A program made the position numbers and the translations under genes. Positions 1-64,000 of a DNA stretch of 64,000 nucleotides are shown one piece after another. The notes under the pieces were generated by a model. It was not told the DNA's origin. It saw nothing but the letters and a program-made list of their open reading frames with translations, and did not search any database. The number at the start of each line of letters is the position of its first letter. Position 1 is the stretch's first letter. Origin of the DNA: Macrostomum lignano (lineage: Eukaryota); the NCBI GenBank assembly GCA_002269645.1, contig NIVC01000102.1, forward strand, positions 887,950-951,949, read 5' to 3'.

Positions 1-214
1 AAAATACGTTGTCGTCTTTAATCATTCAGCCGAATAAAACAACGCAGGTATATTTTGCATTGCTCTATAGCAGTTGAGTTAAGTTAGAAACCTTTTTAGT
101 CTTCAGTTCATAACAAACATTTTAGATGACGACAATTTGAACTTTTGCAACAATTGTTTAAATTAATAGCCTAAAATTACTCTTAAAATGTTAGAAATTC
201 TTTAAATGACCTAT

Positions 215-760
215 TCCTGGTATTTCTTCAGGTGGCGGCCATTGCATGATCTCTGTACAGTTCCCTCAAGTCCGTACAGGTTATTGCTTATGACATGTTC
301 GACCATGTAAATCTTGGTACACCACGGTGTCTTCAGTTTGCCACCCTTCCGATCGTCACGGTCGAAGTTCCGCAGAAACACCTTGTCACCGACTTTGAAG
401 CTGAGGATGCTGACAGACAGCGCACTTTTGAACGCAATCTTAAATAGATTTTTCATGCCGTCCCAGTGATAGGTCAGCTTCGATAGCTTATACCAGTGGC
501 AGATGCCCGATTTTCATGGATCAATCAACACCACTCTTCTTGATGTTCTACCTCCAGGCGACGCACCGTTGACCGATAGCGCTTCTCCTGACTATCATTC
601 CTGAGATCTGATGGAACAGCTGCTGGCCATCTTGCTTTTTTTCAACTTGCTTTTTAAGTTGTTCTTCTCCTTTGTTATTGTCAAAGACGCAGGGATGTTT
701 TTTGCGCCGCTATGCAAGTAAAGTTTTGTATCGGAATACGCGACACACATATTTATGATA
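215..760 (-). pseudogene. Degenerate Gypsy-type integrase relic (possibly Ginger/GIN-like), catalytic core missing
   Basis: ORF 211..456 has FKVGDKVFLRN..RKGGKLKTPW..Y.V..V, resembling the GPY/F C-terminal module of Gypsy-type integrases. It is preceded in frame by KLSKLTYHWDGMKN, resembling the end of the integrase zinc-binding region. Stops occur upstream and no DDE core is seen. Confidence 0.5.
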
Positions 761-1164
761 TTAGTGTCTTAAAATAAAAAGCCAAGTGCACGAAGTCCAG
801 TGTACTAGTAGTGGATATACATGCCAACGTGTTGCGTAACAAAATGTACAATGATACATATCATACTGTATAGATTTAGATGTACTGAAAGTCAGAGGAC
901 TTAAAAAAATTTCAAAAGACTTTTGGACGAGAATGCGCGGCTATAAAAAATTCGGCAATATCCATTGAGGTAATACGAATACGAATCACCACCTCGTATC
1001 AGATCATTCTCTGCGATTATTGACAAGTTTTTTATTTCGTAATCCTCAGAGAGAAATCACTCTAGAAGTGCGCTTGACATGACTTATGTCGTGCCGTATT
1101 CCATCTGGGCTCGAATAAAATAACGCATCCAAAGTTACCCAGTGTTGTGTCTTCTGTTTTTTAA

Positions 1165-1678
1165 TGACAAATCAAATGAGCAAGTCTTGAACTTAAAATG
1201 TTAAATTAACCAGCCGATCTTCGACTCTTGTCTTTTTATTTATGTAATCCCCGCTTTAGCCCGGCCAGCTGCCTATCTCCTCCGTGTATTTTCATTTCTT
1301 GGACTCCAAGAAATAATTGTCTATGGCTAAAAAACATTCTTTCAAATGAGTTGAGACTCCCATCAGGCGTTTCTTGGAGGCCAAGAAATAATTGTCTCTG
1401 GTAGTCTCATTTCCTCCCGCTGGCTGCGGCAATTAAATATTATAACCCCCACTTGATTCGGCTGTCTATGACCTAGAACGACTTCGGACTGCGCTTCTAG
1501 GCCTCGGCCTAGAAACGCAGTCCTCAGCCGTTCCTAGGCCAAAGAAACGAAATCAAGTGGGGATTATCTTATACTTCTGCAAGCCTAGCTTGCTCTTGTT
1601 ACGCGTAGATCGCTAAAGCGTACGGTGCGTTGGCAAGCAAATTATTTTGTTTATGGTTCGGCTTGGCTTATAGCCACA
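1165..1678 (-). repeat. 3' LTR of the Gypsy element (1165..1190 plus 1575..1678)
   Basis: 1164-1190 matches 8043-8069. 1575-1678 matches 8077-8180 with 6 substitutions in ~104 bp. On the minus strand it starts TG (TGTGGCTATAAG) and ends CA (TTTGTCA). Confidence 0.85.
1191..1574. mobile_element. Non-autonomous Crypton-associated element (internally deleted derivative) inserted in the 3' LTR
   Basis: ~1240-1404 matches ~14065-14300, and 1402-1574 shares its flanks with 14912-15044. The two parts join at a TAG microhomology, skipping the YR remnant present in the 14-kb copy. Confidence 0.7.
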
Positions 1679-1720
1679 GCGTCTCCCCTTTTTATAAAAA
1701 TAACTTGAACAGTTTAAGTC

Positions 1721-2092
1721 CATGGATGAATGAATAGAATGGATTGCTATTCTGGCTCTGGCTATTTTCGTTTTTGACTCTTTTGCATCCGGTTCCCCCC
1801 GTGCCTTTTCATTGGTTGATGATTGCCATAGACAATTTTCGGCCTTCGCCCCTTTCTTTCGATGCACAAGCGCAAAGAACTGAGAATTTCAACAAAGTTC
1901 AATTTCAACACAAGTAACTTCTATTTACTAACAAGAAAGCGCTTGTGCATCGAAAGAAAGGGGCAAAGGCCGAAAATTGTCTATGGAAATCATCAACCAA
2001 TGAAAAGGCACGGGGGGGAACTGGATGCAAAAGAGTCAAAAACGAAAATAGCCAGAGCCAGAATAGCAATCCATTCTATTCATTCATCCATG
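1721..2092. mobile_element. Fold-back MITE (~150-bp inverted arms, ~66-bp spacer) with 8-bp TSD; P- or hAT-type
   Basis: Arms 1721-1871 and 1938-2092 are near-perfect reverse complements with termini CATGGATGAA...TTCATCCATG. TTTAAGTC flanks both sides (1713-1720, 2093-2100). Confidence 0.9.
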
Positions 2093-2129
2093 TTTAAGTC
2101 CCAAACTTGAGTGATGAAGGAAGTCTCAA

Positions 2130-5100
2130 AATAGTCACTCCTTGTAATTCACTTTTGGCTTTTGCTCCAGCCGTGTGCTGCGCCGTGGTAATTCTGGTAT
2201 AGCTGGCTTAAACGTATGGTCCACTCGGACTGAGAATCCATTTGCAGTTCCGAAATGCCATCGTCATCGTGCACATGCTTTCCACCAGGGTTGCCATCGT
2301 TTTCACGCATCATTGGGTTTCCAATGCTGACATTCTTGTTCGAATCTAATTGATCGTCTTCCTGAGACTTCTGGTTTGAGCTTGTTCGTTGAATTTGATC
2401 TCTGTGCACTTTCTGGAATTTTCCGTCTTCCAGCTTGACAATTGCGGTATTCCTTCCTAATGGCTTGATCAGCTTGGCCTCGAGTGTTGACTTCTCCATC
2501 TTGTAAACTACGGTTTCACCAGGACTCCATCCAGCTGCTGACATCAAAGGTACACGCAGTTTTATTCCCATCAGTAATACTGCTAGTGATGTGTCTCCTT
2601 TGCCCGCTGATGCACGGTAGAATAGAAGGTACCTGTCGATTGCGGCTTTGGAAAATCCATTTGCACTGACAGCTTCTTTTATTGTACGAACAAATCGCTC
2701 AGCCAGACCGTTGCTAGCTGGGTGGTATGCTGGGGTTGTTACATGATCGCACCCGATTTGAGTCAACCAACCTCGTGTCTCTTAGCTAACAAAGCTTGAT
2801 CCATTGTCGGACACCAGGACTCTCGGTACCCCTAGCTGGGAGAATGTTCTCAACCTCGAGATCACCGTAGTGGATGTCATGTCCCGTGTCATAGTTCGAG
2901 TAGTTCATAGTTCATAGTTCGAATGAGAATCAACAATAACGAGCAAATATTGTCCTTCTATCGGACCCGCAAAATCGATGTGAATTCGATCCCAGGGGAC
3001 TTGTGGTGCTTGCCATGAAGTTCGGAAATTCCTATTTAGAGGCTTCGCCTTCTTGCATGTCAGACAACAACCAACTACACGCTCTACCGCCTTATCGACA
3101 CCTGGCCACCAGAAGTACTCGCGCAATAGAGACTTAGTGCGTGCCATGCCTAGGTGTACACCGTGAGCTGCGTTCACTGCTTTATCTCGAAGTGCAACTG
3201 GCAAGACTATCTTGAACCCACGAAGCACCAAGTCTCCCTCAGTTGATAGTTCTCCAGCCAGTGGTTTGTAGCTACGCATCTCACTGTTCGAGAACTGTCC
3301 AGTTTGAATTGCCTCTCGGAGATTTCGCAGTTCGTGGCACTTCCTGGACCAAAACCGAATATCGGTCAGCTTGAGCAGATGACTTTCTGAAAGATGGATT
3401 GCACCAATCGCGTGAGTTGGAGCCTCCATCGAAGCGTTTACAAGCCTAGATAGTGCATCAGATCGCATCTCCGCCGACTTCCGATATGTTATGCTGTAGT
3501 TGTAGCCGGACAATAAAATAGCCCATCTTTGCAGGCGCGCCGAAACCCTTTCTGGTAGCTGACTGGAGGGTCCGAACACGAAGGTCAGAGGGCGGTGGTC
3601 AGTTGCTAGCGAGAATTCTCTGCCACAAAGAAACCGGTGACATCGCCGAATGCCCCAGACAATCGCCAATGCTTCGCGTTCGATCTGCGAATACCTCTTC
3701 TCTGCCGGTGACAACAACTTGCTAATGGAGATTATGGGCCTGCCTTCCTTAGAGATCACGCCACCAATGGCCACCTGCAAAGCGTCACATTCGATTTCCA
3801 CTGGTTTCTTCGGATCGTACGAATGCAACATAGACTTAGTCGACAGTGCCATCTTGATCTTATTGAAGGCTTGTTCGTGCTTGTCTGTCCAAGTGAACTC
3901 GGCTCCTCTGCGTCTAAGCTGTGACAGGGGCTCAATGAGTTCTGCGAGGTTGCGAATAAATTTACCGCATAAATTAACGAGGCCAAGAAACGATTCCAAT
4001 TCCGGTAGATTTTTAGGGGCTGACATCTCCCTTAACGCGCGCACCTTCTCTTCATCTGGCTTCACTGTCCCTGACTCGAGAATGTGACCCAGAAAGCGGA
4101 CCCGAGTCTGCATTATCTGACATTTTTCCTCGTTTACTGTCAAGTTGTGCTTGGCCAACCGTGCTCTAACTTCAGCTTCTCTGTCTCTGAGGTCTTCTTT
4201 GGTCTCGCCGCCAATGAGAATATCATCGACATATTCTGCTGCTTCAGAAATTCCTTGAATCACTTCCACAATGTAACGTTGGAAAATACTGGGGGCAGTC
4301 TTTAACCCGAAGACTAGACGGTTGTATCTGAAGTTCCCGAATGGTGTAGACATCACAGTGATATCTTTGGAAGAGTCATCTAGGTGCACCTGGTTATATG
4401 CCTTCTCGAGATCCAGAATCGTGTAGTATTTGCAATTTGTCACTGCTGCGAATGCTTCTTCAACTGTCGGCAACGGGTAGCTATCCTGCTGTAGCTGTGG
4501 ATTGACTGTCGTCTTATAGACGACACAGATCCTGAGACCGCCATTGGGTTTTTGCACAGTCACAATGGGTGACGCCCACTGCGAAAAGCTAACTTGCTTG
4601 ATAACTCCGTCAGTCACAAGCTTGTCGATCTCGCATTTCAGACGCTCGCGCAATGCGAATGGCACAGGCCTCGCTTTGATGTACTTGGGCACTGCGCCAT
4701 CGACTAATCGTAAGCTTGCCTTGAACGGAACTGAATCCTTCATCTCTGTATGTCCAATAGAGACGCATTCCGGATTGAGTTTGATGACATCTCGTCCGAG
4801 CAATGCAAAGTTGCGGTTTGAGCGTACTACTTGAAACGTAATCTTGATGTTTCTTCCTTTCCATTCCGTGACGACAGGCAATGAACCCAATTGGTCGAAT
4901 TTGTGTCCGTCGGTGTAGCCCACCAAAGTCGAGGTGCTACCTTGCAACTTCGGCTTTCCAAATTTCCACCACAGCTTGCTGGACAGAACTGAAACTGAAG
5001 CTCCCGTGTCAATCTGACAGATTGTGGATTGCATTTTGCTTTCCACTTGACATGCCAGCTTCACTGTAGAGCACGACGCTTCTCTGCCAGTGTCAGTGTG

Positions 5101-5880
5101 CAAAATGTCTCTTTGTGCAGAATCCTCAGCCACAAAGTTCTTTTGACCGGATACGCTTGACCGACATGCCTTTTGAAAGTGGTTTGGCTTACCGCATCTC
5201 TTGCAGGTTTTTCCCATAGCCGGGTATGCTGTCTTTGGATGCTGGTTGCCACCACACCGAGGGCACTTCTTGTCTCCTCTGGGTGGGATGACAGTGTTGG
5301 TTTTGAGCTGCCGATTTTCATGACCGTCCCTTCTGCTTTTGATGCCGTTCGCTGACTGCATTATTTGTGTGTTCTTCAGTGACGCATACGCCTCGGCTTC
5401 CGCCACAGCAGCCTTGAAGGTTAGCTCCTCAAAATCTCGGATTAGCAGCTTTGCTATGATGACCTTATCATTCAGTCCGCAGATGAATTGGTCCCGGAGC
5501 CGTTCCTCCTTGTTGCTAAATGCACATTTATCCGACGCTTTGAGCAGCCTCTCAGCGAATTCTCGAATGCCCTCTTTTGCGTCCTTTTTGGCATTTTGAA
5601 AGGCGTACCGTTCAGACAGGACATATGTTTTAGGCACCAGGATCTCCTTCAGCGCCTTTTTGAGCTCTTCGAAAGACATTGTGCTCGGTAATGTAGGAGC
5701 GAGATGATCCGCCAGAGTGTCGGACAGACCAGCAGACAGACGCATGAGCAAAATCTGCGCCTTTTCTTCTTCTACCTATTTGCAGAGATTGGCCGTAACT
5801 GTGAAGCGTTCCATACATCGTGGAAATGACTTTCCTTCCTCCAGCTTCTCAATGTCGATCATGTTAAGCATTTTGTTTCC
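2130..5880 (-). pseudogene. Gypsy gag-pol (Gag zinc knuckles, protease, RT, RNase H, integrase) with stops and frameshifts
   Basis: ORF 2905..5751 has CKRCGKPNHFQKAC, IDTGAS, YVDD, CDA/TDH, HLG..C..C and WDRIHIDFAGP. The integrase continues with VSDNG and HPASNGLAERFVRT (ORF 2149..2766) and ends RRSTRLEQKPKVNYKE* near 2130. There is an in-frame stop at 5776-5778, a short-duplication frameshift near 2895-2920, and a stop near 2785. Confidence 0.92.
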
Positions 5881-6121
5881 GATCATTGGCTGGTGGAATT
5901 GTGCAGTTTGGCCGATTCCTTCCAGACTCGAAGGCAGTGGCACTTTGCCATCCTTAGTCACCGTCTTTGCTGCAGACTTCACTGGCGATGCCATTTTCTC
6001 AGATGCCGGTGTTGGTGGTGCCATCCTGCTTGCGATGCCGCTGTTGTGTCTTCTGTTTTTTTTTCTCGCAGCGCACGAGTGCCATAGACCATTTAAGCAC
6101 AAAAAATCGATGTATGAGTTG

Positions 6122-8045
6122 CATTGTATTACGTTGGCTTAATACTTTAGATGGCGCGTTAGATGCACGCTCAGTTAATTTGTCTTAACCATAGACAAAA
6201 ATGCGTGAAAGGCACGCAAGTTGATTGAGTGTTGCGAAGAAGGGAATAAGAAGCTGTTAAATTAACATCACTTGTGAGAGAATATGGCTGAGCCACCAAC
6301 TAAAGTCAGACTTCTGAATCTGAGCAAATTTCCGAACGAAATGATTTCCGGCTTGTCCACCAATGAGATTGACGACATTCTGAACGAGCCTGATAATCTA
6401 CCGGAGTCGGCAATTGATCGAGAAGAGGAGGATCTTCTGGAGGCACTTTTCAAGAAGATACCTGACGAAGAAGCTGAACTACTTGAATTGGAACAGCTCG
6501 TTTCCGAAATCGAGGACACCGCTGCTAGTAAAAGTGTGACAAAGGCTACCGAATATTATGTCGGTAAGTTGCAGAGCTTCATGGAGAACCATCCGTCAGT
6601 TCAGCGTGATTTGGCGACTTCTACACCGCGCGAGATCGACAGTCTATTGCGATACTTCTATGGCTCACTTCGCAAGAGGAATGGCGAATACTTTGCTCCA
6701 GCCACGTTGATTTGTATCCGAGCTGCGCTCTACCGGCATTTCATGTCGACAAGGCGAATCAATATTCTAACTGACGACGCATTCTATGCTTCCAATACGA
6801 CACTGAAGTCAATGGGCAGAATCTTCATTGCCCGAGGCGGACGCGCCCGACACTTCCAATCGATCGAGCCTGTTGATCTGAAGAGGCTGTCTGACTACTT
6901 CGATCGGAAATCTCCAGAGGTGCTACTTCATGAAGTGTACTACAACGTTATTTTCTACTTCGGAAACAGAGGTCGCGAGTGGATCCGTTCACTAAGCGAT
7001 GATTCCTTTCGATTTGAGACGGATTCCGATGGGATTGAAGTGGTGCGCTTTGTTGCTGGAACAGTAAAGAATGTTTGCAAAGAACTCTCCAGGAACTCGT
7101 GTGACGATGTCAAGCAAGCTATTATGAGTGCGTTGCCAGACAGAAGCCGCTGCCCTGTGGAAGCTATGAAGCTCTATTTAGCTAAGCGTGAGCAATCCAT
7201 TCCATCAAGCAGTTCGGAGACGGCGAAAAGATATCCTTTCTTCTTACTGCCGAAAAAGACTGGTTGGGCGAATGGAGCATGGTACTGCCCGAACAAGGCA
7301 ATTGGTGTGAATCCTTTGGGCCAGCTGATGACCGTCATTTCAAAGAAGGCGAATTTATCAAAGTCATACACTGCGCACTGCATTCGATCCACGGTAATAA
7401 AGGAGCTATCTAACGCAGGTTACAGCGCGTCTGATATCTGCAAAGTCACTGGCCATAAGCAGACGCGAACTGTAGAACGCTACTTACGCTTTGGCTCCAG
7501 AAGGGACGGCGAAATGCGAGACATGTCGGTCAGCTTGGCTTCTGCACTACACAAGGATGATTCCATGCAAGACGTGATTATGAAAGACTCTTCTACCGTC
7601 ATGAGCCAGTCACTGATTATTTCTGACACGTCGGACGTTGCTGGTGGGACGCCAAGTGATGACGCCAAGAAGAAACCAACTGTGGTTTATAACTTCTACA
7701 ACACTGTCAACAACTGCACGTTCAATTCTTAGAGTGAGTAATAACAATGAGTAATAATTTTCCCACACTGAACTTCCAAATGCTGAACGCCTTCATTCTC
7801 ATTAGCTTTCCCTGTCAATGATAGGTAATCGTCTACGCAGTCTACCTTGTTTACACAGTTCCCTGTTATTCGTTCGTTGTACTTGTAGCAGAAGTATACT
7901 TATTAAAATATACTCACTTTCCGTGCATTACACGCACGCGTTAGACGCACGCTTGTTGCTTTTACTCAGATAGAAAATTGCCATAGACACCTACATTAGA
8001 CGCACAGTAAATCGTGCATCTAACGCGCGCCAGCGTGATACAATG
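6122..8045 (+). mobile_element. Crypton-type tyrosine recombinase DNA transposon (left boundary may extend to ~6075)
   Basis: Single YR ORF flanked by imperfect inverted ends: CATTGTATTACGTTGGC..GCGCGTTAGATGCACG (6122-6170) versus CGTGCATCTAACGCGCGCCAGCGTGATACAATG (8013-8045). Subterminal TTAGA(C/T)GCAC repeats are present. Confidence 0.75.
6284..7732 (+). CDS. Tyrosine recombinase, Crypton/DUF3504 (ZMYM/KCTD1-related) type, 482 aa, apparently intact
   Basis: Intronless ORF with YR catalytic motifs FGNRGRE (R), TAHCIRST (HxxR), VTGHK (H) and VERY (Y). N-terminal LLRYFYGSLRKRNGEYFAPATL is typical of DUF3504-type proteins. Confidence 0.9.
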   Translation: MAEPPTKVRLLNLSKFPNEMISGLSTNEIDDILNEPDNLPESAIDREEEDLLEALFKKIPDEEAELLELEQLVSEIEDTAASKSVTKATEYYVGKLQSFMENHPSVQRDLATSTPREIDSLLRYFYGSLRKRNGEYFAPATLICIRAALYRHFMSTRRINILTDDAFYASNTTLKSMGRIFIARGGRARHFQSIEPVDLKRLSDYFDRKSPEVLLHEVYYNVIFYFGNRGREWIRSLSDDSFRFETDSDGIEVVRFVAGTVKNVCKELSRNSCDDVKQAIMSALPDRSRCPVEAMKLYLAKREQSIPSSSSETAKRYPFFLLPKKTGWANGAWYCPNKAIGVNPLGQLMTVISKKANLSKSYTAHCIRSTVIKELSNAGYSASDICKVTGHKQTRTVERYLRFGSRRDGEMRDMSVSLASALHKDDSMQDVIMKDSSTVMSQSLIISDTSDVAGGTPSDDAKKKPTVVYNFYNTVNNCTFNS

Positions 8046-8180
8046 ACAAATCAAATGAGCAAGTCTTGATATTTATTTCTGCAAGCCTAGCTTGCTCTTG
8101 TTACGCGTAGATCGCTAAAGCGTAGGGTGCGCTGGCAAGCAAATCATTTTGTTTATGGTTCAGCTTGGCTTACAGTCACA
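8044..8180 (-). repeat. 5' LTR of the Gypsy element (~137 bp)
   Basis: Minus strand reads TGTGACTGTAAG...GCAGAAATAAATATCAAG...TTTGTCA and contains AATAAA. It is homologous to the 3' LTR pieces. Confidence 0.85.
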
Positions 8181-9036
8181 GCACCCAGGCGAGTACTTTT
8201 CTGCCTAGGATAATCCTTGGCATAACACTGGCACTGTACGATACCGCACCACTAGCTGCCCGTGGTCGCGGGGGTTAGCAAAATGGTTGGCAACACACGC
8301 CTCTTCGCCGCATCCGGATGCCTAGAACCGCCTTCTGAAGTGACACATTTTGGCCCTAAGAAAGTTCCCATCCAGATCGAGTGTATTTTAACCAATGAAT
8401 GCGCTTCAACTAGCAAAAGCTGAGGACACGACCCCAACCAATGGAAAGTACCTATGCAACAACCAATGCGACCAAGACTGAAAAGTAACTATAAAAGCTC
8501 ATTTTAACCAAGCAAGAAGCTCGCCTCTCTTCCCCTTTCTAGTCCGCCCCTCTTTCCCCTCTTTTGCCTCTCCTCTGCCTACCTTATTTTGCACGCTCTC
8601 TCCGCAGGACAACCTTTGATTGACACAGTTAGGATATCAACCAAAACACCAAAACTGATAAATTGACTAACTAAAACTAAACCAACAACCAACCCACGCT
8701 CCACAATAGACTGAACCTTCGGTTCACTCAAACAATCAGAAACTCCTTGTAACTTGAGCTGAACGAGCTTCTTATTTGGAATTCCATCTTAGACATTAAA
8801 TTTTGTAAGATTACGAGTACATCTCGAGATTGTGACCATCAAATACAACGGTCTGTAAGTTACAATCAAGTGTTTGCATCATCAGGAAAAGTCAGTTGAA
8901 TCCGCCGCCTCAGTTATTTGGCTCTCACATTAATACTTGAAGTAGACATAGAGCCATAGGAGTGAGAGACCAGAAGAACGATACCATATTTAAAATATTT
9001 CACTGCAGCTGAGTCAAGTCACGTTAGTCAAGTCAC

Positions 9037-11835
9037 TCACCCCACTCCACTGAGATCCAGCAGTCGCAGCACCTGCCGCTGCTCAAACCGCTGTGCCACC
9101 TGCGCACACGTCAGACCCCGACCGTCTCGATGACTCGCATTCGCTCCTCTGTCTATCAGAGCCTTGGCTGCTCGCACGTGACCGGCTTCGCACGCTCGTG
9201 ACAGAGCAGTCCGACCCTGACTGTCTTCAGCACGCACTGACGCACCGAGATCAATGAGTTTCTCAATGACCTCGTGATGACCTGCATCAGCTGCCAGCAT
9301 GAGAGCAGTGGCTCCAGTGTTGTCTGGCAGATCGACATGCTGTGTGCTGACTCGGTTATCATTGATCAGTGTGACAGCAATAGCGACGTGTCTTTGAGAG
9401 ATGGAGAGACAAAGCAGCTGTGTGATGTGAGCTGGCTGCATTCGAGAGAGGGTGCTGGTGAGAACAGAGTTCCTTCCTTCGATGGCCATTGCTGCAGTGA
9501 AGCTGAGGATGGAGCTGGATTGAAAGAGCCAGTCGGGCTCGAGGCCGAGGGAGGCAACGACATCTTCGTGAATACGAGAGCAAGCCGCGACTGCGCATTG
9601 GAAACGGAGATTCGCTCTCTGATCCGGACTTGAGAGACACGAGATGAGAAATTTTAAGACTTCTAACTGACCAATGCTTACAGCATATTTCGCAGGCTCG
9701 ATGCAGCACTGATATCTGTTTGTTTGGTCCACGACTGTTGGCACCAAAAACTTGACGACTTCCCACTGATGAGTTCTCGCAGCAGATTCAGCAGCTTTGA
9801 TGCAGCAATCATCTCTTTTTGTTTGGTCAGCGACTGAATGGACGAGAAACTTGACGACTTCCCACTCACGATTGCTTGCAGCAGATTCAGCAGCCTTGAT
9901 GCAGCACTCATCTCTTTTTGTTTGGTCAGCGAATGTCGGCACGAGAAACTTGACGACTTCTAAGTGACCCTTGGTTGCAGCCGATTCAGCAGCTTTCATG
10001 CAGCAATCATCTCTATTTGTTTGGTCAGCGACTGTATGGACGAGAAACTTGACGACTTCTAAGTGACCCTTGGTTGCAGCCGATTCTGCAGCTTTCATGC
10101 AGCACTCATCTCTTTTTGTTTGGTCAGCGAATGTCGGCACGAGAAACTTGACGACTTCTAAGTGACCCTTGGTTGCAGCCGATTCAGCAGCTTTCATGCA
10201 GCAATCATCTCTTTTTGTTTGGTCAGCGAATGTCGGCACGAGAAACTTGACGACTTCTAAGTGACCCTTGGTTGCAGCCGATTCAGCAGCTTTCATGCAG
10301 CAATCATCTCTTTTTGTTTGGTCAGCGAATGTCGGCACGAGAAACTTGACGACTTCTAAGTGACCCTTGGTTGCAGCCGATTCAGCAGCTTTCATGCAGC
10401 AATCATCTCTTTTTGTTTGGTCAGCGAATGTCGGCACGAGAAACTTGACGACTTCTAAGTGACCCTTGGTTGCAGCCGATTCAGCAGCTTTCATGCAGCA
10501 ATCATCTCTTTTTGTTTGGTCAGCGAATGTCGGCACGAGAAACTTGACGACTTCTAAGTGACCCTTGGTTGCAGCCGATTCAGCAGCTTTCATGCAGCAA
10601 TCATCTCTATTTGTTTGGTCAGCGACCGTCAGCACCAGAAAATTGACAACTTCCCACTGATCAATGCTTACAGCAGATTTTGCTGCGTCGATGCAAAACT
10701 GATCTCTTTTTGTTTGGTCAGCGACTGTCAGCACGAGAAACTTGACGACATTTAAGTGACCCTTCATAGCAGCCCAGTTCGCAGCTTTGATGCAGCACTG
10801 ATCTCTTATTGTTTGGTCAGCGACTGTCTGGACGAGAAACTTTAAAACTTCTAAGTGACCATTTCTTGCGGCAGATTTGGCAGCCTCGATGTAGCAGTGA
10901 TCTTTTTTTGTTGGGTCAGCGACTGTCTGGACGAGAAACTTGACGACTTCCAAGTGACCACTGTATGCAGCAGATTCCGCAGCGTCAATGCAGCACTGAT
11001 CTCTTTCAGCGACCGTCGGTATCAGAAACTTGACGGCTTCTAGATGACCATTTCTTGCAGCAGATTCTGCAGCTTTTGTGCAGCAGCGATCTCTGTTTGT
11101 TTGGTCATCAACTTGTTGCACGAGAAACTTGACGGCTTCTAGATGACCATTTCTTGCAGCAGATTCCGCAGCCTCGATGCAGCAGCGATCTCTGTTTGCT
11201 TGGTCAGCGACTTGTGGCACGAGACACTTAACGACTTCTAACAGACCATTTCTTGCAGCAGATTTTGCAGCGTTGGTGCAGAGCTGATCTTTTTTTGTCC
11301 GGTCAGTTGCTGTCTTCACTAGAAACTTCACAACTTCCCATTGACGATGAAATTCAGCAGATTTCGCAAGGTCAATGCAGCAGTTGTTTCTTTTCGTTTG
11401 GTCAGCGACTGTCTGCACGAGAAACTTGACGATTTCCCACTGACGATTTTCTGCCGCATATTTAGCAGCCTCGATGCAGCACTGATCTCTTTCTGCTTGG
11501 TCAGCGATTATCGGCACGAAAAACTTGACGACATCCCACTGACCATTTCTTACAGCCTTTTCTCCAGCCCGGATGCAGCACTGATCTCTCTCTCCTTGGT
11601 CAGCGACTGTCGACACTACAAACTTGACGACATCCCACTGACCATTTCTTACAGCAGATTCGGCAGCCTCGATGCAGCAGTGATCCCTTTTTGCTTGGTC
11701 AGTGAATTTTTGAACAAGAGACTTGACGTCTTCCAAGTCACCGAGCCTTCCAGCCAGTCGAGATTGTTCTCGAAGTTGCCTTTGGTTTTGGTCCATTGTG
11801 CGACTGTTGATAGTTAAAATGTAGCTTGGTGACAT
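9037..11835 (-). CDS. Ankyrin-repeat protein (~20 tandem 33-aa Cys-Cys-containing repeats plus 3 canonical C-terminal ANK repeats); may splice onward
   Basis: 932-aa ORF. Near-identical 99-bp units (DQTKRDDCCMKAAESAATKGHLEVVKFLVPTFA) at ~9900-10620. C-terminal TALMLAA and TALSRAC ANK motifs. A strong GTGAGT donor overlaps the stop at ~9040. Confidence 0.85.
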   Translation of the reverse strand: MSPSYILTINSRTMDQNQRQLREQSRLAGRLGDLEDVKSLVQKFTDQAKRDHCCIEAAESAVRNGQWDVVKFVVSTVADQGERDQCCIRAGEKAVRNGQWDVVKFFVPIIADQAERDQCCIEAAKYAAENRQWEIVKFLVQTVADQTKRNNCCIDLAKSAEFHRQWEVVKFLVKTATDRTKKDQLCTNAAKSAARNGLLEVVKCLVPQVADQANRDRCCIEAAESAARNGHLEAVKFLVQQVDDQTNRDRCCTKAAESAARNGHLEAVKFLIPTVAERDQCCIDAAESAAYSGHLEVVKFLVQTVADPTKKDHCYIEAAKSAARNGHLEVLKFLVQTVADQTIRDQCCIKAANWAAMKGHLNVVKFLVLTVADQTKRDQFCIDAAKSAVSIDQWEVVNFLVLTVADQTNRDDCCMKAAESAATKGHLEVVKFLVPTFADQTKRDDCCMKAAESAATKGHLEVVKFLVPTFADQTKRDDCCMKAAESAATKGHLEVVKFLVPTFADQTKRDDCCMKAAESAATKGHLEVVKFLVPTFADQTKRDDCCMKAAESAATKGHLEVVKFLVPTFADQTKRDECCMKAAESAATKGHLEVVKFLVHTVADQTNRDDCCMKAAESAATKGHLEVVKFLVPTFADQTKRDECCIKAAESAASNREWEVVKFLVHSVADQTKRDDCCIKAAESAARTHQWEVVKFLVPTVVDQTNRYQCCIEPAKYAVSIGQLEVLKFLISCLSSPDQRANLRFQCAVAACSRIHEDVVASLGLEPDWLFQSSSILSFTAAMAIEGRNSVLTSTLSRMQPAHITQLLCLSISQRHVAIAVTLINDNRVSTQHVDLPDNTGATALMLAADAGHHEVIEKLIDLGASVRAEDSQGRTALSRACEAGHVRAAKALIDRGANASHRDGRGLTCAQVAQRFEQRQVLRLLDLSGVG

Positions 11836-12198
11836 TGAAGATAGTGAAGCAGTGGAAGGAAAGGGAAAGAGGAGGGGAGAAAGGGATGCGGGGAGGGAGG
11901 GAGAAATATGTGGAGAAGGGGCTGCTATATACGGTTGTGAATTTTTTGAAAAAGAGTTTTAAAGAGTTTTACCTCATTTTAACTACCATTTGGTTGCTTG
12001 AATCCTTCCACTGATAGATGTATCCATTCTGCGGTGTTGATTAATTAAAGTTAAAGACTATTAGTACAAGGGCGGAAGTGGTAGAGTAAAGTGAAAAAGG
12101 GGAGGAAAACGGAGATAGACAAGACAGAATGAGAGGGGGGTTTGACCTTTAAAAAACGAATTTTTATTAAACTTTTTGAATCCTACCTATCACCCTTG

Positions 12199-12408
12199 GC
12201 TGCTGTCAAAGTGGCAAATGTCAGTCACGGCTGCTGTCAGAGTGGCAGATGTCAGTCACGGCTGCTGTCAGAGTGGCAGGTGTCAGTCACGGCTGCTGTC
12301 AGAGTGGCAGATGTCAGTCACGGCTGCTGTCAGAGTGGCAGGTGTCAGTCACGGCTGCTGTCAGAGTGGCAGATGTCAGTCACGGCTGCTGTCAAAGTGG
12401 CAGATGTT
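12199..12408. repeat. 30-bp tandem repeat (GTCAGTCACGGCTGCTGTCAGAGTGGCAGAT-like)
   Basis: About 7 copies read directly. Confidence 0.9.
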
Positions 12409-12949
12409 TCAAAGGTTTGTGCAGCCGGTTGCCAGAAAGATTTTACCGCCTCATCTCTCAGCTGCCCTCCCTTTTTCAGCCTCTGGCGAGGCCAACCACC
12501 CCCGGCCTGAGCAAGCAACAGAAGCTTCTCTCCCGAGCATGAGCGCTGAATCCTCCGCCTTCGCCTCTGTGCACCCAGCATGGCAACGGAGAGGCTGCAG
12601 CTGCAGCGGCCACCCCAAGCTGTACTTGATGAGACTGAGCTGACCCATTGTGCCTCAGTACAGTGTGAGATCTTTAAATGCATTTAATGGCCCACTGTGA
12701 GATGTAAAAAGCTGTTCAGTGTGTCAACTGTACTCAGTCTGTTTTTGCAAATTCATGTTCAAAGCAAAACAATGAATGGCTTGAAATCGCATCAGTTTGG
12801 TGGGGCGGCTCGGGTGCACAGGAAAGTACATTGCCAAACTAGCCGTAGCCTACTTTATACGAGGTATTGCCATAGACTGCGTGTAAAAACCCATAACTTC
12901 ACGCAATACCGCACGCTGCCAGCGTGCAGCAATAGTTGATGGCGTTTTG

Positions 12950-13600
12950 CTTTATTTAGCCAGCATAAATAATAAACAATGAAATTAACTTTGTGAAGCA
13001 GCACTGTGACAAAAGACCGGTCTATGTAGTTACGTATCTCGTTGAAGGCCTCTTTTTCCACAACCTCGAAGTGCTAAGTGCGTCCACCGTTTTGCAAAAA
13101 CAGTCTACAAACAGCCTTCTACGCCTCGCTTGCGCTGATGTTTACTTGCTGCCGAGTGCGCAAAAGGAAACGGAAAAGACCGGCACGCATGCACATCAAA
13201 GTTGCCGGTGAATAGTAGCTACCGTTGGTCTTTGCGCAACGTAGCATAAAAATACCTTAACTTGTTGGCTAGTTCTTTTTCTTCGCAACTGATCATGTTG
13301 AAAGAGGCACAGGTGAGAGCCACATACTCTTCCAGGAATCACCGAAAGCGATCCACGGCCCTGTCTTCTTGTCTGGCCGTCGACTTGACCTTGGTGTCTT
13401 CCTGCATGCTGTTTCATCACCAGTGCCTCCAACTTATCAGTCTGGCTATCCGGTAACAGCAAAAAAGTTCCTCAATTGCAGCTCATCCGTCAATATTCTC
13501 GTTCAGGTCATCAAATTTGATCTTCTTAATCTCTGAATTTCTATCAAACAGTTGGACTTGCTGTCCAAGACCGCAAGGTTAGACCGCTGATCATTTGATC
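12950..13600 (-). pseudogene. Degenerate Crypton YR, N-terminal half
   Basis: Manual translation across frameshifts and stops gives ELANKLRYFYATLRK(T)NGSYYSPATLMCMRAGLFR...HFEVVEKEAFNEIRNYIDRSFVTVLLHKV. This is colinear with LLRYFYGSLRKRNGEYFAPATLICIRAALYR...HFQSIEPVDLKRLSDYFDRKSPEVLLHEV of ORF 6284. Confidence 0.8.
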
Positions 13601-13666
13601 AGGAAACCAGGACAGATCCAAAATGTTTATTTGTTTGGGTGTCGCGCTTAATTCATACCTCCATTT

Positions 13667-14060
13667 CATATATCCCCCACTTGCCCCGGGCAGTCGTCTA
13701 TGTTTTTAAGCTTTCAATTTATTTGCACTAGTGCAATAAATTATTTATTTCACTTTGCATCGATGTAAGTAAATGTATCCCCCTTTTGCCCCGGGCGAGT
13801 GTCTATGTGACGCATGTTTTCATTTATTTCCCTAGGTGAATAAATCATTTATTTCCCGCTGCCCCGCGGGCTGATAAATTCGAGACAACAACCATAGACA
13901 ACGAACGGGGATACATATCATATTCCCCACTCATTTAGCTGTCTAGGGCCAAAAGCACTCGCTGTCTCGATCATTGACCTCGGCTTCGCCTCGGTCAATA
14001 AACGAGACACCTCTTGCTTTTGCCCGCTAGACAACAAAATAAATGGGGAATATATACCAT
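13667..14060. mobile_element. Stack of small palindromic non-autonomous cassettes
   Basis: Two ~105-bp homologous units have central palindromes TTGCACTAGTGCAA and TTTATTTCCCTAGGTGAATAAA. Inverted ends are ATGTATCCCC..GGGGATACAT and ATATTCCCCA..TGGGGAATAT. The last unit carries a CCTCGGCTTCGCCTCGG core. Confidence 0.65.
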
Positions 14061-15044
14061 TTACTTTAATCCCCGCTTTGGCCCGGTCAGCTGCCTATCT
14101 CCACTGTGTATTTTTATTTCTTGGACTCCAAGAAATAATTGTCTATGGCTAAAAAACATTCTTTCAAATGAGTTGAGACTCCCATCAGGCGTTTCTTGGA
14201 CTCCAAGAAATAATTGTCTATGGCTAAAAAACATTCTTTCAAATGAGTTGAGACTCCCATCAGGCGTTTCTTGGAGGCCAAAAAATAATTGTCTTTGGTA
14301 GAAACACATATGCTGTTATACTTTTGAAACAAGACCGGTTTCACAACACTGAATAGCAATAAATGGGGATCGTAAGTGAAAAATCTAACAACGAACAGTT
14401 ATAAGCAGTCTTGTAGCAGAGGGTGTCAGAGGGAGTCAGCGAAGGAGGGAAGATCAAACTAATCGAAGTGGAACACCACTCTGTTGCTGTCTCCAAAAGC
14501 CTCTATGCGCATTTTTTCTTCGTAGGAGCCTGCACCTCCAGAGGAGGCAAGGGCACTTGCACCTGCGCCGCAGTCACCTGAGACTCACTCACCGGTTGGC
14601 CGGTTGAGGAGCCACTCAACAGTGCACTCGTGCGTTTCTCCATGGTCACCGAGGTACCGATGTACTTCTCCACTGCACTGGAGCTGTGGCCAGTCACACG
14701 GCAGATATCCGCCCGTCCCATACCAGCCTCGCGGAGGCGCGGGGTTGCGCAACTCTTACGGAGACTCTGATTCGAGTAGCGTCCAGTGTCGGAGGGAGCA
14801 ACCACGGCCACGGCGTCCTTGACACACACACACACAACTGAAGCTTTTCTGATGTTACACAGAATATTCAGCTTTATAGAGCTTTATAGCCAATAGTCTA
14901 TGGCCGAGGCTTAGTCTCATTTCCTCCCGCTGGCTGCGGCAATTAAACATTATAATCCCCACTTGATTTCGTTTCTTTGGCCTAGGAACGGCTGAGGACT
15001 GCGTTTCTAGGCCGAGGCTTCATCAAGTGGGGATTATCTTATAC
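14060..15044 (-). mobile_element. Crypton-related element carrying a YR C-terminal remnant, a 75-bp tandem duplication and an IR-bounded cassette
   Basis: Homologous to 1240-1574. 75-bp unit repeated at ~14117-14266. Shares its right end (GGATTATCTTATAC) with the 1574 copy. Confidence 0.65.
14503..14800 (-). pseudogene. Degenerate Crypton YR, C-terminal catalytic fragment
   Basis: YSNQSLRKSCATPRLREAGMGRADICRVTGHSSSAVEKY aligns with YTAHCIRSTVIKELSNAGYSASDICKVTGHKQTRTVERY of ORF 6284. Confidence 0.8.
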
Positions 15045-15382
15045 ATAACACAGAACTATAACACAACCATAGACAAAATTGTCTTAACGTTCTTAAATGT
15101 GGGGGCTCTGCCCCCACACCCCCGCAAGGAAGCTGAGCGCCCCCTCGACCCCGCTTTCCCTGTTACGCTGCATTGCTGAGTTTTTCTCTCTCACTCTGCC
15201 GCTGCACGGCCATCTCAACTGCCGCAGCTTCAGCCAGTTGGTTGGCAAGCAGCTCGGCTCTCTGCCCCTCTCTCTCTGTCTCACCCTCACTGCCGACCCG
15301 CCACTCCTTCTAGTGCAAATTGAGACAAAGGGCTCAGGTGCGCTGCTGGCGCCTCCACGTTGATGCCGTCAAGACGGCATCC

Positions 15383-16146
15383 GACAGTGCTCAGGTCCCA
15401 GCCCAGAGTGACAGATCACAGTGCTCAGGTCCCAGCCCAGAGTGACAGATCACAGTGCTCAGGTCCCAGCCCAGAATGGCAGATCACAGTGCTCAGATCC
15501 CAGCCCAGAGGGACAGATCAGTGCTCAGATCCCAGCCCAGAGGGACAGATCAGTGCTCAGATCCCAGCCCAGAGGGACAGATCAGTGCTCAGATCCCTGC
15601 CCAGAGGGACAGATCAGTGCTCAGATCCCAGCCCAGAGGGACAGATCAGTGCTCAGGTCCCAGTCCAGAGTGACAGATCACAGTGCTCAGGTCCCAGCCC
15701 AGAGTGACAGATCACAGTGCTCAGGTCCCAGCCCAGAATGACAGATCACAGTGCTCAGATCCCAGCCCAGAATGGCAGATCACAGTGCTCAGGTCCCAGA
15801 CCAAAGTGACAGATCACAGTGCTCAGATCCCAGCCCAGAGGGACAGATCAGTGCTCAGGTCCCAGCCCAGAGGGACAGATCAGTGCTCAGATCCCAGCCC
15901 AGAGTGACAGATCACAGTGCTCAGATCCCAGCCCAGAATGACAGATCACAGTGCTCAGATCCCAGCCCAGAGTGACAGATCACAGTGCTCAGGTCCCAGC
16001 CCAGAGGGACAGATCAGTGCTCAGATCCCAGCCCAGAGTGACAGATCACAGTGCTCAGATCCCAGCCCAGAGGGACAGATCAGTGCTCAGATCCCAGCCC
16101 AGAGGGACAGATCAGTGCTCAGGTCACAGCCCAGAGTGACAGATCA
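15383..16146. repeat. 32/34-bp minisatellite (ACAGATCACAGTGCTCAGGTCCCAGCCCAGAGTG)
   Basis: More than 20 tandem copies in two length variants. Confidence 0.95.
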
Positions 16147-16439
16147 TGTTGTCGCACTGATGACTAATAGTGCATAATATTACTGTGACTAAGAGATTTC
16201 CCATAGACATTCTGGGGGACTCGCGCTTTACAGATATAGGCTTGAAGCCAGCGTTTGCTAGCTGGAAAATATACAAGCGCATTGTAGAGGGTCAAGAGGT
16301 CATATAGAGTTTCGACCTCGCAGAAATTTGTGTCTTACGACTTCAACTCCGGTTCATCAAAGAAGGGAAGAACACAACAGATCATGGCGTCGCAAGTGCG
16401 CAAATGCTGAAATGAGCTAGGCCTGCTGATAGTTCACCT

Positions 16440-16800
16440 AACTAAGGACATGGTGTCATCAACAGTGGTGATCAGAATACACAGAACGTTCTCCCAACTC
16501 GGCGTTCCTGATCAGCTCGTGTCCGACAACGGTCCATCCAAGTTTTTGTCAGAGAGGAGACGCGCAGCTGGCTGGAAAGGTTTGTCTGCAATCTGGTCAC
16601 AACTTCTGCGTACCATCCGCAAAACAACGGATTAACAAAACGCTTTGTACGCACCATCGAAGAGGCAATTTGAGCCAACGGCCATGAGTCAAGCTGTCAG
16701 TGTTACTGTTTGGCAGGAAGATTCAACCGCCACTATACTCTCAAGAAGTGAGAGCCTCATCTACGCGGAGTCAGGAAGCCACACTCGTCTGCTCTACAGG
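16440..16800 (+). pseudogene. Degenerate Gypsy integrase fragment related to the 2-6 kb element
   Basis: RTFSQLGVPDQLVSDNG and (A)YHPQNNGLTKRFVRTIEEA across frameshifts, resembling RTFSQLGVPRVLVSDNG and AYHPASNGLAERFVRTIKEA of the first element. Confidence 0.7.
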
Positions 16801-17308
16801 CAAAAACACTTCAACGGATTCGCACCTGCACAAGACGACTTCAGATGGGAGATTTGCGATGCTTAGAGACCTGAAGTGATGTGCCAACAGCTACCAAAGG
16901 CGGAGGCGACAGCACGCCCTGTTTCACAGCAACTGTAGCGGCAACACAGGTTGAGACACCAACACCACCACCCAACCTAAGCGATGAGCGGAAACAAGTT
17001 GAAGTCGGTAAAGAAGAAGAAGAACTCATATTGAGTTTCGAATTCGCAGTAGTTCGTGTCTCACGACTTCAACTCCGGTTCATCAAAGAAGCGGAGAACA
17101 CAACAGATCACAGTGCTCAAGTCCCAGCCCAGAGTGACAAATCAAATAACAAATGAGGAATTAGAAAATAAAAAAGGCTATTTAAATTTTTTTATCAGTG
17201 AGCAAATCAAAAGTACACCCAGTAACATCCGCATGCGCTCATCAAGAGTCAGGAGTCTGTACAGCTCAGTAAAAATGACTTCATGCTTGCAATGCAGCTG
17301 CTGTCCGC

Positions 17309-19220
17309 TCATCTGCGCACCTGAGGCTCAGCACATTGGCTCAGCTCCATGAAAGCTCGCACCTCGGCGCTCCCCATGTTGAACCCGTACTCCAAGTCCC
17401 TGACACCTTTGTACATGATGTTCTTCTTGCCGGGATAGTACAGTCGAATTGAGTGAGTCATCTTCTCAAAGTCCATCGATGGCCGATTCTTCACCTTGGC
17501 CCAGGTGCGGGCTGCTGACTCGCTGTTGATGAAGCGGAACAGTCCTGAGGGGGCGTCCAGCCACTCCACTGATGGGTGACTGCTGATGAGCAGGTGCAGC
17601 AGGTGCTTCCACAGGACTTTGCGTCGGCTGGGGACTGGCAACTGGGCTGTCGGCTCCAGGACTGCGGGACAGAATGAGGAATATGGGATTAGAGATCTTG
17701 CTGTCTAATCTCACCAGGGAACCCCGCTAATCCCAGTAGAGAATCCCCGCTAATCCCACCAAAGAATCTCCGCTAATCCCCACCAGAGAATCCCGCTAAT
17801 CCCACCAGAGAATCCCCGCTAATCCCACCAAAGAATCCCCACTAATCCCACCAGAGAATCCCCGCTAATCCCACCAGAGAATCCCCGCTAATCCCACCAA
17901 AGAATCCCCGCTAATCCCACCAGAGAATCCCCGCTAATCCCAGTAGAGAATCCCCGCTAATCCCACCAAAGAATCCCCACTAATCCCACCAGAGAATCCC
18001 CGCTAATCCCACCAGAGAATCCCCGCTAATCCCACTAGAGAATCCCGCTAATCCCACCAGAGAATACCGCTAATCCCACCAGAGAATCCCCGCTAATCCC
18101 ACTAGAGAATCCCGCTAATCCCACCAGAGAATCCCCGCTAATCCCACTAGAGAATCCCGCTAATCCCCACCAGAGAATCCCCGCTAATCCCACCAGAGAA
18201 TCCCCGCTAATCCCACCAGAGAATACCGCTAATCCCACCAGAGAATCCCCGCTAATCCCACTAGAGAATCCCGCTAATCCCACCAGAGAATCCCGCTAAT
18301 CCCCACCAGAGAATCCCGCTAATCCCACCAGAGAATCCCCGCTAATCCCACTAGAGAATCCCGCTAATCCCACCAGAGAATCCCGCTAATCCCACCAGAG
18401 AATCCCCGCTAATCCCACCAAAGAATCCCCACTAATCCAAACCTCTCTTCCAGAGCAGAAACTCGTCACTGAGGAAGCTGCCAAAATTGTCCAACAAGTA
18501 GCGGTCCATGCCGCTGAGGCCATGGGATCTGAGATGGCTGCTCACACTGTGGCTCAGTGCGGCCATCGAGTGCCTTGAAGACCGCTGGATCTGAAGCGAG
18601 TGCCGAAACATCAGAGTGCTCAGCAGCCTTCTCTGGTCCTCGAAGCTCCAGTCTGTGATGGCGAGGGCGGAGGAAAAAGTTATAAATTGGTCACTCTTGA
18701 AATGATCAATTGGTCACTCTTGAAATTATCAATTGGTCACTCTTGAAATGATCAATTGGTCACTCTTGAAATTATCAATTGGTCACTCTTGAAATGATCA
18801 ATTGGTCACTCTTGAAACTATCAATTGGTCACTCTTGAAACCATCAATTGGTCACTCTTGAAACTATCAATTGGTCACTCTTGAAACCATTAATTGGTCA
18901 CTCTTGGAACTATCAATTGGTCACTATTGAAACTATCAATTGGTCACTCTTGAAACTATCAATTGGTCACTCTTGAAATTATCAATTGGTCACTATTGAA
19001 ACTATCAATTGGTCACTCTTGAAACTATCAATTGGTCACTCTTGAAATTATCAATTGGTCACTCTTGAAACTATCAATTGGTCATTTTTTTAAATTGGCC
19101 ACCAGACCAGCACAAACGGTCAATCAGTGCAGAGCCAATATATTAAATACCTTGCAGCGCCTTTGTCCTGATTGGCAGGCCCAGATCTGCGGCCAGCTCA
19201 AGGATTTCATCAGCTGACAT
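17309..19220 (-). CDS. ETS-family transcription factor with PNT/SAM-like domain (SPDEF/PDEF-like), ~210 aa, 3 exons
   Basis: Exons 19220-19151, 18652-18443 and 17661-17309, all with GT-AG phase-1 junctions that keep frame. ETS domain LWKHLLHLL..WLDAPSGLFRFINSESAARTWAKVKNRPSMDFEKMTHSIRLYY. N-terminal EILELAADLGLP...DWSFED resembles the start of a PNT domain. The start codon may lie further upstream. Confidence 0.8.
17715..18440. repeat. ~23-bp minisatellite filling ETS intron 2 (AATCCCCGCTAATCCCACCAGAG)
   Basis: About 30 tandem copies. Confidence 0.95.
18684..19087. repeat. 23-bp minisatellite in ETS intron 1 (AATTGGTCACTCTTGAAACTATC)
   Basis: About 17 tandem copies. Confidence 0.95.
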
Positions 19221-19532
19221 GCCGGACTCATTCGCTTGTGTGTTTGCGGTTTTTTCTAACTTGGTTTTGTTAAGCCACTGACAGACTGGCAAGCTAAAAT
19301 ATGCACTGCCTTCTGAGTCAGTACCTTGTAGATGTGCAGTTAAAAATAGAATTTCGCCTTTGGCTGCGCGACCTGTTGAGCACTCTGGGTTAGTTTCGTC
19401 CGGGCTGGGGTGGGTCTTCAAATGGTTGGTCAAAGCAGCTCAAAAAGGATAGAGGGTTGGGTGCGGACTTTGCAGAAGGCTTCAAGTAGAAAATATGCTC
19501 ATGCAACACCCACGCAAAATACATAACAGTGA

Positions 19533-19547
19533 GATAGATAGACAGAC

Positions 19548-19590
<43 letters not shown>

Positions 19591-19591
19591 C

Positions 19592-19678
<87 letters not shown>

Positions 19679-19683
19679 AAGAC

Positions 19684-19733
<50 letters not shown>

Positions 19734-19775
19734 GTACGTAGATACGTAGATACGTAGATAGGTAGGTAGGTAGAT
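19533..19775. repeat. (GATA)n microsatellite
   Basis: Read directly. Confidence 0.97.
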
Positions 19776-20083
19776 CTATTTGTGTATCTAATTATTCAAA
19801 TTCGTTTCTGCTTCAGAAATTAGAAGAAGAGACGCTCCCAATTCTCAGAACTGAGAAAGCTGCTCACTCAGACGGTAACTCAGCATTCGCAAAGATAAGA
19901 TTAGCCACCAGTTCTGCATGCTTTGCTTGCAGTCAACAGTGAACGGAGCCACAAACATTTTCAGGTTTAAACAGTGATAAGAAATGCCCATTTTAGTCAG
20001 GAAAGCAGAGAATTATTTTTTCCATTCTTCAGAAGAAGCAGAAAGGAGCGCACAGCAGTTACTGTCTGCGCCAGAATTCAGTC

Positions 20084-22540
20084 ATGGATTTCGCCCTGTT
20101 CGAAACGTTTCGCGGCTTCAACTCCCTGGCTGGGGACTCCAAGCTGGATGATGACTTCGTGGACCGGCTGAACCGGTACTGGACCTCGCTGATCATGGTG
20201 ATGTTCGCCATCATTCTCAGCGCCAAGCAGATCGTTGGCGAGCCTCTGAAATGCTGGACGCCGCAGGAGTTCAAGGACCCCTGGATTCAGTACGCCGAGG
20301 ACTACTGCTGGGTCAAGAACACCTACTTTGTGCCGAAAAGCGAGGAGCTGTCGCCTCACGCTGAGGTGCGCAAGACTCAGGAGATCGGCTACTACCAGTG
20401 GATTCCCTACGTGATGACTTTGCAAGCCTTTTGCTATTATTTCCCTGCCATGGTCTGGCGGATGTTCAACTGGAAATGCGGTGAGCGGCTGACTGACTGA
20501 CTGACTGACTGACTGACTGACTGACTGACTGACTGACTGACTGACTGACTGACTGACTGACTGACTGACTGACTGACTGACTGACTGACTGACTGACTGA
20601 CTGACTGACTGACTGACTGACTGACTGACTGACTGACTGACTGACTGACTGACTGACTGACTGACTGACTGACTGACTGACTGACTGACTGACTGACTGA
20701 CTGACTGACTGACTGACTGACTGACTGACTGACTGACTGACTGACTGACTGACTGACTGACTGACTGACTGACGGAAGTCACTGAGAGGAGAACAGTGGG
20801 GGAAGAGAACATGAGGATCTCTCCCAAATCGAAGCGATGCGTCAGTCCTACCCGGTCCCACTGCGCCCTCAGGCCTGGACCTGCCAACAATCGTGTCTCG
20901 AGCCGTCAATCGAGACAACCTGGACGGTGTTGGCTTCCAGCTGAGCTCCAACCTGCTCACCCGAATGGATTCAGAGCGAAACAGCTTCTTCTTTCAGCGC
21001 AGCTTCCTCACCTGCTTGTACCTCATCACCAAGCTGCTGTACTCGGTGAACTCCCTGGCTCAGTTCTTCATTCTGTCGTCATTTTTCGGTCGAGCAACTG
21101 ACTCGCTGTTCTCCGTGACCCGGGACCTGGCGCTAGGAGTGGAGTGGCATGAGTCCGGACATTTTCCCAGGATTACATTCTGCGACTTCTCAATTAGACG
21201 GCTGGGGAATATTAATAAGTGAGATGCTTTATCAGTTCTGATTTTGGTTATGTTTCTAGGTTACATTCCAGATATTTTATTTAGATCTCCGTAGACCATT
21301 GCATAAGAAATCAGGTTTCTATTCCAGATATTGGGTATAGATATCCATAAACCATAAACCATATCCATAAACCATTGCATAAGAAATCAGGTTTCTATTC
21401 CAGATATTGGGTTTAGATCTCCATAAACCATTGCATAAGAAATCAGGTTTCTATTCCAGATATTGGGTTTAGGTCTCCATAAACCATTGCATAAGAAATC
21501 AGATTTATATTCCAGATATTGGATTTAGATCTCCATAAACCATTGCATAAGAAATCAGGTTTCTATTCCAGATATTGGGTTTAGATCTCCATAAACCATT
21601 GCATAAGAAATCAGGTTTCTATTCCAGATATTGGGTATAGATCTCCATAAACCATTGCATAAGAAATCAGATTTCTATTCCAGATATTGGATTTAGATCT
21701 CCATAAACCATTGCATAAGAAATCAGGTTTCTATTCCAGATATTGAGTTTAGGTCTCCATAAACCATTGCATAAGAAATCAGGTTTCTATTCCAGATATT
21801 GGATTTAAATCTCCATGGACCTTTGCATTAGAAATCAGGTTTCTATTCCAGATATTGGGTTTAGATCTCCATAAACCATTGCATAAGAAATCAGGTTTCT
21901 ATTCCAAATATTGGGTATAGATCTCCATGGACCTTTGCAAAGAATCCGGTTCTACTCCAGATACTTTGTTATCGAACTCCATTACTAAAATAGAGATTAT
22001 ATATGTAGTTGCCATAATTTTTCCACACCAGACACCTACTAGATGGACTGCATTACAAAACCGCCCCCAACTCCCAAAAGCTACTCAATCCAGTGCGTCC
22101 TCGCTATCAACATATTCACGGAGAAAATTTTCGTATTCGCCGGCTTCTGGATGCTCTTAGTTGCCATAGTAACCGTGCTGCATTCGTTCGGTTGGTTGAC
22201 CGCACTTCTGTTGCCATGGCGACGTCGGGGGTTCGTTGCCCAGTTGAACAGCGACCCAGACGTAGACAGATTCGAGCTGGAAGACTTCACCGACAACTGC
22301 CTGGGCTCTGATGGCCTGCTGGTGTTCCAGCTGATCGCTGCGAATGCGGACGAGCGAACTGCCAGTCACCTGCTCGGCTGCGTCTGGCGGGAATTCGGAC
22401 TGCGCAGAACTCCGGACGATTCGGTTGACAACGATGCCGGTGACATCCCGCTGATGCCGTCTGTTGGCAGTGAAACACTTCAGCTGCCTTCGCGAGAGGC
22501 TGAGCCGAGTCAGCTGAAGACTGAGGCTGAGTATGCCTAG
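20084..22540 (+). CDS. inx: Innexin (gap-junction protein), ~400 aa, 3 exons
   Basis: Exons 20084-20480, 20873-21218 and 22081-22540 (GT-AG, phases 1 and 2). Hallmarks: DDDFVDRLN, LKCWTP, EDYCWV, YYQW, FPRITFCDF, IQCVLAINIFTEKIF. Confidence 0.95.
20488..20772. repeat. (GACT)n microsatellite filling innexin intron 1
   Basis: Read directly. Confidence 0.97.
21293..21960. repeat. 56-bp minisatellite in innexin intron 2
   Basis: Unit CTCCATAAACCATTGCATAAGAAATCAGGTTTCTATTCCAGATATTGGGTTTAGAT, period 56 (e.g. 21421 to 21477), no spacers. Confidence 0.95.
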
Positions 22541-22599
22541 CATATCTGATGATGGACTGCGGTGGCTGCTGACTTGGGTGGAGCTTTGGGGAGGTGGCT

Positions 22600-23357
22600 G
22601 GGTCAGATTAGGTCATATTGGTCATATTTAGTCATATTGGATCATATTGGGTCATATTGAGTCATATAGGGTCATATTGAGTCAGATTGGGTCATACTGA
22701 GTCAGTTTGGGTCAGATTGGTTTAAACTGGGTCAGATTGGGTCAAATTGGGTCATATTGGGTCATATTGGGTCAAATTGGGTCATATTGGGTCATATTGT
22801 GTCATTATGGGTCAGATTGGATCATTATGGGTCAGATTGGATCATTATGGGTCAGATTGGGTCAGATTGGGTCGGATTGGGTCAGATTGGGTCATACTGA
22901 GTCATATTGAGTCAGATTGGGTTAGATAGGGTCAGATTGGGTCAGATTGGGTCAGATTGGGTCAGATTGGGTCAGATTGGGTCAGATTGGGTCAGATGGG
23001 GTCACCTTGGCTCAGATTGGGTCAGATTGGATCAGATTGGGTCAACCTTGGCTCAGATTGGGTCAGATTGGGTCAGATTGGGTCAGATGGGGTCACCTTG
23101 GCTCAGATTGGGTCAGATTGGGTCAGATTGGGTCAGATGGGGTCACCTTGGCTCAGATTGGGTCAGATTGGGTCAGATTGGGTCAGATTGGGTCAGATGA
23201 GGTCAGCTTGGGTCATATTGGGTCAGATTAGGTCAGATTGGGTCAGATTTGGTCAGATTGGGTCAGATGAGGTCAGCTTGGGTCATATTGGGTCAGATTA
23301 GGTCAGATTAGGTCAGATTTGGTCAGATTGGGTCAGATTGGGTCATACTGGGTCACT
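22600..23357. repeat. 10-bp satellite (GGGTCAGATT)n
   Basis: Read directly. Confidence 0.95.
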
Positions 23358-24265
23358 GGGCGGCAAGTGAGGTGTTCAGTGGGTCATTTGGTTTCATAAG
23401 TAGGGACGGTCATTCTGTTGAATCGCAGTTGACTATCAGGGGTCATTTTCGACTGCCATTTGTAAAGTTTATGCTGTGAAGGTCAAATGAGAATAAAAAT
23501 TGATTTTTATTGCTCAACGCTTCGAATACGAGTAATACAGTACTACTGAATACAACTTGGCTAATAATTTGAGTGTAATGTAAAACATTAACAAATAAAA
23601 TCATATTTAAATACATGTAGCATTCAATATTTGTTTGAAACAAGCTATCATAAACAGGAAGTTTTTTGTTAAACTGTTTAATTGCTGTTTATCAAAAAAC
23701 TGTTTTCACTTGGTAATTTTCAAACAATTACTGTAGCGATATTTGTTTTACTGTTTTTTTCGTGTCAAGTATACGAAATTCAAAGACAAACCGTTATTAA
23801 ACAATCAGAGCAGTTTTGCGCTCTTGAAAAAATGATTAATAAATAAACAGTCTGCTAATTCAACGGTTAATTTATAGAGAAATTATCTGAGCTATCGTAT
23901 ATATTTTTTGTTAAAATGAAGTTTTAAAATATCAAGATATAAATATTTAAAATCAGCTTTCTTCAAACTTTCAGTGCTATTGAAAATTTAACCAAGTTTA
24001 AACGAATTAAAGAGTTTTAAAATACAGCTCATTAGCAAATTGTGTGCAGGTTTCATTAAGAGGTCACACCGATTTATTAATGAAAATAATAAATAAAAAA
24101 ATAAATAAGCCACTATAATATAATAAACGTTGGACCCAAAATGAGCTTTGACGGCAATTCTGCGCATTCCTCTGAATCCTGAGCGCATACCAGCTTGTAC
24201 ACTCGCTGGGCCTTGTGGGGTCCATGTCCATGGAAGCCACCCGCCCTTCTCAGCACAGTCAGCCA

Positions 24266-26079
24266 TCAGCTGAGCGACACGACATTGGCTGGCATCGGCT
24301 TGCCCGGCGGCTCCCGCTTCTTGACATTGCCCTCCCGCTTGGTGGCTTTCCGGTGGCTGTGCGGGATGACGCTGGGAGTCTGGCCAGACCGGCCCCGGCT
24401 GTTGCTGCTGGATGCCGACTGGATTTCCGGCAGCACCGAGTAGCGCTTCATCTCGCCGGCGCTGGATGCCGAACCAGAGTCCGGTGGTGGAGCGACTTCG
24501 TCCCAGGCCCGGGTGACGGCCGCCGAGCGTTGCGGCGGCTGCGGAGGCGGCGACAGGGCAGCGGCTGGCGATTCGGCAGGTCTTGTCGTCAGGCTGGCGA
24601 TCCGACGGTCGCGTTCGGCCAGTTGACGCCGAAGTGACTCAACAGCTGCCACCAGCTCGTCGGTTGCATCTGACGTCGTCGGCTGAACGCTGCCACCCTC
24701 GAGCACCTTCAGCAGGAGGCGGTGCCGAGCGGTCAGCATGGCGTTCTCCTCGGCTTGACCTGCCACAAGCCGGGACAGCTCCTCAGCCAGAGGCTGCTGC
24801 GGGTCGAAGTCGCCGCTGCCACCATCTGTGGAACTCGCCAACCTCTCTGCCAGCTGCACCACCTGGCGCCGCTCCTCAAGCAGAGCGCGACAGGTCGCCA
24901 GGAATCGTCCAGCGAACTCCGATTGAAACGACGCTAATCGATGACTGTCGTCCAGCTCCTGACGAAGGTTCTCAACGAAGCCGCCTTCTGTAGCGTCGCC
25001 ATCGGTTAAAATCGACGGCACCTGGTCGGCGGCTTCGGCTTGGAACTGTCGAGCTTCCGCTAGCACAAAATCAAAGGCGGCGCTGTAGGCTTCCAGACGG
25101 GCCGTCGCTCGCTGGGCCTGGCTCTCGCTGGCTGCCTGGTGACGCCGAGACACTTCTAGCTGACTGCGGAGCTCGCTGACATCATCCGCGGCTCCTGCCG
25201 CTGCGGCCAGTGTTGAGAGGCGCGACTCCAGCTGGGCGATGGTCTGGTCTCGCTCGGTAACGGCAGCTTGAGCTTGGGTCAGCTGCATCAGTTCAGAGTT
25301 GGGAGTTGGGTGTAGTTTGGTGTCTGTGAGAGCAATGACTGTACATGCAGCAGTGATCAGTGACTGTACATGCAGCAGTGATGTGACTAGTACATGCAGC
25401 AGTGATCAGTGACTGTACATGCAGCAGTGATCAGTGACTGTACATGCAGCAGTGATCAGTGACTGTACATGCAACAGTGATCAGTGACTGTACATGCAGC
25501 AGTGATCAGTGACTGTACATGCAGCAGTGATCAGTGACTGTACATGCAGCAGTGATCAGTGACTGTACATGCAGCAGTGATCAGTGACTGTACATGCAGC
25601 AGTGATCAGTGACTGTACAATGTACATGAAGCAGTGATCAGTGACTAAATGAAGCAGTGATCAGTGACTGTACTTGCAGCAGCAGTAATCAGTGACTGTA
25701 CATGCAGCAGTGATCAGTGACTGTACATGTGAATCGAACTCACCTCAGCTTGCAGCTCAGCCATAGCAGCGGTCTTCTCTCGCACATCTCTAGCAGCTCG
25801 CCAGGACTCCTCAGCGTGCTGACGCCGCAGGCTCATGACGTCAGCACCAGCTGGGTCAAACAGGGACTCCCGGCACCAGGTCAGCAGCCGCCTCTCTGAC
25901 AGGAACTCGGCGAGATCCGACTGAGCTTCGGGCGAGTCTACGAGACGATCGGCGACAGACTGAGGCAGGCGGTTGGATGTACCGAATAGCAGCGAGTTCG
26001 TGTGCTCGGCTGCGCTGGGGTCCTTGGAGTCCCAGGACGTCACTGCATGTGGCACAGGGGGTGGCGCCGTTAAAGGCTT
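24266..26079 (-). CDS. Uncharacterised coiled-coil protein, last two exons (upstream exons probably ~26170-27060)
   Basis: Exons 26079-25744 (112 codons) and 25282-24266 (339 codons with stop) join in phase 0 with GTGAGT/CAG sites. Heptad-rich E/Q/R/L/A composition. No family recognised. Confidence 0.7.
25333..25730. repeat. 25-bp intronic minisatellite (GTGACTGTACATGCAGCAGTGATCA)
   Basis: About 15 copies. Confidence 0.95.
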
Positions 26080-26277
26080 CTTTAAAATCATGCCAGGTCG
26101 AGAAAGAAAAACATGCAAAAAGGAGAGGAGAGGAGAGAAAGAAATATGAGAACTTCTCTTCTGCTCTGCTTCCCGTCTCTTCACTGCTGCTGCTGCTTTC
26201 ATGGACCGCTGGATTAGCCATCCGGACTGGGATAAACTGTCGCCTCAGTGGCACCATAGGAAGTTCAAGACTCATCT

Positions 26278-26660
26278 TTCACAAGAACAGAGATTCACAA
26301 GACCAACAATTTACAAGAACAAACATTCACAAGAACAGAGATTCACAAGAAGAGAGATTCACAACAACAGAGATTCACAAGAACAGAGATTCACAAGAAC
26401 AGAGATTCACAAGAACAGAGATTCACAAGAACAGAGATTCACAAGAACAGAGATTCACAAGAACAGATATTCACAATAGATTCACAAGACCAGAAACTCA
26501 CAAGACTCGAAATTCACAATACTCGAAATTCAAAAGACCAGAGATTCACAAGACCAGACATTCACAAGATCAGACATTCACAAGACCAGACATTCACAAG
26601 ATCAGACATTCACAAGATCAGACATTCACAAGACTAGAAATTTACAAGCTTCAAAATTCA
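26278..26660. repeat. 16-bp tandem repeat (AGAGATTCACAAGAAC)
   Basis: Read directly. Confidence 0.9.
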
Positions 26661-26964
26661 AAAGACTCGAAATTCAAAAGACAAGAGCCGAAGGCTTTAA
26701 AGGGCTTCAACCTCCGTTCCAGTCCAGGTGTCTCGTAGGGGGAAGTCCCTGACACTGAGCAAACACTATTTTTCTATATAGAACAAAAGCTGCTCAAGTT
26801 CTTGATAAAAGCTCCCGTGCCCAAGCACTGCATGCGCAGGCACAGGGACCAAAAGCAGATTGAAGTGTCCGCAATAACCTGTCTGCAGCAGCAGCTCCGC
26901 CATCAGGGGATGGCCGGCAATTCTCAGGCAGTGGGCCAGCTGGTGAAGTCGATCCGGTTCCAAC

Positions 26965-26978
26965 GTTGCCATGGAGAC
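26965..26978. promoter_or_regulatory. Candidate RFX X-box (GTTGCCATGGAGAC)
   Basis: Matches the X-box consensus (GTCTCCATGGCAAC on the minus strand). It lies ~0.9 kb 5' of the first confidently placed exon of the coiled-coil gene. Confidence 0.35.
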
Positions 26979-27109
26979 AAACAGATTCGGATCGGATTGC
27001 CGACGGGTTAGAGGGGCTGCTGCGACTCTCTGAAGGAATTGCAGAGCGACGTTTGATCAGCTTGAATGGACTTGATTGGTTGGGTTTGGTAGGCTGCTGG
27101 CAAATATAG

Positions 27110-27183
27110 TGTGTTTCTGTGTTTGCATGTCTGTGTGTCTGCATGTCTGTATCAGTGTATCTGTCTGCCTGCATGCCTCTGCA

Positions 27184-27222
<39 letters not shown>

Positions 27223-27430
27223 GTGTCTGTCTGCCTGCATGTCTCTGCATGTCTGTCTGTCTGTCTGTCTGTCTGTGTGTGTGTCTGTTTGTCTGTGTCT
27301 GTTGTCAGTGTCTGTGTGTGTGTGTCTGCATGTCTGTCTTCTTGTCTGCATGTTAGTGTTAGTGTTGATCTGTATGTGTATCGGTATGTCTGTGCCAATA
27401 TTTCTGTATGTCTGTGTCTGCAGGTTTGTA
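27110..27430. repeat. (GTCT)n/(GT)n mixed microsatellite
   Basis: Read directly. Confidence 0.9.
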
Positions 27431-29629
27431 TCGGTTTAATTGATATGTCTATCTGTCTGTATATCTGCGTCTGTACATGCATATGTATGTCCTTGTGATT
27501 GTGCCAAAATATCTGCATAAAATTAATCATGTGCTGTATTCTATTTTTCAGTATTTTTACGCACATGTACATGTATCTATGCACTAGCTCCGACAAACTT
27601 ACAGAAGACTTAGGGGTTAAGCATCGCAATTCCATTCCAAGTCCTAAATCAATCTCTCTCCATCTCTCTTCCTGTCTGTCTCTGTGCTGTATATATATAT
27701 ATATATGTTGTCGCATCAGTACATGATCTGAAATCCCACAAAACCAAAAGAATAGTGCTAATTTCGCCTCATGCTTGCCTTTAAAGCATGGCTCACTATA
27801 AAGTCACAGAGGTCCTACTAAGGTGTTTAATTAGTCTAGTGTTAGCTGCTTTACGTTCTCCGGGGTCTCCGGGGTTCCGGGGGTCTCCCCCCGGAAGTCA
27901 CAAGCTAGGTTGAAACATCCTGCCGAAAAAACTAAGGTTTGCTTTGAGATACGAGCTATCCGGATTGTGATGTCCGGGTCAAAGAACAATAATGTACTAA
28001 AATGATTTTTTGGAACAAAAAGGCTAAGTGAAAGTGTTTCAAGGATGTAAAATTACTGAGTTAGGAAAGTTTTAAATGTTTCCTAATACTATATAATTTG
28101 GTGAATGAAAGGCCCTGGTTATTGGTCATTGTTCTTTGTTGGTCACTCCCCTTTCGACCCCCAAAAACTTTTATATACCTAATTTTCAATAGACCCCCAT
28201 GCCTCTATCGAAGTTTAGGTACATGAATAAAAATCGATCCCCCATGAAGAATCTCCACACCCTAAAACCTCCCGTTACTTTTCGTTGTAAAATCGCGCGG
28301 TAAAGAGGCCAATGGTGCTCTACATTCCCATTTAACATGACTCGACATGCAGTGTTTTGATCTTTTCCCTGACTTCATCCTCCGTAAAGAGCAACACGCC
28401 GCTGCTGTTCCTTTTCTTGCGGTTTCTCACTTGTGACAGTGTAATTCGTAGAATCATCTGATCGTATTTCCTTATCTCGCATGCATACCCTACCACTTGT
28501 ATTCTTTAATTTATTTTAACAATATTCTATACGCATTATTATTGCGCTAATGTTACAGTTAATTGCGTTGTTTTTGTAGCCTCGTATGTATTTATTCTAT
28601 TATTTGTATTTCATTCATATCGTTTTATTTCTCGTAAAGTAGTTCTACCTATGTACATGTACTGGCGTATGTTATTCTTACACGATATAATTTATCGATT
28701 AATTTGTACATCTACATTGCGCGCCGCGTGGGGGGTTTGTCTGGGTTTTGGATTAGGGGTGTTGTTGTTTGTTATCTGTTTACCTACCAATTAAATATAC
28801 GCTTGCAGTCTCTCTCTTCTCTTCTGGGTTTTCGCTCCGCTTCTCGCGGGCCCTTAGCCGTCGCATTCAATTGCTTTTGTCGCACTAAAATTAAGCAGCT
28901 ACCAATCCAAACCTAACCTTCAATTCAATATACCAAATCTGCAATTTACGCTAAGGGAAGTCGGCTGCTAGCTCTAGATAATCAAACTTAACCGCTACAC
29001 AAACCGTACGTCTTCCCGCCTTTATTCGTCACAAAAGACTTTACTTTTCTCTCCAATTTTGCGCTTCAAATTGTCCCTAACTTTGGCCGGCAAGTCTCCG
29101 GGAATTTCGACGTACTCCTTCAATACGAGCTCGCAAAAGAACACTTGGTTTAGACTCGCCTTTGCCATGTCTGTCTCCATTTGAAACTGCAAGTACCTCA
29201 GTCACACTTGCAGCCTTCTAAATTCTTAATAATTTAGCTTCTAAATAGCTATTAAAATACACTGAGCATCTAGAGCTCACCTCTGCTAGGTACAGATGTA
29301 TACTCAGCAACAGTCAAAAGTTCCACCCTCCAAATTGCGAAAACTTCACACTCACAATTCAACCCTCAAGTTACGCAACTATAAAGCCGCCGCGAGGAAG
29401 GGAAAGTTGATTGAATATCATTACTCGTAGTAAACGTCAGTCGCACAAAATCATAAATTTTGTATGCAATATTCAGTTAGAATTGCGATGTGTGTAGGAC
29501 CCCCTCGCACGCAGAAGTGCGGCGACTCTGCGGGGCATCCCAAGGATGAGGCGGCGCAGAAAGTCCTGGGGAAGCTGCTCCGAAGCATGTTCACGTTTCA
29601 ATAGCATGACGCAGAGCTCTCCGCAAAAT

Positions 29630-29810
29630 ACATGGTGGATTCTATTTTCGAATGTTGCGTTTTAGGAAGTCCCCAGACATGCTCGATGGGATTCTTGTCT
29701 GGGGACCGGGAAGGCCAGCGCAGAGTGCGCAGCTGTAGCTGTTCTTTCGGTTGACTGACAGCATCGGCTTGGTGTGGCGGCGCGTTGTCCTCCTGGACCA
29801 TTAAGCAGAC
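29630..29810 (-). pseudogene. Tc1/mariner transposase fragment
   Basis: VQEDNAPPH...LRWPSRSPDKNPIEHVWG matches the DNAPxH and WPxxSPDLNPIExxW motifs of Tc1 DD34E transposases. Confidence 0.8.
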
Positions 29811-31014
29811 CCAAGCCACCCCCAAGTGGCAATAAGCTTTGCGCGTGCCGTAAGTTGCGTCACTCGCAATATCTCGCTTAGTGGGGTGGAACTTTTGACT
29901 GTTGCTGAGTATATTAGCTGTTTGCATATAAAGGCTGTGTGAGTTCCTGCACATGCAACCAATAATTATTTGGCAGAGTTTTAGCCCCGAGGTTGTACAC
30001 CGCTCACGTACATCTTTACCCCCAGAGATCTCAAATTCCTTTGTTATGCTTTGCGTTGTCCGGGACTCGAGATTGCAAAGCAGAGTCACATTTGTCTTGC
30101 GATCTCCGGCCGGAGACTGCAAACGCACGGAGATTGCTAAGCCTAACACTGGTATAGATAAAACCCGCAACTCACCGATTTCACTCCATTCTGCTGCGAT
30201 ATCAACTGAGATTCCTCCAACTGCTCAAGCAGCTGATCTGTCACTGGTACATTCTTTGACAGAATGGTCAAACATTTCTCAAGCCTCTGTCGACCCTCGT
30301 CTGAAGGCGGTTCGTCCATGCCCAGGTGTATCTACGCTGAGACAGCTCTCTATAGACTAAAGCATTCGAAATAGCCAAAGCAGTTTAAATGAGCGATTAA
30401 ATATACTGTACAGTGTTGCCCCTTATTCTTCATATAGCTACCCCCGTGTCAGAGCAGGGTCTGTTCTTATCTGCTGAGGTAAGAGAAGCTAGATTCACGC
30501 CTGACCCCTCTGCCCCTGGGTCAGTCCCCACCTCAGGTCTGCAATTAACAGGCCGCAGCAGACAACAGACTAAAAAAACCTGAACAATCGTTACATTTAA
30601 CAAGCCGCGCACTTTGAGAACACTCGGTCTAACTCAATTTCTATGTCTATTTCCATTGTAGACAAAGAAATTTTTATTTCTGTTTTCTCTTCAAAAAAAT
30701 TCATCTCGGTTGAAATGATTCCACTTTTACTTAAGTCTGTCTTGGCTTATGGTATAACAGCGGCATTTATATATAGCTCGTAATTCTTTTTTGTAGCTCT
30801 GTAAGGGCGGGTCTAGTGTCTGTTCTTCATCATCAGAGAGAGGTTCTGGTCCATACTTTAGCAGTCTATATAAACATTTTTGAGCTTTAGGAGTTGCATT
30901 GAAGCTGCGACCTGCATCAAAATGCAATTACCTCTCACTTGAGAAGAAATTACTTTAACCCTTACGAGCTACATGTATATGATTAATCTTCATGATTGCC
31001 CTCTCCGAAATGCT

Positions 31015-31300
31015 CTCTCTCCCTAATGGCCTCTCCCTAATTCCCTCTCCTAATGCCCTCTTCTAATGCCCCCTCCCTAATGGCCTCTCCCTAATGGCCT
31101 CTCCCTAATGGCCTCTCCCTAATGGCCTCTCCCTAATGGCCTCTCCCTAATGGCCTCTCCCTAATTCCCTCTCCCTAATGGCCTCTCCCTAATTCCCTCT
31201 CCCTAATGGCCTCACCCTATTGCCCTCTCCCTAATGGTCTCTTTTAATGCCCTCTTCTAATGCCCTCTTCTTAATGCCCCCTCCCTAATGCCTCTCCCTA
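31015..31300. repeat. 15-bp tandem repeat (CTCTCCCTAATGGCC)
   Basis: Read directly. Confidence 0.9.
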
Positions 31301-32079
31301 ATATACCACACTCCTTAAACTCCCAATACCTAATCTCCCACTATCTAAATAATCAGTCAGTTTTTTTAGAAAAATTTCTATAATCACAAATACGAGCCAT
31401 CTATTAAAAACACCTTCATTTGTCTAGTGGCTACTAAAAGTAGACTGTAAGCGAATCCAAAAAATTAAAAAATTAACAAATAACAAATTCACAAACAAAT
31501 CATTGAATCTTTCTTCTCTGCTAAAATTCAGTAAAAAACAAAAATCAAAAGTCATATATACATATTTTTATATATTTTTATTCATTTTAAAAAAAATGTG
31601 TGCTCCCGTGTTTTCAAGTTTGTAAAACAATGCGACAAACCAGCTGAATATATGCAAAGAAAGCGATAGGACTCATGATAATACAGCAGAAGACAAACAA
31701 ACGATAAAACGTGTTTAACACAGACAAATTTTAAACAAATAAATATTTACAACTTCTTAAATCTATTAGCTGCTGCAGAGAAGTGCACTCGTTAAATAAA
31801 AAATTAACTTAATTTATAACGATAAACATTTCAAATGAAACGTTGATTCTGAAACATTAAAAAACATTTGATTGACTTTATTTTTCAAAAGTAAGACAAT
31901 AAAAAGTTTTGTACAAAAAAGCAGTGCCAAGATTGCTGCTAATCATCTGTTCTGCTAATTGCTTAAAAATTTAACAAGCTTCATCAATAAATTGTTAAAT
32001 CTTTGAGAGATTTTTAAAATTAGTATTATGAAAATAAATGAAATACACGATATATTAAAGACGAGAAAGTGCAGAAAAT

Positions 32080-32345
32080 GGGAAGTAGATAAGGGTGGGA
32101 AGAGAAGTAGATAAGGGTGAGAAGAGAAGTAGATAAGGGTGAGAAGAGAAGTAGATAAGGAAGAGAAGTAGATAAGGGAGATGAGAGGTAGATAAGGAAG
32201 AGAAGAGAAGTAGATAAGGAAGAGAAGTAGATAAGGGAGATGAGAAGTAGATAAGGAAGAGAAAAAAGTCGATAAGGGAGATAAAAAAATGATAAGGGTG
32301 AGAGGAAAAGTATTGTAGATAAGGGAGGGGAGAGAAGTAGACAAG
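32080..32345. repeat. Purine-rich ~18-20-bp repeat (GAGAAGTAGATAAGG..)
   Basis: Read directly. Confidence 0.85.
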
Positions 32346-32548
32346 AGAGCTAAAACATTATATTGAATGAGAGACGAGACAGTACATGAGACGAGTGGCT
32401 GAGACAGCTGATCCATAGCAAAATAAATCACAGAAATGCCAGACCTATTACAAGAAAATTGCCCAAAAAGAAATTCGATCAAAAAAGAGATTAAAAGCAG
32501 AGCTGCAGAATCACGCGATAACAGCATCCCACATGGTAAAAGCCTGCA

Positions 32549-35500
32549 TCATTCGCAAGCCAGTTTGCTGTCAAACGAGGACAGAGCAATGCCAAAGGCT
32601 TGCAGAGGGCACAGCGGATAAGCAAAGTCCATGGTGAACAAGTCGTCTGATATTCGGCCGAACTGCATCACGATTTGGTCCACTGCGAATTTTAATGAGA
32701 GGCTATTTGAGTTCAAAGATTGTAAATAAATTCTTGTGGTAAAAGTAAAGTTGCTTCATAAAAATGTCATAAATTTGCGTGTCGCAACTAAATTTGTCCA
32801 CTGTCTCATTTTTATGAAGGTCATTGAGTCTCTAAAACGGTCATTGGATTGATCATAAAGCTTTGATGAAGGTCATTGGGTTGGTCATTGAGATTCTATG
32901 AAGGTCATAAGGTTGGTCATTGAACCTCTATGAAGGTCATTGAATTGATCATAAAGCTTCTATGAAGGTCATTGGGTTGCTCATTCAGTCATGAACTTTA
33001 TTAGTTGGTCATAAGCTCATGAAGGTCATTATGGTTGGTCATAAACTCATAAAGGTCATTATAGTTGGTCATTAGCTCATGAAGGTCATTAGTTGGTCAT
33101 TAACTCATGAATGTCATTAACTCATGAATGTCATTAGTTGGTCATTAGCTCATAAAGGTCATTAGTTGGTCATTAACTCATGAATGTTATTAACTCATGA
33201 ATGTCATTAGTTGGTCATTAGCTCATGAAGGTCATTAGTTGGTCATTAACTCATGAATGTCATTAACTCATGAATGTCATTAGTTGGTCATTAGCTCATG
33301 AAGGTCATTAGTTGGTCATTAACTCATGAATGTCATTAACTCATGAATGTCATTAGTTGGTCATTAGCTCATGAAGGTCATTAGTTGGTCATTAGCTCAT
33401 GAAGGTCATTAGTTGGTCATTAACTCATGAATGTCATTAACTCATGAATGTCATTAGTTGGTCATTAGCTCATGAAGGTCATTATAGTTGGTCATTAACT
33501 CATGAATGTCATTAACTCATGAAATTCAATAGTTGGTCATTAGCTCATGAAGGTCATTATAGTTGGTCATTAGCTCATGAAGGTCATTATAGTTGGTCAT
33601 TAGCTCATGAAGGTCATTAGTTGGTCAATAACTCAAAGGTCATTAGCTGGTTACCCAAATGGACTCACCATCGTTGTCGCGAACGATTTGAAAATTTTTA
33701 ACCGACGCTTGAGTCACCCGACCATGAAAGTTGAGCACATAGGACTGGGTCTCTGTAAAGGTTCATACGACAATACAATCAGACTGGGCATTGTGATTCA
33801 AGGCTTGAAATTGAGTCTGCAGGTTAACTTAACTGCGACAAAGCACTCAATCATTTCAAAAATGGATGCATCCGATTACTATAATAAAGTATGATAGTTC
33901 TTGTATGTTCCACCCGAAGGCATTATAAATCATATTTATTTAATAAGCTTAAGCTTATACAATGAATGGGAGTATACATGTACTGGGCATAGGGTGTAAT
34001 AAAACTGTAGAGGGTATAATTTATCAACTTTTGAATAGCTACAGAGATGCGGAAGAAAGCGTTAGACTTGGATCTTGATAAATACATGAAGCAAAGTTAA
34101 AGAGCTTTAACTGTCTCAACTGAAAGTGTCCACTGTCTCAACTGAAAGTGTCCACTGTCTCAACTGAATGTGTCCTCACTGTCTCAACTGAATGTGTCCA
34201 CTGTCTCAACTGAAAGTGTCCACTGTCTCAACTGAATGTGTCCTCACTGTCTCAACTGAATGTGTCCACTGTCTCAACTGAAAGTGTCCACTGTCTCAAC
34301 TGAATGTGTCCTCACTGTCTCAACTGAATGTGTCCACTGTCTCAATTGAATGTGTCCACTGTCTCAACTGAATGTGCCCACTGTCTCAACTGAATGTGTC
34401 CTCACTGTCTCAACTGAAAGTGTCCACTGTCTCAACTGAAAGTGTCCACTGTCTCAACTGAAAGTGTCCACTGTCTCAACTGAATGTGTCCACTGTCTCA
34501 ACTGAATGTGTCCTCACTGTCTCAACTGAATGTGTCCTCACTGTCTCAACTGAATGTGTCCTCACTGTCTCAATTGAATGTGTCCACTGTCTCAACTGAA
34601 TGTGTCCTCACTGTCTCAACTGAATGTGTCCACTGTCTCAACTGAATGTGTCCTCACTGTCTCAACTGAATGTGTCCTCACTGTCTCAACTGAATGTGTC
34701 CTCACTGTCTCAACTGAATGTGTCCTCACTGTCTCAACTGAATGTGTCCTCACTGTCTCAATTGAATGTGTCCACTGTCTCAAGTGAATGTGTCCTCACT
34801 GTCTCAATTAAATGTGTACACTGTCTCAATTAAATGTGTCCACTGTCTCAATTAAATGTGTCCACTGTCTCAATTAAATGTGTCCACTGTCTCAATTGAA
34901 TGTGTCCTCACTGTCTCAATTGAATGTGTCCTCACTGTCTCAATTGAATGTGTCCACTGTCTCAATTGAATGTGTCCACTGTCTCAATTGAATGTGTCCA
35001 CTGTCTCAATTGAATGTGTCCACTGTCTCAATTAAATGTGTCCACTGTCTCAATTGAATGTGTCCTCACTGTCTCAATTGAATGTGTCCACTGTCTCAAT
35101 TGAATGTGTCCACTGTCTCAATTGAATGTGTCCACTGTCTCAATTAAATGTGTCCACTGTCTCAATTGAATGTGTCCTCACTGTCTCAATTGAATGTGTC
35201 CACTGTCTCAATTGAATGTGTCCACTGTCTCAATTGAATGTGTCCACTGTCTCAATTGAATGTGTCCACTGTCTCAATTGAATGTGTCCTCACTGTCTCA
35301 ACTGAATGTGTCCTCACTGTCTCAACTGAATGTGTCCTCACTGTCTCAACTGAATGTGTCCTCACTGTCTCAACTGAATGTGTCCTCACTGTCTCAATTG
35401 AATGTGTCCACTGTCTCAAGTGAATGTGTCCTCACTGTCTCAATTAAATGTGTACACTGTCTCAATTAAATGTGTCCACTGTCTCAATTAAATGTGTCCA

Positions 35501-38500
35501 CTGTCTCAACTGAATGTGTCCTCACTGTCTCAACTGAATGTGTCCTCACTGTCTCAATTGAATGTGTCCACTGTCTCAATTGAATGTGTCCACTGTCTCA
35601 ATTGAATGTGTCCACTGTCTCAATTGAATGTGTCCACTGTCTCAATTGAATGTGTCCACTGTCTCAATTAAATGTGTCCACTGTCTCAATTGAATGTGTC
35701 CTCACTGTCTCAATTGAATGTGTCCACTGTCTCAATTGAATGTGTCCACTGTCTCAATTGAATGTGTCCACTGTCTCAATTAAATGTGTCCACTGTCTCA
35801 ATTGAATGTGTCCTCACTGTCTCAATTGAATGTGTCCACTGTCTCAATTGAATGTGTCCACTGTCTCAATTGAATGTGTCCACTGTCTCAATTGAATGTG
35901 TCCACTGTCTCAATTGAATGTGTCCACTGTCTCAATTGAATGTGTCCACTGTCTCAATTGAATGTGTCCACTGTCTCAATTGAATGTGTCCACTGTCTCA
36001 ATTGAATGTGTCCTCACTGTCTCAATTGAATGTGTCCACTGTCTCAATTGAATGTGTCCACTGTCTCAATTGAATGTGTCCACTGTCTCAATTAAATGTG
36101 TCCACTGTCTCAATTGAATGTGTCCTCACTGTCTCAATTGAATGTGTCCTCACTGTCTCAATTGAATGTGTCCACTGTCTCAATTGAATGTGTCCACTGT
36201 CTCAATTAAATGTGTCCACTGTCTCAATTGAATGTGTCCTCACTGTCTCAATTGAATGTGTCCACTGTCTCAATTGAATGTGTCCACTGTCTCAATTGAA
36301 TGTGTCCACTGTCTCAATTGAATGTGTCCACTGTCTCAATTGAATGTGTCCACTGTCTCAATTGAATGTGTCCTCACTGTCTCAATTGAATGTTTCCACT
36401 GTCTCAATTGAATGTGTCCACTGTCTCAATTGAATGTGTCCACTGTCTCAATTAAATGTGTCCACTGTCTCAAGTGAATGTGTCCTCACTGTCTCAATTG
36501 AATGTGTCCACTGTCTCAATTGAATGTGTCCACTGTCTCAATTGAATGTGTCCACTGTCTCAATTAAATGTGTCCACTGTCTCAATTGAATGTGTCCTCA
36601 CTGTCTCAATTGAATGTGTCCACTGTCTCAATTGAATGTGTCCACTGTCTCAATTGAATGTGTCCACTGTCTCAATTGAATGTGTCCACTGTCTCAATTG
36701 AATGTGTCCACTGTCTCAATTGAATGTGTCCTCACTGTCTCAATTGAATGTGTCCACTGTCTCAATTGAATGTGTCCACTGTCTCAATTAAATGTGCCCA
36801 CTGTCTCAATTGAATGTGTCCTCACTGTCTCAATTGAATGTGTCCACTGTCTCAATTGAATGTGTCCACTGTCTCAATTAAATGTGTCCACTGTCTCAAT
36901 TAAATGTGTCCACTGTCTCAATTAAATGTGTCCACTGTCTCAATTAAATGTGTCCACTGTCTCAATTAAATGTGTCCACTGTCTCAATTAAATGTGTCCA
37001 CTGTCTCAATTAAATGTGTCCACTGTCTCAATTAAATGTGCCCACTGTCTCAGCCATCACTTTAGCCACCCACGGGAAATTTGCAGCAAAAAAATTATTT
37101 CCAAAAGAATAATTCAGTCAGGTCAGTCAAAGATTTGCGATAAACATTAATCCATAGCACACCCAGGATCAGGCGGCCCCGCCCCCGTCAGTCTCCAGAC
37201 ACACTCAACTCTGCCCATAACGACCCCGAAGCTTAGGTTAGGGAGCTAAACTTCGCATGAGCGAGCAGAGAGAGAGAGAAAATTCTCGAAACTCGCTCAA
37301 ATCCTCTAAGCAGGCAAATTTATTCAAATCTCATTTCGCACAGATAATACAGTAATACGGCAATATATGTATAGATATAATATTTATAAGCCATGCATAA
37401 TGCTGATGCAAAATAGTTGCTTCTGTGTGATTGGCTGCTGAAATTATGAGATAAAATAAAAAGCCAGCTAACGAGATTGCACATACTCACTGAATCACAA
37501 AACCTCAAGAAATCCCAACAATCAGTTCTAGATCCCAACAATCAGTCCCAAATCCCAACAATCAGTTCTAGATCCCAACAATCAGTCCCAGATCCCAACA
37601 ACCAGTCCCAAATCCCAACAATCAGTTCTAGATCCCAACAATCAGTCCCAGATCCCAACAATCAGTCCCAAATCCCAACAACCAGTCCCAAATCCCAACA
37701 ATCAGTTCTAGATCCCAACAATCAGTCCCAGATCCCAACAAGCAGTCCCAAATCCCAACAACCAGTCCCAAATCCCAACAATCAGTTCTAGATCCTAACA
37801 ATCAGTCCCAGATCCCAACAAGCAGTCCCAGATCTCAACAGTTAGTCCCAGATCCCAATAGTTAGTCCCAGATCCCAATAGTCAGTCCCAGATTTCAACA
37901 GTTAGTCCCAGATCTCAACAGTTAGTCCCAGATCTCAACAGTTAGTCCCAGATCTCAACAGTTAGTCCCAGATCCCAACAGTTAGTCCCAGACCCCAATA
38001 GTCAGTCCCAGATCCCAACAATCAGTCCCAGATCCCAATAGTCAGTCCCAGATCCCAGCAACTCACCCTCATTCCAAACCGGAGTTCGGTTATGCAGCTC
38101 CATCAGATGCGACATCTCCCTCCGTTTCAGCCTCTCAACCAGCCCCTCCTCCTCAGAATTCGGTCTGATGTCCACCCTGACGCAGTCACCCTCCTCAGCC
38201 TCCAACATCGCTGGCAGGACCACAGTCATTTTCCTGGGGCCGCGAAATCCCAGCACGTTAGTCTCGTAGGTGATCCCAGCCAGCTCCCTCCTACCAGCCT
38301 CCGGTGACTTGGCCGCAGTGAGCTTCTTCGGCGACAATCCTGAATCAAACACGGTGAACGCTGTCCCAAGAAAATTTGCTCTCAACTTTCCAACGTAGCC
38401 CTCGCCGCGTCGACTTAAATCGGTGGGATCGCAGGAGATCAAGTAGTTTGATGTTGACGAACGTTTGCGCTTTCTGGCAGCCAGCAAGAAGCTTCGTTTG

Positions 38501-41500
38501 CCATCGTCGCGTTCCAGATGCAGATAGTAGGTCGGGTAGCGGGACCCGTCCATGCCGCGGGAGTGTCGGCTGATGCGACACTTCAGCGATCCGGCCGCGT
38601 CTCTGCCCGCTGGTTGAAGGGCGAAGTCGCCCAGATCCGGGATGTCGGTCTGGTGAAAAGGCTGAAGCCGTAGCGACTGCGGGTTGGTGGGCAGATAGGG
38701 GGAGGTTTGTTTGAAGTTTGAGCACTGCATTGGAATCTGTGCTGTAAGAGTGTGCGGCTGAGTCTGTTTTTATTGCTGACTGGCAAAATTACTGCTCAGA
38801 AGTTTTTCTGACCGCTTTTAAAAATTTCTATATACTTTTCTTATCTGCGTCTGTCTACTGCAATCGTTCTCTTCTCTTGTTATCTACCTACATTCTCGTT
38901 TCTACCCCTCCTCTCTATCTACCCCTCCTCTCTATCTACCCCTCCTCTCTATCTACCCCTCCTCTCTATCTACCCCTCCTCTCTATCTACCCCTCCTCTC
39001 TATCTACCCCTCCTCTCTATCTACCCCTCCTCTCTATCTACCCCTCCTCCTCTCTATCTACCCCTCCTCTCTATCTATCCCTCCTCTCTATCTACCCCTC
39101 CTCTCTCTATCTACCCCTCCTCTCTATCTACCCCTCCTCTCTATCTACCCCTCCTCTCTCTATCTATCCCTCCTCTCTATCTACCCCTCCTCTCTCTATC
39201 TACCCCTCCTCCTCTCTATCTACCCCTCCTCCTCTCTATCTACCCCTCCTCCTCTCTATCTACCCCTCCTCCTCTCTATCTACCCCTCCTTGCCTATCTA
39301 CCCCTCCTCTCTATCTACCCCTCCTCTCTCTATCTACCCCTCCTCTCTCTATCTACCCCTCCTCTCTATCTACCCCTCCTCTCTATCTATCCCTCCTCTC
39401 TATCTACCCCTCCTCTCTCTATCTACCCCTCCTCTCTCTATCTACCCCTCCTCTCTATCTACCCCTCCTCTCTATCTACTTCTCGTCTCTATCTACCCCT
39501 CCTCCTCTCTATCTACCCCTCCTCTCTATCTACCCCTCCTCTCTATCTACCCCTCCTCTCTATCTACCCCTCCTCCTCTCTATCTACCCCTCCTCTCTCT
39601 ATCTACCCCTCCTCTCTCTATCTACCCCTCCTCCTCTCTATCTACCCCTCCTCTCTATCTACCCCTCCTCTCTATCTATCCCTCCTCTCTATCTACCCCT
39701 CCTCTCTATCTACCCCTCCTCTCTATCTACTCCTCCTCTCTATCTACCCCTCGTCTCTATCTACCCCTCCTCTCTATCTACCCCTCCTCTCTATCTACCC
39801 CTCCTCTCTATCTACCCCTCCTCTCTATCTACCCCTCCTCCTCTCTATCTACCCTCCTCCTCTCTATCTACCCCTCCTCCTCTCTATCTACCCCTCCTCC
39901 TCTCTATCTACCCTCCTCCTCTCTATCTACCCCTCTCCTCTCTATCTACCCCTCCTCCTCTCTATCTACCCCTCCTCCTCTCTATCTACCCCTCTCCTCT
40001 CTATCTACCCCTCCTCCTCTCTATCTACCCCTCCTCCTCTCTATCTACCCCTCCTCCTCTCTATCTACCCTCCTCCTCTCTATCTACCCCTCCTCCTCTC
40101 TATCTACCCCTCCTCCTCTCTATCTACCCCTCCTCCTCTCTATCTACCCCTCCTCCTCTCTATCTACCCCTCTCCTCTCTATCTACCCCTCCTCCTCTCT
40201 ATCTACCCCTCCTCCTCTCTATCTACCCCTCCTCCTCTCTATCTACCCTCCTCCTCTCTATCTACCCCTCCTCCTCTCTATCTACCCTCCTCCTCTCTAT
40301 CTACCCCTCCTCTCTATCTACCCCTCCCCTCTCTATCGCTCTTCTCTCTCAATCTAACCCTCTCCTCTCTCTCTTTATCTACCTTTCTTATCTCTATCTA
40401 GGCCTCTCTTCTTTCTCTAGCTACCTCTTTTATCTAACTATCTACCTTTCTATCTACTTAATCAGTAGTTATCCGTCCCACTTTTTCCGCTCAATCGCAG
40501 GACCAAGAAAAGATGTTAGATTTCAGTTAACATATCTAGCTAGTCTCTGCAGCAGTCTCTCACACTCAAGCCAGTACTGCAGTGCCTTCACAGCTGCCAC
40601 CAGCATCAAGCAGGCAAACAGTTAGCAAACAGAAGATAGAGAAAAAATATTAGGTACAAAGTATGCCACCAATTAAGGTTGATCAAGTTAAGCTGTAAAC
40701 ATAATCTACAAATGTTAAGCCTTCATAGTGATAAATTTTGAAAATTTCATTTCCTATAGCTTATTAAGATAAGTCGTTGAATTAGATTGTACTTATTTAC
40801 CTCTTTATATAATGTATACAAAATAGTTAGAATTTGTTAGAATGTTAGGGAACGCAAAGTAAGTGAAGTAATATGAGAACTAAATTAGAAAATTTTGATT
40901 ATAAACAACATCAGGGGCGTCGCCACCAAGGGGGGGGGGAGACAGGGGGCACATCTGCCACCAGCCCCCCAGTAAAAGCTATGGGGGGGACATGGCAATG
41001 CTTTGTTCCCCCCCACTTCACCTTATGACCCGTTGTGTAAAGCAATAATTTTGTTTCAGGGCGCTAAAATGAGTGCCTGCGGCGCTAAAATGAGTGCCTG
41101 CGGCGCTAAAATGAGTGCCTGCGGCGCTAAAATGACTGCCTGCGACGCTAAAATGAGTTCCTGCGGCGCTAAAATGAGTGCCTGCGGCGCTAAAATGAGT
41201 GCCTGCGGCGCTAAAATGAGTGCCTGCGGCGCTAAAATGACTGCCTGCGACGCTAAAATGAGTTCCTGCGGCGCTAAAATGAGTGCCTGCGGCGCTAAAA
41301 TGAGTGCCTGCGGCGCTAAAATGAGTGCCTCTTGCGCTAAAATGACTGCCTGCGGCGCTTAAATGAGTGCCTCTTGCGCTAAATTGACTGCCTGCGGCGC
41401 TAAAATGACTGCCTGCGGCGCTAAAATGAGTGCCTGCGGCGCTAAAATGAGTGCCTGCGGCGCTAAAATGAGTGCCTGCGGCGCTTAAATGAGTGCCGGC

Positions 41501-44500
41501 GGCGCTAAAATGAGTGCCTGCGGCGCTAAAATGACTGCCTGCGGCGCTAAAAATGAGTGCCTGTGGCGCTAAACTGAGTGTCTGCGGCGCTATAATGAGC
41601 GCTGACAACACCGATCTTAAAAAAATTTACATGTAGAAATTTAGTCATGTACATGTACATGTAAAATTCATTGCTTTGTCCCCCCACCATAAAATCCATG
41701 GCGACGACCCGGAACACCACTAAACTTGGGCTATTTTAGTTACTATATATAAAAATGAAAAGAAACTCCACGAAAGCAAAAGTTTCAAGTTAAAAAGTTA
41801 AACACGACACCTTATTTAGCGACGTGAGGGAAGCAGAAGGTAGTCTGTGTGCGCGATTAAAAAATCAGAGTAAAGTGACACAAAGACATCAACTAGGAAG
41901 AGACCTCAATATTGCTGGCATCGTTCACTACCGCTGAATCTTCATTGTGCAGCTCCAACAGCTGCTGGGAGCGGTTTTTTCTGCCGTGGTGGACGTCTTC
42001 AGCTTGCGGCGTCTCTTGTGAGCCAGCTTAGGTGCGGTTGCGCAGCTCATTGGGCGGCTGCTACTGCTGCTTTTGTTTTGCTTCCTTTAGCTGCTCCTGC
42101 TGCTCCCGGTGCTCATTCTGCTGTTCATTTTGCTGCTCCTGGTGCTCATTCTGCTGCTTTTGCCGATTTTGCTGCTCCTGATGCTTATTCTGCTGCTTTT
42201 GCTGCTTTTGCCGTTTTTGCTGCTCTGATGCTAATTCTGCTGCTTTTGCTGCTTTTGCCATTTTTGCTGCTCTGATGCTCATTCTGCTGCTTTGCTACTT
42301 TTGCCATTTTTGCTGCTCCTGATGCTCAGTCTGCTGCTTTTGCCGTTTTTGCTGCTTTTGATGCTCATTCTGCTGCTTTGCTGCGTTTGCCGTTTTTGCT
42401 GCTTCTGGTGCTCGTTCTGCTGCTTTGCTGCTTTTGCCGTTTTTGCTGCTTCTGGTGCTCATTCTGGTGCTTTTGCTGCTTCTGGTGCTCATTCTGCTGC
42501 TTTTGCTGCTCCTGGTGCTCATTCTGCTGCTTTTGCTGCTTTTGTTGTTTTTGCTGCTCTGATGCTCATTCTGCTGCTTTGCTGCTTCTGCCATTTTTTG
42601 CCACCTACCTCTCTTCTATAACTATATACCTCTCTTATCTCTTATCTACCTCTCTTCTTCCTGCTCATTCTCTTTCATTCTACCTCTCTTCTCTTTCGCC
42701 CAAAAATGCTTAAAATTTAGTTGATATATTTATTTTGCTGCTCCTACCGCCCATTCTGCTGCTTTTAGTGCTGGTTGTGCTGCTTCTGCTGCTGCTCTTG
42801 CTGCTTTTGCTTCTGCTGTTCATTTTGTTGCTCATTCTGCTGCTCTTGCTGCTTTTGCTTCTGCTGTTCATTTTGTTGCTCATTCTGCTGCTCTTGCTGC
42901 TTCTGCTGCTCATTTAGTTGCTCTTGCTGCTTCTGCTGCTTATTCTGCTGCTCTTGCTGCTTCTGCTGCTCATTCTGCTGCTCATTCAGTTGCTCTTGCT
43001 GCTTCTGATGCTCATTCTGCTGCTCTTTTTGCTCATTTTGCTGCTTCAGCTGCTCTTGCTGCTTCTGCTGCTCTTGCTGTTTCTGCTGCTCTTGCTGTTT
43101 CTGCTGCTCATTCGGTTGCTTTTGCTGCTTCTGCTGCTCATTCGGTTGCTTTTGCTGCTTCTGCTGCTCATTCTGCTGCTCATTCAGTTGCTCTTGCTGC
43201 TTCTGCTGCTCATTCTGCTGCTCTTGTTGCTCATTTTGCTGCTTCTGCTGCTCTTGTTGCTCATTTTGCTGCTTCTGCTGCTCTTGTTGCTCATTTTGCT
43301 GCTTCTGCTGCTCTTGTTGCTCATTTTGCTGCTTCTGCTGCTCTTGTTGCTCATTTTTCTGCTTCTGCTGCTCTTGTTGCTCATTTTGCTGCTTCTGCTG
43401 CTCTTGTTGCTCATTTTGCTGCTTCTGCTGCTCTTGTTGCTCATTTTGCTGCTTCTGCTGCTCTTGTTGCTCATTTTGCTGCTTCTGCTGCTCATTTTGT
43501 CGCTCATTCTGCTGCTTCTGCTGCTCATTTTGTCGCTCATTCTGCTGCTCATGCTGCTTCTGCTGCTCTTGCTGCTCACTCTGCTGATCCCGCTGCTGCA
43601 CAACAATCCATTTTGTCTTGCCTGGCACTCTATTTTCAGCATTCACCTCCAGCAACTGCTGCTCGCGCAGAAAATCCGCACGGGTGGAAGTTTTTAACTT
43701 GCAGCGTCTCATGTGCGCCATCTTGGCCAGATTGCCCGACTCACTCACCGGCATTCTGCTCTGCCGCACCGATGACTGCTCATGCTTTAAAGTTTTGTAA
43801 GAAATGAAAGTCTGTTTATGAAGTGTTCCGTTTATTGAATTCATTGACTAAGATGGTTCGTACGCTAATTGAATCACAACATTGACCTCAAAATTTACTG
43901 GTACCCCTGACCCACTACACCCGACCCTGACCCACTACACCCGACCCTGACCCACTAGACCCGACCCTGACCCACTACACCCGACCTTGACCCCCTACAC
44001 CCGACCCTGACCCACTACACCCGACCCTGACCCACTACACCCGACCCTGACCCACTACACCCGACCCTGACCCACTACACCCAACGCTGACTTACTACAC
44101 CCGACCCTGACCCAGTAGACCCGACTCTGACCCACTAGACCCGACCCTGTCCCACTACACCCGACCCTGTCCCACTACACCCGACCCTGTCCCACTACAC
44201 CCGACCCTGACCCACTACACCCGACCCTGACCCACTACACCCGACCCTGTCCCACTACACCCGACCCTGTCCCACTACACCCGACCCTGACCCACTACAC
44301 CCGACCCTGACCCACTAAACCCAACCCTGACCCACAATCAAGTAACTAACAAACTTAGCCAGTGAAATATTTACACGCAAGCATAAATCAATATAAACAC
44401 AAGAAGCACTAATAGAGGCTTTCAATCTAAATAAAGATTTTCAACTCCAATATAACAAAATACATTCATTTTTCACTATCGAAATTCTAGATAGTCATTC

Positions 44501-46340
44501 ATGCAGTCAAGCAGATAAAACAAGAGTTGCTACAAATGTTGAAACAAAAAACTATACTTTAAGCATACTATACATGCAATCTTAGATTCGGGCTTTGAAG
44601 TTTTGAATTGTGAAGATTCGAATTTGTGAATAGTCGAATTTGTGAATAGTTGAGTTTGTGAATAGTCAAATTTGTGAATAGTTGAGCTTGTGAATAGTCA
44701 AATTCGTGAATAGTCGACTTTGTGAATAGTCGAATTTGTGAATAGTCGAATTTGTGAATAGTCAAGTTTGTGAATAGTCTAATTTGTGAATATTCATATT
44801 TGTGAATAGTCAAGTTTGTGAATAGTCAAGTTTGTGAATAGTCGAGTTTTTGAAGAGTCGAGTTTGTGAATATTTAAGTTTTCATATTTGAGGTTGTGAA
44901 TAATCTAATTAGTGAATATTCGAATTTATGGACTTTCAAGTTTGTGTGAAGATTCGAGCTTTGCATAATGCCCCTACCGGAGTACACAGACAGGCAATTA
45001 TTAAAGTGAGCTCACACTTCTCGGAGTTCCATTCGCACTGCTAGCATTTGAGCTGCTGAGCATTCGATGCTGCGGACTGTTAAAGTTGCTGTCAGCACCG
45101 CTAAGTGCTGGCTTGTTGATGACGCTGTTTGAGCAGGAAGCTGCATTAGGGCTGGTGGAAAGCTCCAGTGAGCTCATTTTCGCTGCCACGGCTTCCAGTT
45201 GGTGCGTTGGCGATGGACCGTCAGGATTTTGAAATGCTTGGGGACCGTCGTAGGCTGGAAGGCGATAATGGGGATTTGGGAAGTTTAGTTTTCTGATTGC
45301 GTAATCACTGCTGATGGCTCGGATAGGAAATTGGGATCAGGGAGATTTAATTAAAGAGGATATTGGGAATGAGGGAGACTGTGTTGAAGTGGTGAGGAAA
45401 GGGGAGTAGAGAGATAAGGAAAGGTGAGTAAAGAGATGGGAAAAGCGATTAGAGAGATGGAGAAAGGCGATTAGAGAGATGGGGAAAGGGGATTAGAAAG
45501 ATAGGAAAGGGGATTAGAGAGATGGGGAAAGGGGATTAGAGAGATGGGGAAAGGGGAAGAGATTAGAGAGATGGTAAACGGGTTTATGAAGATGAAGAAA
45601 GGGGAATAGAGAGATAGGGAAAGGAGATTAGAGCGATAAAGAAAGGGGAAGGAATTAGAGAGGTGGGGAAACGGGTTTTGAAGATGGAGAAAGGGGATTA
45701 GAGAGATGGGGAAGGGGACTAGAGGGAAGGGGAAGGGAATTAGAAGGATTAGGTAAGGGGATTAGAGAGATGGATGGAAAAGAAATGAGGGATAAGGGAC
45801 ATCGAATATGGGATTTGGGATATCAAACAGGAGATTAGGGATATCGAATAGAGGATTAGGTATGTCGAATAGGGGATTAAAGATATCTAAAAGGGGATTA
45901 GAGAAACCTAATGGATAGATTAGCAATCCACTATGATTACTAGTAGGATGATTATATAAGCGATAGATTAGCAATCCATTCTAATTATTAGTAGGATTAT
46001 TATTATATATAATTCCTAGATAAGGCCTAGGAAGATTACAGCAACAAGATAGTGAACTAAAGACAGGAGAAGAAAAATGGTAATTGGAGTAAAACAACAA
46101 ATTCTCACCAAAGTGGCAAGCCCGCTCTCCAGCATTCAGGCCCAGAATCGGCAATAGCAGAGGCGACCTTTCGTTCTCTTTGCCAGCCGTGGCGCTGCCG
46201 GGGCGCGAGCCCTGCATGCTGGCAGCGGAGCTGTTGCGCTGAACAATTGCTGTAGACATTGCGATACGTTTCTGTGCTTTCTGCTGGGCCAGGTCGAGCT
46301 GACGCTGATTGAGCTGCTGCCTCAGCTGGGGGTCTGACAT
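32549..46340 (-). CDS. tub: Tubby/TULP family protein, at least 5 exons
   Basis: Exons 46340(or further 5')-46109, 45254-45016, 38676-38067, 33752-33669 and 32682-32549 join in phase. N-terminal [19 protein letters not shown]. Tubby domain [70 protein letters not shown], and the canonical end [17 protein letters not shown]. Confidence 0.93.
32805..33650. repeat. Degenerate minisatellite (TCATGAAGGTCATTAGTTGGTCATTAGC)
   Basis: Read directly; tubby intron. Confidence 0.9.
34108..37052. repeat. 22/24-bp satellite, ~2.9 kb (CACTGTCTCAATTGAATGTGTC[CT])
   Basis: More than 120 tandem copies in a tubby intron. Confidence 0.97.
37512..38058. repeat. 20-bp minisatellite (CAGTCCCAGATCCCAACAAT)
   Basis: Read directly; abuts the tubby splice donor. 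Confidence 0.95.
38895..40330. repeat. Pyrimidine-rich ~17-20-bp satellite (TCTATCTACCCCTCCTC)
   Basis: Read directly. Confidence 0.95.
40912..41712. mobile_element. hAT-like MITE carrying an internal 21-bp tandem array
   Basis: TIRs CAGGGGCGTCGCCA and TGGCGACGACCCGG (2 mismatches). Degenerate 8-bp TSD AACAACAT / AACACCAC. Array GGCGCTAAAATGAGTGCCTGC at ~41060-41590. Confidence 0.75.
42060..43580. repeat. CTG/CAG-rich triplet-based low-complexity region (Gln-rich on minus strand)
   Basis: Read directly. Confidence 0.9.
43905..44335. repeat. 20-bp minisatellite (CCGACCCTGACCCACTACAC)
   Basis: About 21 copies. Confidence 0.95.
44600..44960. repeat. 16-bp tandem repeat (AATTTGTGAATAGTCG)
   Basis: Read directly. 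Confidence 0.9.
45400..45900. repeat. GA-rich degenerate tandem repeats in tubby intron
   Basis: Recurring GGGGATTAGAGAGAT-like units. Confidence 0.8.
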
Positions 46341-46924
46341 GTCACTGATCTGGGATTTGCTACTGCTGGGCAGCTCAGGAGTTCGGATTTGAGGGAGTGG
46401 ATTGCTAATCTATTGCTTATAATAATAATCCTACTAATAGTTAGAATGGATTGCTAATCTATCGCTTATAATAATAATTTTAGTAATAATTAGAATGGAT
46501 AGCTAATCTGACCCAGTCGAACCAGACTCATCAAATATCTTATCAAAACAAAAAAGCAATCAGGAGAAACTGCTTCTCCAATAACGAGTACAGATTTTAA
46601 TTACCAGATACAAAGGTAAGATTATAAAAAGGCTGCATCTAAATCTGGGTGATTATATTATAAATACTACAGAGACTAAAGGCAGTACAATGAGATTTGC
46701 TAGATAAATTCACAAGGACAAAAGGCCTCAATTGATGAATTTAAATCTTGTCAAAACAAGCTCTTCTTTTGAAACACTGAATTAAGGAATCGATTGAAGT
46801 TGAATAAGACTGCTGAATCGCTGAAATCTGAAATTGGTTTTGATAAAATCTTCAACAACTTCAATCCTGAATTCTGCCAATTGCGCCGACTCTCCAAGGA
46901 CTGGGGGGGTCGCCAGACACAGCC

Positions 46925-47070
46925 TCAATTACCCCAGCTAATGCTGGCACCCATTTTACAGCTGGGTGGACTGAAGCAATGCAGAGTTAAGTGTTTTGCA
47001 CAAGGACACAAATTGTTCCAGTGGGATCGGGAATCGAACCCCCGGCCTTCAAGTCGTGATTCTAAGCCTC
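46925..47070 (-). mobile_element. tRNA-derived SINE-like repeat, copy 1
   Basis: Minus strand has a B-box GGTTCGATTCCC followed by GTGTCCTTGTGCAAAACACTTAAC...CCACCCAGCTGTAAAATGGG. Homologous to 59875-60005. Confidence 0.7.
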
Positions 47071-49130
47071 CATGAGTCAAGATACAGACCTCTTCATACA
47101 GCAGAAATCGCCCAAGTATAATTAGTGAAAGCAAATATCTTATCAATAGGCTCAATAGATCGGGTTGGGGCTCAAATTTAATACGCATACGGCTACACAG
47201 ATGCCTATATCGATCATATGGCAATTAGTAATACAACACGGTACTGATTAGTAATACAAGACAGTTTGCATATGTCTACACTGATAATGCATAGAAGTGA
47301 AGCAGGCATAGGGAGACACAGGGAACATGTGTTTGCATAGCAACTTGTCCTCAATACTTCTTTTATTCTGATTCTGGACACTCTCCAAGGCAGCCTTGAA
47401 TTCTAATATTTGCTCTGCTATAGCTGGGTAGGTTAGCCTAAAAACAACTTGCTCCAGCACGCGCGCCCAGTTCTCCTGATTTTATGCAACATTAATAAAT
47501 CATCGTTTCTCGTTATAACCAACCCTTCCTTTCAGTGGCTCAGGCGGGACGGCACACATGCAAGCAAACTGTGGCTGTCTCAAGAACTCGCGCCACATGC
47601 GACACCATGTTTTGATTTTGTGCAGGGTGGCTACATTAATTTGGGACTTGTGCATGATAACTTGGCCCAAAGGGGGTGACACGGTTCTGGAAAGTCAAAG
47701 GGCTGCTGCACACCCTCTGTGAGCATGTGCATGCATCGGAATTGCCTCAGCGCTCTGGTTGTGAGACAATGTCGCCAAACGCATTGCACCAGGGTGTCCC
47801 AGCATCCTTCCTGTAATTATTATCATTAGTAATGAGCCCAAAAAACATGGGCATCGAAGTGGGGTCCTCTAGCTAAAATACAGAAGGGCTGAGTGGTTGC
47901 AGGTCATGCCAAGAAGTTCACAAATTCAGTCTGGCGGTGAATGAGTTCTGATATGCTTTTGAGATGTAATTCACAATGATGTCCCTAAGGCATAGGATGT
48001 AATGAGTATATACATATATGAGAGATTTTAAGGCATATATACCCTATTTAACCATTGATTTATATCCATATAAAGCATTCTTGTTATCTTTAGGTATCAA
48101 TGAGATAAATAACAATTTGCCTCTTTAGAGCTATATACAATAATCAATATGCTTGAAATAGCTTATAGTTCAAGAAACTTTTACAGAGATTTTTATTAAA
48201 TTGAGAAACATTTTTCTCCTGGCATTAAGATAGGATATTTAAGGAAATAAATTAAAATGAAAACCTTAATGAAAATATTACAATGAAGGTGAACAATGGT
48301 CAATTTCCTAAATAGCAAAGTAAATTTCAGCATTAAATTGTTACTAAAAGTTTCAATTTCAAATGGAAAATCAAACAATATAATTTGTTAATAGCTTAAT
48401 ATTATTTCTTAACCAATCTTATCCTAATCCTGATGGGCTAAAGATTACCTACATTTTCTAAGAAATTAGTATTTAAAAAGAAATTTAAATGTCTACATTA
48501 ATCCTTAAATTTTATTAGCTATTTATGGAATAAGTTTTTATATTAAATAGATTTTAATTAATAAAACATAAGTCTGATCATTAATACTATAATGCAAAAC
48601 AATTTTTATAATATTTATTTGATTTTAAGCATTAGAAAATAGACTCTAGATCTCTAGATCTCTCTAGATCTCTAGATCTCTAGACCCTAGATTTTAATCA
48701 TTAACAGAAATATTAATTAAAAAGATTTTAATGATAACAATATTGATATGATAAAATAGCTCCAGCTCTAGGAAAAAGCCAAGGTAACACTTAGGAGCAT
48801 ATCGAATATGATATACTCGATAGCAAGTAGTTTAGCTGGCATAATGATAGTATGTTCTATTTTTAAAACAAAAAGTCTTTTGCGATTTTTAAACATAGCC
48901 GCCAGTCAGACGGAGCGATAAAAACCAACTGTCTAAATAATTGTCAATAGCAAAAAACGTAATGTACTTAAAATAGAGACGGTTGCTCATAAAGTTTTTT
49001 AGCCACTAAGAAATAAAAAATGGCGGCACTGTACTACATGCTAAGATAAATATAATAAAGGCTAAGTTTGCTTTTAAATAAGTTATAAAACAATCTTCAC
49101 CGCAGTCTGCAGAGCGCGATATTTCAAAGA

Positions 49131-49144
49131 GTTTTCGTGGAAAC
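49131..49144. promoter_or_regulatory. X-box-like motif (GTTTTCGTGGAAAC) in the tub/CAPS2 intergenic region
   Basis: One mismatch to the RFX consensus; ~770 bp upstream of the CAPS2 ATG. Confidence 0.25.
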
Positions 49145-49913
49145 AATAGATCATTTAAAAATGCGCTCTGCTTGAAGTCTACCCATTAAATCAAATTACT
49201 GGTAAATGCTACCAAAGTTGTTTTGTTAAATAAAGGCAGTTATTAGACTTACAAACATATTGCTTTATAGTTTAAATGAAGACTTACTAGTACGTTAAAT
49301 AGATTTTATTATAGCGTAGTCGCGCTTCCTCAATATTTAGAATTGCCAGAAATATTCCTGTTTATGCCGACATGCCCAGTTGGAACTGACCGCTTTCCTC
49401 AATTTTAGACACACAGTGTTAGACACGAGCGAAGCATTCAGCTTTAGTAAATCATGCATTTTTATACGTATTAATATTAAGAAAAATCCTAACTAAAAGA
49501 TATTCTGGATTCAGGTTGAAAAGATTTCTGCATTTTTTTCCTTTTTTATTCAATGGAAAAAAACAAATGTCTAGATTTTTCAATGAAATTAACCATCCAT
49601 TCAGAAGCAAAGCTAAAAACAGCTATTGATAGATTTCAACTCTAATTTTCCTTTGCATATTAATTTTAAATTTGTTACGCGTCTAGTCCTAACAGAAATA
49701 TGTTTAGATACTTGTAAAAATTACTGTTTAAAATATGACAACATTAAGAGAAAATTATGGATTTAGTAGTTGGCCTTATATAATAAGAAGGTTATTTCTC
49801 TGGTAATGTCTGAAATATTTTAGATTTTAAATAAATATTTTATTGTAATTTTTTTCCATTTCAGCGATTTCAAATCAAAGTTCTTTTTAATAGTAAATCA
49901 ATCAGCAGACAGA

Positions 49914-50509
49914 ATGCACTCGGGTAGAAGTTCTTCCATGAGCAACAGAACCAGCAGCACTGTCAGGTTCAACCCCATAACGGTGAATTGATTTTACTGT
50001 CTGCAATGCTGCTTTGAGTGCGTTTCAACCATTTTAAATTTCATCCAGTCTTCTGAAATTGTTTTTATAGGGCGAAGAGAAAGTTTTTGAGCCGCCTCCA
50101 GCCGACCAGCAGGGCCCGATTTCTCGCCCCAGCACCCGCCCAAAAGGTGTCCCGCCTTTGCCCATCGGCTCTCAGGATAACAACAGCGTCGTGGATTATC
50201 GTCGTACGAAATCCGGCTTCCAGAGGCACCAGCAGCACCAACAGACTCCTCCGGACAATGCGAGCTCCATCAGCTGGGGTTCGGGCAGCGAAGCCGATGT
50301 CCTCTCAGTCAAGAGCAACGAATTCGGCGAGAGAGCCGCCGCTCCTAGGGGTGTCCCGCAGCTAGAGGTTCGAACCTACGGCCATCAGGCGCAACGCCAC
50401 CACGACCAGCAGCAGCAGCAACGTTTCCGTGGGACAGGAGCCGTGAATAGGGGAATAAAAATTGTGAGAGCAAAATTGCATGCTTAAAATTGCAATTTAT
50501 TTATGCATC

Positions 50510-50604
<95 letters not shown>

Positions 50605-53600
50605 AATCTGCCTTTATTTGAATTCAATATCGTTTTATTAAGCCTCATATCGAGAGCTAAAAACCAGTTAATAAGAAGTTTAAGCCCCAGCTAGCACACC
50701 AGTCTGTCTGCCCCACAATGCAGCAGAGTAGTAAAATACAAGCCCAATGCAGAATCGCCAATATTGATTTAGTCGCGACAAAGTCAGTTGAGCTTCAATC
50801 TACAAAAGGCTCATGTGCGGCAACCCCACAACGCAGTTGAAGTATATTAAGCTTGGTAAAAAATCATATTGATCGAGCTGCAGTCGCTAACACTGGATAT
50901 GAGATATGAGTCAGCGCTCGGGGCAAATGCTAGTGGCGGGCTTCTGGTCTTCAATGGGATACCATATTGTTTTTATTCAATTCATTCACTAGTGAGCTTC
51001 CGAAGGGGTTAGCAGTACTTCACTCTTCAATGGAGGGTACACGTATTCTGGAGACGGAGTGCTGTGCCCAGGGAAAAATAGATCGAGTGAGCTCAAGGAA
51101 CGAGACTCGTATACTGACAATACTTGTTGTGAAAACTTCAACATATCTCGGTATTTGATTGCTCAAAGTAGGAAAAAAAATTAAATTCTATTGACGATAT
51201 TTCGAAGTGCATCGAAGTATACTACAATTTGTTGAATTAAAATCATAAATAATTATTTATAAGATTTTGTCAAAGTTTAAAACTTTTAAATTCCGAGAAT
51301 GAGCGTATTTTAACAAACATTTTGCTATTTTTTGAATCTTTGACAAATCGTTTTTAATCAGTACCCTTTAACTGTACACTTCTATGATTCCAGGAAATGA
51401 ATTCAATTAAACAAATTTAAACTCTACACTCCAATTTGCAGTTTTTAAAATGTATTTTAAAAGTAATTTAGCTATTTTCCTGTTTTAGAAATTCTTAGAA
51501 ATCAGTGCACTTTAACTGCACTCCCATGTATGATTCTGAGAAACGAGTTCAATAAAACAAATACAATCTTCACGAATCTCCAATTTCAACAGGGCCCATA
51601 CGAAGATGACGACTTGGCCTCTTTGGCGTCAGGCCGGTCAGCAATGTCCAGCTATTCAAGCACATCGTCCAGAACCAGTCAGACATCATCTGGTCAGTCG
51701 CCATCATTTGACGATGTGAGCAGCTGTCGTGGTGAAATATTTATGATTTATTGATTTCTTAACTATAGATTTTTATTAAATTTTTTCTCTTAATATCATC
51801 TCCCGCAGTCCGCGAGTACAGTGAGCTCTTTCAGATCGCTGAGCTTGTCAAACAGGCCGCCGGCCTCTGAGGACGCCATGAACGAGGCGTCGAAAAAAGT
51901 TGAGATTTTCGAACGACTCTGGGCGTCTCGACAGGATAAGAGCAACAATGAGTTGCTGAGGCGACTCAACAAGGTGATTGATCAGTCTCTACGGCGTATT
52001 ATCCCACGTCTCTATCCATTATCGCACTGTCTCTATCGATTGGCTCACTGTCTCTATCCATTATCCAACTGTCTCTATCCATTATCCCACTGTCTCTATC
52101 GATTATCTCACTGTCTCTATCCATTACCCCACTGTCTCTATCCATTATCCCACTATCCTTTCTCTCCCATCCCCAGGAGGAGGAACTGGAGGCCCGCCGT
52201 CGCGAGTCCATCCTGGACGCGGTGATGGTGGACCAGCTGTCGCGAGCCCCGATGTGTGACCCTGAGCAGGAGACCAATCGATCAGATGTGTCAGTCAACC
52301 AGGCCCTGCAGCACGTGCCTGGCATGCCTCGAGGCAGCATCCGTCATCTGCATCATTCGAAAATTCGAACAGCCAATTCGGCTACCGAACAGTTGCTGAG
52401 CGATCGAGTTCGATTCACAGTTCGAATAATCACTGCCAGCGGCAACCAGGACGCCATCCGGGAGCTCACGGGATTCTTCTTTGCTCTGGACAGCACTTTT
52501 ACTGTCTACGAGTTTAAAACATTTGGTAAAACGTAGGTCCTATATACACTACTTTATTTTAAGTAGTAGGCATGTAGCGCCTTTTCCAACTGAAAAATGG
52601 GAAATCTAGTGAAAACTTAAATTCATGATTTTTTTAATTTGGACTTTTACTCTGCTAATATTGGTCCTGTATTTTTCAATATGATTTATATAGTTTTATG
52701 AGTTTTTATAGAATCAGGGATTTGGAATCAGAGATTTGGGATTTGGGATCTGGGATTTGGGATTCGGGATTTGGGGTTTTGGATCTGTGATTTGGGATAT
52801 GGGGTTTAAAATCTGAAGTTTGGAATCCGGGATTTGGGATCTGGAATTTAGAATCTGGGATTTGGGATCTGGGATTCGGGATTTAGGATTTGGAATTTGG
52901 GACTTGGGATCTGGGATTAGGGATTTAGGGTTTGAAATCAGTGATTTGAAATCTGGGTTTGAAATCTGCAGGCATTTGGGATTTAAGATATGGGATCTGG
53001 GATTTTGGATCTGGGATTTGGGATTTGGGAATTGGGATCTGGATTCCGGATCTGGAATTTGAAGTCTGGGATTGAAATCTGGGATTTGAAATCTGGGATT
53101 TGAAATCTGGGATTTGAAATCTGGGATTTGAAATCTGGGATTTGAGATCTGCAGGCATTTGGGATTTGGGATTAAATATCGATGATGATATAGGCGGTTT
53201 TTAGTATCATAAAACTACACTACTGCAAGTAGTTAGAATCTCAATCAATTCAAAAGAAAACCCACCGCAAAATAACCCCTCAATCCACAGGTCCAAAGCG
53301 CTACCATTTGTGAAACGCGGTCACTACCGAGCCGCTTGGGGTCGCAAGCGAGGCCAGCCCTACACAGTGTTTGACCTGTGGCCGGGGAACACGCTTTACA
53401 TTGCCACTGATGACCAGCCCGGACTGCCGAAGTCCACTCGAGCCTGCGCCGTGCTCAAGCTCAGGGTCTCGGAGGTTGACGATCCTGTCAGGAAAAAACT
53501 CATGTGAGATTTTCGAGAATGGGAGAAGGAAGGAATAGTAGGTTTGAGAAGGGTGTGAAGGGCTGAGATGGAAATGAAGGGTTGAGAGGGAGGGAGTGAA

Positions 53601-56589
53601 GGGTTGAGAAGGAGGGAGTGAAGGGTTGAGAAGGAGGGAGTGAAGGGTTGAGAAGGAGGGAGTGAAGAGTTGAGAGGGAAGGAGTGAAGAGTTGAGAGGG
53701 AAGGAGTGAAGGGTTGAGAGAAGAGAAGTGAAGGGCTAAGAAGGAGGGAGTGAAGGGTTGAGATGGAGGGAGTGAAGGGTTGAGAAGGAAGGTGTGAAGG
53801 GTTGAGAGGGAGGGAATGAAGGGTTATGATTTCAAGGAATGAATGAGATAAATGTGAGACCTGATTTATAAGCTGAATTTTAGAAATAAAAGTAAAAAAC
53901 GCCATGAAAACTTGTTTTTGTTTTGAATTAAAGGCAAAAGTACGGCTTGCTACAAGGCTGGGAAATGGAGAAGTAAATGAGTGCATCTAATTTGTTTTTC
54001 TATTGGGTTAATTTCAGTTTTCATCGGATTCATTTGGATTGCTGCTTTATTCAGAAATTTTCAATACCGGGTGACTGCGGCCTATTTTTATCAACAAACA
54101 GAAAAAACCGGATTCATTCGCATTTCCTCTACTAACAGTAGTATGACTTAGTAAAAGTAATAGAAAAAATCGTTTATAATTTTTTAAATATTGCAGAGAG
54201 ACTCTGTACATGTCGGGCAAGGACCTCACTGCCAGCCAGTACGCCAGACTGCACGTGCCCACCGATTCGGACGAGCTGAATCAGGTTGTGCAACTCGAGC
54301 AGGTGCAAAAACACGCAAGGTCGTTGGTTCGACGCCGAGCGGTTGCCACCCTGACTGGCCTGTTCTCGCACTGTCGCCGGATGGACGAGGAGGGCCGCGA
54401 CCAGCTGCCCAGGCACGAGTTGGAACTCGCGTTGAAGAAGTTCCGCATGCACGGACTCACGGATGAGCAGCTGGACAGAGTGTGGGACGCGTGCGACCCG
54501 GAGATGACGTCATTCGCTGATTATTACGCCTACCTGTGCGCTGTGTTCGGTGAAATGGATGAAACGGTTAAACGGCTGGTGATGAAGGTGATTCTATCAA
54601 TAGTTGACCTGCTTTACCACTATCTACCTGCTCAAGCTAAAAGAAGGACGTTGTGCACCTTGTTAAGGCTACGGTTCAGAAGTTAATACTTCAGGATGCC
54701 ATGACTCAATGCGGGGAGTTGTTGAGATGCCATGACTCAATCGGGGAGTTGCTGAGATGCCAATTGGCTCAATCGGGGAGTTGCTGAGATGACATGGCTC
54801 AATGAGGAGTTGCTGAGATGCCATAGCTCAATCGGGGAGTTGCTGAGATGCCAATTGGCTCAATCGGGGAGTTGCTGAGATGACATGGCTCAATGAGGAG
54901 TTGCTGAGATGCCTTGGCTCAATGGGGGGAGTTGTTGAGATGCCATAGCTCAATCGGGGAGTTGCTGAGATGCCAATTGGCTCAATCGGGGAGTTGCTGA
55001 GATGACATGGCTCAATGAGGAGTTGCTGAGATGCCTTGGCTCAATGGGGGGAGTTGCTGAGATGCCAATTGGCTTTTTTTTTAGTTGCTGAGATGCCATG
55101 GCTTAAAGTGGGGGGGGGTTGCTGAGATGCCAATTGGCTCAATTTGGAGTTGCTGAGATGCAATGGCTTAAAGGGGGAGTTGCTGAGATGCCAATTGGCT
55201 CAATGAGGAGTTGCTGAGATGCCTTGGCTCAATGGGGGGAGTTGTTGAGATGCCATAGCTCAATCGGGGAGTTGCTGAGATGCCAATTGGCTCAATCGGG
55301 GAGTTGCTGAGATGCCAATTGGCTCAATTTGGAGTTGCTGAGATGCAATGGCTTAAAGGGGGAGTTGCTGAGATGCCAATTGGCTCAATTTGGAGTTGCT
55401 GAGATGCCAATTGGCTCAATGGGGAGTTGTTGAAATGCCATAGCTCAATCGGGGAGTTGCTGAGATGCCAATTGGCTCAATCGGGGAGTTGCTGAGATGC
55501 CAATTGGCTCAATCGGGGAGTTGTTGAGATGCCATGGCTCAATCGGGGAGTTGCTGAGATGCCAATTGGCTCAATTTGGAGTTGCTGAGATGCCATGGCT
55601 TAAAGGGGGAGTTGCTGAGATGCCAATTGGCTCAATTTGGAGTTGCTGAGGTGCCAATTGGCTCAATGGGGGAGTTGCTGAGATGCCAATTGGCTCAATG
55701 GGGAGCTGCTGAGATGCCAATTGGCTCAATGGGGGAGTTGCTGAGATGCCAATTGGCTCAATGGGGAGTTGCTGAGATGCTCAAACATGAGCTAAACCAC
55801 GCTGAAACATCTAAATGCGTGATGAAGTGTTGAATTTGTGATGAATTGTGATGAAATTGTGATGAATTTGTTAAAATATTCTCAACCCATACCAACTTTA
55901 GGCCTTCCTAAAAATGGACACGGCAAAGTCTGGTGCGGTGTCCTTCGCAGACATTGGTCGTTTCTATCGAGCAACCAGCCACCCATCGGTGCTGCAAGGT
56001 GAGGTTTTCTCAGCTACAGTGATACAGCTCAAATTGTAATCATTTACAGTAAATTTAACTGATAATTTGTATTTTTCCCCGCCTTGAAAAAACAACAGCC
56101 TATCATTTCACGTCAGGTAAAATTGTTTCTGTTGGACCCAACAGTTCAAAGTATTGCGATTCGAAAATAATTTATTATCAAATTACCTACAAAGAATTCT
56201 CAGATTCTCAGAAAGTTTTTTCCTTAATCAAACACAGTCAGTGCTACTTTTTAACCGTTGATATATAAAGTAGTATAGTGCGCGTAAAATGACTAAAATT
56301 GGACAGAAAAAACTTTCAGCCAAATTCTGAGCATTAAATTCTGAAACGACTACTTACTATCTCTTTATTAAGTAGTCTAATTTGAAAATTTTCTACGAAA
56401 CTCTTTAAAACAGGCGAAAGTTCGCAAGCCAACGTGTTGAAAAATTTTCTAGACGGTTTTTCCAACTTCATCCAGCGCAAGGAGACTGTTTCAGCAATAG
56501 AGTTCATCGTGTACTACGAAGGCCTTGGGATTCAGTTGGACGATGACGTCACACTGGCCGAAATTGTCCGAAACTGTTGGAACGTTTGA
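49914..56589 (+). CDS. CAPS2: Calcyphosin-2 (EF-hand protein), ~653 aa, 9 exons
   Basis: Exons 49914-49982, 50071-50442, 51593-51715, 51809-51973, 52177-52532, 53291-53503, 54197-54587, 55902-55998 and 56414-56589 total 1962 nt in frame. Motifs DQLSRAPMCDPEQ, RELTGFFFALDSTFTVYEFKTFGK, LPFVKRG, AFLKMD, EFIVYYEGLGI...W resemble CAPS2. The first two exons are less certain. Confidence 0.88.
50512..50604. repeat. (TATC)n microsatellite
   Basis: Read directly. Confidence 0.95.
52010..52160. repeat. 21-bp intronic repeat (CACTGTCTCTATCCATTATCC)
   Basis: About 7 copies. Confidence 0.9.
52715..53175. repeat. GGGATTT/GGGATCT-type short-period repeat
   Basis: Read directly; CAPS2 intron. Confidence 0.85.
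53560..53825. repeat. ~20-bp purine-rich repeat (GAAGGGTTGAGAAGGAGGGAGT)
   Basis: Read directly. Confidence 0.85.
54700..55778. repeat. ~30-bp minisatellite (GGAGTTGCTGAGATGCCAATTGGCTCAAT..)
   Basis: About 35 copies in a CAPS2 intron. Confidence 0.95.
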
Positions 56590-56827
56590 TGACCTCAAAT
56601 TCACTTTAAACCAACCAAAACTAATGCAGCAAAGAGTTATTATTTACTGATAGTTTGGTTTCTGCCGAAGCCGGTATGGGGCAGATTTTTATGGCTGATA
56701 TCACTGAGGTCATTGCTCTCCTATCTTCCTCGGCCACTGGTAGTTACGCTCGTTTATTGACTCGGTTTTTACTGAATTGCATGCTCGTAAAAAAGCATAA
56801 TTGTTACTGGCGACTTTGATTCAAAGA

Positions 56828-58210
56828 TCTTTGACCCACTTGATCCCTGACCCACTTGATCCCTGACCCACTTGATCCCTGACTGACCCACTTGATCCCT
56901 GACTGATCCTCTTGATCCCTGACTCTCTTGATCCCTGACCCTCTTGATCCCTGACTGACCCACTTGATCCCTGAATGACCCACTTGATCCCTGAATGACA
57001 CACTTGATCCCTGACCCTCTTTATCCCTGACTGACCCTCTTGATTCCTGACTGACCCTCTTGATCCCTGACTGACCCTCTTGATCCCTGACCCTCTTGAT
57101 CCCTGACTGACCCTCTTGATCCCTAACCCTCTTGATCCCTGACTGACCCTCTTGATCCCTGACCCTCTTGATCCCTGACTGACCCTCTTGATCCCTGACC
57201 CTCTTGATCCCTGACTGACCCTCTTGATCCCTGACCCTCTTGATCCCTGACCCTCTTGATCCCTGACCCTCTTGATCCCTGACCCTCTTGATCCCTGACT
57301 GACCCTCTTGATCCCTGACCCACTTGATCCCTGACTGATCCTCTTGATCCCTGACCCTCTTGATCCCTAACCCTCTTGATACCTGACTGACCCACTTGAT
57401 CCCTAACCCTCTTGATCCCTGACCCTCTTGATCCCTGACTGACCCACTTGATCTCTGAATGACCCACTTGATCCCTAACCCTCTTGATCCCTGACTGACC
57501 CACTTGATCCCTGAATGACCCACTTGATCCCTAACCCTCTTGATCCCTGACTGACCCTCTTGATCCCTGACCCTTTTGATCCCTGACTGACCCTCTTGAT
57601 CCCTGATCCACTTGATCCCTGACCCACTTGATCCCCGACCCACTTGATCCCTGACCCACTTGATCCCTGACCCACTTGACCCCTGACCCACTCGATCCCT
57701 GACCCACTTGATCCCTGACCCACTCGATCCCTGACCCACTTGATCCCTGACCCACTTGACCCCTGACCCACTTGATCCCCGACCCACTTGATCCCTGACC
57801 CACTTGATCCCTGACCCACTTGACCCCTGACCCACTCGATCCCTGACCCACTTGATCCCTGACCCACTCGATCCCTGACCCACTTGATCCCTGACCCACT
57901 TGACCCCTGACCCACTCGATCCCTGACCCACTTGATCCCTGACCCACTCGATCCCTGACCCACTTGATGCCTGACCCACTCGATCCCTGACCCACTTGAT
58001 CCCTGACCCACTCGATCCCTGACCCACTTGATGCCTGACCCACTCGATCCCTGACCCACTTGATCCCTGACCCACTCGATCCCTGACCCACTCGATCCCT
58101 GACCCACTTGATCCCTGACCCACCCGATCCCTGACCCGCTTGACCCCTGACCCACCCGATCCCTGACCCACTTGATCCCTGACCCACCCGATCCCTGACC
58201 CGCTTGACCT
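56828..58210. repeat. 16/20-bp satellite (GATCCCTGACCCACTT / GATCCCTGACTGACCCTCTT)
   Basis: Read directly. Confidence 0.95.
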
Positions 58211-58700
58211 AGACTCAATCGATATTTCCAACAAGATCAGCTGCTGTGCGGCAGGAATTCTGACTGTTTATTTCAACATGACTACTTTTCATTAATTAGT
58301 TAACAATCATTCATTGTTGGCACGATTATAAAACTGTTTTCAAATCTTTTTAAAAAAATTACTCTAATCTTCTCTGGTGAGTGCAGTTTACTCAATATTT
58401 ATGCAAAGATTTAATTTCCGTACTTGTATCCAAAATCCAAAAAATTAATCGTAACTCATGTTTTGACTGGATTGAATTGAGTTAAAATACTTTTTGACAC
58501 TTTAACCAAAGTTTTAATGTTAATTTGCTTAATGCTCTACTGTAAAGCACTTTAATTGCATTTTTCTATCATTTTGAAAAAAGCATGAAATATAACGGCT
58601 CGCATTGGGATGGATAGTTGTGTTTATCCGATGAAATTGGCTGGAACAGGTAATTCAGTCTGAAATCTGTAATTAACTATGATAGCTTTTGCTTTTCCAT

Positions 58701-59018
58701 GTGTCAGATGAGGTACAGCAAGTACAGGTAAGATGTGTCAGATGAGGTGCAGCAAGTACAGGTAAGATGTGTCAGATGAGGTGCAGCAAGTACAGGTAAG
58801 ATGTTTCAGATGAGGTGCAGCAAGTACAGGTAAGATGTGTCAGATGAGGTGCAGCAAGTACAGGTAAGATGTTTCAGATGAAGTGCAGTAAGTACAGGTA
58901 AGATGTGTCAGATGAGGTGCAGTAAGTACAGTTAAGATGTGTCAGATGAGGTACAGCAAGTACAGGTAAGATGTGTCAGATGAAGTGCAGTTAGTACAGG
59001 TGAGATGTGTCAGATGAG
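58701..59018. repeat. 34-bp minisatellite (GTGTCAGATGAGGTGCAGCAAGTACAGGTAAGAT)
   Basis: About 9 contiguous copies, no spacers. Confidence 0.95.
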
Positions 59019-59282
59019 ACGTAATTGCACTGAAATTAGGAGCAATTATCGATTTACCGTTTATGTAGCGAGAGACGTGTCGGATGCATTCAAACAAAAA
59101 TTTTCACTCTGCATATATTTCCACAAAATCGCATGCACAGGTGAACAGTGTCACAGGTAAAAGTACTTTAAAATTCGCTAACCTTGCATGCAACTTTTCA
59201 ATAATCTAGAGATTTATTAGTAAGCGATTCAGATTGCTTGTACGTTGTCCATGTTATTGACTCCACACAACATTGAGCACAA

Positions 59283-59807
59283 CTATCCAGCTCGCTCTTC
59301 ATAGCCAGAGTCCACAGCTTCAACCGTGCGATTAACAGATCTGGAAGCGTCGACGCACATCAAACAAGCCGGCACAATCATGGCCATCATGATGACCAGG
59401 ATAGCCACATAGGTCATGGTCGAGGCCAGCTCAGAGTCCTTTAGTGGCAGTGGCAAGTGGCAAGTGGCAAGCATGAACAGGAGTAAAAGGGCAAACACAA
59501 ACAATAAGCCCAAAATTTCAATCTTAGCAAAGAAATAAATCCCCAAAATGCTGCCCCGAATCCGACGGGCCGCTCGCTTCCGCATTGCTGCCTCAAGGAA
59601 CGCCTCAGACACCGCGCGGAATCCGCGGCGTCTCGACCGCTTTGCCAGCGAGATCAGCAGCGACAGGGAGAAACAGGTGAGCAACTTCACCAAGCTTGAA
59701 TTTGCTGCCGGTTCTTCATCAGCTCTCCCATCGAGACAGTCGGGATCTGCTACGGTAGAAGCCAGGGCTTGCACAGTCCTTTGTGAGCTTTTTTCAGCCA
59801 GTGATGG
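59283..59807 (-). CDS. Exon/ORF encoding 2-3 predicted transmembrane helices; possibly the terminal exon of the ANK-cGLR gene
   Basis: Open frame from a CTTTACAG acceptor (59808) to the stop at 59283. Hydrophobic stretches ILGLLFVFALLLLFMLAT, MTYVAILVIMMAMIVPACLMCV and LLTCFSLSLLISLA. Confidence 0.5.
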   Translation of the reverse strand, partial: PSLAEKSSQRTVQALASTVADPDCLDGRADEEPAANSSLVKLLTCFSLSLLISLAKRSRRRGFRAVSEAFLEAAMRKRAARRIRGSILGIYFFAKIEILGLLFVFALLLLFMLATCHLPLPLKDSELASTMTYVAILVIMMAMIVPACLMCVDASRSVNRTVEAVDSGYEERAG

Positions 59808-59874
59808 CTGTAAAGCATTGGGTAAATGATAGTTGCTAGGCTAGGTATTACAACACTCACACTCAATTTAAATT

Positions 59875-60005
59875 TTACCCGTTTTACAGCTGGGAGAACG
59901 GAAGCAATGCAAGAGTTTTAAGTGTCTTGCTCAAGGACACAGATTTTTTCCGATTGGGTCGAGAATCGAACCCCCGCCTCCGATCTTTCAATCGCGTACA
60001 ACCTC
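59875..60005 (-). mobile_element. tRNA-derived SINE-like repeat, copy 2
   Basis: GGTTCGATTC B-box plus GTGTCCTTGAGCAAGACACTTAA...CCCAGCTGTAAAACGGG; homologous to 46925-47070. Confidence 0.7.
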
Positions 60006-60269
60006 TTGCAAATGTATAGTTTCATAATCTTTATTTGGTTTGCTGTGACTATAGAGCAGATACTATCTCCTACACAAATACATCTTACCATGGGGTTCTG
60101 CCTACAACCAAATGTTCAATATAATAGTAAATACCATTCGAATTTCGTGGACCTTAGTGACAAGCCCAATGGGTTGATTTGTTGTCAACCTCTCTTAGCA
60201 AAGATGTTACTTTGATGTTACCTGCTACTCAAATTACAGAGATTTTTTAACTGGACCTGGTGGGTGGAG

Positions 60270-62231
60270 TCAAGGTACCTGTAAGTACAGAACTAACTGG
60301 CACAAATTTTGAAATTTCCGCAAAACAGGATCACTTACCAATCGCTGCATCAGCTCTTCAGCCTTCTGTCTCGTCTCCTGATGGCCGCAAACTAATGTCC
60401 GATGCTTGTGAATCAGTCGGACAAGAATTTCGTCATCATTGCAAAGTTCCAGCGTCACAAGCAGCTCCTGAACGTCAAGTCTGGCGCGTCGAAGGTTGTC
60501 TTCGAACCAAAGCTCCAAGTCGACGTCGTAGTCTAACCAGATGCTCAGGTTTTTGAGCAGCGCATCAAAGTTCACATAGTACCAGTCAAACTGACCAGAG
60601 CTCAGCGAGACAAAATCTTTTAACCTGTCTGGCAGGAAGTCGAAAGCCAAAGGCTTGTCAGATTGAATCAGGAGCTTCCAAATGGAGCTGACCCCTTCCA
60701 AGTGCTCCCACACCGCCAGTTCCGCATCTGCATCAGTCACTTGCTCACGCAAGCGGGGCAGAACTCGGCTAACCTGATGATATCGACACGAGTGCAGCAC
60801 CCTTCGCGCTGCGTACAGCTTGCCGAACTTCAAGTAAATCAACGCAATCAGCGAATATTTTGCAGAGCGAGCGTACTCCGGAATTCTCCTCGCCAACTTC
60901 AGCATCTCGTGTTTGTCCTCCAGCAGGCAGCGTCCGAGATTGAGCTTCAATAAAATTGACCGGATCGCATCGTAGACGTCGTGGAACTGCAGCCTGGAAG
61001 ACAGCGGCACGGGCCTCGGGTTCAGGATTGGCAGCACCAGGAACGGGTGAAAATTAAAAATTTTGTCCTGCACTAAAGGCGACAGAACTCTTTCGTATTG
61101 CGAGACAATTTCTGGGAGATGATCGACTACGTTACGTACCGCGAGCGCAATGGCTTCCTTCTCATCGTGATGTTTCTTCAGATAAACCCAAGCGTCTTTG
61201 AGAAAGAAGTGTCTCATGCATTTACGCGGATCTGGTGTGTCTCTCAATGAGTTCAACAGCATGAGCAGTGCCCTTCTCGCTAACTGGATTAGAAGGCTAC
61301 TGTGCCAGTCCACTGCGGGCGTTTCACCCAGCAGCTGGAAGATCAGAGTCTTGGCAATGTAGGTCTTCAGTCCACTCACGCGAGCTGCAATCACCTTCTT
61401 AATGATGAACTTGATGAGCAGGAACACGTGTCCCTGTTCGATTGTGAGGCTTCTGAGCAGCCTTCGCTCCAGAAAGGTGGTGCTGACCCTCAGCTGTTGT
61501 CCGTCCTTGCCAGGTGGAGCCGCCGACACCAGGTGACAGGGAGACTCCAGCATCTCCTGCCTCAGGCTCTGCAGCACTGATGGAGCAATGCAAGTTTTGT
61601 ACCCTGGCTGCAGCACCTCGATTCTTGGATAGCAACAGCAGCGGAAGGTCCAAACCAGATCCACTGCCGGTCTCTCGTCAGATCCGGCCCACCGCTGCGA
61701 CGGATTTGAAGCTGCAGTGAAGGTTTTAGGCATTCGTTATGCAAACTCTCTGGCAACGCTAAACCGAAAATATTGTAAATTTGCTTACGCGATTCGCCCC
61801 ATTTGACGTGACCGTTCTCATACTCCACTTCAGCGTGACGTTCTCCAAAAAATGAACAGTTGATGCAGCTGCAGCTGCCTTTGATATGAAACAGCATGCC
61901 TATCGCTATGAGGCAGACGTCGATGTCGGAGTCTGCGTCAGTTTGACCGTCCAGTCGAACCAGGCTGTTGGACCAGCCGTCACTGTAGCTCCCGACGATG
62001 TACACTTGGTAGTCCTTGTACTCATCTGCGTCCAGTCGCTTTCTAACAATATGCTGCAAAGCATCCGAGCACGCAGATTGCAGCTTGACTCGGTTCAGAA
62101 CAAAACCGCAATCTTTCAGTGCTTTGTGCAGCTTAGTGCTGCTCTCTTGACACGCTGGGAAGCCGTCGTCTTCTGGTTCGACTTCGATTAGATGCTCGTC
62201 GTCGCGCATGCTGTCAGCTTCCTGCTCGCTT
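60270..62231 (-). CDS. cGAS-like receptor (cGLR)/Mab-21-family nucleotidyltransferase, two exons (62231-61789, 61711-60270/60279)
   Basis: hGS...DxD motif IVGSYSDGW...DADSDIDV and third acidic residue AVDLVW. Mab-21 C-lobe motifs CHLV, LRVSTTFLERRLL, LLIKFIIK, GLKTYIAKTLIF, DW and MRHFFL. A 77-nt GTAAGC...CTGCAG intron (61788-61712, phase 1) joins the two listed ORFs in frame. Confidence 0.85.
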
Positions 62232-62306
62232 CTGTGAAACAGGAAATCGGCATTTCAAAAATGATTAACATAAATTTGAGTCAAACAAGATTTACGAGCT
62301 CCCAAC

Positions 62307-63205
62307 CTCTCATCGAATGCAGACGACCTGAGCGACAGTCTATGAGCTCGAGGTTCAATGATAAGACGATCATAAATCAGCTGCTGCAGCCGTCTATTTG
62401 CTCCTTCGTGCCGGATTCCGAGCTCTCTGGCGTGAGTCGCATGCTTGAGCAGCAGCTGCAAGACCTCGCGATGTCCGAAGCGACAGGCGATGGCAGCGGG
62501 GCTGAGCCCGTCTTTGTTGAGGTCGCCGAGCCCGCAGCCGAGCTGCAGCAGAGTCTGGGCAGCGGCCTCGTGCCCCATCGCTGCCGCAGCGTGCAGCGTC
62601 GTCGACCCGTCGCAGGCCAGCGAGTCGGCGGCGACTCCCGCCCGGACGAGCAGCTCAATGGCGGCCCGCTGGCCGTGGAGAGCCGCGGAGTGCAGCGGGG
62701 TCTGGCCACGCGCATTCCTGGCGCTCGGATCCGCGGCTGCCAGCAGCAGAGCAGCGAGCACGAGCTGCTGCCTGAGCTGAGCAGCCAGGTGCACCGGCGA
62801 GTCTCCGTCTGCGAGCTGCTGGTCGCAGTCGGCCTGCCGGCTCAGCAGCTGCACGACTTCGAGGTGGCCGTTTCGCGAGGCGAGGTGCAGCGCCGAGGAG
62901 CTGGACTTCGTCACCAGGCTGGTGTCGGCCTCGGACTCGAGCAGCAGCCGGACCGCATCCCGGTGACCGTGCATCGAGGCCAGGTGCAGAGCGGTCGCCC
63001 CGCTGCTGTCCTGAGCGTCCAGCTGAGCTCCGGCCTCGATGAGAAGCCTCGCCACCCTGGACTGGCCTCGCTCGGCTGCCCAGTGCAGCGCCGTCCGCTG
63101 CCGGTCGTCAGCGACGTCCGGACTGACGCTGCTCCGTAGAAACTGCCGCACCTTGCCGACTCTGCCGTCCATGGCGGCGCTCTTCAGCTCCGGGAGCAGG
63201 TTCAT
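62307..63205 (-). CDS. Ankyrin-repeat region (7-8 repeats), probable first coding exon of the cGLR gene
   Basis: TALHWAA, TALHLAS, SALHLAS, SPVHLAA, TPLHSAA, TTLHAAA and SPAAIAC repeats in ORF 62255..63232. A phase-2 GTTGGG donor at 62306 and TTTCACAG acceptor at 62232 (75-nt intron) link it in frame to the NTase exon. Confidence 0.8.
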
Positions 63206-64000
63206 TTCTCTGGCAATGCCGAGCCTTACCAACCTCGGGCTGACAGTTATTCGTCTTTCACTTTAAGAAAGCTAGAAAAAGTTCTTCAGAACAAAACTTT
63301 GAACATTGTATATTCACGCATTAGGAATGACACAGTGGCAGAACGTTTGAAAGCGCTATGTTCGTTGAGATAAGAAAATTGATAAGACCATTGCAGTGCA
63401 AGGCGTCAGAGCAGCCCGCGGTGCGCGGATGTCACAGATTTATCACAGGTTGACAGCCACGTGGGATCCTCGTGAAAATAAGGTTTAACGATGAATTAAT
63501 TAGTTTAAACGATGCAAGTTAGCCCAGCTAATGAAATTTTAAGCGCTTGCTATTTCCGGTGTCATTGTGCAGCATGCAGGGCCTGTGTATTGCAGCCCAG
63601 GACTATCGCATCATCGAATGCTATGTGCTGTGTGCGAAGGCGCCAATGGGATAGCCGGGGCATCTCAGCAACTTCCAATTTAGCCTTGGAATCTTTGAAA
63701 TACCCTACGTTGAGATGCGAACAGAATCTTTGAATAAAGTATTTTAAGACATTAGTGTTTTATTTTGCACACGTGTACAGAAAATTATTTAGTTTAAACA
63801 AAAAGCACAGAAAAGTTATGCTAATTAAACTTTAAGGGCATGTGTACTTTTAAATTGAAGTTGCAAGCATTATTATTCGGCCTCAAAAATAATTATTTTA
63901 TCAATAAAATTTTGCTTTCTGTAAATAAATTTAAAAATTCCAACAGTACGCTAGTATCCTACTCATAGTAGAGTGCATGAAGAGTAGCGTGGCCTCTGGC

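Follow-up and report, generated by a model that had tools for sequence, protein, structure and literature searches.

Opposite orientation of a palindrome arm in the tip modules of two non-autonomous Crypton-type transposon copies of Macrostomum lignano

DNA segments bounded by short inverted repeats lie in both orientations in invertons, such as fimS with FimB/FimE in bacteria, and in the system of FLP and the repeats of the 2-micron plasmid. Template-switch mutation at quasi-palindromes (Ripley-type strand switching) and the deletion of palindrome arms are also known processes. Folded single-stranded sites for tyrosine recombinases (YRs) are known from the bacterial systems of integron attC (IntI) and XerCD with the CTX phage, and we know of no evidence that Cryptons use single-stranded folded substrates. 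Crypton insertions are delimited by a short direct repeat and lack terminal inverted repeats at their true ends, and animal Cryptons have been reported to be free of every kind of terminal repeat (PMC3212892). Their movement has been inferred almost entirely from sequence, and in the literature we found neither end palindromes nor flips described for Cryptons. Here we describe, in a 64,000-nt stretch of DNA (the window), two cassettes that form the tip module in each of two copies of a Crypton-type (tyrosine-recombinase) transposon of Macrostomum lignano, a non-autonomous one, and that hold one palindrome arm in opposite orientations between the same flanks.

The first copy lies within a Ty3/gypsy LTR retrotransposon (1143-8183, minus strand), which has two LTRs of ~160 bp (TGTTGTG...CACAGCA), a 5-bp target duplication (CCCAG; 1138-1142 and 8184-8188), a polypurine tract (1681-1696), and a pol ORF (5751-2905) with PR-RT-RNaseH-H2C2 domains. 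The same retrotransposon also holds an unrelated 372-bp palindrome (1721-2092) with an 8-bp duplication (TTTAAGTC). Copy 1 (1191-1572, minus strand) is a discrete 382-bp insertion in the 3′ LTR and is absent from the paralogous 5′ LTR (8042-8183), so that one retrotransposon provides both a filled and an empty site and the element is seen to have been mobile. Its junctions are GTCTTGA/ACTTAAAATG and CTTAT/ACTTCTGC, ACTT is repeated at 1191-1194 and 1573-1576, and the empty LTR site bears 5 additional bases (TATTT). In this one insertion compared with the empty LTR, the termini (ACTTAAAATG... and ...ATTATCTTAT) are mutually dissimilar and form neither a terminal inverted repeat nor long terminal repeats; together with the 4-bp direct repeat, within the 4-6 bp of Cryptons, this is the signature described for Cryptons and supports a Crypton origin.

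Copy 2 (~14059-15042, minus strand) was delimited by BLAST of the window against itself, with a right junction of CTTAT/ACAT. In the body of copy 1, a stretch of 75-bp tandem repeat units (1295-1404) is 98% identical to 14192-14301, and of 234 positions compared outside the cassette, 9 (3.8%) are different between the copies. The end motif TAATCCCCGCTT has six matches in the window, three in each copy, where 0.46 would be expected. The third match of copy 1 (1245-1256, plus strand) has the orientation of the left 16-nt repeat described below and lies 54 nt from the far tip. Its counterpart in copy 2 is found at 14067-14078 (plus strand); the likeness to copy 1 ends a few bases beyond it, at the alignment limit of 14059, and the low-coordinate end of copy 2 is missing or replaced just past this motif. 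The cassette motif TAATCCCCRCTT is confined to the two element copies within the 64,000-nt window.

An additional stretch of copy 2 (14302-14911) holds a remnant of the C-terminal catalytic part of a YR (14835-14503, minus strand; YSNQSLRKS...DICRVTGHSSSAVEKY), which was recognized from the ORF list, BLASTP, tblastn with P0001-P0003, and alignment. It reads ...QSLR...DICRVTGH...Y; Gln stands in place of the first catalytic His, and a deletion has removed the N-terminal part of the gene. Its matches to YRs are short (34-48 aa, E from 1e-4 to 1e-5), Pfam gave no match, and a search of the protein collection yielded neither a close relative nor the intact cognate recombinase. On this remnant, a YR is the sole coding capacity of the element, with no RT and no DDE transposase. 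An additional CAAGTGGGG lies 6 nt upstream of the second YR remnant and is not significant alone.

An intact YR gene is present at 6284-7732, and the first-pass annotation had linked it to the cassette. This part of its reading failed: the gene belongs to a separate Crypton unit (about 6061-8041, plus strand; limits from LTR comparison), its motif GCGCGTTAGATGCACG differs, and the remnant of copy 2 shares only 41% identity over 34 aa with its product (BLASTP, E = 9e-6). Pfam assigned DUF3504, Phage_integrase, and QRICH1 to the 6284 YR. The unit is nested in the LTR opposite to that of copy 1, the LTRs thus serving as filled and empty sites for it as well, and its repeated motif GCGCGTTAGAYGCACG at 6154-6169 (+), 7936-7951 (+), and 8013-8028 (−) is unrelated to the end motifs of the cassette family. 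Neither the 6284 YR nor the M. lignano model P0010 was on record as an exact match. The intact recombinase at 6284 is therefore that of a different element and not the partner of the cassette.

Both cassettes are entered from the body through a shared flank (1403-1441), identical to 14913-14951 at 38 of 39 positions, whose TCTCATTTCCTCCCGCTGGCTGCGGCAATTAAA occurs exactly twice in the window (1405-1437 and 14915-14947; 0 expected), and both are followed by the right flank CTTATAC. They are bounded by the 16-nt repeat ATAAYCCCCACTTGAT, which occurs four times in the window (0.67 expected). In cassette 1, the left repeat (1442-1457, +) is ATAACCCCCACTTGAT, with C at position 5, and the right repeat (1552-1567, −) lies 5 nt from the element tip (CTTAT, 1568-1572). 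In cassette 2, the left repeat (14952-14967, +) is ATAATCCCCACTTGAT, with T at position 5, and the right repeat (15022-15037, −) is followed by the terminal CTTAT (15038-15042). The two pairs of repeats are complementary at 15 of 16 and 16 of 16 positions, respectively. The sequence of 14968-15018 recurs as an exact reverse complement at 1501-1551, without a difference in 51 positions, and with the 16-nt repeat included the identity extends over 67 of 67 positions (1501-1567 against 14952-15018). Direct alignment of the cassette interiors, by contrast, gave 9 mismatches and 4 gap columns in 51, and BLAST of the window against itself also aligned 1402-1503 directly with 14912-15013 at 87%. The inverted match between shared flanks is far beyond chance. 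The first-pass annotation had described a 51-bp segment reversed between the same flanks, with 16-bp inverted repeats in both copies of a YR-associated element of an animal genome; each of these sequence statements was borne out, the association with a YR by the remnant in copy 2 and the host as M. lignano or a very close relative.

The 51 nt that are flipped make up one palindrome arm. Cassette 1 (1442-1567) is an imperfect palindrome of 126 bp, whose arms are ~80% alike and whose predicted DNA fold has −37.5 kcal/mol (z = −8.6). Its left arm (1458-1503) consists of a 12-nt spacer and a hairpin unit (X1), with the half-site GGCCTAGAAGC at 1493-1503, and is a diverged copy, ~82% identical in direct orientation, of 14968-15018, that is, in the orientation of copy 2. 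The flipped segment comprises the palindrome centre, the right arm with its hairpin unit (X2, 1506-1540), and a spacer. Cassette 2 (14952-15037) is 86 bp long and has one arm only; its interior (14968-15021) consists of a spacer, a single hairpin unit (X, 14979-15013), GAGGC, and a TTC remaining from the lost arm. The hairpin unit (35 nt, GGCCTAGRAAC-N13-GTTYCTAGGCC) is thus present twice, head to head, in copy 1 and once in copy 2, and the inner copy of the 16-nt motif lies 94 nt and 54 nt, respectively, from its inverted partner near the tip. The T that copy 2 has at position 5 of its left repeat makes the entire 67 nt perfectly complementary to the right arm of copy 1. In Rfam, the cassette hairpins matched microRNA precursor models below threshold only, and the core motif of the hammerhead ribozyme was absent.

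Further copies were sought elsewhere. BLAST against 11 loci (~100 kb) of M. lignano and relatives revealed no further copy of the element, and a pattern that accommodates either form of the cassette had 0 matches in a metagenome scan. L002, the nearest ankyrin paralogue locus, was dropped as a candidate for the same locus, having only ankyrin repeats in common. In a second, related Crypton family of M. lignano (P0003), five copies are collinear, with inverted-repeat-bounded stretches that contain no flips. The motif of this family is 4 nt away from one tip and 19 nt away from the other, and it also forms a palindrome with 12-nt arms and an 8-nt spacer, like a classical recombinase core site. 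Two loci of the family, L008 and L009 (3497-3671), hold a fold-back of the end module: two inverted left-end modules with 41-49-nt arms, 98-100% identical to the end in L001, flanked by CATTG...CATTG and adjoining another left-end-like module. Head-to-head end modules thus recur in a second Crypton family and may be recombinase products. In a shuffle test, local inverted repeats were clearly above chance in L001 and L006 and not above chance in L004, L005, and L007 or beside the 6284 gene, so that a conserved inverted pair ~55 nt apart beside Crypton YR genes, which we had considered as a general feature, was only partly borne out.

The account we favour, and in which we place about half of our confidence, is that the two tip modules differ through recombinase-independent exchange between palindrome arms and loss of an arm, as a one-off event in which the 6284 YR had no part. 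What separates the copies is a single reversal of the palindrome interior, or the replacement of one arm with the complement of the other, together with a loss of ~40 bp from one arm. The likeliest cause would be recombination, or template-switching during replication, between the two arms of the palindrome itself, with a subsequent arm deletion of the kind usual in long palindromes, and the result would have been passed down one copy lineage rather than acting as a working switch. This account is supported by the palindrome anatomy and its strong hairpin potential, and by the contrast between the inverted arm (51 of 51) and the direct arm (9 mismatches and 4 gap columns) beside a divergence of 3.8% in the rest of the element; perfect complementarity over 67 nt is what the copying of one arm from the other should produce. 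The collinearity of the P0003-family copies (n = 5), and the fact that the 6284 YR has limits and motifs of its own, are also in line with it. Against it, the breakpoints of the flip coincide with the end motif of the family, the fold-back in the P0003 family shows that head-to-head end modules recur and may be made by the recombinase, and the leftover TTC of copy 2 requires two deletions or a complex event under any model. The sequences directly show the anatomy, the nesting, the limits of the elements, and the recombinase remnant, whereas we infer both the mechanism and the direction of the change; the comparison of orientations covers two copies in one assembly, and n = 2 is too few to give the direction of the events or to count them.

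If the P0003 family is a guide, the end motif is probably bound by the recombinase, which makes an enzyme-made flip a natural alternative to arm exchange. The family's own Crypton recombinase, supplied in trans from an intact copy, might have inverted the DNA between the 16-nt repeats in the manner of FLP or Cre, a course of events that we consider rather unlikely. Such a reaction would fit the observations that the repeats are perfect or near-perfect copies of the end motif with a third copy near the other end, that the boundaries of the flip fall inside them, and that the equivalent P0003-family motif lies near both tips and forms a core-site-like palindrome. However, a single 16-nt repeat has no internal dyad symmetry and thus looks like a half-site rather than a full core site, the sequences adjoining the two repeats differ and so offer no common overlap region, and the left repeats, with T or C at position 5, call for a crossover within the outermost 4 nt or else for one more mutation. 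In copy 2, moreover, the repeats are 70 bp apart from centre to centre, and ~70 bp is near the lower distance limit for the action of Cre and FLP. The lack of flips in five P0003-family copies and the failure to find an intact cognate recombinase in the protein collection also weigh against it. As in an inverton, the segment has inverted-repeat bounds, namely the 16-nt repeats, but no cognate recombinase is adjacent or internal, the family YR being truncated with His changed to Gln and the 6284 YR being foreign. It is unlikely, in our judgement, that the 16-nt repeats are working Crypton recombinase sites at which a tip hairpin module was flipped, or excised and reinserted either way, in the flatworm germ line.

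The cassette may instead be a tiny fold-back derivative, with two end modules head to head, that a recombinase integrated at the tip of a resident element; its symmetrical ends would allow either orientation, and the two copies would be separate integrations or the outcome of excision and re-integration. The P0003-family loci L008 and L009 hold exactly such a unit, and the cassette repeat extends weakly to 21 nt (18 of 21 in both copies). On the other side, both cassette-to-body junctions are identical in the two copies, a body copy lacking the cassette was not seen, the cassette has no flanking direct repeat, and where cassette 1 ends, the single 382-bp insertion ends as well, so that body and cassette have moved together at least once. 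We hold this origin to be improbable. Least credible, and in our view very improbable, is a flip that was not inherited with the copy at all, having arisen by inverted-register ectopic gene conversion over 13 kb or by an assembly or polishing error at the palindrome. The identity of 67 of 67, where ~2.5 differences are expected at 3.8%, is a hint only (P ~0.08); inverted-register conversion still needs the palindrome and still equals arm exchange, the 20% divergence between the arms of copy 1 makes a collapsed or chimeric read artefact unlikely, and the flanks are clean. The first-pass annotation had proposed YR-catalysed inversion or site-specific insertion in either orientation, and had named a palindrome that explains the match as grounds for giving this up. 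The opposite orientation, the association with a YR, and the animal host stand, the link to the 6284 YR does not, and the palindrome applies in part, in that the flipped piece is one palindrome arm and enzyme-free hairpin formation or arm exchange can explain it; insertion in either orientation is kept as a less likely alternative.

Several other classes were considered for the element and the cassette. DIRS/Ngaro was rejected with no RT in either copy, the neighbouring RT being that of the Ty3/gypsy element, which has an integrase zinc finger and ordinary LTRs. A fold-back element or MITE with a target-site duplication does not agree with a cassette that has no flanking direct repeat, and no ends or target duplication matching a Helitron, piggyBac, or Tc1-type MITE were found around it. 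A parvovirus-like flip/flop was discarded with the palindrome not at a free end.

Some Crypton-type elements of M. lignano have a family-specific motif of 11-16 nt near both tips, inverted pairs of it, and palindromic end modules; in the window and the M. lignano loci, this is clear for the 6284 unit and for both the cassette and the P0003 families. As judged from their sequences, these end motifs are concrete candidates for sites of recombinase binding or crossover. The flip itself matters only if it recurs: it would then indicate recombinase action on chromosomal DNA in an animal, and otherwise it is an ordinary palindrome rearrangement. Were the reading of the repeats as recombinase sites true, an animal transposon would have a module that is inverted by a recombinase, and this would give a first handle on the DNA sites used by animal Cryptons.

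In comparison with known systems, the cassettes resemble attC and other folded sites in being imperfect hairpin-forming palindromes of ~60-140 nt in tyrosine-recombinase mobile DNA, but a box structure comparable to R/L boxes was not found, and attC systems are bacterial. They share with invertons and the FLP system a segment that is bounded by short inverted repeats, lies in both orientations, and belongs to an element with a present or former tyrosine-recombinase gene. Unlike in those systems, the orientations here are known from two paralogous copies in one assembly and not from one locus, no intact cognate recombinase adjoins, the repeats do not look like full core sites, and the host is an animal; the inverted DNA, unlike that of invertons, is a palindrome arm with no recognisable promoter or gene. 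As in quasi-palindrome template switching, one arm would have become the exact complement of the other with an asymmetric deletion, and no enzyme site is needed. Unlike in such cases, the palindrome lies at the functional tip of a mobile element, whose end motif is copied in the outer 16 nt, so that the event did not take place in neutral DNA. The element as a whole is like the non-autonomous Cryptons CryptonI-1N1_RPro and CryptonA-1N1/N2_OL (Kojima and Jurka 2011, PMC3212892), which are short, internally deleted derivatives of elements with a YR as their sole gene, and like them has no terminal inverted repeats, no usual target-site duplication, and a 4-bp direct repeat at its limits; unlike for those described, an autonomous partner was not found in the protein-collection search. 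Its recombinase is of the DUF3504-related type of animal Cryptons, and it differs from the animal Cryptons reported in having a three-fold end motif and a palindromic module 5 nt from the tip.

The feature, present in two states, is the palindromic module found at the tip of elements of a new non-autonomous Crypton-type family. Copy 1 of the family lies in a 7-kb Ty3/gypsy LTR retrotransposon that occupies 1143-8183 on the minus strand. In the pol ORF of this host (5751-2905), the reading frame stays open across RT, RNase H, and the integrase zinc finger, and a protease domain is also present; the integrase core was found only as a separate short ORF (2766-2149) with a weak match. Its LTRs (~160 bp, about 95% alike) read TGTTGTG...CACAGCA, a polypurine tract adjoins the 3' LTR, and the target duplication is CCCAG (5 bp). 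LTR-versus-LTR alignment revealed two nested insertions, each LTR being interrupted by one of Crypton type. A 372-bp fold-back element (1721-2092; arms about 153 nt, 97-99% complementary) is also inserted in the retrotransposon, with the integrase remnant on one side and the polypurine tract on the other. It has an 8-bp target duplication, TTTAAGTC (1713-1720 and 2093-2100), and looks like a hAT-type MITE.

Insertion 1 is copy 1 (1191-1572, 382 bp), with the cassette at one end and the right cassette repeat stopping 5 nt short of the element tip. ACTT occurs at 1191-1194 and is repeated in the target sequence (1573-1576), and the LTR empty of copy 1 reads GTCTTGA-TATTT-ATTT-CTGC. Copy 2 (about 14059-15042) has body, flank, cassette, and terminal CTTAT in common with copy 1. 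Since ACAT follows in copy 2, the shared CTTATAC consists of 5 nt of element end and two similar target bases. Copy 2 carries 610 extra bases (14302-14911) missing from copy 1, whose minus strand encodes the catalytic C-terminal end of a tyrosine recombinase (YR; ...YSNQSLRKS...DICRVTGHSSSAVEKY). Its HxxR, GH, and Y positions align with those of the intact YR starting at 6284 and its relatives, the first His being changed to Gln. The deletion ends in copy 1 fall in or near copies of a 75-bp repeat.

Two further features were noted around copy 2. About 400 bp past its truncated end begins the frameshifted N-terminal half of a second YR (12915-13669, minus strand; 30-44% identical to the 6284 YR). 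CAAGTGGGGGAT, similar to the cassette repeat CAAGTGGGGATTAT, is located 6 nt ahead of its ATG, and this half may represent a related Crypton that is fused to copy 2 at the end motif. A perfect palindrome with 9-nt arms, TGTGGGGGC-TCT-GCCCCCACA (15098-15118), is found 56 nt past the tip; its arms look like the C-rich core found in the cassette repeat, and either a target-like site or chance may account for it.

Cassette 1 (1442-1567, 126 bp) is an imperfect palindrome, which the first-pass annotation had overlooked. It consists of the left repeat (1442-1457), a left spacer (1458-1469), hairpin unit X1 (1470-1503), TC (1504-1505), the inverted unit X2 (1506-1540), a right spacer (1541-1551), and the right repeat (1552-1567). 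Its folding energy, computed as single-stranded DNA, is -37.5 kcal/mol (z = -8.6), and every X unit is itself a small hairpin, GGCCTAGRAAC-N13-GTTYCTAGGCC. Cassette 2 (14952-15037, 86 bp) has a single X (14979-15013) followed by GAGGC, TTC, and the right repeat. TAATCCCCRCTT, the cassette motif, has six occurrences in the window, all of them in the element copies (three in each).

The earlier description of segment 1501-1551 as lying between the same flanks in opposite orientation to 14968-15018 proved correct when both places were read and when the window was examined with a repeat finder and by BLAST against itself. Exactly two occurrences of the 33-nt left flank were found in the window, and four of the 16-nt repeat ATAAYCCCCACTTGAT, which forms one mutually inverted pair per place. 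Both programs returned 1501-1567 and 14952-15018 as a perfect inverted match of 67 nt. The inverted relation is the true one, because the left module of cassette 2 is the complement of the right module of cassette 1 at 67/67 positions, whereas its direct alignment with the left module of cassette 1 gives 9 mismatches and 4 gap columns in 51, and the copies differ at 9/234 positions outside the cassette. Judged from these alignments, the copies are separated by one reversal or arm replacement plus the loss of ~40 bp from one arm.

The intact 6284 YR had been proposed as the partner of the cassettes, but it is not: it sits in a separate insertion with a different repeated motif. Insertion 2 (about 6061-8041) holds this gene (6284-7732, 482 aa; DUF3504, Phage_integrase, and QRICH1 matches), whose product is 41% identical over 34 aa to the remnant in copy 2. 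Its repeated motif, GCGCGTTAGAYGCACG, is located at 6154-6169 (+), 7936-7951 (+), and 8013-8028 (-), with a further inverted pair at 6122-6138 and 8029-8045. The unit also shows an inverted repeat of 33 nt, formed by 6122-6169 and 8013-8045 with an indel of 15 nt; its right arm extends by 4 nt into the LTR target. A direct repeat of 17 nt flanks the gene (6155-6171 and 7937-7953, at a distance of 1782 bp). A 539-aa M. lignano 'protein kinase' model in UniProt (P0010) matches 17% of the 6284 YR at 100% identity, which points to a chimeric gene model that took in part of this Crypton. This match and the ankyrin matches given below identify the host animal as M. lignano or a close relative.

A second M. 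lignano Crypton family, that of protein P0003, was sampled in five copies (L001 and L008-L011). These have a 2082-bp unit in common, with left end NTG|TAATATTCCTGCACG and right end ...TCATTCCTGCACGCTGTGGTCAAACGACAATG|, and none of the five has a target duplication. L010 is a clean case of such insertion: the unit lies precisely inside a tandem repeat of ~50 bp (about 3700-3860 and 5860-6000), and the empty site is visible in neighbouring repeat units as GGGGATTG|TACACTCG. Each element has six copies of the family motif ATTCCTGCACG, among them one 4 nt from the left tip and one 19 nt from the right tip, and 3' of the gene the motif makes a palindrome (12-nt arms, 8-nt spacer). In the relatives L003 and L004, a related motif, C[AG]TT-N3-4-GCACG, is found 5' of the gene, and in L004 also inverted, 3' of it. 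L006 has a hairpin with 36-nt arms 5' of the gene and a palindrome (17-nt arms, 6-nt spacer) 3' of it. By a shuffle test, local inverted repeats were clearly above chance in L001 and L006 only. The cassette family, the 6284 unit, and the P0003 family clearly have repeated end motifs, including inverted pairs, and such motifs are present in L004 and L006 with weaker statistical support; the 16-nt repeats are the corresponding end motif of the cassette family.

Every scenario that we constructed for the flip requires two events, and only two copies were compared. There is perhaps an even chance that the palindrome arms exchanged sequence without an enzyme and that one arm was then lost. The T at position 5 of the left repeat of copy 2 is easier to reconcile with one arm having been copied from the other than with a crossover within the repeats, and to that extent speaks against a working switch. 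Recombinase-driven inversion, which we consider unlikely, would explain why the flip has its boundaries at the end motif. Head-to-head end modules, which likewise point towards an enzyme, recur in the P0003 family, since L008 and L009 carry a fold-back of two inverted left-end modules at 3497-3671 (arms of 41-49 nt, 98-100% identical to the L001 end). This fold-back has CATTG on either side and borders another end-like module, and a region in which the family motif recurs in both orientations. However, no flipped stretch interrupts the collinearity of the five P0003-family copies, and a protein search with the YR remnant found no intact cognate enzyme. Moreover, a single 16-nt repeat shows no dyad symmetry, and because the two repeats are bordered by different sequences, no common crossover region is visible.

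Integration of a fold-back mini-element in either orientation, less probable still, would likewise need two events, and ectopic conversion or an assembly artefact has very little probability. Arm exchange followed by arm loss is the reading that we prefer.

Other sequence features of the window were recorded. The 9-mer CCATAGACA is strongly over-represented (10 occurrences versus 0.42 expected in 1-16300, 6 versus 0.14 in L001, and 6 versus 0.16 in the fetched locus L002). Together with its 8-mer core CCATAGAC, it turns up in settings that are otherwise unrelated, namely Crypton ends, 75-bp repeats, fold-back arms, and a 50-bp satellite of L001 (20854-21554), and may be a genome-wide M. lignano motif. 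An open ankyrin-repeat ORF (9037-11835, minus strand, 932 aa) consists of tandem 99-bp (33-aa) units, and very recent expansion is suggested because several units are mutually 98-100% identical. Its best ankyrin matches come from M. lignano, the nearest proteins being 66-70% identical. Satellite arrays were located at 15350-16146, 17700-18440, 18590-19180, 19468-19823, and 56830-58175, with units of 32/34 bp, 23 bp (CTAATCCCACCAGAGAATCCCCG), another 23 bp, and 8 bp, and a 16/20-bp array with CAAGTGGGT. AATCCCCGCT is common to a 23-bp satellite unit and the end motif of the cassette element.

Published Cryptons and their non-autonomous derivatives have a YR as sole gene, no repeats at their true termini, and a 4-bp direct repeat at their limits (PMC3212892). 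The cassette element resembles them in all of these traits and in having an internally deleted copy. In contrast to animal Cryptons, which are described as lacking terminal repeats, the 6061-8041 unit has inverted and direct repeats around its gene.
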